NCBI GenBank assembly: GCA_977017575.1
Contig: CDRNVI010000087.1
Location: 186,001 to 250,000, forward strand
Reading direction: 5' to 3'
Length of the DNA: 64,000 nt
Source: Paramoeba atlantica
Lineage: Eukaryota > Protista > Discosea
Of the stretch, positions 1 to 64,000 are shown one piece after another; positions within the stretch are counted from its first letter, which is position 1; the number at the start of each line of letters is the position of its first letter. Under the pieces are notes generated by a model. That model was given only the letters and a program-made list of their open reading frames with translations. It did not search any database and was not told the origin of the DNA. The translations under genes and the position numbers were made by a program.

Positions 1-498
1 ATACGTTCAGTAGGCTTTCATTCACGCCTCCGAGTGATTTCTCATACGCAAATATCAGATTTAGCGCTCTGAGAGCAAAAATACCCAAAAATCACCCCAT
101 TTTTACCCTAAAATCGGCTATTTTTGGCTATAATCTTTGTTTTACTTTAGCTGTCCAGGCCGAATTTTCTTTTTTAGGCTTCTTTTTTAGGCTTCTTCTT
201 TTTCTTTTTTAGGCTTCTTCGTTAAACGCGGTGGTAGTTTTGAACGCGAAGCGCGCAGCATGAGTGACTTCTAAGATCCTCTAAAAAATGATCCTCTAAA
301 ATGAGATGAATAAAAATCGCATGTTCTTATTTTTGTGCTTCGAATTTTTTTGTTCATACATTTTTTTCACTATTTAGCGCTTTTTTAAATTTTCTTTTCT
401 AGGCTCTTCGTTAAACGCGGAGGTAGTTTTCAACGCGAATCGCGCAGCATGAGTGACTTCTAAGTTGAAAACAACCACCGCGTTTAACGAAGAGCCTA
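1..498 (-). mobile_element. Partial, rearranged copies of the hairpin-ended non-autonomous element family (HINE/Helentron-like), head-to-head with the copy at 545
   Basis: 1-180 matches 5893-6060. It contains the family terminal hairpin (ggctcttcgttaaacgcgg...ccgcgtttaacgaagagcc) at ~400-497 and a truncated copy at ~205-265. Confidence 0.75.
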
Positions 499-544
499 GA
501 ATTAAAGTGGCGCTGATAAATGTAAATTTTTGTTATTATCGTAT

Positions 545-1333
545 ATTTTCTTTTTTAGGCTCTTCGTTAAACGCGGTGGTTGTTTTCAACTTAGAAGTCA
601 CTCATGCTGCGCGCTTCGCGTTGAAAACTACCGCCGCGTTTAACGAAGAGCCAAAAAAAGAAAATTTAGCCTGGAAAACGGAACGATTATAGCCAAAAAT
701 AGCCGAATTTCGGGTAAAAATGGGGTGATTTTCGCGTATTTTTGCTCTCAGAGCACTAAATCCGACATTTGCGCGTGGGAAATCACTCGTAGGCATGAAT
801 GGAAGCCTACCGAACGTATTGTGTAGAGAATGCGACTCCAACCATACCATTCTTTCGACACAAAAATGCCCCTTTAGGTCCGAAACATACTTTTTCACCT
901 TTTTTAGTCAAAAATGGGTCATTTTGGGGGGCGTACCACGGTTCGAAGAAGTGATACCTTGCGAAAACAACTGCTGAGAAAGCTAGTGTAGGTCCCAAAC
1001 TATCAAAATACAATAGGGGAAACGATTTTGGAAAAATATTTTTTTTGTCATTTTTTTCGCCAAGTTGAAATTTTTTTCAAAAACATTTTTCCGAAAAAAT
1101 CCGAACTTGGCGGACCCGTCCTGCGGAAACGCGGGGGGGTCACCCCCGGGTAGGGGGGTGGAAAATGCGCGCCAAGACCCCGGCTACCCTTTCTGCGGTT
1201 TTTTTTCGAAAACTAATTTTTTCGAAAAAATTTGCTCGACCATGACCCCCCCCCTGGACCCCCCCCTGGACCCCCCCTGGACCCCCCCCCCCTGGACCCC
1301 CCGGCGACCGCAGATTGATAATGCATACTAAGC
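545..1333 (+). mobile_element. Hairpin-ended non-autonomous element, 3'-truncated
   Basis: Terminal hairpin at ~556-655. The body is colinear with 12551-13323 and is the reverse complement of part of 5237-6170. It stops at gcatactaagc. Confidence 0.8.
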
Positions 1334-1679
1334 TTCCAAGTTGGACTACAATGCTGTTGAACCAACAGCATGTGAAAAGCATGTGGTGAAAGCATCCTGC
1401 GAAACTGTTCAAAATTCCCATCTTCAAGTAAAATAGCTTGGTTTGACAGGGGAGGAGGATCCGTGAGTCTGCCGACCATCTTGTAAGAGTGCGAGAACTC
1501 ATTTTGGTTTAAGTGGCGGTGGTTTCATCATCAATGCTCGCGTCTTGTCTAAAGACGTCACCCCTGAAAGAAGAACATCGAAAAGAAAAAGAAAAATCTA
1601 CTAGTTAGTAAAAGAAAAATCAACCTAGTTTTTTTTAATTTTTTTTGTCAAAGGCAGAGTGCGGTTTTTACAGAGATGC

Positions 1680-2728
1680 AAGCAGTAGACTTCAAGTATA
1701 GATCGCAGACTTCCTTTATTTGGCTCACGGTATTTGGCCTGTGTTTCTTGCAGAGCTTAATAATACTCCAGAGATCCTCGATCGGGTTTAGATCCGGGGA
1801 GTCTGCTGGTCATCTTGGGAGTGTATGAGCACTCTTCACAGCTATGCAAAGCCGCAGAGCCTCAAACTGAGGATGAAATTTCCACCAGGTGATTGTTATG
1901 GCCTTGTGCCCAGGCGCGTTATCATCCATAGAGATTTTGTCTCCGATCTTTTCCCATGGAAGATACGTCTTCTGCAAATGTGCAACTGCGATAATATAAT
2001 TTTCGAGCCCTTTGTTTGGAGGAATGTTTGGAGGAGTGTGTTCGTTGCATTTTTTTGAATTCACACCAGTGATGAAGGAAATTGCCATCGACATCAATAG
2101 CGCCCCATAACATTATTTGAGGTGGGTGGTCCGTGGGGACTTTCGATACTAGGGAATCCGAGTTTTGCCAGGCCTTTTTGGATGAGTCCCCAACCTTTAT
2201 CATAACTTAGCCAGAAAATAGTAAGCGATAAATTTTTTTTGGCCTCGATTGTCCTGTTCTTGTAGCATTGCTTGTGCAAAGCGAACCCTGGCTTCCATCT
2301 TCGATACACTCAGATAAAGAGTACTAACTTTGGGTCCATATTGCTACTTATGGTGCGATAAAAATTGGCGTACCTATTGCGAGAAGGGATGATCTTGAAG
2401 CTTGTGAGCTTCACGTACGCACATGGAATATCTGTAATCGTACGATACGAGCCCTACATAAAAATCGCTTACGGCAAACGATCAGTAGCCGCGTCGTAAT
2501 GTTCCCATTTAATAATGGAACTGTTATCATCCTGCTCCTCTCCGATAGAAACCTTGACAGGAAAATTCCAGAGTGGACAAGGACTGGTAGAGAGCTGGTA
2601 TCTCGAGGTTTTCTTTGAAAATACTGTTCTAGAAATTCTTTACCTTCCATTGTTACTGCTTTAAAGGGCTGAAACCACCTGAGTTTAGTTGGGCTCTCCG
2701 GGGTTTGCCCAAGTTTGCGTTTTTTCAA
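1680..2728 (-). pseudogene. Tc1/IS630-like transposase pseudogene
   Basis: Frameshifted fragments IMLWGAIDVDG, DDNAPGH and (RC of ~1790-1810) SPDLNPIE-like; paralog at 36515-37597. Confidence 0.75.
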
Positions 2729-3216
2729 TATTGCATTGGACTACTCAACTTCTTAAAGCACAGCATACAATTTTTTTTTTCTCACAATACAATGTAACAT
2801 ATAATGTATCTTTTTGGATTTCACCTTTATCCTCAGTACAATGCTCAATTATGCTCTTCCGCCTGCCGAAGATGGGTTCATCTAAAACGACTTCTCCTCT
2901 CCGGATTCTGGAAATACGGCTCCTGAGAAAGTGAGTGGTATTTATACTGCCATTTATAGACTGACCCGCCCCGTTTAAGCGCACCGGGACAGCCCCCCGT
3001 TTAAGCGCACATTTTGGAAACGAGTTTTTCCCGTTTATTCCTGTCAAAGCGCAGACATCAAACGCTTTCTTGAAAACTCCTATGAAGGAGTATTGAAAGG
3101 AAAGGTATTGATTTTGCACAAATCAATGTGTTGACTGTATTCTACATGCCATAACATACATAACAACAAACAGCGATTGATTTGAAAGGCTTAAAGTTTT
3201 ACTTTTTGCATACGTT

Positions 3217-3906
3217 TTGTATATGGACGACACAGCTCCGAATTTATCATATCCACGCGCAGCCAAAGTTAGAGGGAACTTGCCACAGGAATTCAAGCTA
3301 GCGCAACTTGTCAAGGATATTGAGAATCCGTTTCTCTCCTGGAATACATCTACCTCTGCATGCAAATGGAAAGGCATTGTGTGTGCCGATGGTACACATA
3401 TCAGCGAAATATATTGGAGCGCGACCAAATCATTGCCACCGCACCTAAGATTGAAGTCTCCTTCAGGAAACGTTTTTTCCGGTAGGCTTCATTTGCAACA
3501 TTTACCGCAATCCTTGGAAAAGCTTTATGTTGCAGGAAATCGACTAAATGGAATCATGGACTTAACTCGACTTCCTCAGGGCTTAACATTTCTTTCTTTG
3601 TGTAAGAACTTTTTTTCGGGCAACGTAGTCCTTGATTGCTTACCACAGACCTTGGCACATATCAACATCGGACATAATCAGCTGACCGGGTGTCTTGATT
3701 TTCGTCACCTACCAGTAACACTGAGAGCGTTATTCTGCTACGACAATAACTTTGATACTCTAGTTCCGGTTCAAAATCTTCCCTCGGAATTAAAGTATCT
3801 CCATCTTCAAAATAATCCTGAGTTGAAAGGTGTTCTTGAAAAGTCTACTTTTCCTGCGATCCTGACAAGTGTTGACGTCACCGGCACAAGGCTCACACTC
3901 CGGTAG
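3217..3906 (+). CDS. Leucine-rich repeat protein (LRRNT-like cap plus ~5 LRRs); first ATG at 3223
   Basis: Cap KVRGNLPQEF...SWNTSTSACKWKGIVC followed by LPxxLxxLxxxxNxFxG repeats. Confidence 0.85.
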   Translation: MYMDDTAPNLSYPRAAKVRGNLPQEFKLAQLVKDIENPFLSWNTSTSACKWKGIVCADGTHISEIYWSATKSLPPHLRLKSPSGNVFSGRLHLQHLPQSLEKLYVAGNRLNGIMDLTRLPQGLTFLSLCKNFFSGNVVLDCLPQTLAHINIGHNQLTGCLDFRHLPVTLRALFCYDNNFDTLVPVQNLPSELKYLHLQNNPELKGVLEKSTFPAILTSVDVTGTRLTLR

Positions 3907-5236
3907 ATGTGCTGGACTGGATATTTTTTATTCCCTTTAATAAAATTTAATATAAAAGAAACTTAGAAAGCATAAAAAATACAAATCTTCCCCTTTGTAA
4001 TGTGTAGTAAGGTATAAACATATCTATTAGAAAGTGTACATAGTGTTAGCAAAGTATGCACATAGAGGATACTCACTTATTAAGAGAGGGGGGCACGAAT
4101 GTGGCAAGTATTCTGTCATATTCAGCCGATCACAAAAGATTTGTCCCTTGGTAGGGTAGTGTTAATGTTGTAGCAAACTCACGCTACGAAGAGGAGCGCG
4201 TTTTTTGAAAAACAATCTTGTTCGTTTGACGTTTAACTTGCCTATATACTGCATACGTGGCGTATAAATTTATACTTGCGCTTAGACGCATGCTGATGTA
4301 TACCACCTGACATTCTCGACGAAAAGTCCGGACATTCTTGAAAAATAATGACTAAAAACAGGCAATATCAGAAGAGTTACGGGCGTGTTCATTGAAGGGA
4401 TGTAAAAGAGTAAAAGGAATTTCTTTTGAGCACGAAGACTAAATCTTTGTGTTGCGTACAAAGAATAAATAGGACAATAAAAAGATAGCGCTCGTTGGAT
4501 GCCAAGAAGAAAAAATTTAATCAAAGGAAGAATATTTTGCCCTGTTCACTGTTAAACACATCACAGTAAACTTAAAAATCCGGACAATATCAGTATGAGT
4601 TAGAGTTCATCTGTGCTCTCGTCCCCCACAGAGAGGATCGGACCCACTTTCTTCGGCTGACTTCCAGCCGTCTTCCAGCGCGTCCCAGCACTTTCCTTGA
4701 AAATAAGGCCGATTTTCGGTCCCCACCTATTCCGTTCGTTGACCCCTTCTTTCTCTCCGTCGTGATCCTTTTCTATCTTTATATCTTTCAGAGAATTGAG
4801 ATGCGATTCTGTCAACTTTGAGCTCTGACTTAAGTCCACAATTATATTTGTCAAAAACTGAACTTTTAACTTCGACGAAACGCGAACATTTTGCCTCACA
4901 TCTGAGCATGAGTCTCTAATGGGTCACCCTTGTAGAATGTCTACGAATCCTAGACAGCCATCGAGGATTCATCTTAGGGGGCGTTACTTTGATTCCACGG
5001 GATTCATTAGGTTAAAGGACAAAGACAGTATATGAATCAAAGAAAAATTACTGTACACTCCGTTTATATAGCCTCGACCCCTCCCCCCTTTATAGGTTCT
5101 TTTTTTTAGCAAACTGAGGAAGATTTGTCTTTCTGTAACACTTTCTGTGCCAACTTTCAATCGCCCTCCCCCTTTATAGGTTCATTTAGGCAAAAGCGAG
5201 GCTATTATAACAAGGTACAGTAAGTATTACAGTAAG

Positions 5237-6170
5237 TTGCGGTGGTTGTAAAACTACCGCTCTACACTCGATTATTGAAAAAAAAGTGAACAAAAACAGT
5301 GAAAATATAAAGAGGAACACAGTAATATAATAGAAGAAAAAAATATAAAAGGGGGCTCCGGTGGTCCAAAACTGAAATTTTTTTTAACAAAAATGGGGGG
5401 TCCATGGGAGGGGGTCCAGGGGGGGGGTCCAGGGGGGGGGTCCAGGGGGGGGGTCCAGGGGGGGGGCATGGTCGAGCAAATTTTTTCGAAAAAATTAGTT
5501 TTCGAAAAAAAACCGCAGAAAGGGTAGCCGGGGTCTTGGCGCGCATTTTCCACCCCCCTACCCGGGGGTGACCCCCCCGCGTATCCGCAGGACGGGTCCG
5601 CCAAGTTCGGATTTTTTCGGAAAAAATTTTTTGAAAAAAATTTCAACTTGGCGAAAAAAATGACAAAAAAAATATTTTTCCAAAATCGCTTCGCCTATTG
5701 TATTTTGATAGTTTGGGACCTACACTAGCTTTCTACGCAGTTGTTTTCGCAAGGTATCACTTCTTCGAACTGTGGTGCGCCCCCCAAAATGACCCATTTT
5801 TGACTAAAAAAGGTGAAAAAGTATTTTTCGGACCTAAAGGGGCATTTTTGTGTCGAAAGAATGGTATGGTTGGAGTCGTATTCTCTACCCAATACGTTCG
5901 GTAGGCTTTCATTCATGCTTGCGAGTGATTTCCCACGCGCAAATGTCGGATTTAGTGCTCTGAGAGCAAAAATATGCGAAAATGACCCCATTTGTACCCG
6001 AAATTCGGCTATTTTTGGCTATAATCTTTCCGTTTTCCGGGCTAAATTTTCTTTTTTAGGCTCTTCGTTAAACGCGGCGGTAGTTTTCAACGCGAAGCGC
6101 GCAGCATCAGTGCCTTCTAAGTTGAAAGCAACCACCGCGTTTAACGAAGAGCCTAAAAAAGAAAATTTAG
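5237..6170 (-). mobile_element. Complete-looking 934-bp hairpin-ended non-autonomous element
   Basis: Absent from the paralogous segment, where the empty site reads cagtaag|tattataac at 40058/40059. Small hairpin gcggtggttgtaaaactaccgc at one end and a ~50-bp-arm hairpin at the other. Confidence 0.85.
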
Positions 6171-6423
6171 TATTATAACAGTAGTTCTTTACTATAATTT
6201 AATCTATATAATCTGTATCTATCTATATATCATTATATATAATAAACCCCCGCTCACGAATAAGTGACCCCCCCCCTTATTTTTAGCACAGGGGGGCGTG
6301 GGTGGGTTATCATACCACTTTTTCGTTCAAAATTTCGAGATCTGTACGTTCCCGCTGTTTTTAGCTCATTTTAAAATTTAGTCAAAAATAATAATTGCTT
6401 TTTCAACATTTTTTTTCCCAAAA

Positions 6424-7158
6424 ATGACCAAATTACCATATCGGCTCCCAAAAGGGGAGCTTACGGATAGTGGCAAGGTTCTTTTGAAGATGAGACAGGG
6501 AGAAGGTGTTCCGATAAAACAATTATCCCGTGATTTTAACGTCTCTAGAAGAATAATCAAAAAATATCTGAACGAAAAGAAATGTAGCGGAGAATACACT
6601 CTGAGTCCTGTGACCATTAAAAAAATCGAATCTCGCAAAAAGAAAATTGAAAAGATATTGGCTCCTCTCGACCCCGCTGGGGTACCAAAATTCAATTCTT
6701 CAAGGCGTATAAAAGGCCAACTGTGTAGGTATACAAGTTTCTACAAGTAAGGTATACAAGTTTCGCAAAGCACTGTAAAGCGAGGTCTAGCATCGCTGGA
6801 TTACAATTATGCCGCTCGGCCAGTATGCCAAGGGCTTGCCGAGCGACAAAAGCAAAAAAGAGTTCAATTTGCTTTGAATTACTGTAATTCAAATGTAATT
6901 TACAAATTGGATACTGCCCGTGTTATTTTTACGGGCGAAAAGATATTTGATACCAACGATAGCAGAAGACACATGTGGGTAAAGCGCGGTCAAAAAGCAG
7001 CCCCGCGTCAAAAAGTACGTTGGGCACCAAGATGCCAAGTTTGGGGTGCTGTAGGGGTGGAGGTATTTGGTTATTCTACGAAATGACACATCTATTACAA
7101 GTGAGACGTACATAGAAACATTAAACTTCTTTAACTCAAAAAGTGATCGACAAAATAG
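6424..7158 (+). pseudogene. Tc1-like transposase pseudogene, internally deleted
   Basis: Homologous to 40307-41309 (VIFTGEKIFDTND...PRCQVWGAVG), with frameshifts. Truncated at the pogo-like TIR. Confidence 0.8.
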
Positions 7159-7410
7159 TAAACCGGGGGACGGAATAATATTAAGTTGCTGAAACTTAAT
7201 AATAACTTGACAACTTAATAATAACCTGTCAAACTTAATAATAACCTGTCAACGTTTTGAAACTTAATATTAACTTGTCGGCGGGTTATTATTAAGTTTG
7301 TAATAAAATTAACAAATTGTTTTTTTATGTATGCAATCTTTAACAATATTTTTTTTATCTGAATCTTTACCCGACTTCATAAACTTCATAAATCTTTCTT
7401 TTCTTTACCT

Positions 7411-8890
7411 TTATTCGGTGGAGCGTCGTGGGTTACACCATTTATCGAGCCGTCCTTGGAATGATTTTCGTGCCTGGACGCTTTTCCCACGCTTAAAGGC
7501 ATCTTCGATTCTCTTAGCTTCGTCTCTCTCATCGTCATCGCTTGGTGGAACAAAGACATATCCTTCTAAACATTTCACATGCGACCACGATGCATCACAA
7601 AGGTCGATATACCCCAAGCTTTTGAATTGTTGAACAACGTTCATAGAAGAGGAAAGGGTCCCTGATTCATCAAGAGAGTCGTTGTCGAGGTTTATAACTT
7701 GTTCGTGCGCTCGGGCAACGGCATTATGCATCCATTGTCTTTTTTGGCGGGCGGTCCGACGGATATGTTGTTCTCTGTGCCAAATGTTTACTTGCTCGCG
7801 TTTGTACGAAGAAGCATAAAATACATCAATCCATTGGATCCAGGATGTTGTTGCAGGGGGTAATATGGCACAATAGCAGTTAGCCACAGTGGCAAACGCA
7901 TCGAGAACGTCACTTGTTATGTGAGATCGGAAGGAGTCTAGATAAATTAAAGTGTGGCCTGCTTCATTTATATCCAGTTCACGTTTGAGAAAGGGAATAA
8001 AGTCTTGGAGAAAAAAATCTTTGTTCACGACACCTTTCGGAGTAAAAGCTCGAGCCGTCCTTGCATCAAATATCTCGTGACTAGATCCTTCTCCAGCTCC
8101 TTTCCACACGATAAAAGGTTTTAGAAAGAAATGATTCGTTGGACTTCCATTTTTATCCAGTTTCACGCCAGCACCGCAGATAAGCGTTGCGCATCGCTTC
8201 ATATCATTCGGATTGCAACGCCCTCGTACATCTTCTTCTCCTCGCTGTGCAATTGTTTTTAAAGATTTCATGGACCCGCGAAATGATATGGGAATTTCAT
8301 CAAAATTCAGAACGGAACGAAACTTTTTTGTTTTAAGACAACGATAGGCAAACGTATGAAAGGAATGAATTCTTTTCTCTATCTCTTCACTTGATAGCTG
8401 AGTTGATCTCTTTACTAATCTTATAGACCATTTGTAAGAGTGGAGGAATCTCCCTATCCAACGTTCGCTTACTCTTGTAATCCCCCGTGTTTTGTTCTGC
8501 TCTAGTGATTTGCGGTTTTCCTTTTTCAGCATGCGAAATGCCTCTTGGCGCACCATCTCGGTTGTTACCAAAGCATCGTTCTCTCGAGCTCCAAGAATAA
8601 AATAATGCAATTGTTGTTTTAACCATTTCAGTTTATGCCCCTTTACATGCCTTTTACGCTTTTGACTATGCCTAGGGATATTAGAGTATGCCATAACTTG
8701 CTTTTTGTTAAAAATGTGGACACGTTTCTTAGGGAATCGCTCGTCGATCCAAGAGTTTAACTTGCGGTGTGATCCATAAGCATCTCGATCTTGTTGCGAC
8801 CAGGAAATCCACTTCTCATATATTACACGCTTTTGTCTAGCCGTGGGTTCCACTCGACCGCGCACACCCTGGTCTATAGGACGCCCCGTA
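7411..8890 (-). pseudogene. pogo-family (CENP-B/HTH_Tnp_Tc5 + DDE_1) transposase, C-terminal part; the acidic N-terminal part lies at ~10455-10849
   Basis: CENP-B-like helix region (VTTEMVRQEA...SERWIGRF), LNFDEIP, LIYLDSFRSH and ILPPATTSWIQWID, which is DDE_1-like. Confidence 0.8.
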
Positions 8891-8892
8891 TA

Positions 8893-10452
8893 CATGGGGG
8901 GTCACGAAAAGAGTGGGGGGTCTAAAATTTGTACCGTGCGAGCTTTTGACCTAATTCCTTCGGCATTCAACAGATCTCGAAATTTTAAGACTATGTGAGT
9001 TATAACTACTTAGGCATATAAAGTTAAGTGATAATGGTGAGTCGGCAAAAAACAGGTTTTTTTGTTTTTTGCATATTTGGATTTTCTCATTATTTCATTA
9101 TTGATCCCCCGTTTTTTTCTCGAAGAAGTCTGATTCGGGACGGGAAGCTCGTCAAAGTATTATTATACGATGCTTTCATATCAGATAATAGATAATCAAG
9201 CGCTTTTAGAATTGCAGCTTGTAGTTCCTTACGGTTTGTGGGGCGGAGAGTAAATTTTATGTGGTGATCCATCATGCTCCACAAATTTTCAATTAAATTT
9301 AAATCCGGCGACTTGGCAGGCCAATCAGGAATGCTGATACCCATGTCTCTGCCGACGCGGCGAGCGTGATTATGGCCCGGAGCGTTATCCATGATCACTG
9401 TTGCCGCTGGTTTACGCTTTAACCAGTTGTAGAAACCATTTCGTTTTGTCATGGCAGAGAGAAACGTTTCATTAGTGACCGTCTCATTCTCCGCAAACTC
9501 ATGAAAACAGTGAAGCTTGGGAACCCCCCATTCAAGGCTCACCGCCATCCAAATATGAACCCCCTTTCCTCCGAAATATTTCTCAACATCTTTTGGTACC
9601 TCAAGGGGTTCATCTGACCTTTTGCAAATGTATCAAATATTGCGTGAGTGGTACCCGCATTTAAAAATCTTTTCATCGGTCCACAGAATACGGGCGTATT
9701 GAAAAGGGGTGAACCTCTCCAAACGATTTGCCAACTCCAGGCGGTCGAATTTGTGCTGAGGCGTGAGATGAGGAACTTTCCTCATTTTTCTGCTTATGTA
9801 CCCGCTCCTTTTCAGTGATCTTTTCACAGACGAAAGAGAGCATGGGTACTTGGTTTGATCGATCGGGCGGTGAACCCACCTCCAAGATGGACAGCCAATG
9901 GGACTACGTTGATTTTCTTCATCTACAATAGATTCTAACATTATTCGAAACTCTTCATTATCAATCGCATTCTTACGTATGTATTTTATACGTTCTAACC
10001 CTCCTGTCTCCCGGTGGCGTTTAGCCCATCGAGAGACAGTTGCTTCACTGCATTTCATAAGAGCAGCAGTGTCTGTAATCGAACGTCCCTGGTTTTGTAC
10101 CTCATGGACGCAAATTACACGTGTTTCATAAGTGATTTGTTGCGTCGAGAGGGTGCGCCTCTGGCGGCGAAGTGTTTTCGGCATAAAAGATGTGTTAGAA
10201 AGAGTTAAGTGGTATTTTATTCATAGATTAATGGGCTAAAATGATAAAAAATGATAAAAATCCATTTTTTTGCAGAATTTTCAGGTAAAAAATTCAGTAA
10301 AATTTTATCATGACGTCATATCAGCTTCAGGGGCGGCAACAATGGTGCCAGTAGTCTTAAAATTTCGAGATCTGTTGAATGCCGAAGGAATTAGGTCAAA
10401 AGCTCGCACGGTACAAATTTTAGACCCCCCACCTTTTTCGTGACCCCCCCTG
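8893..10452 (-). mobile_element. Tc1/IS630-like transposon with ~100-bp TIRs and TA TSD; transposase 9090-10184 has one in-frame TGA at 9633-9635
   Basis: TIRs 8893-8992 and 10352-10452, TA at 8891-2 and 10453-4. HTH, ILWTDE, IMDNAPGH and WPAKSPDLNLIE are all in one frame. Confidence 0.9.
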
Positions 10453-11324
10453 TATACTACGCAGTGTTGTTTTTTGCGCTCGTTCACTTGTCTTTCCCTC
10501 CAACAGTCAGCTCCGCTCCGTTATCTTTATCATCCGAAGTTGAATTACTCTTAATTTTACTTTCGCTCGCACTTTCAACATTATATCCTATTTCTTCGTC
10601 TGAATTCACACTTTCACATTCGCTTTCACAATTGCTTTCACTTTCGCTCTCGCTAGCACTTTCACTTTCTCCATCGCTTCCGCTACCAATTACGTCCGAC
10701 GAGTCATCAAGCATTTCTACCCCTTCATCATCCTCAAAGGAAATAATCTCATCGTTTTCCTGAACGTAGGTTGGGTCACACTCTGCCTGAGCCAATCTAT
10801 GAAGGGTCAAACTTTCGGCAAAAAATCTCCTTCTCCCATCGAAAAACACAAACTTAATAATAACTTGACAACTTAATAATGACTTGTCCAGCTTAATAAT
10901 AACCTGTCTAGCTTAATAATAACTTGTCTAACTTAATAATAAACCGCAACTTAATAATAAACCGCATCTTAATATTATTCCGTCCCCCGGTTTATATTAT
11001 TCAAATAACGCTATATTATTCAAATAGAGCCACCTAACACTATATTATTCAAATAACACTATATTATTCAAATTCCGATTTGAATAATATACCGTTCCCC
11101 GGGTTACAAAAAATAAGGGGGGGTGCCTTTTTCATGTCTAGGGGTTTAAGCGTTTATAAGCGAGGGGGGGTTACAAAAGATGACCATACTGTATGGAAGA
11201 AGGAGGTTTAAGGAGGAAGAATAACATTTTTTTGTTCCACTAAAGAGACTACGGTGACCCCCGGTTTACGTGATATGTCAAATTTTTTACAATTGCACTC
11301 TCTTGATTTCAGCTTATTTTTTTC

Positions 11325-11966
11325 ATGCCTTCGAACTCGCAAAAATGCACGCATCTTTTCGTTATACACGCTGTAGGTGCGTCGGACACAACTCCTTCCT
11401 ACCATCGTGGCCCTTCTAAAGTCCGTGGTGTTTCGATACCACAGGAATACAAATTGGCTCGATTGATTGATGACATTGAACATAATTTTCCGTCTTGGAA
11501 GGAGTCAACACCTGCTTGTAAGTGGGATGGGGTTAAATGCGATGAACAAAGTCAAATTATCCACTTGAAGTGGGGTGGCCGTGACTTAGAAGGACAACTG
11601 AATTGGATCTATATGCCTCTTCTATTGCAATCGTTAGAGTTATGGAGGAACCAACTTACGGGCGAGGTGCCATTTGATAGTTTACCCCCCACTTTGGAAA
11701 GCCTAGTACTCCATGACAACGAATTTAACGGCAACCCCAATTTTCTGCACTTGCCCCCTCCACTCAAAGCACTAAACATTCGGTACAATAGGTTTAAGGG
11801 CCTTGTAGCGTTTTTTTCTCTTCCATCTTCTTTGCGCCGCTTAGATTTGCGAGGAAATATTTATCTGGAAGGCACTCTGGATGTCAAAGGATTGCAGGAG
11901 CATCTATGTTATGATGTTCGAGATACACATATTACAGTGGACGATGAACCATTATATCGCATATGA
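11325..11966 (+). CDS. Leucine-rich repeat protein
   Basis: KVRGVSIPQEY...SWKESTPACKWDGVKC cap plus LRRs. Confidence 0.85.
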   Translation: MPSNSQKCTHLFVIHAVGASDTTPSYHRGPSKVRGVSIPQEYKLARLIDDIEHNFPSWKESTPACKWDGVKCDEQSQIIHLKWGGRDLEGQLNWIYMPLLLQSLELWRNQLTGEVPFDSLPPTLESLVLHDNEFNGNPNFLHLPPPLKALNIRYNRFKGLVAFFSLPSSLRRLDLRGNIYLEGTLDVKGLQEHLCYDVRDTHITVDDEPLYRI

Positions 11967-13117
11967 ACACCGTCAGAAGCGCAACAAAAGTTAAGAAAGT
12001 CCAAAACTGAAGTGTAACGCTAAGTTAGGAATATTCTCGTTCCGCCACAAAGATAAAACTACGTTAAAGCAATGTAAGCTTTGCATTAGTAAACAGAATT
12101 GTGTATAAAGTTTAATTACTACGAACGACTTAATGTACAGGGGGGGTATAGTAAAGTGTACCCTGTATATTAAGGGGGGGGGTATATTGGCTCACCGTTT
12201 ATACCGGGTGGGGGGTATAATGCGGGGGGGTGGGGGGTATATTTCTTCAAAATTTGCACCCCCCTATTTAATTGTCCTTTTCCCGAAAAGCGGTGACAAT
12301 TAAGTAGGGGGAGGGACAGTGCGTAAATTCTTATGTAAACAAAACTCTATGCTCAACTAAAGGGGATTCAAAATGCTTAAAAAACAGATTTTTTTTCTTC
12401 CGCAAGTACCAAAAAAATTAATCTTTCAAACTCAAAAAAATAATTTTTTGACTACTCCCCCTTTCATTTTTACTCCCCCTTTTCATAATTCTTTATAAAC
12501 CCTGTTCCGGGTTATTGTGCCCCCCCTGCACAATAACTGGCTCTAGGCACATTCTTTTTTAGGCTCTTCGTTAAACGCGGTGGTTGTTTTCAACTTAGAA
12601 GTCACACATGCTGCGCTCTTCGCATTGAAAACTACCACCGCGTTTAACGAAGAGCCAAAAAAGGAAAATTGGCCTGGAAAGCTGAAGAAAACGGAAAGAT
12701 TATAGCCGAAAATAGCCGAATTTCGGGTAAAAATGGGGTCATTTTTGGGTATTTTTGCTCTCAAGACACTAAATCCGACATTTGCGAGTGGGAAATCACT
12801 CGTAGGTATGAATGAAAGCCTACCGCACGTATTGGGTATAGAATGCGACTCCAACCACACCATTCTATCGGCACAAAAAGGCCCCTTCGGGTCCGAAAAA
12901 TACTTTTTCACCATTTTTTAGTCAAAAATGGGTCATTTTGAGGGACGCACCACGGTTCGAAGAAGGGATACCTTGTGAAAACAACGGCCGAGAAACCTAG
13001 TATAGGTCCCAAACTATCAAAATACAATAGGGGAAACGATTTTGGAAAAATATTTTTTTTGCCATTTTTTTCGCCAAGTTGAAATTTTTTTAAAAACTTT
13101 TTTATCCGAAAAAATTC

Positions 13118-16100
13118 GAACTTGGCGGACCCGTCCTGCGGATACGCAGGGGGGCCAACCCCGGGTAGGCGGGTGGAAAATGCGCGTCAAGACCCCGGCT
13201 ACTCCTTCTGCGGTTTTTTTTCGAAAACTAATTTTTTCAAAAAAATTTGCTCGACCATGACCCCCCGGGACCCCCCCCCCCCATGGACCCCCCGGCGCCC
13301 GCAGATTGATAATGCATACTAAGCGGCACATTGATAATGCATATAGCACATTGATATTGCATATAGCACATTGATAATGCATATAGCACATTGACCTTCA
13401 GAATTTTATTTGACCTCCAGAGTTTCCCAACGTAAAACCAAACGCCTAGACACCGAGGCCCGGGAAACTATCGCAGTGCTCTATAATCAACAAGGCTTCT
13501 CGCAAGAAGAAATAGCAGAAAAACTGGGAGAAAGCCAGGCTACTGTGAGCCGGGAGCTCAAGCGAGGCGCACGTCTCGGCGAGTACAGTGCAAAGCGTGC
13601 GCAAGGGACGAGTGAAAAAGCCATGACAAAACGCAAGGGGAAGAAGCTTAAGATTTCCGGTTCAATGCGACATAAAGTTCTCTGAACTTTAAAATCTGAA
13701 CTTGGCGGACCCGTCCTGCGGATACGCGGGGGGGTCACCCCCGGGTAGGCGGGTGGAAAATGCGCGCCAAGACCCCGGCTACTCCTTCTGCGTTTTGTTT
13801 TCGAAAACTAATTTTTTCAAAAAAATTTGCTCGACCATGACCCCCCGGGACCCCCCCCCCATGGACCCCCCGGCGCCCGCAGATTGATAATGCATACTAA
13901 GCGGCACATTGATAATGCATATAGCACATTGACCTTCAGAATTTTATTTGACCTCCAGAGTTTCCCAACGTAAAACCAAACGCCTAGACACCGAGGCCCG
14001 GGAAACTATCGCAGTGCTCTATAATCAACAAGGCTTCTCGCAAGAAGAAATAGCAGAAAAACTGGGAGAAAGCCAGGCTACTGTGAGCCGGGAGCTCAAG
14101 CGAGGCGCACGTCTCGGCGAGTACAGTGCAAAGCGTGCGCAAGGGACGAGTTAAAAAGCCATGACAAAACGCAAGGGGAAGAAGCTTAAGATTTCCGGTT
14201 CAATGCGACATAAAGTTCTCTGAACTTTAAAATCTGAACTTGGCGGACCCGTCCTGCGGATACGCGGGGGGGTCACCCCCGGGTAGGCGGGTGGAAAATG
14301 CGCGCCAAGACCCCGGCTACTCCTTCTGCGTTTTGTTTTCGAAAACTAATTTTTTCAAAAAAATTTGCTCGACCATGACCCCCCGGGACCCCCCCCCCCC
14401 ATGGACCCCCCGGCGCCCGCAGATTGATAATGCATACTAAGCGGCACATTGATAATGCATATAGCACATTGATATTGCATATAGCACATTGATAATGCAT
14501 ATAGCACATTGACCTTCAGAATTTTATTTGACCTCCAGAGTTTCCCAACGTAAAACCAAACGCCTAGACACCGAGGCCCGGGAAACTATCGCAGTGCTCT
14601 ATAATCAACAAGGCTTCTCGCAAGAAGAAATAGCAGAAAAACTGGGAGAAAGCCAGGCTACTGTGAGCCGGGAGCTCAAGCGAGGCGCACGTCTCGGCGA
14701 GTACAGTACAAAGCGTGCGCAAGGGACGAGTGAAAAAGCCATGACAAAACGCAAGGGGAAGAAGCTTAAGATTTCCGGTTCAATGCGACATAAAGTTCTC
14801 TGAACTTTAAAATCTGAACTTGGCGGACCCGTCCTGCGGATACGCGGGGGGGTCACCCCCGGGTAGGTGGGTGGAAAATGCGCGCCAAGACCCCGGCTAC
14901 TCCTTCTGCGTTTTGTTTTCGAAAACTAATTTTTTCAAAAAAATTTGCTCGACCATGACCCCCCTGGACCCCCCCCCCCATAGACCCCCCGGCGCCCGCA
15001 GATTGATAATGCATATAGCACATTGATATTGCATATAGCACATTGATAATGCATATAGCACCTCGACCTTCAGAATTTTATTTGACCTCCAGAATGTCAG
15101 TTTCCCAACGTAAAACCAAACGCCTAGACACCGAGGCCCGGGAAACTATCGCAGTGCTCTATAATCAACAAGGCTTCTCGCAAGAAGAAATAGCAGAAAA
15201 ACTGGGAGAAAGCCAGGCTACTGTGAGCCGGGAGCTCAAGCGAGGCGCACGTCTCGGCGAGTACAGTGCAAAGCGTGCGCAAGGGACGAGTTAAAAAGCC
15301 ATGACAAAACGCAAGGGGAAGAAGCTTAAGATTTCCGGTTCAATGCGACATAAAGTTCTCTGAACTTTAAAATCTGAACTTGGCGGACCCGTCCTGCGGA
15401 TACGCGGGGGGGTCACCCCCGGGTAGGCGGGTGGAAAATGCGCGCCAAGACCCCGGCTACTCCTTCTGCGGTTTTTTTTCGAAAACTAATTTTTTCAAAA
15501 AAATTTGCTCGACCATGACCCCCCGGGACCCCCCCCCCCCCCATGGACCCCCCGGCGCCCGCAGATTGATAATGCATACTAAGCGGCACATTGATAATGC
15601 ATATAGCACATTGATATTGCATATAGCACATTGATAATGCATATAGCACATTGACCTTCAGAATTTTATTTGACCTCCAGAGTTTCCCAACGTAAAACCA
15701 AACGCCTAGACACCGAGGCCCGGGAAACTATCGCAGTGCTCTATAATCAACAAGGCTTCTCGCAAGAAGAAATAGCAGAAAAACTGGGAGAAAGCCAGGC
15801 TACTGTGAGCCGGGAGCTCAAGCGAGGCGCACGTCTCGGCGAGTACAGTACAAAGCGTGCGCAAGGGACGAGTGAAAAAGCCATGACAAAACGCAAGGGG
15901 AAGAAGCTTAAGATTTCCGGTTCAATGCGACATAAAGTTCTCTGAACTTTAAAATCTGAACTTGGCGGACCCGTCCTGCGGATACGCGGGGGGGTCACCC
16001 CCGGGTAGGTGGGTGGAAAATGCGCGCCAAGACCCCGGCTACTCCTTCTGCGGTTTTTTTTCGAAAACTAATTTTTTCAAAAAAATTTGCTCGACCATGA

Positions 16101-18240
16101 CCCCCCTGGACCCCCCCCCAATAGACCCCCCGGCGCCCGCAGATTGATAATGCATATAGCACATTGATATTGCATATAGCACATTGATAATGCATATAGC
16201 ACCTCGACCTTCAGAATTTTATTTGACCTCCAGAATGTCAGTTTCCCAACGTAAAACCAAACGCCTAGACACCGAGGCCCGGGAAACTATCGCAGTGCTC
16301 TATAATCAACAAGGCTTCTCGCAAGAAGAAATAGCAGAAAAACTGGGAGAAAGCCAGGCTACTGTGAGCCGGGAGCTCAAGCGAGGCGCACGTCTCGGCG
16401 AGTACAGTGCAAAGCGTGCGCAAGGGACGAGTGAAAAAGCCATGACAAAACGCAAGGGGAAGAAGCTTAAGATTTCCGGTTCAATGCGACATAAAGTTCT
16501 CTGAACTTTAAAATCTGAACTTGGCGGACCCGTCCTGCGGATACGCGGGGGGGTCACCCCCGGGTAGGCGGGTGGAAAATGCGCGCCAAGACCCCGGCTA
16601 CTCCTTCTGCGGTTTTTTTTCGAAAACTAATTTTTTCAAAAAAATTTGCTCGACCATGACCCCCCGGGACCCCCCCCCCCCATGGACCCCCCGGCGCCCG
16701 CAGATTGATAATGCATACTAAGCGGCACATTGATAATGCATATAGCACATTGATATTGCATATAGCACATTGATAATGCATATAGCACATTGACCTTCAG
16801 AATTTTATTTGACCTCCAGAGTTTCCCAACGTAAAACCAAACGCCTAGACACCGAGGCCCGGGAAACTATCGCAGTGCTCTATAATCAACAAGGCTTCTC
16901 GCAAGAAGAAATAGCAGAAAAACTGGGAGAAAGCCAGGCTACTGTGAGCCGGGAGCTCAAGCGAGGCGCACGTCTCGGCGAGTACAGTACAAAGCGTGCG
17001 CAAGGGACGAGTGAAAAAGCCATGACAAAACGCAAGGGGAAGAAGCTTAAGATTTCCGGTTCAATGCGACATAAAGTTCTCTGAACTTTAAAATCTGAAC
17101 TTGGCGGACCCGTCCTGCGGATACGCGGGGGGGTCACCCCCGGGTAGGTGGGTGGAAAATGCGCGCCAAGACCCCGGCTACTCCTTCTGCGGTTTTTTTT
17201 CGAAAACTAATTTTTTCAAAAAAATTTGCTCGACCATGACCCCCCTGGACCCCCCCCCAATAGACCCCCCGGCGCCCGCAGATTGATAATGCATATAGCA
17301 CATTGATATTGCATATAGCACATTGATAATGCATATAGCACCTCGACCTTCAGAATTTTATTTGACCTCCAGAATGTCAGTTTCCCAACGTAAAACCAAA
17401 CGCCTAGACACCGAGGCCCGGGAAACTATCGCAGTGCTCTATAATCAACAAGGCTTCTCGCAAGAAGAAATAGCAGAAAAACTGGGAGAAAGCCAGGCTA
17501 CTGTGAGCCGGGAGCTCAAGCGAGGCGCACGTCTCGGCGAGTACAGTGCAAAGCGTGCGCAAGGGACGAGTGAAAAAGCCATGACAAAACGCAAGGGGAA
17601 GAAGCTTAAGATTTCCGGTTCAATGCGACATAAAGTTCTCTGAACTTTAAAATCTGAACTTGGCGGACCCGTCCTGCGGATACGCGGGGGGGTCACCCCC
17701 GGGTAGGCGGGTGGAAAATGCGCGCCAAGACCCCGGCTACTCCTTCTGCGGTTTTTTTTCGAAAACTAATTTTTTCAAAAAAATTTGCTCGACCATGACC
17801 CCCCGGGACCCCCCCCCCCATGGACCCCCCGGCGCCCGCAGATTGATAATGCATACTAAGCGGCACATTGATAATGCATATAGCACATTGATATTGCATA
17901 TAGCATATTGATAATGCATATAGCACATTGACCTTAAGAATTTTATTTGACCTCCAGAATGTCAGTTTCCCAACGTAAAACCAAACGCCTAGACACCGAG
18001 GCCCGGGAAACTATCGCAGTGCTCTATAATCAACAAGGCTTCTCGCAAGAAGAAATAGCAGAAAAACTGGGAGAAAGCCAGGCTACTGTGAGCCGGGAGC
18101 TCAAGCGAGGCGCACGTCTCGGCGGGTACAGTACAAAGCGTGCGCAAGGGACGAGTGAAAAAGCCATGACAAAACGCAAGGGGAAGAAGCTTAAGATTTC
18201 CGGTTCAATGCGACATAAAGTTCTCTGAACTTTAAAATCT
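13118..18240 (+). repeat. Tandem array of 9 units of 538-585 bp (element core + gcatatagcacattgataat microrepeat + IS30-type HTH fragment), with a ~1140-bp dimeric higher-order repeat
   Basis: Unit starts (gaacttggcgg) at 13118, 13698, 14236, 14816, 15376, 15958, 16517, 17097, 17656 and 18241. Confidence 0.95.
16235..16504 (+). CDS. 89-aa IS30-family transposase N-terminal HTH fragment (ATG-bearing copy; others at 17374-17643 and 17959-18228)
   Basis: GFSQEEIAEKLGESQATVSRELKRG...GEYSAKRAQ matches the IS30 HTH_38 pattern (SxREIAxxLGRSxSTISRELKRN...YxAxxAQ). No DDE domain. Confidence 0.7.
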   Translation: MSVSQRKTKRLDTEARETIAVLYNQQGFSQEEIAEKLGESQATVSRELKRGARLGEYSAKRAQGTSEKAMTKRKGKKLKISGSMRHKVL

Positions 18241-18846
18241 GAACTTGGCGGACCCGTCCTGCGGATACGCGGGGGGGTCACCCCCGGGTAGGCGGGTGGA
18301 AAATGCGCGTCAAGACCCCGGCTACCCCTTCTGCGTTTTTTTTTCGAAAACTAATTTTTTCGAAAAAATTTGCTCGACCATGACCCCCCTGGACCCCCCC
18401 CTGGACCCCCTCCTGGACCCCATTTTTTTCAATTTTTTTTTTCAATTTTGGACCACCGGTTGGAGCCCCCTTTTATATTTTTTTCATTTATTATATTACT
18501 GTGTTCCTCTTTATAGTTTCACTGTTTTTGTACCCTTTTTTTTCAATAACCGAGGGTAGAGCAGTAGTTTTACAACCACCGCAATAATCGGGGGTAGAGC
18601 GGTTTTACAACCACCGCAATGTGCTCTAACTGTTGCCTTATCAAATTTTCCGTGCATTCAAAATGTTTTTCTGACATGTTTTTACATATTGCTGCACTTT
18701 TTCGCCGTGATAGTACGCTTGTTAGTGGGGAAGAAGCGCGAGATGATCGGCTGAAGTTCGCCGGAGAAAACCCGGCGATTTAGGCCTTCTTCAAAGGGCA
18801 TATTCAAGCCCTTTTAAATATGGCCGCGCAGTGGGAGCTTTTAAAT

Positions 18847-19130
18847 ATGCGGGACCCGCAGTGGGAGAGAGCGGCCCGTCTCTGGTACCTGGTCTCCCCG
18901 ACCTCGGAGCCTAAGCTCCAGTGCTTGAGTCGTCCCATACGTTGAGGATGGCCGAGGCCAATAAACGGCGCACTCCCGACGAGATGGCGCTCGTTAGGGG
19001 GATGAAATCCAACCCCCCGGCCTTCACCACATAATGTGTGAGATCCTGGGCCCGGAGACCAGGCGGCGGTACAAGACTGGTGCCTCTGCGGTGTACGCGG
19101 GTAGCTCGGCGGCGGGTTTAAGGGGGAAAA
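18847..19130 (+). mobile_element. Internally deleted derivative of the 3' end of the CRE-like element at 53763-58417
   Basis: Three colinear blocks matching ~57733-57807, ~58090-58218 and ~58330-58400. Confidence 0.8.
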
Positions 19131-20066
19131 CATTGAGATATACTTTCAAAAGATCAAAGGATCATTTTTTAGAGAATCTTAGAAGTCACTCATGCTGCGC
19201 GCTTCGCGTTCAAAACTACCACCGCGTTTAACGAAGAGCCTAAAAAAGAAAATTCGGCCTGGACAGCTAAAGTAAAACAAAGATTATAGCCAAAAATAGC
19301 CGATTTTAGGGTAAAAATGGGGTGACCGCAGCCCCTCAAATGGCAAGTCATTAAATGGACAAGTCAGACGTTTTGAAGAAAACTAATAAAAATTGTGAAA
19401 ATTAAAAATTTGTTTTATTTCTCCTACAAGGAAACGGTCTCAGAAACGCGCACACCCAAGGATATCAGGGCGATCACAACACCTTCGAAAATTGGTTTCC
19501 CACTCTGTTTAAAACCTCTTTTACTCATGCGTGCATTAATTTTCTGTTCAGACAACCTCAGCACCACATCCACCACAGTCCTCACCCCGCCCATTCACCC
19601 CTGCCCGTCCAACAACCCCCGCCCGCTCAGTCTCGCCAACCAGCCAGCCTCCCGAGCCAAATCTCTCCTACTGGGGATTGGCTCATAAAGGACCAAATCT
19701 CTCTTACTGGGGGGGCACTTACTGGGGGGTCTACGGCATCTTTGGAAAGCATTCTCATTGATTTTTATAATCATAAATATGAATTTTCTTTTTTGTTACA
19801 CCGCAGACCCCCCCAGTAATAGAATCGATGGGTACAGACCACTTATATTGTACCCACTTTCAAAATAATGATATTAATGCACTTAAATGCTTTCTTGCGC
19901 AGCGTAATTTTACACACTTTACCTCACTTCCTCCTTCCGCTTACTTTACGTCAAAAAATATTGCAGCATGCTTAAAATTGGCCACAGAAAAAATGCTTAA
20001 AATGCACAGATAAAATGGCTATGGGCAGATAAACTGCCAATGGACAGATAAAATACCACAAAAAAA

Positions 20067-20141
20067 GCCTGGCGTCGGTACCATCTGAACTACATGGCAG
20101 TGACGGGGAAGACCGCTAGTGGGTCCCGACCATGCTTCCCC
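20067..20141 (-). ncRNA. Degenerate HDV-like ribozyme copy
   Basis: RC reads GGGGAAG CAU GGUCGG GACC CACUAGC GGUC UUCCCC GU CAC UGCCAUG...GAUGGUA CCGA CG CCAGGC. P1 is intact; L3, P1.1 and P2 are mutated. Confidence 0.6.
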
Positions 20142-20728
20142 ATGTTAGGGCTGTGGAAAATATCGAGAAGACTCCTAGTTTACCTGTCTGGATGTAAGGC
20201 ACAACTTTGAGCGTAGCCCACGTCTGTGAGCAAAGCCCAACTGTGAGCGTAGCCCTGAGACAGAATTATATTTTAGCGCCCCCGCTCGCTGCAGCGAGCG
20301 GGGTCACGTACTGAGAACCAACGTTTTCCCGTTCCGCAGGGAAGGGGTGTACTTGTTTTCCTATGTTGTGTGACCGGGCGTGTGTTTCTGCTCCACCGGC
20401 ATTATTATAATTTCGATTTAAACCACCGTCCAGTTTACCATACCTACTTAACTAAGTAACTTTAGTAATTACCGTCCCCCCTTTTTAGTGTTTAGTAGAA
20501 TTGAGCAAATTTAAACACTAAGTAGGGGGTGGGGCAAGGTACTAAATAGTAAATAGGGGGGGCGGTACTAGTAGGAATTATTTTTTTTCAGTCCTTTTTC
20601 GTCACCCCCCCTTATTATGGGCAAGCCGAAAAAGTGTCCATAATAAAGGGGGAGGTCACTGTATGTAAATCCTCCTGCCCATACAATGTATTAAACGACG
20701 AAATGTCCAATATTTCAGCTACGAAAGG

Positions 20729-21523
20729 ATGACAAAACCACAATTTTTCACAAAAAAATTTTACATTTCCCCTTTTTTCATGTTTCCTTCGTATCTTCCT
20801 ACCCCTCGTGGGTTTCACAGTGTGGACCCAAGCCCCCCAGCCCCATCGAGTGCTCGACCGGCCAAAGTCCGTGGGGTGAGCCTCCCGGAGGAGTACTTGC
20901 TCGTCCATTTCATCTCTAACCTCTCCAATCCGCACGCGAGCTGGAGTACGCACGTCCCTGCGTGCTCGTGGCACGAGGTTCGTTGTGGTTCGGAGAAATT
21001 TGTCGAGGGCGTCCACTGGGGACGACGCCTGTTTCAGGCGGACGCCTTCGCCTCCCCCCTGGAGGGGTCGGTGTGCTGGGAGACACCCTTCCCGCCCCAT
21101 CTTACCCACGTGGAGTTGTTTAACCACCATTTAGAAGGAAAAATCAGTTTTTCGTTTTTTCCTGCAACGCTTACCTACCTTGTGGTGAGTCGAAACCGTT
21201 TGGCGGGAGCAGTCGAACTCGATCACCTCCCTCCTTGCCTTGTGGAGCTGAATTTAGCGAGTAACTTCTTTAGTGGAATGTTGGATCTCACAGGACTCCC
21301 TAGGACGTTAAAGTCGCTGCACCTCGGGCGAAATCGATTTTCCGGACCGGTACAATTGGATGCACTGCCGCCGAACCTTCTTGAGCTGCTGTTGTATGAG
21401 AATCCGATAACCGGGGAGGCTGATTTTTGTAAATTCCCCCCGAGTTTGCAGCGACTGGGTCTTGTGCGCACGCGAATCAAATATTTAAATGAGGACTCCT
21501 CCTATCGTTTCGTGTTGGTGTAA
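20729..21523 (+). CDS. Leucine-rich repeat protein
   Basis: RPAKVRGVSLPEEY...PACSWHEVRC cap plus LRRs. Confidence 0.85.
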   Translation: MTKPQFFTKKFYISPFFMFPSYLPTPRGFHSVDPSPPAPSSARPAKVRGVSLPEEYLLVHFISNLSNPHASWSTHVPACSWHEVRCGSEKFVEGVHWGRRLFQADAFASPLEGSVCWETPFPPHLTHVELFNHHLEGKISFSFFPATLTYLVVSRNRLAGAVELDHLPPCLVELNLASNFFSGMLDLTGLPRTLKSLHLGRNRFSGPVQLDALPPNLLELLLYENPITGEADFCKFPPSLQRLGLVRTRIKYLNEDSSYRFVLV

Positions 21524-21762
21524 TAGGAAGAGAAAAATGTATGGGCGCCCGACATATTGTACAAAAAAAAGTGTGCGCATTTTTTTGAGTATAAAAAGAA
21601 TGAGTACATGTTTTGTTCATTTTTTTTTCAATTCTGATTTAGACCGCAGTTGGATGGATTACGAGAAATAACCATTTTTTGACTATGTTCCACTGCGTTC
21701 ATCCCGAAACAGTTTATCTCATATCATTGTTTTAACGTGCGACAATGTCTTAGTAAATAGAG

Positions 21763-23454
21763 ATGATTTATATTTATCCTATGAATCTCAAAACCGAAAC
21801 GCATGATGAACAATCACCCCCTATAAAACGTAGGAAATTACATCAAGACATTGCGAGTAACAGTAAACCTTTTGATCATTCGAGTCGTCCTGGCAAAATA
21901 CGTGGGACAGTTCTACCACAAGAATATGAGCTGGAACGACTTGTGTCGGACGTACTGTACCCTGAACCATCCTGGAACATATCCACACCTGCGTGCAATT
22001 GGGCAAGAGTATTTTGTAACGAACAAGGAGAGGTGACAGAAATTATGTGGTACACTGACTCAGACTTCGCCATCGGGCGATATTCTGGAACATTGCATTT
22101 GGCTCATCTTCCCAGAACCCTTTTGCGAGTATCCGTGTCAGCCAACGACTTTTCTGGATCCGATTGTCTAGACAATTTGCCGCCAAATCTGACCTACCTT
22201 GATCTCAGTTTCAACGAGTTTACTGGTACATTAAACCTTTCTTTGTTTCCGCCAACGTTGCGACTAATTGATTTGCAACATAACTTCTTTGAAGGTGGCA
22301 TAGATTTCGGTAGCCTCCCGGCGGATTTAAAGGTATTGCAAGTGAGTAGAAATTGGTTTTTTTCAGGCACCAGCCAATCTGACCAGGGCATGAATCTTGG
22401 TGCACTTCCGATTCACATGGAAGTTTTTAGTGTTACACAAAACAAATTTTCAGGAAAGTTATACCTCAATAATTTGCCGAACTCGCTTATGCGCCTCCAT
22501 GTTGGGCGGAACGAACTGACGGGGACGCTTGATTTGCAAGGTCTGCCATCATCACTTGCGTTCATAGATCTATCACATAACCAATTTTATGGTTCGCTCC
22601 AGTTTGATTCCCTTCCAAGTAACCTTACCTCATTTCTCGCGTCGGCCAACAACTTTACGAGCGTGTCGAGTCTAGACAAGCTACCGAACGGAGTGGCCGA
22701 GTTGAATCTCTCCGCAAATGAGTTGACCGGAACGTTAGACTTACGACACTTACCCGACAATCTTAGGGACCTTAATCTTTGGTGTAACAGGTTCACAGGA
22801 GAGATCGATCTTCGATTCCTACCTACTTTGCTTAATCGCCTCCTTTTAGACCGCAACAAGCTATACGGGTCATTGGATCTCAGTGCATTGCCCGAAAGAT
22901 TGAATCTGCTGGACATCAGCAATAATAAGTTTGTGGGCCCTTTTAATTTAGGCGCATTTCCACCCTCACTCGAGATTATACGAATCGCACGCAATCATTT
23001 TGTGGGTAAGCTTCAACTCAGCAATTTGCCCAAATTTTGCCTTGAATTTATCGCTAGCCATAACAGGTTTTCAGGTGCGCTCGATTTGCGAAATATGCCG
23101 GGAGAGCTCGAAACCCTAAAACTTGATCACAATCGTTTCGGCGGCGTCCCCGATCTTACCTCTCTCCCTGGAGGTCTTGAAACCCTTTTACTCGACCATA
23201 ACGGTTTGGAGGGAAAGATCGTACTACGAGATTCGCTCCCCGATCGGATATCGACCTTAACGCTAAACGTTAACCCCAAGCTCCGTGTAGCCCTCAAGTG
23301 CGTATCCACCCATGGCTGTGTAAATATTAAGTTTGACGCCAATCCTATGGGGGTTGTCAAGGATCAGGGAAAAGACGAAGAAGAAGATGGTGAGGACGCG
23401 AGCCGTAAGCCGAGCGCTGCGACCTGCACGCTTACGCTTACTGCCTACGAATAG
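21763..23454 (+). CDS. Long leucine-rich repeat protein (563 aa, ~18 repeats of ~22 aa) with an NLS-like PPIKRRKL
   Basis: Same family cap followed by many LxxLPxxLxxLxLxxNxFxG repeats. Confidence 0.9.
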   Translation: MIYIYPMNLKTETHDEQSPPIKRRKLHQDIASNSKPFDHSSRPGKIRGTVLPQEYELERLVSDVLYPEPSWNISTPACNWARVFCNEQGEVTEIMWYTDSDFAIGRYSGTLHLAHLPRTLLRVSVSANDFSGSDCLDNLPPNLTYLDLSFNEFTGTLNLSLFPPTLRLIDLQHNFFEGGIDFGSLPADLKVLQVSRNWFFSGTSQSDQGMNLGALPIHMEVFSVTQNKFSGKLYLNNLPNSLMRLHVGRNELTGTLDLQGLPSSLAFIDLSHNQFYGSLQFDSLPSNLTSFLASANNFTSVSSLDKLPNGVAELNLSANELTGTLDLRHLPDNLRDLNLWCNRFTGEIDLRFLPTLLNRLLLDRNKLYGSLDLSALPERLNLLDISNNKFVGPFNLGAFPPSLEIIRIARNHFVGKLQLSNLPKFCLEFIASHNRFSGALDLRNMPGELETLKLDHNRFGGVPDLTSLPGGLETLLLDHNGLEGKIVLRDSLPDRISTLTLNVNPKLRVALKCVSTHGCVNIKFDANPMGVVKDQGKDEEEDGEDASRKPSAATCTLTLTAYE

Positions 23455-23891
23455 AAAAATGCGAGGGGAGGTGTGTTTGGACAAAAACATACCTTAGTAC
23501 GAATCGTTTTTTGATCTTGTGAATAAAGATTTATTTGCCTAATGGTCGCAAATCGTGGTACGAACTAATGAGAAATCAGCATGTTTTTATTATTACAGAA
23601 GTAACTGCAACCGTAACTCTTTGTACATAACCCTTGTATATACAGAAACAACCCTTTGTACATACTGAACCCTTTGTTTATAGAGAAACAACATTTGTAC
23701 ATGTAGAACCCTTTGTATATACAGAAACAACCCTTTTAATCAATCTTACCGCAATAGGTGAAACATTGTGATTCATGAACCGGGGTGTACCCTTTTTAAC
23801 TCCACAGACACATTTCCATAACGACCACCTTTATCTCCCCTATGCTTTAGACCTTTTATAATTTATCTTCGTCTCTTCTTACCCATTTCTC

Positions 23892-24203
23892 ATGGTGAAC
23901 TTTCCCAAGAAGAAACGTATGCATTGTCCGAAATGCGACACCCACAAGGAGTTTAAGATCCAGCAATACAAAGCGGGGAAGCCCTCGCTGTATGCCCTGG
24001 GGAAGCGAAGGTACGACGCCAAGCAACGGGGGTACGGAGGGCAGACCAAACCCATTCTGCGCAAGAAGTCAAAAACGACCAAGAAGATCACGCTTAAAAT
24101 GCAGTGCACCTCATGCAAGCGCATTGTGCAGAATATCCTGAAACGTTCCAAGCACTTTGAGCTCAACGACAAATCCAAACAGAAGGGAGGCGTCATGTGG
24201 TAA
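23892..24203 (+). CDS. RPL44: 60S ribosomal protein eL42 (L44/L36a)
   Basis: MVNFPKK...[17 protein letters not shown]...[12 protein letters not shown]. The C-terminal KHFELND...W resembles kinetoplastid L44. Confidence 0.95.
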
Positions 24204-24495
24204 GAAGGGGGATAAGCGAAAAGTAAAAAAAGTGATTCAAAGGATGATTTATACCTTTTCTAAGGCATAAGAAAAGAAAGGTTGTGCATAAAAAAGCTAG
24301 AGGAGAGGATAATGACAAACATTTGTATCGAACACTTATTGTACACGAAAGAAGTTAAAAGAGATTTTTTTTTTCACAAAAACACTAATTCTAACCCATC
24401 ATTGTATAGATTAAAAACCGTACAGTACATATAAAAAGAGCTCAATCTTTAAACCTTAAAACCCATCTTCTATTCCCCCCCCCCCCCCTCCCTCC

Positions 24496-24978
24496 ATGAA
24501 ACCCGAACTCTCCCTCCAATACCTCGACGAGTGGATGCTCCGTTGGCGTCGTTTCCAAACCCGCCAGGACTGGGAAATTGAAAAAAAAGCCCAAGCCCTA
24601 CGCCAGCGGAACTACCTCCTCACCGCCCTCCTCACCCTAGCCCTCGGGGTCTACACCGCTGGGCGGGACACCGTCCACCGCTGTTTCGGCCCCCCCCACT
24701 TCTTTGACGTCGGGGTCGATGCCGCGATGAAGAGCCATCTAAAGCGATTCCTCCTCAGCCACGCCCGGTTCTGCCCCAACGGGTACGGCCGCCTCCTTGC
24801 GGTGTTCGCCCCCCCCTACGTGCTGTGGGCGACGCTGCAGCACCGCGCGGAGGTGCGGCGGTGGGGGGCGTACGTGGGGGCCGGGACGGTGTTTGGGGAG
24901 CAGGCCAGGGGGATGGAGAGGACGGGGGTGGTGGAGGAGTTTAGCGCGGTGAGGGGGGAGGGGGGGAGGGGGGAGTAG
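24496..24978 (+). CDS. ATPTB6: Likely euglenozoan mitochondrial ATP synthase subunit ATPTB6 homolog
   Basis: QYLDEWMLRWRRFQT..DWEIEK, PHFFDVGVD, P.GYGR and TVFGEQAR...G..EE match the T. brucei ATPTB6 sequence as I recall it (not searched). Confidence 0.65.
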   Translation: MKPELSLQYLDEWMLRWRRFQTRQDWEIEKKAQALRQRNYLLTALLTLALGVYTAGRDTVHRCFGPPHFFDVGVDAAMKSHLKRFLLSHARFCPNGYGRLLAVFAPPYVLWATLQHRAEVRRWGAYVGAGTVFGEQARGMERTGVVEEFSAVRGEGGRGE

Positions 24979-27900
24979 GGGGGAGTAGGGGGTAAAAGGG
25001 AGGGATAGGGGGAAGAAGAGGAAGGAAGGAATAAAGGATAGGGTAAGAATGTGGGTGTTGTGTGTGTGTGTAGATTTTATAGGAAAAACGTTTTTAAAAG
25101 GTGTCATCAAAAGGTTCGTTTAGGGTTAGGGGGGTTGGTTTGTAAGAAAAGTATCCTGTTACACAAAGAACCCTTTTTTGGCAAAATGTATTGATTGGGA
25201 AGCAAAGGGAATGAGGAGGAATTCTAGGTAAAATTGTAGATAAAACTGGATTTGCATGACACAATTGGAGATGCACCCCTATAAATGTCTTGCATTTTGT
25301 TCGATTTTGAAAATCTGTTGTCTACCACCGTTTTTCGACCCATGTATTTGTTTCGACCCATTGTATTGTGGGCGACGCTGCAGCACCGCGCGGAGGTGCG
25401 GCGGTGGGGGGCGTACGTGGGGGCCGGGACGGTGTTTGGGGAGCAGGCCAGGGGGATGGAGAGGACGGGGGTGGTGGAGGAGTTTATCGCGGTGAGGGGG
25501 GAGGGGGGGAGGGGGGAGGGGGGGTAGGGGGTAAAAAGGAGGATAGGGGGAAAAGAGGAAGGAAGGAATAAAGGATAGGGTAGGAATGTGGGTGTTGTGT
25601 GTGTGTGTGTGTGTGTAGATTTTATAGGAAAAAGGTTTCATAAAAAGGTTCGTTTAGGGTTGGGGGGGTTGGTTTGTAAGAAAAGTATCCTGTTATAAAA
25701 AGAACCCTTTTCGGTAAAATATATTGATTGGGAAGCAAAGGGAATGAGGTAGAATTCTAGGTGAAATTGTAAATAAAACTGGATTTGCATGACACAATTG
25801 GAGATGCACCCCTACAGATGTCTTGTATTTGGTTCGATTTTGAAAATCTGTTGTATACCACCGTTTTTCGACCCATGTATTTGTTTCGACCCATTGTATT
25901 GTGGGCGACGCTGCAGCACCGCGCGGAGGTGCGGCGGTGGGGGGCGTACGTGGGGGCCGGGACGGTGTTTGGGGAGCAGGCCAGGGGGATGGAGAGGACG
26001 GGGGTGGTGGATGAGTTTAGCGCGGTGAGGGGGGAGGGGGGGAGGGGGTTGTAGGGGGGTGTAGGGGGGATAGGGGGGATAGGGGGAAAAGAGGAAGGAA
26101 GGAAAAAATATAAACGATAGGGTAGGAGTGTGGGTGTTGTGTGTGTGTGTGTAGATTTTATAGGAAAAAGGTTTCATAAAAAGGTTCGTTTAGGGTTGGG
26201 GGGGTTGGTTTGTAAGAAAAGTATCCTGTTATAAAAAGAACCCTTTTTTGGCAAAATATTTTGATTGGGAAGCAAAGGGAATGAGGGAGAATTCTAGGTG
26301 AAATTGTAAATAAAACTGGATTTGCATGACACAATTGGAGATGCACCCCTACAGATGTCTTGTATTTGGTTCGATTTTGAAAATCTGTTGTCTACCACCG
26401 TTTTTCGACCCATGTATTTGTTTCGACCCATTGTATTGTGGGCGACGCTGCAGCACCGCGCGGAGGTGCGGCGGTGGGGGGCGTACGTGGGGGCCGGGAC
26501 GGTGTTTGGGGAGCAGGCCAGGGGGATGGAGAGGACGAGGGTGGTGGAGGAGTTTATCGCGGTGAGGGGGGAGGGGGGGAGGGGGTTGTAGGGGGGTGTA
26601 GGGGGGATAGGGGGGATAGGGGGAAAAGAGGAAGGAAGGAAAAAATATAAACGATAGGGTAGGTGTGTGGGTGTTGTGTGTGTGTGTGTGTGTAGATTTT
26701 ATAGGAAAAAGGTTTCATAAAAAGGTTCGTTTAGGGTTAGGGGGGTTGGTTTGTAAGAAAAGTATCCTGTTACACAAAGAACCCTTTTTTGGCAAAATGT
26801 ATTGATTGGGAAGCAAAGGGAATGAGGGGGAATTAGGTAAAATTGTAGATAAAACTGGATTTGCATGACACAATTGGAGATGCACCCCTACAGATGTCTT
26901 GTATTTTGTTCGATTTTGAAAATCTGTTGTCTACCACCGTTTTTCGACCCATGTATTTGTTTCGACCCATTGTATTGTGGGCGACGCTGCAGCACCGCGC
27001 GGAGGTGCGGCGGTGGGGGGCGTACGTGGGGGCCGGGACGGTGTTTGGGGAGCAGGCCAGGGGGATGGAGAGGACGGGGGTGGTGGATGAGTTTAGCGCG
27101 GTGAGGGGGGAGGGGGGTAGGGGGGAGTAGGGGGGAGTAGGGTGTAAAAGGGAGGGATAGGGTGAAAAGAGGAAGGAAGGAATAAACGATAGGGTAAGAA
27201 TGTGTGTGTGTGTAGATTTTATAGGAAAAAGGTTTCATAAAAAGGTTCGTGTAGGGTTAGGGCGGTTGGTGTCTAAGAAATATATCCTGTTACAAAAAGA
27301 ACCCTTTTCGGTAAAACATATTGGTTGGAAAACAAAAGGAATGAGGGGGAATTCTAGGGTAAATTGTAGATAAAACTGGATTTGCATGACATAATTGGAG
27401 AGGTACCCCCACAAATGTATGTACCCCTATAAATGTCTTGTATTTTGTTCGATTTTGAAAATCTGTTGTCTACCACCGTTTTTCGACCCATGTATTTGTT
27501 TCGACCCATTGTATTGTGGGCGACGCTGCAGCACCGCGCGGAGGTGCAGCGGTGGGGGGCGTACGTGGGGGCCGGGACGGTGTTTGGGGAGCAGGCCAGG
27601 GGGATGGAGAGGACGGGGGTGGTGGAGGAGTTTATCGCGGTGAGGGGGGAGGGAGGGAGGGGGGTGTAGGGGGGAGTAGGGGGTAAAAGGGAGGGATAGG
27701 GGGATGAAGAGGAAGGAAGGAATAAAGGATAGGGTAAGAATGTGGGTGTTGTGTGTGTGTGTGTGTGTAGATTTTATAGGAAAAAGGTTTCATAAAAAGG
27801 TTCGTTTAGGGTTAGGGGGGTTGGTTTGTAAGAAAAGTATCCCGTTATAAAAAGAACCCTTTTTTGGCAAAATATTTTGATTGGGAAGCAAAGGGAATGA

Positions 27901-28692
27901 GGGGGAATTCTAGGGTAAATTGTAGATAAAACTGGATTTGCATGACACAATTGGAGAGGTACCCCCACAAATGTATGTACCCCTATAAATGTCTTGTATT
28001 TTGTTCGATTTTGAAAATCTGTTGTCTACCACCGTTTTTCGACCCACGTATTTGTTTCGACCCATTGTATTGTGGGCGACGCTGCAGCACCGCGGGGAGG
28101 TGCGGCGGTGGGGGGCGTACGTGGGGGCCGGGACGGTGTTTGGGGAGCAGGCCAGGGGGATGGAGAGGACGGGGGTGGTGGAGGAGTTTATCGCGGTGAG
28201 GGGGGAGGGGGGGAGGGGGGAGGGGGGGAGTAGGGGGTAAAAGGGAGGGATAGGGTGAAAAGAGGAAGGAAGGAATAAAGGATAGGGTAAGAATGTGTGT
28301 GTGTGTGTGTAGATTTTATAGGAAAAAGGTTTCATAAAAAGGTTCGTTTAGGGTTAGGGGGGTTGGTGTCTAAGAAATATATCCTGTTACAAAAAGAACC
28401 CTTTTCGGTAAAACATATTGATTGGGAAACAAAGGGAATGAGGGGGAATTCTAGGTGAAATTGTAGATAAAACTGGAATTGCATGACACAATTGGAGATG
28501 CACCCCTACAGATGTCTTGTATTTTGTTCGATTTTGAAAATCTGTTGTCTACCACCGTTTTTCGACCCATGTATTTGTTTCGACCCATTGTATTGTGGGC
28601 GACGCTGCAGCACCGCGCGGAGGTGCGGCGGTGGGGGGCGTACGTGGGGGCCGGGACGGTGTTTGGGGAGCAGGCCAGGGGGATGGAGAGGA
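24824..28692 (+). repeat. Tandem array of 523-556-bp units made from the last ~155 bp of the ATPTB6-like CDS plus its downstream region (7 full units + 1 partial)
   Basis: tgtgggcgacgctgcagcac starts at 24824, 25367, 25900, 26437, 26976, 27515, 28071 and 28594. Units contain G-runs and (GT)n. Confidence 0.95.
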
Positions 28693-29118
28693 ATCTCGGG
28701 CGGCCACGCTTACAGACTTGCCGGCATCTATACTAGCACATAGGTTGTTTTTTTGCTGTATGGTAAGATCCACCCGAACCTTCCGCGGCTGCTCAGCAAG
28801 CTGGTTAGATGCATTCAATATTAATGCGGTGGATGGCGTAGCTGAAGTATCATCGGGGAAGGGCAGTACGGCAACAGTTTCGTGTGGCAACGGTGAGGAT
28901 AGAGTCACTTGGCTCGCGTTAAAGAATAGAAGTGGTGGGGCCATCGTGTATTGAATAAATATTGAAATCAATGAAAATTTACAATTTCTGACCTGGGTTA
29001 ACTATCATCACAGAGTAGGAATCGGGGGAAAATTCTGACACCCCCCTTACTTCACCACATGCGGAGTGGCTAAATGTGGTGAAGTAAGGGGGGAGGTGAA
29101 GTAAGGGGGGGGTAACGG
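28693..29118 (-). mobile_element. Truncated pogo-like element (5' TIR + N-terminal HTH_psq fragment) abutting the array
   Basis: RC ORF RKVRVDLTIQQKNNLCASIDAGKSVSVAAR is CENP-B/psq-like. Element end TA|CCGTTACCCCCC at 29118-29120. Confidence 0.55.
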
Positions 29119-30432
29119 TACATTATTTTTTTAATTCTTTTAATAAGACATAGCCCGTCTAAGGGATAGTACGTACTATCCCCTCTAAATTAAATCTCAC
29201 TGCCCACCCCCCTGCTTATTTGTCAGTTCTGGGAACAGATAGTAAATTCTCCCCCCTTACTGTTGAAAAAGCCACACTAAGTTTTTCTTTCAAAGCTACC
29301 TTTTTTTCAATTATTGTTATGATTATAATTATAATTATCTGTTATGAAGCGGGGACAAGTCAGAGGCAATGACAATACAAAGATATCACTGATACAATGT
29401 AGTACAGGGCGGTTTATTTATTTAAGATTCTTTCTTTACAGTCATTTCATTACTCAAAATTAGTTAAACGGGGGTCCAGTTTCGCATACATGTGACCTCG
29501 TACCATACCGGGGGGGGGGTATGGTATCGTGACTCGTGGTCGATAGCATACCCCTCCTTGTTTTTTCAGATAGAGAAGGTGTGATGTCCCACGTAGATCA
29601 TAACTCTATGGAGCATTATTCGTTTGTTTACTATTTATCGCGTTTTTTCACTTCTATAATTTTTACTGGTGATATTTTTAACCCCTACTGGTAACTTTTG
29701 CTGGTAATCACTTTTTTAACATTTTATCCAAACAACTTACCATACCTGTGACCTGATACCGTACCTGTGACCTCGTACCATACTGGGCGGGGGGTATGCT
29801 AAACCGGACTCCCGTTTAACTCATTCTTTAGTATAACAGGCCGAGAGTAACTAATAGAAAAAATATTCACACTCGAAGTCGGTACTAGGTGACTTGTCCT
29901 CCTAGATGACATATCCGATTTTGGCCCCTTTTTTCCACTTTTGCGGGGATATGTGAGGGGGGGGGGTGACGGTATAGTGCAAGTGCCCAAGTCGATATAA
30001 TATAGTGCAAGCAGCATAATGTATCGATTTGATAAAAAGGAGTCAAAATAATTACACCGACGCGCATTGCAATAACATGAAAAATTAATATGGGGAAAAA
30101 GTGTAGTCCTGATTGTTGTTGTTAGACGCATCGAATAAAGCATGGAAAAATCCTCCGCCTTGTCGTGGTGCTCTGGCTTATGATCGCAATAGGTGAGGGG
30201 CTGCGGGTGACGTTAACCGCGGTCTCGCACGGTCTCGGCGCGGTCTCGCGCGGTCTCATATTTGTAAAAGGGTATAATGATATTTTAGAGATTGTCAAAT
30301 AGTTTTCGTTTATAGTATACGTCTAAGCAATTTCAATCGCAATTTCGTCTACGCAATTTCAATTGGAATAAATAGAGCGATGTTGAACACAGACCAAGAC
30401 TGATATTAAAAGATCAATAAAACTAAACGAAT

Positions 30433-31440
30433 TTACTTCTTTCGCTTCCGCAGTTTCCTAGGTTCGTAGGGCACATAATTTATGTGTTCCTTGAGCAAGT
30501 CGCGACTTACACCAGTTTTCTCGACAACTTCGCATCCCTCACTGCACCAACATTTATTCAAATGGTCAATCTTTCGGAGAGACGCATTCACCCCAGTATC
30601 AAAGTCGTACTGCGGCTCTCCAGCCAACAGTCCGTACGCCAACACAGATACCATCTGAACAGCATCTTTGATCCAGGAAAGATCATGATCTGTTGCCCAG
30701 AAAAAACGAAACTTGTCCACATGGGCAAAGAAACGCTCTACACGAGAGCGCACTAATGCGAGCCTCTCGTTGACGCGTAATTGATCGTCCTCAAGCATTC
30801 CCTTGTTTGGAGTTTTGTATGGGACCAAACAATGATAACAACCAACATACCCCAGGTCGGCCAGAAAGATTTCATCTTTGTGATGCTCAAAGAGGTATGT
30901 TCCATGAGTCATCGTGTCTTGATAAATCCTTGCATCGTGCACACTTCCAACTACGGGCCCACGAAAAAAGATAGGAACTCCGGCCAGTGTGAGCCAGAAT
31001 TCAATTTTAAAACAGTGTTCTCCGTTCTTCCCAGAGTAAGTCGAATTCTTCCGTTTAACAGTCTGACTACGGGGATCAAATTTCATATGAGGTTTTTTTG
31101 CTCGACAAGGGATGGTGGTAACGTCTAGCATACACGTCACGTCGCTAAGCCACGGGACACCATGACGAAATCTCAGCAAAGGATTCATCAACGAGGGTGA
31201 ACGATACAGGTCCGCGATGCGATGAAAATCCTCGTGCAGGGTTCGCACGGAAACTGGGGGATCCTCTGGCCCCGTCCATATGACTTGCAAATCACTCAAT
31301 TGTTCCCAAGAACAATTCAGTGCACATAAGCAAAGGGAAGACTTCAACCTCCTTAGATCAGTGCTTGTTACGTTAGTTCCATGCACCGCTTTCTGTTCCG
31401 CGTAAAATTGCGCAAGCTGTTCTCGGGTCACGCCATACAT
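30433..31440 (-). CDS. DDE_Tnp_4 (IS5/PIF-Harbinger-type) transposase, apparently intact
   Basis: MLDVT, YSGK..H, GSVHDARI, LADLGYVG and RSRVERFF motifs. Confidence 0.85.
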   Translation of the reverse strand: MYGVTREQLAQFYAEQKAVHGTNVTSTDLRRLKSSLCLCALNCSWEQLSDLQVIWTGPEDPPVSVRTLHEDFHRIADLYRSPSLMNPLLRFRHGVPWLSDVTCMLDVTTIPCRAKKPHMKFDPRSQTVKRKNSTYSGKNGEHCFKIEFWLTLAGVPIFFRGPVVGSVHDARIYQDTMTHGTYLFEHHKDEIFLADLGYVGCYHCLVPYKTPNKGMLEDDQLRVNERLALVRSRVERFFAHVDKFRFFWATDHDLSWIKDAVQMVSVLAYGLLAGEPQYDFDTGVNASLRKIDHLNKCWCSEGCEVVEKTGVSRDLLKEHINYVPYEPRKLRKRKK

Positions 31441-31671
31441 GAACGCCTCTATGACAGTACTAGCTATGAAATTGAACTATGTTATGCTAAATATGTTATG
31501 TTATGTTACGGGCTAGAGGGTAAAAACACGACTTGTAGATTAGGTAAAATGGTATTTGAGGTGAACAATAAACATCCGCTTTGACACACTTAAAACCATC
31601 ACGAATAATAAGCAGAACTTAAAATATTATCTTCTCTCTTTCACCTTCAACTTTTCCTCAACGCGTCCTTT

Positions 31672-32397
31672 TTAGTTCAGCCGCGGGAACGAGACTACAC
31701 GGTCTGATGTTCTTATTTCTTTCGCCGTATAATAGGACGGCATGGGGACATTCTTCCCCTGATCTGCAGCCGTGGGACAAGCTTCTGGGGTCTGAGATGC
31801 TGGCTTCTGAGATGCTTCATCCGCCCCTCGTTTGAGCCGGCGACGAGCCCGGTAGGTCGCGCAGGCACGAGAACGCCTCCCGGATACAGAGCGCCACGAA
31901 CTATCCACGAAGTCTCCTACTTCGTTGTCCCGTCGAGGTGCATACATCGGGCTGAGTTCCAGGAAACTTTGGAGATCCTGGGCAGCTTCTCCAACAAAGT
32001 AAACGGCGCTCGACCGAACGTCCATAAGCAGATGCCCGCGGCGATCTACGATGTGAAGAATGGCGCGCTCCAGCATCTGTGGCGTAATGTCTATGCCACA
32101 AACGGAACGGCCCCCGTGAAGGAAACTATCCATGGTGCGATGAATGCGTTCCAGGATTTCTTCGACTTTTGCTCCTAGCTCTTCTTCTGTGATAATCAGC
32201 TTCGGAGGGGTAAATACGTTAACACGTTTCGTGAAAACCCTCTTGGTTGAAGCTAAAACAACCTCATAAATCGCCTTTTCACTTTCAACCTCCGAGGGGT
32301 GCGCAATTCGAGCTTTTAGGTCAGCATTACTCTCAATTCCAGTCATTGACAAGACAAAAAGATACGGAAAGCGAAATAACAAACTAAAGATGTTCAA
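31672..32397 (-). CDS. Unknown accessory protein inside the Harbinger-like TIRs
   Basis: 241-aa ORF, same strand as and upstream of the transposase, between the TIRs. No motif recognised. Confidence 0.55.
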   Translation of the reverse strand: MNIFSLLFRFPYLFVLSMTGIESNADLKARIAHPSEVESEKAIYEVVLASTKRVFTKRVNVFTPPKLIITEEELGAKVEEILERIHRTMDSFLHGGRSVCGIDITPQMLERAILHIVDRRGHLLMDVRSSAVYFVGEAAQDLQSFLELSPMYAPRRDNEVGDFVDSSWRSVSGRRSRACATYRARRRLKRGADEASQKPASQTPEACPTAADQGKNVPMPSYYTAKEIRTSDRVVSFPRLN

Positions 32398-34323
32398 AAA
32401 TAGTCTTACTTCTATCTACATCAAGGCCTACAATATGAGTACTCCATACACATCGTATATACGAAGTGAAAGTTCTTTTTTATTCGAATTGTGCTCTAAT
32501 CTCCATCCAAAAACTAGCATTTTCTTGTCTCTCCAAGCCAAAAGCAAACCGCGGTCTCGCGCGGTCTCGTGTGCCACGACCCGCAGCCCCTCAGGTGATT
32601 AACCAAGAGAGGATTCATGTTTCCCTGGACATGAAGTTGACTTCAGAATGAGACTAAACCTGCGAGTTAGTCATTTAGAAGGTAGATGGTAAGATCATGA
32701 GTTCGATGTTTAGAATTAGAGGTTGAGTGGCTAGATGTAGAAAAGTTAATGTTTAGAAGTTTAGAACTTAGATGCTCTGATTGTGAAGTTTGGAAGTTAG
32801 ATGCTTAGATGACGGACGTCAGGAGTTAAAGTTTGGTCTCCAAACTTTGGAGGCAGAAGTTGAGAAGTCAGCATCCTTGAGGTCTGAATTAGATGCTTGT
32901 ATTTTAGAGGTTAGACGTTTAGATAACGGATGTTAGAAGTTAGATGCTTCGAAGCCCGCCCCTGTATGTTAAGAGATTCGGTGAGGTCTGAGATAAATGC
33001 TTTGACGATGAAGCTTAGAAATTGAATGTGTAGATGGCGGATGTTAGAAATCAGATAACGCTTAATTTATCCCTTCCTCAAAAATGTCTTCCATGGAGAG
33101 CGAACTTGAAATAGAGTAAGAATCAGAGCTTGCAAAACAAATCGTTATAATATAGTGAAACGATACAGTGTAGTGCAATCGATACATTGTGGTGCAATCG
33201 ATATAATATAGCGAAACGATATAATATAGTGACAGCCGGTTTATGGGGATTACGCATCCGGCTCTCTGCACCTGCACATGGCAACCGAGCTCTCTGCACC
33301 TGGGGCCCCAGCTCTCTGCACCAGCACACCTCCGGCAAGGGCGAACACTCACTTGATCCACCCGTCGTATGCGGGAACGGACTTTGTGAGCATAATCTCT
33401 GCACTATAAGTGCATGAACAAATAACTGATTCGCATTCGCTCTATTAAAGCAATCTCTTCTTCACCTGGTCCGCCTTCTTCTTCTTCTTCGGTGTCGGTA
33501 TCAAGGGAGAATTCTTCCACGGCATCATCGGATTCAATATTTATGTTGTCGACATTTACTACTTCATGTTCTTGAGGAGAGATGTCAGGATCCATATTAG
33601 AACGATTTTTTTTGTCTAATCCATGTGCCTTCAGATCTAATGTGCCTTGCAAATCTAATCCTCTCGTAAATTAATTTGTACTTTTTTTTTAAAAAATGAG
33701 AATTCATGATTGACCCATCAAAAGAGGCTCTGTCCACGTTCAACACCCAATTCTGAGAATAGTGACTTTCACTGTAGTTGTGTGCGGGTGGCTGTTTCAC
33801 TGTAGTGCGGGGGTGGCTGGACAGAAAAGCAACACACTCATGAACAAAAAAGGTCTTGTCCCACCAAAAAAGCATACCCGCCCCCAGTAACAGAGATTTG
33901 GCCATTTGGGTCCAAAATCGATTCTATTACTGGGGGGTATACCGTAATTACTATTCTAATTTTTTCACCTCACGGTAGCTGAATACGTTTTCAATAGTTT
34001 TTAGAACTTTCATTTTATGGTTCTCCGAGGAAAGAGTCGACAAGCGCAGTCATGATCCCTTAATATTCCTCCCACCCTTCTCCATCCCACACGCTATCTG
34101 AAAATGGTAGTCCTCCACCAGATCCACCTTCAAACCTGTCTCATCCTTTGAAGTATATGTCAAACATATTTTACTTCGTTGGAACCTCAGCAAACAATGG
34201 ATTCCTCCTGAGAGGTGAAAAATAATGAGTACTCAATACTGCTACTATAACATTTTTTCCCTATCGTAAAATTTATTTGTTGCAAAATGATAATGGGCTT
34301 GCCTCTGGGCGCAACCCAAAATT

Positions 34324-34385
34324 GGGGAAGACCTCCTCGTGGTCCTCCCTGGCACTGCCATCTTACTGATGCTATTAACGCTGAC
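34324..34385 (+). ncRNA. Degenerate HDV-like ribozyme (J1/2-P2 5' strand deleted)
   Basis: GGGGAAG ACC UCCUCGU GGU CCUCCCU GG CAC UGCCAUC...; homologous to 58667-58739. Confidence 0.55.
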
Positions 34386-34517
34386 GTAAGAACATTCGTA
34401 GAGAAATATTTGGAAGTGTAAAGGTATTTTGACCCCCCCACTTAATTGTCATAGCCTAACCCCCCCGCTTATTTGTCCTTTTTTCGAAAAACAGGTGACA
34501 AATAAGTGGGGGGGGGG

Positions 34518-34990
34518 CACAATACTCACGCTTGCCTATGAAAGGGTTGTCTACTTGCAGTCTCGAAAAATTGAACTCAGTGGTATCTTGCTCGTGCAAA
34601 GCTGCGTTCGCAACCATGTGGAGAATTTTAGTCACAGTTCTCTGGCAAACTCCGTGATTCCGACAAATTTGACCTGTACTTAAACTATTCGCCGTATCGG
34701 CTGATATCATTAGCTTCACAAGGGTCTAATGATCGGTCTAATGATCGGCTGTCCAGGTAATGCGCAGAATGGAAAACTCTAACACGACAAGGATTACCGG
34801 AACCTTGGTCGTAATGGGTATTCACTCATAATTGGATTTTCTTGTATGTTTGCATAAATTCCGTGTCGTGCCATTCGCATTCCGGAGCATTCAGTAAATT
34901 GAGTCCCCACATCCAATCGTAGGCTTTCTCGCCTAGCGACGCAAACTTGAGGTATCTCCAGGTGCGGACGCATGCGAACTCATCATCCCC
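34518..34990 (-). pseudogene. Merlin/IS1595-like transposase relic, N-terminal half
   Basis: RC fragments YDWMWGLNLLNAPECEWH (Zn-ribbon-like), STGQICRNHGVCQRTV (HTH) and LQVDNPFIGKREY (cf. VEIDE..GKRKY). Confidence 0.55.
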
Positions 34991-36514
34991 CGCCCCCCTC
35001 CCACGTCCAACAAAGAGCCCATGGACTGTTGAATTCGTTCCTCCTCGTGAGTATGTTCTTTGGCATTCTGCCGGTGGCTGTGTCCTGTAGCACCATCACC
35101 GACGATCGTCTAACGCTGGACTCCCGACCTTATCTTCCCCTCCTGACGGTAAACTGGGTGAAAAATTGGAGAATAGATAAACAATCATTTTTTTCAATGC
35201 GAAAGGGGCAGACGTTAGTTTTCACTGCGCGCCCTCGTTAGTTTTCACTGCGCGCCCTCGTTAGTTTTCACTGCGCGCCCCAGGGCTGCGCTCACAGTTG
35301 GGCCTGCCCCACTAGGTGATGAAGCATTTTTTTGTTTTTATTTTCACACACGTTGATGAATCAACGAATTAGAGACATAGCCACTTTTTTGTTTCAATAA
35401 TCGAGGGTAGAGCGGTTGTTACAACCACCGCAATAGTGCCCTATGCAGGAGTGGAGGTTTGAGGGGTGAACAAAACTTCCGTTTTTTCCCTTTCAGAAAT
35501 TTCTGTAATTATGAGAGATAACTGTTTTCATGAACTGTAAAACGTATTTTAACTATTTTTGTTCGCTTTGTATATGCGACCGTGCTACAGCCATTTTGCG
35601 GGCAGGGTGTAGAATTATTTCCTTTTCTGCGACCCAATCGCAATGGCGAGATGAGATGTATTTTATCTACAGAGCAAATGGCCACGCAAAAGGGTCGTGT
35701 TAATCTCGTGGAATAATACAACTTATTTTGACACAACTTGTTTTTTCTATAAATGATATTTTTTGTTGCCTTCGGAGACCGGTACCATTTGGGGTGTCAA
35801 ACCTCCCACACGTACTACCAAAGCGTCGAAATAATAATAAAAGCCATGTAGCACCTTATCGCCCCGTATTCATGAAATGTTATGACTTTTATGAGTTATA
35901 CTCCTATGAGTTTGTAGTTCGTTGACATCTATACCATCATAGAGACGGTAGTACAAGAAAAGTCCACGAGAAGGCTGTTGAAATACGGTGGAATACGAAT
36001 CGTATGCAACCCCGCTTTTCCCGGTATCAAATTTATGTGATTGAAAATAGCTTTTGTTTGAGTCTAAAAAGTGGTTTTTCGGCATATTTAGGTGATGCCC
36101 TACCAGGGAAAAATATGTCTGTAGTCCAAGTTGGACTACAATGCTGTTGAACCAACAGCATGTGATAAACGCGGGAGGAAGGCACAAATCCGAAAATTTG
36201 CTCATCTTGGCAGTGAAAAACATCCTGCGAAACTGTTCAAAAATTCACATCTTCAAGTAAAATAGCTCGGTTTGACAGGGGAGGAGGATCCGTGGAGTCT
36301 GCCGACCATCTTGTAAGAGTGCGAGAACTCCATTTTGGTTTAAGTGGTGGTGGTTTCATCATCAATACTCGCGTCTTGTCTAAAGACGTGTCACCCCTGA
36401 AAGAAGAACATCGAAAAGAAAAAGAAAAATCTACTAGTTAGTAAAAGAAAAATCAACCTAGTTTTTTTTAATTTTTTTTTGTCAAAGGCAGAGTGCGGTT
36501 TTTACAGAGATGCA

Positions 36515-49035: not shown

Positions 49036-50034
49036 ATGACGCCTGTCAACTTCAAATATTGTTTTACCCGTCGATTATCTCATTTACCCATTGCCTTAGC
49101 ACTTCATTTATTTTCTTCTACTATCGATTTCATGATACCAATTCTACATTTTTCGGACGAAGCGAAGCAACCAAATCGGTATGGATTACGGCTTAGCGAC
49201 AAAGACTCATCCGGTGCCAAAACATTAAGCGCTCATACGGCGCGTACACAGTCTCGCCCATCAAAGATAGGAAAGATAAACTTACCGCTAGAATTCGATC
49301 TTCTTCGAATGTTAAGCAATGTTACTGCTAGCTTTCAAGGTTACGACTGTCCCATAAAGTCCTGGAATGAATACACGCCAGCCTGTGAGTGGGAATACTT
49401 CAGGTGTAATTCACACGGTCAAGTGAACAGTCTCGAAGTTAGGGGAAACGAAAAGTTACGGGGTACCTTGCAGTGGGCATACATGCCCCAAACGTTCGAG
49501 TCCTTTTATATAGCGCGCCATGACCTGCAGGGGAGTATACCTTTGGAATATCTATCACGGGAGATGAAAGATTTTGATGTCAGCCATAACGCCTTCAATG
49601 GAAAATTGGATTTTCCACAGCTTCCTATAACGCTGGAGAAGCTTCGGTTAGGGGGGAACATGTTTGAGGGTACGCTTGATTTAACGAACCTTCCTATAGG
49701 CCTTACCGAGCTTCAGGCGAACAGCAACAAATTTTCCGGAAGTGTTGGCCTGAGTACTTTGCCTCCACAACTTAGAATGCTTGACCTTAGTGAAAACGCT
49801 TTTACCGGCACCCCGGATTTATGTTCTTTCCCACCTTGTCTACGAAAAGTATTTCTAAATGACAACGACTTCGATGGTTGCGCTCAATTTGATTTCCTTC
49901 ATGAAGGATTGCATGTGCTTCAGCTCTATAACAACCCTAATCTTTGTGGTCGAATAAATATGTCATTTCTGCCCACAAAATTGAGTATCTTTTCGATTCC
50001 GCACTACGACACGAACATTCAACATGGATATTAG
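49036..50034 (+). CDS. Leucine-rich repeat protein
   Basis: Family cap plus LRRs; close paralog of 52525-53475. Confidence 0.85.
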   Translation: MTPVNFKYCFTRRLSHLPIALALHLFSSTIDFMIPILHFSDEAKQPNRYGLRLSDKDSSGAKTLSAHTARTQSRPSKIGKINLPLEFDLLRMLSNVTASFQGYDCPIKSWNEYTPACEWEYFRCNSHGQVNSLEVRGNEKLRGTLQWAYMPQTFESFYIARHDLQGSIPLEYLSREMKDFDVSHNAFNGKLDFPQLPITLEKLRLGGNMFEGTLDLTNLPIGLTELQANSNKFSGSVGLSTLPPQLRMLDLSENAFTGTPDLCSFPPCLRKVFLNDNDFDGCAQFDFLHEGLHVLQLYNNPNLCGRINMSFLPTKLSIFSIPHYDTNIQHGY

Positions 50035-50238
50035 TTTTTCGGAGGAGAGAGGAGGAGAATAAATTGTATTTCTAGCAAACCGCGCTTTGTATTTGTCCCG
50101 GTGAAATAGCGAGCTACAGATGCAAGCCACATGTATAAACTACAGATACAATACACGGCCACGGTCGCGGTAACGAAGAATCATAAGAGAATAAAGGTAT
50201 TTCACAAGGTTTTTTGCGCTGCTGAGCGACGAAAAGTA

Positions 50239-50573
50239 CCGTCAAAGTACTTATTAACAATATTAATAATTAACGGAATGTCTTTTTGGGCAGAAATTAT
50301 TCCGTTCATTATTATTCCAATGATTTTTACTAAATTTCTACAAAACTTTAAGCGTCAAGAGAAGCGGTCTGCCGATACGTCTTAATCGATTCATCTTTTC
50401 GCGGTAACGTCGCTTTTTTTTTTCAGGAGAGAAATACGTCGAATTTTGTTGATAAACAGACCGCCCACTGACTAAAATTTTTGGGAAGATTTTGGTGAAA
50501 ATCTAAAAAAATATAATTATTCCGTTAATTATTATTCCAATGATTTTTATTCTGTTAATAAGTACTTTGACGG
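50239..50573. mobile_element. MITE with TIR CCGTCAAAGTACTTATTAACA and TA flanks
   Basis: Inverted termini at 50239 and 50573. Absent from the paralogous flank near 53665. Confidence 0.7.
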
Positions 50574-51559
50574 TATAACGAAAGTATAACAGAAATATCT
50601 TTTTTGACGTAACGATACAGGGGTGAACAGAAATCTTGCCCCCCCCCCCTGCGGAAAATTGATTGTTTTTATCCGTTTTTGCTCATCTTTGTAGCATTGC
50701 GGAGATCTCGTTTTCCTAGAGAAGGGCTTTGCCACCTTTTTTCATAGTGACCCCCTGGTGCTCATACGGCGACCCGAAAATCGACCAAAAACAACTCAAA
50801 TTTTGAAAATTAAGTGAGAAAATGCAGAAAATGCCGATCAGTAAGAACTAATACGTGATCTAAACTTTGTAGATTAGTACCCAGAAAGTCCGCCGTCATT
50901 TTCTAATACTATTCGTTTTTTTTTGGATTTAGGGTTTGTAGGTCTTGTTTTCATAGTTTCACAAAAGGGTAAAATGTACGTGACGGGTAAAAATTTGCTA
51001 AAAATCATGTTTTTTATCCCAGGAGAGCTCTAAGGAGCCATTAAGAAAGAAATGCAGCAAGACTATTCGCCATGAGAACGAGATTCATCAAACATTTTAG
51101 AAAAACTTTGGTCCTTTTCTGCTAATTTTTTAATATTCCTATACCTCGTAATATTCCTATACCCTCTTAATATTCCTACCAGGAATATTAACCCGGACAG
51201 TGGTTTAAAATAACCAATAAGAAACTTTTATGTTGTAATTTTAAAGTAGGCAACATTTTACCGGGCCGCTGTTGTTCGTGTGCTGTCCACTATTGTTGGA
51301 GGTACTGAATACCAGCGAGATTCGGTTTTCCGAGACCATTAATTTTTCGTGGATGTCTGCCTCCCTGAAGTTAGGAAACCGCCTATCAAGTTAGAGAATG
51401 GGTGATTTTCCGAATAACTTGCTCTGTCAAACACATTTGTGACAGTTTGTTCTTTGATTCGAAGGAGAATACGTTTCTCCGTATTTTTCAAAGCAACCCA
51501 ATCGTAAACCACGTAAAATAGAAAAGAATTCAAATTTATCATAATTAGCGGACACCCGC

Positions 51560-51950
51560 GTTCCTCCTTGTTCCGCGGAGGATAGTATCGCGGCGTTGCC
51601 TTTCTGAACAGCAACATTAATAGCTTGTAGTGCATGACGCAGGAAACCTTTCCTGTCCTGCGTATACCTTGCGATCTCCTTTAGGAGGAGTACGGTGCGC
51701 TTCCCTGTCACACCAAAAACGGTAAATGCAAGGGGGTAGAAATGCATATACCTTTTCGTCGCCATATCACTGTGCGCTTTTTCTTTTAAGCTTTCCACCC
51801 TTTCTAGAGTGTTGCCAGGTGCTACCCATTCGGCCTTAACATAAGAAGGGGCGAGGGGGTTAACGACGGTTACGTCCACCAGACATACCTTCCCTCCCGG
51901 CATAAAGCAGACGTCGGGGCCCCGACCATCGGAGAATCGGGGTTCATGAT
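51560..51950 (-). pseudogene. 3' fragment of a third CRE-like retrotransposon (RLE endonuclease domain)
   Basis: RC NHEPRFSDGRGPD..LVDVTVVNPLAPSYV...FYPLAFT...AVQKGNA, homologous to the C-terminus of 55543-58374. Confidence 0.8.
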
Positions 51951-52176
51951 TGTCAGGAGTGAATTCAAATCAAATGCTCTCCTCATGCAGCGGAGAGGTT
52001 TCCTTCTCTATTTCGGCATGGGAGCGAAAGTTAAGGTAGTGTTAGTGGGAATGAAAAACTGGAGGGGACGTTACATGTGCAGGAAGTGGTAAAGGGTTTG
52101 AGGTACGATGTGAGGGAGAGGCGCATTTTTGTTAAAGCCGGCAGGGGGTCGCTGTACGCAAACCACTGCAATATTA

Positions 52177-52490
52177 CCGTATACCCCCCCCAGTAAGATA
52201 CCCCCAAGTAAGAGAGGTTTGACCCTTTTTGGGCTGACCCCGAGTAAGAGAGATTTGGCTTGGGAGCCCCACAGGGGGCGTATAGGTGGTAGGGGGTGGG
52301 TGTCTGCATGTTGGGGGTCTCGGGGGTAACCCAAAGAAGCGTTTTAACACGTTTCCAGAAGAAAAAATAGAAAAAATAGTCAAAAAAGTTGGGAGAAAAG
52401 AGGAAACTGGACAAAAAAGCATACCCCCCCAGTAAGAGAGATTTGGCCATTTCGGCCCAAAACCCATTCTCTTACTGGGGGGGTATACGG
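52177..52490. mobile_element. MITE with TIR CCGTATACCCCCCCAGTAAGA and TA TSD
   Basis: Inverted termini, TA at 52175-6 and 52491-2. Related ends lie at ~19650-19820 and ~33870-33945. Confidence 0.75.
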
Positions 52491-52524
52491 TAATAAAGGA
52501 ATTTTTTGTCGTAGGTGCATTACC

Positions 52525-53475
52525 TTGTTTCTTAATTCCTATTGCCCAGTATATTTTTGTGTGGCGTATCTATTTATTTTTACTGTCCATTTAATGGCAC
52601 TAAGTCTATGCTTTTTCGACAAAAAGGACCAGCCAAAGCGGGTCGGATTTCGGCTTAGCGATAAAGAGTCATCCGGCGCCAAAGTATTGAATGTTGATAC
52701 TGAATTTACAGAAATTCGCCCCTCGGAGACAGGCAAGATAAATCTGCCGCAAGAATTCGATCTCCTTCGAATGCTAAGCAACGTTACGAATTTAGACGAA
52801 AAAAACTGGAATGAATTCACGCCAGCCTGTGAGTGGCACCACGTAGTTTGCAATTCACATGGTGAAGTGAGTTATTTCAATGTCCGCCACTTTGGAGTGC
52901 GGGGTACCTTGCAGTGGGCATACTTGCCGCAAACACTGGAGGGCTTCTCTATGGCTGACAATGACCTGCGGGGGAGTATACCTTTGGAACATCTATCACG
53001 GGAGATGAAAGTGTTTGATGTTAGCCATAACGCCTTCAATGGTGAATTGAATTTTCCACAGCTTCCTATAACGCTGGAGAAGCTTCGGTTAGGGAGGAAC
53101 ATGTTTGAGGGTACGCTTGATTTAACGAACCTTCCTATAGGCCTTACGGAACTTCAGGCGAACAGCAACAAATTTTCCGGAAGTATCTGCCTAAGTACTT
53201 TGCCTCCACAACTTAGAATGCTTGACCTGAGTGAAAACGCTTTTACGGGCACCCCGGATTTATGTTCTTTCCCACCTTGTCTACGAAAAGTATTTTTGAA
53301 TGATAACAATTTCGATGGTTGCGCTCAATTTGATTTCCTTCATGAAAAATTGCAAGTGCTTCAGCTCTATAACAACCCTAATCTTTGTGGTCGAATAAAT
53401 ATGTCATTACTGCCCACAAAATTGAGTATCTTTTCGATTCCGCACTACGAAACGCAAATTCAACACGGATATTAG
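52525..53475 (+). CDS. Leucine-rich repeat protein (paralog of 49036-50034)
   Basis: Near-identical C-terminal two-thirds, diverged cap. Confidence 0.85.
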   Translation: MFLNSYCPVYFCVAYLFIFTVHLMALSLCFFDKKDQPKRVGFRLSDKESSGAKVLNVDTEFTEIRPSETGKINLPQEFDLLRMLSNVTNLDEKNWNEFTPACEWHHVVCNSHGEVSYFNVRHFGVRGTLQWAYLPQTLEGFSMADNDLRGSIPLEHLSREMKVFDVSHNAFNGELNFPQLPITLEKLRLGRNMFEGTLDLTNLPIGLTELQANSNKFSGSICLSTLPPQLRMLDLSENAFTGTPDLCSFPPCLRKVFLNDNNFDGCAQFDFLHEKLQVLQLYNNPNLCGRINMSLLPTKLSIFSIPHYETQIQHGY

Positions 53476-54896
53476 TTTTTCAGAGGAGACAGGAGAAGAA
53501 TAAATTGGTTTTCTAGCAAACCGCATTTTGTATTTCTCCCGGTAAAAAAACAGGCTCCAGATGCAAGCGACAGATATAAACTACAGGTACAATACACTGC
53601 CAAGGACACGATAGCGAAGAATCATAAGAGAGTAAGGTATTTTACAAAATGTTTTTTGTGCTGCTGTGCAACGAAAGTATAACACAATTAAAATATCTTT
53701 TTTGACGTAACGGTATTATTTTAACTATATTATTTTCACATGTGTTATTTGTAAGATGAATTATGTTGTTATTTTGTAAGATGAACCACGATTTTCTGGG
53801 AACCTTCAACAAACACCAGCGAGATGATGGAGTGCCCTTCGGGCTGAAGAGGGAAGTGACGGCCAACCGGCTGTCATGTGCCGTCCGGGAGATAGAGAGA
53901 GAGTACCTGATGACAAGGGACGCCCTCTACACCGAGTGGCTAGACCTCCTCTGTCAGGACGCTCGCCAGGAATACAGACACTGTCAGCTTGTCATAGACA
54001 AAGCCCACCTTTGTCAGACCTGCGGACAAGTTTTTCGTGACCAGCGCCGCCTGATCGAACACAAAGCCGTCCATGAAGTGGCCGCGGCCCGAGCGATGGT
54101 TTCCCGCCTTTCCTCTGAGCACCGGCAGGGAGCCATGATGATTGCCGAACATCAGTGGGCCTCTGCCGCCGACCTCTTCGGCCGTCTCTTTCAAGAACTC
54201 CAAAACCTATATGCTCTCCCCCCCGGCCCCTCCCCCGGCCCCACCGAAATGCAAAACTTGGAGGTGGACGAACCTCCCCCTCCCTTTGCCGCCGAATCTC
54301 CCGCCCTCACAAACACCCTAACTGACGCCCCTAGCGGGCCTTACTCATCACCCCCCAACCAGCAAGGCGGACACCAACCCCCATGTTCGACGCAACTCCC
54401 CGAAGACAGTTGGACTAGGGTCAATTTACACCTCGGACCCCACTTAGCCGGACACATCCAGGTCCCCGTCCCGGCCAGAAACCCCCTACAAGGACTCGTA
54501 CAAGCAGTAGGCTTCACTTTGGGGGTCCCCCCCGACCGCATAAGCCTAACCCACGAACCGGGAGGGTCTTACCTCGAGACCGATGAGGACCTGGCAGAGG
54601 CCGAGTGCATTTGGGCCTCTCTGCTAACCCCAAACCATGGCCCCTCCCACGGTCCCCACGTCAAAGTCTTCGACGGATCGGCAGCAGGGGCAAGTATTGA
54701 GACGCCATCGGACCTCCCAGGTGAACACATCCCCTTTTTCCTATGTCACGCCCTGGGGATAGCCCAGTGCTTCGCAGGAGCCTGGACCCCGTTCGTGTCG
54801 GAGGACGGAACGGCTTGCTGGAGCTTCACACCGACGGAGGGTCTGATAGCCGACTCGGGATGGTCGGCCGAGTTAGTCCGATGTAACCTCCGCAGA

Positions 54897-54923
54897 GGGT
54901 GCATCGAGGCCAACCCGGGACCA
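54897..54923 (+). other. 2A/StopGo-like motif GCIEANPGP
   Basis: In-frame LRRGCIEANPG|P versus the consensus GD(V/I)ExNPG|P (D replaced by C). Confidence 0.5.
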
Positions 54924-55124
54924 CGTCGCGGAAAACGGAAGAATACCTCGCCTAAATCCTCCTGCCCCGAGGACAGTAACCTCGTGAACACAACAGGACA
55001 GACGAGCCAGACGAGCACATACACCGAGGATACTCCCACCCCGCGACCAGACCTGCACAGTACAGACCCAAATTCCACATCCCAGCCTCAGGAGGGGGTC
55101 ATGCAGGACGCCTGCGTGGATAGC

Positions 55125-55625
55125 GCCGAGGCTGGCAGCCTCAGAGCGGGCCCGTATCCAAAATCCCATTGTAATGGGGGGCCCATCCTGACACCCAACA
55201 GCTCTTCATCGGGCCCTAAGTATACATCCCCTGTTCTGGGGGGGGCCATGCCGAATGCCAGCGAGGATTGCGCCGAGGCTGGCAGCCTCAGAGCGGGCCC
55301 GTATCCAAAATCCCATTGTAATGGGAGGCCCATCCTGACACCCAACAGCTCTCCATTGGGCCCTAAGCATACATCCCCTGTTCTGGGGGGGGCCATGCCG
55401 AATGCCAGCGAGGATTGCGCCGAGGCTGGCAGCCTCAGAGCGGGCCCGTATCCAAAATCCCATTGTAATGGGAGGCCCATCCTGACACCCAACAGCTCTC
55501 CATTGGGCCCTAAGCATACATCCCCTGTTCTGGGGGGGGGCCATGCCGAATGCCAGCGAGGATTGCGCCGAGGCTGGCAGCCTCAGAGCGGGCCCGTATC
55601 CAAAATCCCATTGTAATGGGGGGCC
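55125..55625 (+). repeat. 147-bp (49-aa) in-frame tandem repeat in the retrotransposon ORF, ~3.5 copies
   Basis: Unit starts at 55125, 55272, 55419 and 55567 (last period 148, which causes the frameshift). Confidence 0.9.
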
Positions 55626-58600
55626 CACCCCGCTCTCTCGCGGGACGCTGATCGAGCACATCGCGGCGGCTGCAAATGTGCCCAAAATTCCTCAGCGGAC
55701 GACAGGAGAGGGGGGGTCATTGGTGGTGGGAGGGCCGTCTTCTATCATAGGAAACCTGCAATCCACCCCGACAACCCAGGGCGCTCCAATTGAGGAACGA
55801 GGACAAGCCCCTTCCCCCGAAAACTTAGCGGAGCTCCTCGGGAGGGGGTCCTTACGTAAACTCTATGCAATCCAATGCCCGGCATGGAAGGAATACACTG
55901 CCAGCGTATGCCATGACTTCCTAAACAAGTCAGCGGAGGGCAAGGTCGAGATGGCCTGGAACCTCCTCCTTGCCGTTAAACGCTTCCTCTTCCTCCCTGA
56001 GGACAAGCTGTCGCAACGACAGCTAGCACGCGAACTCAGAATGCGTGCCCACCTAGAGGGTTCGGAGACCTTGGCTCCATCCCCGAGTCAGGCCAACGGC
56101 CCCCCATGGTCCGTCAAAAAGAGGGTGGAGGAATTATGCAGGGCGGGATGCTTCTCTAGGGCAGCCAAAACGATGGAGGCGCCCCTCAATCCACCGGCCA
56201 ACCCCACGGCTGCCCTCGAACAGGCTAAGCGCCTACACCCCACAGGTGGGCCCTACACTGCGGGGAAATTCCGCTACAATAAAGACCGGCACGGAACCCT
56301 ACCCTCCCCTGCCGATGTGGCCAGGAAGGCTCAAAGCCTGGCCCCTATCCGCGCCCCAGGACCCACGGGGTGGACCAAGGAACTTCTCATCCCAGTCCTA
56401 ATGGAGGACGGACCCCGGGACTGTGTCACGTGGATAATCCACGGGATCATGACAAACTCCCTCCCCCCCTCAATGAGGGAACTGCTCACGGGGGCGTCCT
56501 TAAAACTCTTTACGAAACCGGACGCCCCGGCGGGGCACCACTCTTCCTACAGGCCCATCGCCATGGGGGAGTGCATCCTCAAGGTGGCGGGACTCCTTGC
56601 CCTGGAGAAAATCCGGGGACACCTCCCCACATACTTTCAGGGCATCCAGTTTGGAGCCCAATATACGCAGGGGTGTGAGCACATAATATACAATGTGCGG
56701 CAACACTTTAGGGATAGGCCGAATGAGGTCATCGTGGCGGCAGACCTCGAGAATGCCTTTAATAGCATCTCAAGGTCGGCAATTTTTAGGGCGGTAAGGG
56801 GGGATCCGAAACTTCTCCCCATTGAGGGCATTACCCTCTTCAGCTACGGTACAACAAGTACCCTTCAACTTGGGGAAGGCCAATCCATCACGAGCTCAAG
56901 GGGGGTCAAGCAAGGTGACCCCATGGCTCCCATCCTATTTGCCATAGGGATCCAGGGGGCAATCGCCAGAGTGGCGGCCAACTTCACAGGCACACTGAAA
57001 GTCTGGGCGTACCTGGACGACGTCACCTTCGCTGGTGAACCTAGGGTATGCGCGGAAGCCCTAGAGGCCCTCCGCGAGGAGCTGAAACATCTTGGGCTGC
57101 GGCTAGACACCGCCAAATGTAAAGTAGCCACAAGACACAAGGACCTCTTCTCCGAGTTCTCCGGATCTCGTATGGTTCACTCCCTCGGGGGGGTCAAGCT
57201 ACTGGGGGCGTTCATCGGGGTGTCGGAGGCTAGGGAAGAAGAATGGGTGCTTTCCAAGGCCCCCAAGGTAATCTCCTTCTTGGGGAAACTTAAGGACATT
57301 AGCAGGCAATGTGCCTTGCCCCTCTTAAGACTCTGTGGGAGTCCTCGATGGAATTACATCGTAAGGACCCACGAGCCCCCGGTCACTAAAGAGGCCAATA
57401 CCCAGGTCGACAAAGCCGTCCTGGCATGTGCTGAGGCCTTGCTCGGGGGGATGGGCTCCTTGGGAAAAACGCCGTTTTCTAATAACCTCTTCACGGCAGA
57501 TTTCCTGGGGACCATCCCCTTCGAGCACAAGGCCGAAGACATGCAGGCCAAGGCGAAGAACGCTCTACAGGGCCGACCCCAAGGCATGTCAGCCAAGGAG
57601 CAGCGACGCAACCTCTGTGACGTCGCGTTGGGGAAAGCCCCGACGGCTACCCAACTGGTCTGCATGCGACAGACCCAGCGCTTTCACTCCACTAAGTGGA
57701 GGAACGCATGGCCGAACAGGCCGGAGTATTACATGCGGGACCCACAGTGGGAGACTGCGGCCCGTCTCCGGTACTTGGTCGCCCCTACCTCGGAGCCTGA
57801 GCTCCAGTGCGTGTGCGGTGCAACCCTCCGCAATGAGGATTTTTGCGTACACGCACTGGATTGCAAGAAGGTTAAGGGGAAGACCCAGGCCTCCCGCCAC
57901 AAGGAGGTCAAGGAAACCTTCCGAAACCTTCTAGTCCAGTATGGGTTCAAACCGGACTTACACGAACCGAGGTTCGACAATGGACGGGGGCCGGACTTAT
58001 GCTTCCAGCTGGGACGGAAGACCGTCCTTGTGGATGTAACGGTCGTGAACCCACTGGCCCCGTCCTACGTGGAGAAGGAGGCCGCAGAGCCTTCTCACAC
58101 CCTGAGGATGGCCGAGGCCAACAAGCGGCGCTCCCACGATGAGATGGCGACCGCCCGAGGGATGGAATTTTACCCCTTGGCTTTCACCACGTACGGGATC
58201 CCGGGCCCAGAGACTTTGAACTTCCTAACCAAGGTGGCCCGGGCCCACACATCCGACAAGAACGGATGCATGTCTCACCTCCTGATGGCCATCGGGGTGG
58301 CCATCCAGAGAGGGAACGCCCAGATTGTACAGGCGGCGGTACAAGACTGGTACCGCCGCGGGGTACGAGGTTAGCTGGGCTAGGGGGTTTAGGGAGGGAA
58401 CCAAAAAAAAAAAAAAAGGGTTCACAAGCCAGGCCGAGGAGTGGTCGAAAGACCCGGTCCGGAACGCGCGAATGGTTAGGGAGTCACCCGCACGCCGGGT
58501 GAGGTGAAGCTGAGGGAGACCTTACCCTCCCTGAGAAGTTGAAAAGTGGGGTAGGGGAAAGTAGAGAAGTAGGGAGAAAAGTGGGAAAAGTAAGTCAAAG

Positions 58601-58666
58601 GGGGAGAAAGTGAGAGAGAAAGAGGGGAAAGTGGAAAATTTTCAAAAAAAAAAAAAAAAAAAAAAA

Positions 58667-58739
58667 GGGGGAGCATGGTCGGGACCTCCTCGTGGTCTTC
58701 CCCGGCACTGCCATCTTTCAGATGGTACTGACGCCGACC
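58667..58739 (+). ncRNA. HDV-like self-cleaving ribozyme
   Basis: P1 GGGGGAG/CUUCCCC, P2 GGUCGG/CCGACC, P3 ACC/GGU, L3 UCCUCGU, P1.1 CC/GG, P4 UGCCAUC/GAUGGUA, J4/2 CUGA. Confidence 0.85.
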
Positions 58740-60266
58740 TTTAACCTAAAAGTGGGGTAGGGGAAAGTAGAGAAGTAGGGAGAAAAGTGGGAAAAGTAAG
58801 TCAAAGGGGGAGAAAGTGAGAGAGAAAGAGGGGAAAGTGGAAAATTTTCAAAAAAAAAAAAAAAAAAAAAAACCCGGTCCGGAACGCGCGAATGGTTAGG
58901 GAGTCACCCGCACGCCGGGTGAGGTGAAGCTGAGGGAGACCTTACCCTCCCTGAGAAGTTGAAAAGTGGGGTAGGGGAAAGTAGAGAAGTAGGGAGAAAA
59001 GTGGGAAAAGTAAGTCAAAGGGGGAGAAAGTGAGAGAGAAAGAGGGGAAAGTGGAAAATTTTCAAAAAAAAAAAAAAAAAAACCTCCCCGTCGGCCAGCA
59101 TCCTGTTTCGCGACCGTGTCGCTGTTGACACAGGCCCGCGCCTGCGCCCTCCCATATAGCAAGGGAAGGGTTCACAAGTCAGGCCGTGGAGTGGTCGAAA
59201 GACCCGGTCCGGAACGCGCGAATGGATTGGGTCTGTATTGCTTGTTTTAGTTTTTACTGTTTCTTGTTTGTAGTATATACTTAGGGGAGATTAAATTGCT
59301 AGTTTTGGGCTGAGAAAAAACAAAAGGTACATCTGTGGAAACAAAAAGAATTGCTAATTTGATTGCTTGTTTTCAACTCGTATACCCCCCCCAATGGACC
59401 TACTTGGTTCGTCTACTGGGTCAAAATATAGAGGCAATGCCGCGATTCATACTTAAAAAAAAAAAAAAAAAGGGGGGGGGGGCACCCCCATCAAATACAC
59501 TCCTTTTTGTCGGCATCCCCCTTCCCCGTCTCGTCCCATCACCCCCCTGCGCCGCATCCCCCCACCTCACCCTCCCTCCGCAGAGCGCTTGCCCCCCTGT
59601 TGTGTTTCTCTCTCGCGTCCACCACCCCCGTGTCAGCAGCCAAAAGTATACAATACTTGCTCACGGGGTGGGGGCAGAGTTCCTGGCAGATGGTCCCGTG
59701 CTTCGCCTCCTCTCACCCCTGCGTCAGTCGCCCCGTGTCTCTCTCCGCGCTCTTCTCCCTCGGCGTGACGACGTCTTTGTGTTTCGTGGCCTCCACGTCT
59801 CCCACCCTCGTACGGCAACCAAAAGTATTTATTACTGCTAACGGGGTGGGAGCGGAGGTGCAGGACCATACGGGCCTCGGTGCATGCGGATCGGTGAGTG
59901 GGGTAGGGAGTGAGGGAAGGGAAGTACGAGAGGGCTAAGAGGAGTAGGTGTGGAAAGTATGGGGAGTAAGGGAAAGTGAAGGGCCGTAAGTGTGGAAATT
60001 GTGGAAAAGTTGGACTCCATACATAAAAAGTTAGACTCAATACTATTCCCCCCAATTATTTGCAAAAAAAAAAAAAAAAAAAAAAAATATTCGCGGAACG
60101 CGCGAATGGATTGGGCATAAATTGCTTCTTTTTATTATTATTGTTATCAAAATCATAAATACTGTAACTTAAGGCAGGTTGAATTATTAGTTTTGGGCTA
60201 CAACATGTGAAATTGCTAATTTGATTGCTTGTTTACAAATCATATACAAAAAAAAAAAAAAAAAAA

Positions 60267-60339
60267 GGGGGAGCATGGTCGGGACCTCTTCGTGGTCTTC
60301 CCCGGCACTGCCATCTTTCAGATGGTACTGACGCCGACC
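60267..60339 (+). ncRNA. HDV-like self-cleaving ribozyme (L3 variant UCUUCGU)
   Basis: Identical to 58667-58739 except for one C>U change in L3. Confidence 0.8.
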
Positions 60340-60662
60340 TTTAACCTAAAAGTGGGGTAGGGGAAAGTAGAGAAGTAGGGAGAAAAGTGGGAAAAGTAAG
60401 TCAAAGGGGGAGAAAGTGAGAGAGAAAGAGGGGAAAGTGGAAAATTTTCAAAAAAAAAAAAAAAAAAAAAACCCGGTCCGGAACGCGCGAATGGTTAGGG
60501 AGTCACCCGCACGCCGGGTGAGGTGAAGCTGAGGGAGACCTTACCCTCCCTGAGAAGTTGAAAAGTGGGGTAGGGGAAAGTAGAGAAGTAGGGAGAAAAG
60601 TGGGAAAAGTAAGTCAAAGGGGGAGAAAGTGAGAGAGAAAGAGGGGAAAGTGGAAAAAAAAA

Positions 60663-60694
60663 AACGATAAAGATACAGTTTCTGTACCTTGTTG
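60663..60694 (+). other. Spliced-leader (mini-exon)-like sequence, 5'-truncated, not followed by the SL intron GT
   Basis: aacgataaagatACAGTTTCTGTACcttgttg carries the kinetoplastid/diplonemid SL core ACAGTTTCTGTAC and the terminal TTG. Confidence 0.7.
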
Positions 60695-63600
60695 AATTAT
60701 TTTTATTAACCCACTATTTTCCCTATCAGGGTCTCACCATGCCACACGACGACCTCTTCGATGCGAATGCAGTACCCATGGACGACGACTCTTTCCGTCA
60801 GGAAGAAATTTCGCACAACACGGGTGCTTGGGACCAATTTGCAGGAAACGCACATTTAATTCCCGGTCAGAGCTCCTACGATGAACTCTTGTACACAACA
60901 CCGATTCCCAAACATATCCCCAAACACTGGGCAAAAAGAGCCGCCAAGATCGCCGGAGAGGCTCCCACGCCGGACACGGGAAGAATGACGGAAGATGAAG
61001 AGACGAATCACTCCCTCGTCGTGGAAGCAAGCCCGAGAAACACACCGGAGGTTCCTGACGCCCAAGTACCTTCTCCAAACAAGGCCTCGAAGCGCAAGAA
61101 CATAAATCCGGTACCGATCCCGCAGCACTGTACTCAGCGCGTATGCCCAGCTGAAGGATGCACTTGGAAGACTCCTCCTCACGGTGGGCAATGGCAAGCA
61201 TTTTACAATCATGTGGCCCACCGACACGGAGAAAGCGTACCAACCACTTGGTGGGAGGGGGAGGGAAGATTTCTTTGCAAGGACTGCGGCAGGCACTACG
61301 ATAAGAACAAGGAGAATTCTCACCCCAAACAGTGCAAAGGCCGTAACCACCCCGTGCGATCTCAAACCCCACCTAGGCCAACGACAAGTCTCGAAAATGC
61401 AACTGAAATTCCTCCAGAAAACATGCTATCAACGTTGAGCTCTATCTGCGCGCTGCCCATAAGCACATGCAAAGATGTCCCCCATTCCTGTAGGTTTCTA
61501 TGGGCGAGCATTTTGACACAGGTCATGACATCTGCTGTGCAAGAAAACACAATGGAGGCATGGACGTTACTGGCAATGCTCCCTAAATGCGTCTTACCTG
61601 CACCTTACCGAGGCGGTCGCAAAGGACACACGTCATACTCTACATACGTGGAAAAAAGCATGGAACTCTGGCTAGAAGGGGAGTACCTCTTGCTCTGGGA
61701 ACAGGCCCTAAAGGATCACGCCAAAAAACGCTCCAAGCCTAGAAGTTCCGAAAATGAAGAAGAAAGAGCGGCAATCAGGGCAGAAATACTGTCACGTCAA
61801 GGGGAATACTCTAGGGGAATAGCCGCTCTAACCGCAGCACCCATGGCGCCGGACAACGAGGAGACCCTTGCGAAGCTTCTATAAAAGCACCCAAATCCTC
61901 ACGAAAACCCACTTGAGAACGATCTTCCACCGATTGAGGGTAATCCCCTGCGTCTGGAGGAAGTTTTCGCAGAGGGTCTTCTGCCGGAACAATGGGTCTA
62001 CGTCCAGAACACATCCAGGCCGCCATTTTGGAACACGCCGACAAGAAGGTGGGTCCTCTTTCGTTCCTCACTCGCCTCGTGAACCACATGCTCCAAGGAA
62101 AGGCACCGCCAGAGGTACAACTGTTCTACGCTGGAGCCCGTCTCTGCGCTCTGGAGAAAGGTGAAGAAGATGTCCGACCCATAGCAGCAGGCGAAACCCT
62201 CAGACGTCTAGTAAGCAAAGCGGCATGCGTCGCCGTAAAGGAGAAGGCTGAAACTTTATTCCGGGGAAGACAGTATGGTGTGGCTGCATCCGCGGGGGCC
62301 GAACGAGTAATTCATCTGTGCCGGAAAACAATGCTAAACAACATGGGGAGCGACAGTCTTGTTCTCTGTAAGGTAGACCTCAGAAATGCGTTCAACAACG
62401 TCAGCAGGCCTGTCTTCACTTTGCTCACACGTCTCAATTTTCCAGAACTTTCACCCTGGGTGGAATGGTGCTACACAAACCCGAGTTGTCTTACCTACGG
62501 GAATCACTTCCTATCCTCAGCCGAAGGCGTCCAGCAAGGTGACCCATTGGGTCCGCTTCTCTTCTCTCTAGTCCTTTCTGGGGTAACCGAGGAAATATCA
62601 TCCCGATCAAACCTAGATTCGCAACTATGGTATTTGGACGACGGAGTTCTCATGGGGGAGGCGGCGGAGGTTCGAAAGGCGCTTGACGTTTTTTCCGAGG
62701 TTGGTTCACAATGCGGGCTATTTCTGAATCCGAACAAGTGTGAAATAATAACGCCACCTGCCTCAGCCCATCACACGACTTTATTTCCGGAAATACCTAC
62801 CGCCAAAATTCGTGTTGACGGGAATTTCGATATTCTCGGATCCCCGATTGGGTCTGCGGAGCACTGCGCGGAGTTCCTAATGTCTCACGCCATCGAACCC
62901 GCACGCGAGACTCTCGCAGCAATAGGGCTAATAGGCGATCCACAAGTTGCCATCGCCCTCATCCGCCAGTGCACTGGCTTCTGCCAAATGGTGTACACTC
63001 TCCGCACCACACCCCCCCAGGCTCTTTTTCAACTTTGTAGCCTACTAGACGAAACCGTTCTTAAAGCTGTCGAGTGGGCACTTTTCCCCCTGGAACCCCA
63101 CGCACGTGACCAAATCCAACGAAGGAAACGCCACGGAGGTTTCGGCCTTAGGTCTGCAACACTCCACGCGACAGCCGCTTACGTTTCTTCCGTCGCGCAC
63201 GCCGCCGACATAGACGACTGGGATCCTACAGAGGCTGATGGATTCGCCATTTCGGTACAAGACGTAAACCGTAAAGCAGGAGTAGCGCTAGTGGATCCCA
63301 ACACGGGGCGCACACCCAAGCAGGACAAGCCACTCCCATACTCAGGCCACCATCACAACTTCCTCCCGAAAAGGAAACGCCCACGGAGCACTCAAAACAA
63401 AATGGAAGCGGACAGGGCAACCGCGCCGGAGATGGTCATCCCTCGACAGCAGCAACTCAGCCAGGCTATCTCACAGCAGGAATTCACCACAGCACCGAGC
63501 AGGCTGACCCTCGCACTCGCGCACGGTGGGTTTCAGAGTCGGGTAAGGGAGCAGGTAGCTGGGCTTTCGTGACGCCCTCTAGGAGCAAAGGATACGCCTT

Positions 63601-64000
63601 CACACCAACAGAGTTCCGCACGCTGTCCCGCTGGTGGCTGGGATCCGACATCTATCAAGAAGATCGCCCTTGCCCAGCGAAGGGATGCACATTACCTCTG
63701 CAGAAAAATGGGGAACATGCATTGTTATGTAAGAACGGACATGGCCTCATCACCCGTCACAACGCGGTCTGTGAGCAATTCACAGCATTCTGCAGAAAAG
63801 CCGACATAGCTCCGCAAAGGGAGAAAAGCCTGGGAAATCGTGGTCCAAGAGGGGGTCTCACCAGACCTGCTGACGTGTTTCTCCCGAATTACACCCTGGG
63901 AAGTGGTATGGTGTTAGACTTCGCAGTCACCCACGCACAGCAACTAAAGTATTTGGACTCTGTCCGGAATGCTAGCTGGGTGGCTGCGGGATCTTTCGCT
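60695..64000 (+). mobile_element. Second, different CRE-clade RLE non-LTR retrotransposon, degenerate (TAA at 61882-4, frameshifts near ~61965 and ~63490), running off the window
   Basis: N-terminal Zn fingers (CPAEGC...H...H; CKDCG), RT RPIAAGE, GVQQGDPLGP and WYLDDG, then CPAKGC...HALLC and RPADVFLP...LDFAVTH in the shifted frame. Confidence 0.9.

Follow-up and report, generated by a model that had tools for sequence, protein, structure and literature searches.

The window analysed here, a 64,000-nucleotide stretch of the Paramoeba atlantica genome, contains nine head-to-tail repeat units that occupy exactly positions 13118 to 18240 of the forward strand. Units u1 to u9 start at 13118, 13698, 14236, 14816, 15376, 15958, 16517, 17097 and 17656, with periods of 580, 538, 580, 560, 582, 559, 580, 559 and 585 bp. 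Their number and extent agree with the original prediction, made from the letters of this DNA, and the nine are more than 98% identical. Each unit is a chimera of a segment of a very abundant host repeat, termed X, and the left end of a transposon, which contributes presumed binding-site repeats and the first 89 codons of its gene. Within a unit, X_B (174-178 bp) is followed by the transposon left end (350-396 bp) and a 14-nt joint, for a total of 538-585 bp. Two subtypes alternate, with A-type in u1, u3, u5 and u7 and B-type in u4, u6 and u8, while u2 and u9 are mosaics; the resulting A/B dimer of ~1140 bp occurs three times in the array as a higher-order repeat. The flanks are eukaryotic, with LRR genes and Tc1-like and PIF-like elements, and the long open reading frames (ORFs) of the window encode LRR proteins, a PIF/Harbinger DDE and others. 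An IS30 transposase is absent among these long ORFs, and Rfam and tRNA scans of the window gave no match.

The transposon-derived part is represented by the copy in u6 (16132 to 16502, forward strand), where the terminus GGCGCCCGCAG... is followed by three 20-bp repeats (at 16139, 16159 and 16179), a leader ending in ...CCTCCAG, an ATG and codons 1-89. The leader closes with a pyrimidine-rich stretch and an AG directly before the ATG. The 20-bp repeats, for example the forward-strand mini-array GCACATTGATAATGCATATA at 13326 to 13394, are presumed transposase-binding repeats of the parent element and number two to four per unit, or 31 in the nine units when the terminal variant is counted. All nine units carry a helix-turn-helix (HTH) frame with TVSRELKR and GEYS(A/T)KRAQ, the motifs that had been put forward as IS30 N-terminal hallmarks, and all copies tested match Pfam HTH_38 (PF13936) at 43.5-44 bits against a cutoff of 27 (E about 2e-11). 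In the NCBIfam model transpos_IS30 (NF033563), residues 45-88 align to model positions 2-44 with 21 bits, below the 80-bit cutoff. The units contain no IS30 DDE catalytic core, and DDE-coding DNA of the element was found nowhere in the window. Each unit holds the left terminus only, where IS30 has an inverted repeat at both termini, and with a single end the fragment is unable to transpose. An AlphaFold model of the 89-aa product (mean pLDDT 83) displays a three-helix HTH and a fourth helix, and the product would on this model fold as a complete HTH module; Foldseek against the PDB returned no significant match for it, the top rows being generic DNA-bound HTH domains.

The condition of the reading frame varies along the array. 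The ATG-initiated, HTH-only ORF of 89 codons lies at 16235 to 16504 in u6, is identical in u8 (17374-17643) and is present as a variant with E>G and A>T in u9 (17959-18228), while the u4 copy (15094-15294) has a premature stop; all are on the forward strand. The parental ATG was lost by a 6-bp deletion in u1, u2, u3, u5 and u7, and GAA>TAA is found in u2 and u4. Spread of the ATG deletion to five units, an edge unit included, is the pattern of concerted evolution. An 89-91-aa peptide had been predicted for each unit, and a frame does exist in every unit if bacterial start codons are admitted, but an ATG with an open 89-codon frame is kept in only three of the nine (u6, u8 and u9) and the other six are disabled. 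Those three are the only units to encode a DNA-binding domain without a catalytic domain, as in KP-type proteins. The coding part has three substitutions (two missense, one nonsense and none synonymous), and variable columns amount to 3/265 in the coding part, 14/174 in X_B and 4/88 in the 5′ non-coding part of the element.

Searches for full IS30-like DDE genes identified the parent in the same organism. An ENA contig carries a ~2.2-kb element (locus L001) whose IS30-family transposase, P0001, is 99% identical over residues 3-89, and which has the same terminus, 20-mers, leader and ATG as the array units. The u6 fragment aligns base for base to the complete element (L001:1026-1651), and homology stops after ...AAAGTTCTCT, at codon 89. 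The 20-bp repeats of L001 form 15.4 copies at the left end and an inverted array at the right end; this description of the repeat ends and of the transposase lineage derives from loci L001 and L002. The DDE core is present in the parent family, and the 80-bit cutoff of NF033563 is passed by P0001 (100 bits) and by its relatives P0007 (124) and P0005 (210, the highest). Profile searches with HTH_38 and IS30 models had been proposed as a check, with best hits to Tc1/mariner HTHs as the outcome that would speak against the idea; by these matches the HTH of the fragment is of IS30 type and not Tc1/mariner.

The parent belongs to a resident family. P0005 is flanked by kinesin, PIG-P and HSP90 genes, the HSP90 being eukaryotic-type. 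Related transposases are 57-89% identical, followed by bacterial IS30s at 43-48% and plasmid IS30s at ~40%; the closest named relatives are Verrucomicrobiota IS30 transposases, and the protist proteins cluster as a single group (support 99/97). No description of an IS30 family in eukaryotes was found in the literature searched. On sequence grounds, the source of the array is an unrecognised eukaryotic IS30-like family of this protist. This was one of two origins left open by the original prediction, and it is upheld by the 99%-identical N-terminus, the same terminus and the 20-bp repeats in the same organism; the other, separate horizontal acquisition of an IS30 piece, is not. A search for recurring HTH-only derivatives did not find a second such array. 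Two candidates were rejected in the process: P0096, as a second HTH-only derivative, came from an unrelated metagenome, and P0116, as a second array, is a solitary N-terminal fragment beside a LINE.

The boundary between the transposon fragment and the next X segment is the joint GAACTTTAAAATCT, at 16503 to 16516 (forward strand) in u6 and identical in all nine units. Three nt upstream of its part GAACTTTA lie transposase bases to which this part is reverse-complementary, giving an 8-nt stem with a 3-nt loop (P about 4e-4), and the AAAATCT of the joint runs on into X. This self-complementarity marks the filler as a putative product of snap-back repair. The TGA that ends the 89-codon frame is created within the joint, which makes both this stop codon and the C-terminus accidental. 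Two earlier readings of this boundary do not hold. The DNA past the stop had been taken for an IS30 continuation, KVLELLKSEL, whereas the parent reads KVL-SLLEKRFSPQQI with unrelated DNA, and the array has 14 nt made up of filler and X at this place. A GAACTT microhomology had also been proposed to join fragment and host, and fails because GAACTT is absent from the parent at the break; in the array its first occurrence lies in the filler, as the reverse complement of AAAGTTC three bases upstream. With a single identical 14-nt joint in nine units and a source element traced base for base, the array is a transposon-derived tandem repeat, or young satellite.

As had been proposed, the array is nested in a dispersed host repeat, with further copies of X at 548-1333, 6163-5237 and 43980-44430. 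It separates two halves of one diverged X copy. The left part, X_A (12552 to 13117, +), is 89-91% identical to 548-1100 and 6163-5611, and the normal continuation, X_C (18421 to 18620, +), runs as in the uninterrupted copy at 5440-5237(-) and contains no transposon remnant or footprint. The uninterrupted X_B and X_C at 5237 to 5608 (-) constitute an empty site, against which the filled site was compared and which gives the insertion point as ...GGACCCCCC|ATTTTT.... A solo X|transposon-terminus junction (GGCGACCGCAGATTG...) at 1303 to 1333 (+) is the same junction as in the array, with only 31 nt of the element left before an unrelated duplicated segment cuts it off; this segment, after 1334, is found again at 36125-38031 with 94% identity. 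The rest of the transposon was not found after the last unit, and its right end lies neither in nor next to the array.

The two edges of the array are complementary mosaics. X_B of u1 (13118 to 13293, +) carries four private resident-X variants (A31, C38, A41 and T70) in columns 1-70 and matches the inner units in the remainder, while the terminal X_B, X_B10 (18241 to 18420, +), matches the inner units in columns 1-69 and has resident or generic X states (T70, C86 and G122) from column 70. At the four positions with private resident variants, inner units have generic X states, and at columns 86 and 122 they have unit-specific states that are missing from the terminal X_B. Both edge copies have T at column 70, something not expected from a single clean crossover. 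Divergence is ~5% at the edges versus ~1% between units and parent.

Independent data speak to the reality of the array. A separately assembled ENA contig (L003) has the same left flank, 99.97% identical over 7.6 kb up to 13090, then enters the array and ends within it after ~2.6 units. Its units measure 590 and 570 bp, all three visible ones have an ATG and an open frame, and array composition thus differs between the two assemblies. The edge mosaics are common to this contig, whose first unit (h_u1) also has the four private variants of u1. Additionally, the array-specific joint is crossed without mismatch by Logan contigs from three public DNA runs, and word depth of the coding fragment in three runs is ~8.5-15x that of unique flank, a rough guide and not a reliable copy number. 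The T-rich right edge, from X_B to X_C, was not bridged among the short Logan contigs. The copy number is one assembly's word, because neither the right edge nor the whole array is spanned by a long read or an independent contig. Contamination, which had been thought unlikely, is excluded by the eukaryotic flanks and the independent contig, and the joint in three runs points the same way.

We consider it probable that the array is a young transposon-derived tandem repeat from the protist's own IS30-derived DNA transposon, not a separately captured bacterial gene, and that it is most likely functionless. The sequence of events began when the resident element, with its terminus GGCGCCCGCA..., 20-bp repeats, short leader and IS30-family transposase gene, inserted into a copy of X at ...GGACCCCCC|, the junction that is still present. 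A break after codon 89 may then have been healed through end joining that used a snap-back template for the filler and attached the broken end to X, ~7 nt upstream of X_B; the junction is directly visible and the pathway is suggested by its structure. The outcome would be a chimeric unit of 540-590 bp with an accidental TGA stop. The unit may then have been multiplied and homogenised, whether through unequal exchange or conversion or through rolling-circle copying of a circular form of it; the observed pattern of the units suggests such processes, which would have produced the two-unit higher-order repeat. Lastly, the edge mosaics and the missing rest of the element suggest that homologous recombination within X_B brought a multimer into the present X copy. 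The position of the array between the X halves with no rest of the element after it argues for homologous recombination as the means of import, the source being perhaps a circular multimer; no donor locus or circle was found. There is precedent in transposon dimers that grew into arrays, such as hobo, which reached about 16 copies (PMC5932611). Transposase-made tandem junctions like those of IS30 dimers were rejected as the source here, as there is no right end and the same non-terminal breakpoint occurs in every unit.

An alternative is growth in place: X_B and the transposon end would have been duplicated at the original insertion site through a replication template switch or through unequal sister exchange, and the remaining transposon lost later, either excised or replaced in an exchange with an empty X copy. 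This would be the simplest route to a first tandem duplication, the presence of one joint type agrees with a single founding event, and the solo X|terminus junction 12 kb upstream shows such insertions nearby. Simple in-place duplication is nevertheless insufficient, given the lack of DDE-coding DNA in the window and the normal X_C after the last X_B. With normal X_C directly after the last X_B, this route also requires that ~1.8 kb of element was lost without a scar, and the divergence of ~5% at the edges against ~1% between units and parent is, like the column states, hard to obtain in place; we regard this route as unlikely. The notion that the copy number is an assembly artefact, with one or two real units over-expanded or mis-joined, draws on the ENA contig stopping after ~2.6 units and on the absence of read-level spanning. 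It is very improbable in light of the unit-to-unit joints in the runs, the word depth of the coding fragment (a rough guide) and the ordered A/B alternation with unit-specific variants, which is unusual for a collapse or expansion error. Direct horizontal acquisition of a bacterial IS30 piece, or bacterial contamination or an assembly chimera, is the least credible account, barely plausible and already contradicted: the domain is of a type otherwise found in bacteria, with Verrucomicrobiota IS30s as the closest named relatives, yet a full element 99% identical resides in the same organism, the best bacterial matches are only 40-48% identical, the flanks hold LRR genes and Tc1-like and PIF-like elements, and the left junction is found in two assemblies and the joint in three runs.

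A working locus that tames the transposon, in line with the repressor or decoy role suggested in the original prediction, would make an 89-aa DNA-binding-only protein acting on the 20-bp repeats at element ends, like KP of P elements, while the 31 20-mers and nine left termini soak up transposase. For this speak the whole HTH_38 module with its confident fold, its pairing in cis with presumed binding repeats, the pyrimidine-rich stretch and AG immediately 5′ of the ATG, the orientation of the HTH ORFs in the direction of the flanking LRR genes, the three intact units visible in the other contig and the coding part having the fewest variable sites. We nonetheless find it unlikely, as six of nine copies lack an ATG or contain a stop, the ATG deletion has spread through the array, every coding change alters the protein, and the stop codon and C-terminus are accidents of the joint. 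The unit was found in no RNA run and one putative RNA run gave nothing, data too sparse to demonstrate silence; the HTH is a putative binder of the 20-mer, no second such array was found and P0116 is solitary. There is, similarly, a small chance that read-through of intact copies would yield an HTH-only blocker of the 20-bp end repeats, with transposase titrated by the repeats of the array, so that a KP-like repressor and a sink came from one repair accident and were then amplified. Under the preferred reading of a functionless transposon-derived repeat, the array is most likely a decaying by-product of DNA repair and recombination, and the HTH-only frames are most likely decaying passengers.

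By itself, the array is an ordinary kind of genome debris. Its filled and empty sites in the host repeat provide independent evidence that this protist's IS30-type transposons, a lineage we did not find described in the papers searched, moved inside the nucleus. It is also a clean snapshot of the birth of a satellite from a transposon, with a founding joint that bears a repair signature and a source still 99% identical, and its edges still record the recombination that placed it. Additionally, the array is a natural experiment on HTH recognition of the 20-bp end repeats, as both are paired and the catalytic domain is omitted.

The closest known systems are transposon-derived arrays and young satellites, such as the ~16-copy hobo array, Bari1 and R1 of Drosophila (McGurk & Barbash 2018, PMC5932611; reviews PMC9659126, PMC12628747). 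The present array shares with them head-to-tail transposon copies, a single founding junction, recombinational expansion and homogenisation, a higher-order repeat, and copy or composition differences between assemblies. Unlike in the Drosophila arrays, the unit is neither a whole element nor a double-insertion dimer; it combines a host-repeat segment and a truncated left end with a snap-back filler joint, and its source transposon is of the IS30 family. In comparison with bacterial IS30 (NF033563; HTH_38, PF13936), the array peptide corresponds to the conserved N-terminal HTH, and the parent scores above the family cutoff and contains the DDE core. The array copies differ from bacterial IS30 in lacking the entire catalytic domain and in having a eukaryotic host. 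The parent differs in having long 20-bp repeat arrays at its ends, not simple short inverted repeats, in lacking a first HTH ahead of HTH_38 and in its identity of at most 48%. DNA-binding-only derivatives of transposases that repress their own family are represented by KP of the P element, InsA of IS1 and OrfA of IS911. The array frames resemble them, as far as their sequence goes, in being an N-terminal DNA-binding domain without a catalytic domain that comes from a deleted element copy. In contrast to those proteins, most array copies are disabled, and the truncation is a repair accident and not an internal deletion of a mobile copy.

The array at 13118-18240 consists of nine head-to-tail units (u1-u9) with periods of 580, 538, 580, 560, 582, 559, 580, 559 and 585 bp and over 98% identity among them. 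The original prediction of nine units with an HTH frame in each largely stands; its account of the breakpoint does not. Two unit subtypes are observed: the A type (u1, u3, u5, u7) has four copies of a 20-bp end repeat (20-mer) and lacks the ATG, and the B type (u4, u6, u8) keeps the ATG and has a 25-bp deletion within the 20-mer region. A and B subtypes alternate along the array, so that u5-u6 and u7-u8 make a higher-order repeat of ~1140 bp; u2 and u9 are mosaic. Each unit opens with 174-178 bp (X_B) taken from a dispersed host repeat, X, other copies of which were located by sequence comparison at 548-1333 (+), 6163-5237 (-) and 43980-44430. Word depth in three runs, roughly 1000x that of unique flank, points to X being highly abundant genome-wide. 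X is ~950 bp long with a hairpin at its start, and the array-hosting copy comprises 12552-13117 plus 18241-18620. The ends of X are mutually reverse complementary (GCGGTGGTTGT ... ACAACCACCGC) and it contains an internal run of (CCCCCCTGGACC)n; X is possibly a non-autonomous DNA element present in very high copy number.

The rest of each unit, 350-396 bp, is a transposon's left end. When 1.84 billion representative proteins were searched exhaustively without a profile, P0001 (295 aa) was identified, with 99% identity to the array peptide across residues 3-89; P0001 extends beyond that region. The DNA encoding P0001 (L001, ENA assembly ERZ24900291) is an element of ~2.2 kb that reads, in order, terminus GGCGCCCGCAC..., 15.4 copies of the 20-bp GCACATTGATAATGCATATA, a short leader, the ATG and a transposase with one frameshift, with an inverted array of the same 20-mers at its far end. 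Array units can be aligned to this parent nucleotide by nucleotide from terminus to codon 89, with coding differences at three positions (two of three synonymous). The left boundary is common to both despite unrelated flanks, and therefore marks a genuine end of the element. Judged against the uninterrupted X copy at 5608-5237, the insertion point lies between ...GGACCCCCC and ATTTTT.... A solo X-terminus junction at 1303-1333 has the same G variant of the terminus. Here the element is cut off after 31 nt by an unrelated duplicated segment with another copy at 36125-38031; this junction could be what is left of the original insertion, or reflect a second insertion at a preferred site. The duplicated segment itself (1335-3198 and 36125-38031; at least 1.9 kb, 94% identity) carries a decayed Tc1/mariner-like gene (...DDNAPGHK..., minus strand) followed by paralogous LRR genes, and has a left edge that falls within a short palindrome (TGTAGTCCAA/GTTGGACTACA).

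The assignment to IS30 follows from both the peptide and its full-length relatives. As originally predicted, the peptide has an IS30-type HTH, matching Pfam HTH_38 (E ~2e-11, 43.5-44 bits, cutoff 27) far above other HTH families. Residues 45-88 align to the first 44 positions of the NCBIfam IS30 model, below threshold. Full IS30-like genes do exist: P0001 scores 100.4 bits against the model's cutoff of 80, and two proteins with 53-54% identity to the peptide, P0005 and P0007, score 210 and 124 bits. The array is a fragment of an IS30-family element; it does not qualify as a transposase or insertion sequence in its own right, because the DDE domain and a second end are missing and the whole-protein score falls under the cutoff. 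P0005 lies on a 122-kb contig (L002) between kinesin, PIG-P and an HSP90-family gene, the last scoring 496 bits as eukaryotic HSP90/endoplasmin versus 341 bits as bacterial HtpG, and is flanked on both sides by inverted arrays of related 20-mers. These 20-mers (L002:4722-4972 and 6586-6806) are GCACATTCACATGCATA-type, differing from the L001/array subfamily, and the outer motif ...GCACATT(T/G)ATAATGCATACTAAGCGG is common to both; end repeats seem to diverge together with transposase subfamilies. A word search with P0005 gave a first tier, 57-89% identical, of proteins present only in ENA and encoded on long contigs, and in the next tier bacterial or metagenomic IS30 transposases at 43-48%, the named ones from Verrucomicrobiota. 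Plasmid-borne IS30s reach ~40% identity to the peptide. In a maximum-likelihood tree, four full-length protist proteins fall on one side of a branch (support 99/97); their stem length is 0.94 and the branches among them are deep. The original prediction had offered either horizontal acquisition of an IS30 piece or an unrecognised eukaryotic IS30-like family. The 99%-identical P0001 element, the eukaryotic neighbours of P0005 and the tree bear out the latter, and direct acquisition of a bacterial piece is contradicted by bacterial IS30s being only 40-48% identical. On this sequence evidence, an IS30-type transposon family lives in a eukaryote, a more surprising fact than the array itself. Our literature search yielded no report of an IS30 lineage from eukaryotes or euglenozoans, and to our knowledge standard lists of eukaryotic DNA-transposon superfamilies contain no IS30.

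Homology to the parent stops after ...CATAAAGTTCTCT. Past the break the parent continues CCCTTCTGGAAAAACGA..., reading KVL-SLLEKRFSPQQI, whereas every unit carries GAACTTTAAAATCT and then X_B. Because units and parent differ here, the KVLELLKSEL previously read as IS30 continuation is a coincidence, and the proposed GAACTT microhomology fails since GAACTT is absent from the parent at the break. Filler bases 1-8 are perfectly reverse complementary to transposase bases 3 nt upstream (AAAGTTC-TCT-GAACTTT(A)), a complementarity that arose in ~4 of 10,000 trials with random filler. Such a pattern would be the mark of snap-back templated synthesis during end joining. AAAATCT after the filler matches X immediately upstream of X_B, and the TGA stop of the ORF arises from the joint. 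Residues 1-89 retain the full HTH_38 and basic linker, ending just ahead of the conserved LLxxRFSPQQI helix, so the 89-aa product is without the entire DDE core; no remnant coding for that core was found anywhere in the window.

One possible source of the array is simple duplication in place, which would leave the rest of the element behind the last unit. Instead, u9 is followed by a tenth X_B (18241-18420) that continues into normal X (18421-18620) as in the empty copy, with no transposon remnant after it. Both edge copies are mosaics, and they complement each other. In X_B of u1, four private variants fall within columns 31-70, and the remaining columns equal those of inner units. The tenth X_B agrees with inner units over columns 1-69, after which it reads T70, C86 and G122; other X copies likewise have C86 and G122, in contrast to T86 and A122 in all units. 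The four private variants also occur in the first unit of an independent contig (ctg2400l), and therefore belong to the resident X copy, with a left edge older than the split of the two versions. We propose that the unit arose from another X copy and entered the present one by homologous recombination in X_B, which could be through circular multimer integration, unequal exchange or conversion. Such an import, suggested by seven sites and the missing remainder of the element, fits the edge divergence of ~5% versus ~1% between units and parent. Column 70 is T in both edges, which under import would require either a short tract of conversion or polymorphism in the donor; no donor was found.

The ENA contig ctg2400l (L003, L006) matches 5471-13090 at 99.97% identity and then runs into an array with units of 590 and 570 bp, all with ATG and open frame, before stopping within it. 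In four DNA-type runs of a single study, 59-68% of the unit's sampled words are present; contigs cross the transposon-filler-X_B joint with zero mismatch in three of the four, and those three also contain the X_B-to-terminus joint ('goes back 562'). Coding-fragment words have ~8.5-15x the depth of unique right flank in three runs, a ratio that is no copy number. No run contig bridges the T-rich X_B-to-X_C edge (X_C being the normal X continuation), so the right junction and exact copy number come from the window assembly. The array belongs to a known class, transposon-derived tandem repeats of animals and plants, such as the hobo array of roughly 16 copies in Drosophila (PMC5932611). It differs from hobo-type arrays in that its unit is a chimera of host repeat and one-ended transposon fragment with a templated-filler joint.

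As for function, the original prediction suggested a possible repressor or decoy. The AlphaFold model of the 89-aa product has a mean pLDDT of 83 (>90 for residues about 10-70), with a three-helix HTH, a short hairpin and a fourth helix; its nearest solved folds are DNA-bound HTH domains, none significant. Given this confident HTH model, the product could be a stand-alone DNA binder, and the array holds 31 copies of the presumed binding repeat, the 20-mer. Against this role, none of the RNA runs contains the unit, and one putative RNA run gave nothing, data too thin to establish silence. Nor did a second such array emerge: apart from the array, P0116 was the sole N-terminal fragment found, and it stands alone next to a LINE. 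The parental ATG is lost in five units of this assembly by one 6-bp deletion that spread through the array, GAA>TAA occurs in two units, and only u6, u8 and u9 keep the ATG and open 89-codon frame, u9 with two missense changes. Coding changes within the array are two missense, one nonsense and no synonymous; variable columns (3/265 coding, 4/88 in the element's 5' non-coding part, 14/174 in X_B) are too few and confounded for a selection test. The proposed function is somewhat disfavoured, a repressor or sink being improbable, and the array is probably a neutral by-product.

Several matches (P0002, P0003, P0004 and many others, 350-1100 aa) align to the HTH peptide in 5-12 consecutive stretches. 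They are chains of HTH_38-like modules, and may be real multi-HTH proteins or read-through translations of tandem arrays resembling the present one. Another IS30-type subfamily is represented by a solitary N-terminal fragment on L005, a fetched locus where a perfect 18-bp x 6 tandem repeat (5851-5958; TTTACAAAAAACTTGATC) sits between that fragment and a non-LTR retrotransposon (endonuclease-RT-RNase H).

Judged by the window's long ORFs, which are LRR proteins, PIF/Harbinger DDE, Tc1-like fragments and a retrotransposon, the surroundings of the array are a eukaryotic setting; Rfam and tRNA scans of the window gave zero matches. The LRR proteins form a family (3217-3906, 11325-11966, 20729-23454, 42443-43453 and 52525-53475, all +) with LRRNT_2-type N-termini and weak FNIP-repeat matches. 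A Tc1-type transposase at 9090-10184 (-) is broken into separate HTH_Tnp_Tc3_2 and DDE_3 ORFs, as labelled by Pfam in the gene table of the ENA contig, and a PIF/Harbinger DDE_Tnp_4 ORF of 335 aa lies at 30433-31440 (-). Several eukaryotic DNA transposon families thus occupy the same stretch as the IS30-type fragments. At 25000-28500, ~3.5 kb of G-run-rich, low-complexity DNA (~48% GC) has a constant, very strong GC skew of +0.48 to +0.59, and TRF calls no tandem repeat there.

Follow-up and report, generated by a model that had tools for sequence, protein, structure and literature searches.

A 64,000-nt stretch of Paramoeba atlantica DNA (hereafter the window; contig CDRNVI010000087.1, positions 186,001-250,000, forward strand, assembly GCA_977017575.1) harbors a family of HDV-like ribozymes. 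The copy at 58667-58739 is probably active and appears to belong to a dispersed module of about 75-85 nt, one RNA of which would have been captured by a CRE-type reverse transcriptase (RT); we give this reading a rough probability of 0.55. This copy heads unit B, a 206-nt chimera made up of the 73-nt ribozyme, 8 further nt, the last 102 nt of an A-type CRE-type 3' UTR, and A23. Unit B is a recent fusion with an intact fold and sharp module boundaries.

Six ribozyme copies were found in the window, two intact, one near-intact, and three decayed. Five were recovered by BLAST, in agreement with the count of the initial annotation, which had overlooked a sixth, decayed copy found with a covariance model (36021-35920; E about 3e-6, a rough value). 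Copies are referred to below by the coordinate of their 5' end.

58667-58739, forward strand: HDV-like ribozyme with intact fold, predicted cut directly 5' of G58667.
60267-60339, forward strand: second intact copy, with C22U and a P1.1 of one C-G and one U.G pair, in the duplicated block 60248-60657.
43618-43690, reverse strand: near-intact solo copy, with G1.U, C21A, one P4 mismatch, and J4/2 CUAA.
20067-20141, reverse strand: decayed solo copy, with U20C, mismatches in P2 (two) and P4 (one), and an A-U pair in P1.1 that is compensated.
34324-34386, forward strand: dead solo copy, lacking 10 nt (J1/2 and the P2 5' strand) and with U in place of the catalytic C (C75U).
35920-36021, reverse strand: sixth, old copy, with C75U, a 29-nt insertion before P3, and fully paired P1 and P4.

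The HDV-like descriptor consists of a nested double pseudoknot in which P1, P1.1, P2, P3, and P4 follow each other in HDV order (PMC6326823), and the hallmark of L3 is U20, C24, and G25 with a trans U.G pair (PMC3386971, PMC6326823). G1 is expected to pair with a pyrimidine at the base of a P1 of 6-7 bp. The initial annotation had proposed such a fold for 58667, and the complete double pseudoknot can indeed be drawn, with all five helices, L3 UCCUCGU, and the catalytic C of J4/2. More specifically, P1 comprises 7 bp, starts with G, and contains one G.U; J1/2 is CAU; P2 has 6 bp, with one further pair possible if a G is bulged; P3 has 3 bp (ACC/GGU); P1.1 consists of two C-G pairs; P4 has 7 bp; and J4/2 reads CUGA. 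Every descriptor feature is present, including the L3 U.G pair, and 0 of 20,000 dinucleotide-shuffled versions of this 73-mer passed the same descriptor. The background amounted to 8 descriptor matches in 400 block-shuffled windows and, with a looser descriptor, 3 in 100.

The key residues recur among the copies. All five helices are found at 58667 and 60267, and P1.1 of copy 43690 is a single pair. G1 pairs with a pyrimidine at the foot of P1, as G1-C in the two intact copies and as G1.U in 43690. L3 reads UCCUCGU, UCUUCGU, and UACUCGC in the three good copies, and the U20/C24/G25 feature is lost in 20141. The catalytic C and the conserved A of J4/2 are retained as CUGA or CUAA in the three good copies, and two copies (34324 and the sixth, 36021) carry C75U. 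The second base of J4/2 is U, as in the antigenomic HDV ribozyme, and differs from the R of the CRRA descriptor (PMC6326823). Furthermore, a core of 13 nt (ACCTCCTCGTGGT) is identical to a primer for the catalytic region of Drosophila R2 (PMC3414825); because active-site sequences of such ribozymes are reported to converge (PMC3774820), this identity is no proof of descent.

Comparison with covariance models, which the initial annotation had suggested as a check, returned the expected family at low scores: HDV_ribozyme (RF00094) was the top family for both 58667 and 43690, at 17.1 and 15.8 bits, far under the gathering score of 50. An Rfam scan of the entire window gave no ribozyme match, and local scans gave HDV below threshold only. 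In non-pseudoknot folding in context, the pairing probability of P1 reached only 0.13-0.45 for the two train copies, and thermodynamic z-scores ranged from -0.9 to -2.6, values that are uninformative since the folding program handles no pseudoknots. Structure and conserved catalytic residues together support the assignment of 58667 as a further member of the HDV-like class, a class that is itself already known. On this structural model, the intact copies are predicted, with high confidence, to self-cleave.

Covariation backs the helices in a suggestive way only. Four double-sided changes were found, a C-G to A-U exchange in P1.1 of 20141 and, in the sixth copy, two P1 pairs changed from G-C to A-U and one P2 pair from C-G to U-A; they come from few sequences, all lie in decayed copies beside pair-breaking changes, and part of them could be accounted for by AT-ward drift. 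In the five-copy alignment, 88.5% of cells in helices are paired and 12 of 500 shuffles reach the covariation score, which is inflated because two of the three double-sided changes in it stem from the misaligned 34324 row. The three substitutions cited in the initial annotation (P1 position 5, P1 position 1, and P4) exist, each of them single-sided. Its statement that the changes keep pairing across five copies holds for these three and is otherwise overstated: pairs are broken in 43690, where C21A costs one P1.1 pair and one P4 pair is also lost, as well as in 20141 and 34324.

The boundaries of the module are sharp. Likeness among the copies stops no more than 3 nt before G1 and 8 nt past P2; in two solo copies CAT precedes G1, and the poly(A)-joined copy begins exactly at G1. 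The flanks of the solo copies hold no common body, poly(A), or target-site duplication, and CRE sequence is absent on both sides. With no target-site duplication found, RNA-mediated spread of the solo copies is conjectural. The element that contains copy 43690 (43506-44587) is flanked by TA and has terminal inverted repeats of 29 nt, and copy 20141 adjoins sequence 77% identical to subterminal repeats of Merlin transposons. The Merlin elements of loci L011 and L012 carry no ribozyme, and the placement of solo copies in or by MITE-like DNA may perhaps be due to chance, the genome being MITE-rich. The TA-flanked element is itself split by a second hairpin-ended repeat (43976-44429) and lies directly after an LRR ORF.

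DDE transposases, including the Merlin/IS1595 type, and Helitron-like sequences were observed at L011 7055-8242 and L012 8060-9292, 1-1080, and 3972-4979, in contrast to trypanosomatids, which are reported to have retrotransposons only (PMC12278014). The window also contains two tandem arrays whose units measure about 540-580 bp (12552-18628, composed of MITE-end sequence, and 24500-28700) and two segmental duplications (1335-5237/36125-40059, 94%; 49106-50234/52568-53676, 83%, containing an LRR gene). Matches to GGGGGGTCATGGTCG in 560-bp tandem repeats were set aside as MITE sequence, not ribozyme. Exact-pattern scans of JGI metagenomes and IMG/VR returned nothing but one chance match without the fold. 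Searches for a tRNA head or tRNA genes, for proteins recurring on many contigs, and for related RT loci on viral contigs found none.

The 58667 ribozyme lies in a train of about 2.3 kb between two elements that encode an RT and a restriction-like endonuclease.

53763-58417, forward strand: family 1, the upstream RT and restriction-like endonuclease element, with two ORFs and a 5' end without ribozyme.
58418-60664, forward strand: train of poly(A)-tailed units, of which A, C, D, F, and C' are 5'-truncated CRE-type 3' UTRs, E belongs to another repeat family, and B and B' are the ribozyme units.
58644-58666, forward strand: the A23 at the end of unit A, the preceding unit, directly abutting G1.
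58740-58747, forward strand: 8-nt linker after P2, with which the captured RNA probably ended.
58748-58872, forward strand: purine-rich 102-nt tail plus A23, the tail being 100% identical to 58542-58643 and 58962-59063.
60665-63572, forward strand: family 2, the downstream CRE-like element, opening with the spliced-leader exon relic 60665-60691.

Traits of the CRE clade are an RT with a C-terminal restriction-like endonuclease, poly(A), internal repeats, and spliced-leader-linked ends (PMC12278014). The neighboring elements share this anatomy, with RVT_1, zinc-knuckle and PD..D motifs in the translations, internal repeats, poly(A), and spliced-leader relics at junctions, and are assigned on this anatomy as putative CRE-clade members. 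The family-1 element has 147-bp internal repeats, a 3' UTR of its own of 28 nt, and A15. Its ORF1 shows a 2A-like EANPGP motif, and the 147-bp tandem repeats differ in number among copies (L002, L003) (54855-54923, 55077-55630). Junctions between elements repeatedly show a spliced-leader motif of kinetoplastid type, which would fit insertion into the spliced-leader exon as in SLACS and CZAR (PMC5814959, PMC12278014). Relics were located at 60665-60691, L003 12837, L008 3787, 9898, and 14895, L012 12815, and L013 2878. Because each lies where the poly(A) of one element gives way to the next element, the relics can be read both as the head of family 2 and as the target site of the upstream insertion.

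Most units of the train are copies, truncated at the 5' end, of the structured 3' UTR found after the family-2 stop codon. A conserved structured module recurs in many family-2 3' UTRs (59083-59231, 58418-58481; L011 5366-5514; L012 12395-12545; four copies in L009); it was assessed as a possible ribozyme and dismissed, the 59083-59231 module giving neither an Rfam nor an HDV descriptor match. Four to five near-identical CRE copies lie head to tail in L009 1-14925, a contig whose name is marked circular.

In unit B, a 5' ribozyme is joined to a CRE-type 3' end with poly(A), the anatomy of a SIDE or hybrid SIDE. The tail is 100% identical to adjacent CRE-type 3' UTR units, and the fusion is therefore recent. 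Two copies of the unit exist, both in one duplicated block at one locus, and the loci sampled outside the window cover a small part of the genome. The block spans about 410 bp and comprises B and the next unit; apart from differences in A-tracts and at the 3' end, its two versions differ by a single substitution. The duplicate at 60267 has a 3' end 9 nt shorter and a different unit upstream, whose A19 tail precedes it in place of unit A. The duplication may have arisen from a re-copied read-through RNA.

The initial annotation placed G1 as the first non-A base after the tract at both 58667 and 60267, which we confirmed; the solo copies fix the register. The two flush copies count as one, because both lie in the one duplicated block, and 60267 provides no second flush junction because a switch inside the A-tract or an exchange of DNA would look identical; any template switch within the tract is concealed by it. 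Each of the nine A-tracts of the train directly precedes a new unit (9/9), and the other units begin at scattered points of the CRE 3' UTR, spread over more than 200 nt, as expected of 5'-truncated RNAs joined end to end. From this scatter, the chance of a unit landing on G1 after poly(A) by coincidence is of the order of 1 in 100, a rough figure for one event. It is plausible that self-cleavage produced the ribozyme 5' end at this single independent junction.

The 3' ends of the train units also vary. Just past the window end, at L004 13575-13850, a last A-type unit enters unique DNA without poly(A), after 9 extra bases with which units A, B, B', and C also finish; these four units may have been copied from read-through RNA of that locus. 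Two further train units stop 9 nt sooner. Positions 53000-64000 of the window are matched at 99.9% identity by locus L004 of ENA assembly ERZ24900291. Housekeeping proteins encoded in this assembly have their best structural matches among Euglenozoa: eS19 with 6ZJ3, and UDP-glucose pyrophosphorylase with 3GUE and 2OEF, entries from Euglena, Trypanosoma, and Leishmania. Of the 13 bases after P2 (58740-58752), 10 agree with the first bases of the spliced-leader relic, probably by chance.

These features can be combined into the following account. A transcript running through an intact copy would cut itself immediately before G1, C75 serving as general acid together with Mg2+, and would thereby release a compact 5'-OH RNA, the 3' end of which would then be trimmed to a few bases past P2. 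During target-primed reverse transcription, a CRE-type RT would start at the poly(A) of a CRE 3' UTR RNA, copy the final 102 nt of that UTR, jump to the 3' end of the ribozyme RNA, run off at G1, and jump to the poly(A) of the next RNA. The product would be unit B, whose anatomy is visible in the sequence, as is its later duplication as one block with its neighbor. We infer self-cleavage before G1 (from known chemistry), a stable product of about 80 nt, and capture by end-to-end template jumping. The account is supported by the double-sided changes that the older copies show in P1, P1.1, and P2, and both template jumps by R2-type RTs and hybrids of a ribozyme plus 5 to 8 nt are documented (PMC3414825). 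Against it stand the single independent flush junction, the low pairing probability of P1 in non-pseudoknot folding, the missing target-site duplications of the solo copies, and the presence of unit B in one train only; no parent element of the ribozyme was found in the window or in the 222 kb sampled outside it.

More tentatively, the ribozyme could be a self-standing mobile unit that founds a new parasite, or the head of a CRE subfamily. As a mobile unit, its nuclease-resistant product of about 80 nt would be captured repeatedly by RTs and inserted as solo copies, some of them carried by DNA-transposon MITEs, and unit B would be a ribozyme-headed, CRE-tailed non-autonomous element in the course of being founded. 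As a subfamily, CRE elements would have replaced their spliced-leader head with the ribozyme.

The capture account has to be weighed against four other explanations. It is unlikely, though conceivable, that the A-type 3' UTR belongs to an unsampled CRE subfamily with the ribozyme as its genuine 5' hallmark, unit B being a short, internally deleted derivative. SIDEs of R2 arise by such internal deletion (PMC3414825), and an autonomous element owning the A-type tail is absent from all sampled loci. Twelve other loci from the same assembly (222 kb, more than 20 RT-bearing copies), picked for CRE RT genes, were screened with BLAST, a relaxed descriptor, and the covariance model; none of the three approaches detected a ribozyme copy there. 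None of the 11 sampled family-2 5' ends carries a ribozyme: seven show the spliced-leader relic (window, L003, three in L008, L012, L013), and four tandem copies in L009 open with the last bases of the relic, which is trimmed. The family-1 5' end in the window likewise lacks a ribozyme, and solo copies stand without CRE flanks. An association with CRE elements as a 5' hallmark, in the sense of R2 or L1Tc, is thus not borne out in these samples; the link to CRE at this locus is instead the fusion to a CRE-type 3' tail within a train of 3' fragments.

Less probable still, the flush junction could be incidental, the outcome of random 5' truncation or of DNA exchange in the A-tract, with a real fold and no self-cleavage. 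All train units begin directly after an A-tract, the flush copies form one block, and solo copies lie in or beside DNA-transposon-derived sequence, from which it follows that DNA-level spread occurs. The widely scattered starts of the other units argue against a chance landing on G1, and the poly(A) tail of unit B points to an RNA step.

That the sequence is an inactive look-alike or a decayed, non-cleaving relic appears quite improbable. Three of the six copies are clearly broken, the RF00094 scores fall well short of gathering, and the covariation rests on few sequences, a score that some shuffles also reach; yet the youngest copy retains every invariant residue, and RF00094, built on viral sequences with longer P4, is nevertheless top-scoring for both copies. 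Finally, it is very unlikely that poly(A) and ribozyme are maintained in order to form the 3' end of the upstream CRE transcript, with templated poly(A) and a cyclic phosphate: HDV-like cleavage would free an upstream RNA ending in A23 and the family-1 3' UTR is very short, but four other family-1 copies (L001, L002, L003, L005) have no downstream ribozyme, and unit A separates the ORF from the ribozyme, the arrangement being perhaps a local side effect and not a conserved one.

Small stable RNAs joined 5' of a retroelement 3' fragment by template jumping are familiar from U6-L1 chimeras. The template jumps of R2 to U12 snRNA and tRNA yield the same order of parts (PMC3414825). Unit B differs from these chimeras in that the RNA captured would be a ribozyme and might allow the chimera to release itself.

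An HDV-like fold on its own is to be expected, because it is already known in ingi-clade and R2-type elements. The 5' ribozymes of R2 and R4/Dong share with 58667 the fold, the active-site residues, and an adjoining RT and restriction-like endonuclease element, but they head autonomous elements (PMC3774820), whereas the autonomous elements here start with a spliced-leader relic. Pr77/L1TcRz (L1Tc, ingi, NARTc, RIME, SIDER) is likewise a compact HDV-like ribozyme of 70-80 nt in euglenozoan mobile DNA that cuts 5' of +1 and occurs in scattered, partly decayed copies; it heads APE-type LINEs and derivatives with a body and poly(A) (PMC4035085, PMC5814959), while the solo copies here share no body, and the sampled loci contain no APE-type element. 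The antigenomic HDV ribozyme resembles 58667 in its 7-nt L3, the ACC/GGU P3, the U after the catalytic C, and a bulged base at the foot of P2 (RF00094; PMC3386971). It differs from the copy described here, which has no viral context, a short P4, and a score far below Rfam gathering.

The closest counterparts are the R2/R1 hybrid SIDEs of Drosophila, in which a ribozyme plus a few bases (5-8 there, 8 here) is followed by the 3' end of another non-LTR element (PMC3414825). The Drosophila families are old, have many copies at one fixed rDNA site with a 14-bp duplication, and their ribozyme donor is known (PMC3414825), in contrast to unit B, whose CRE-type tail is 100% identical to its neighbors and which occurs in one train only. 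By this analogy, the 58667 ribozyme works here like a hybrid-SIDE head, whereas the sampled loci support neither an established SIDE family nor a CRE hallmark. In the literature covered, we found no link of HDV-like ribozymes to CRE elements or MITEs, which is weak evidence that such a link is new, given that most subscription papers lie outside that coverage.

Unit B may resemble an R2/R1 hybrid SIDE in the making, with a self-freeing head and a tail that the CRE protein may recognize. The solo copies in MITE-like DNA hint at how ribozymes pass between unrelated classes of elements. If the capture account is true, this recent chimera of a ribozyme and a foreign tail would be a snapshot of the birth of a hybrid SIDE, a process that could previously only be inferred from old families (PMC3414825).
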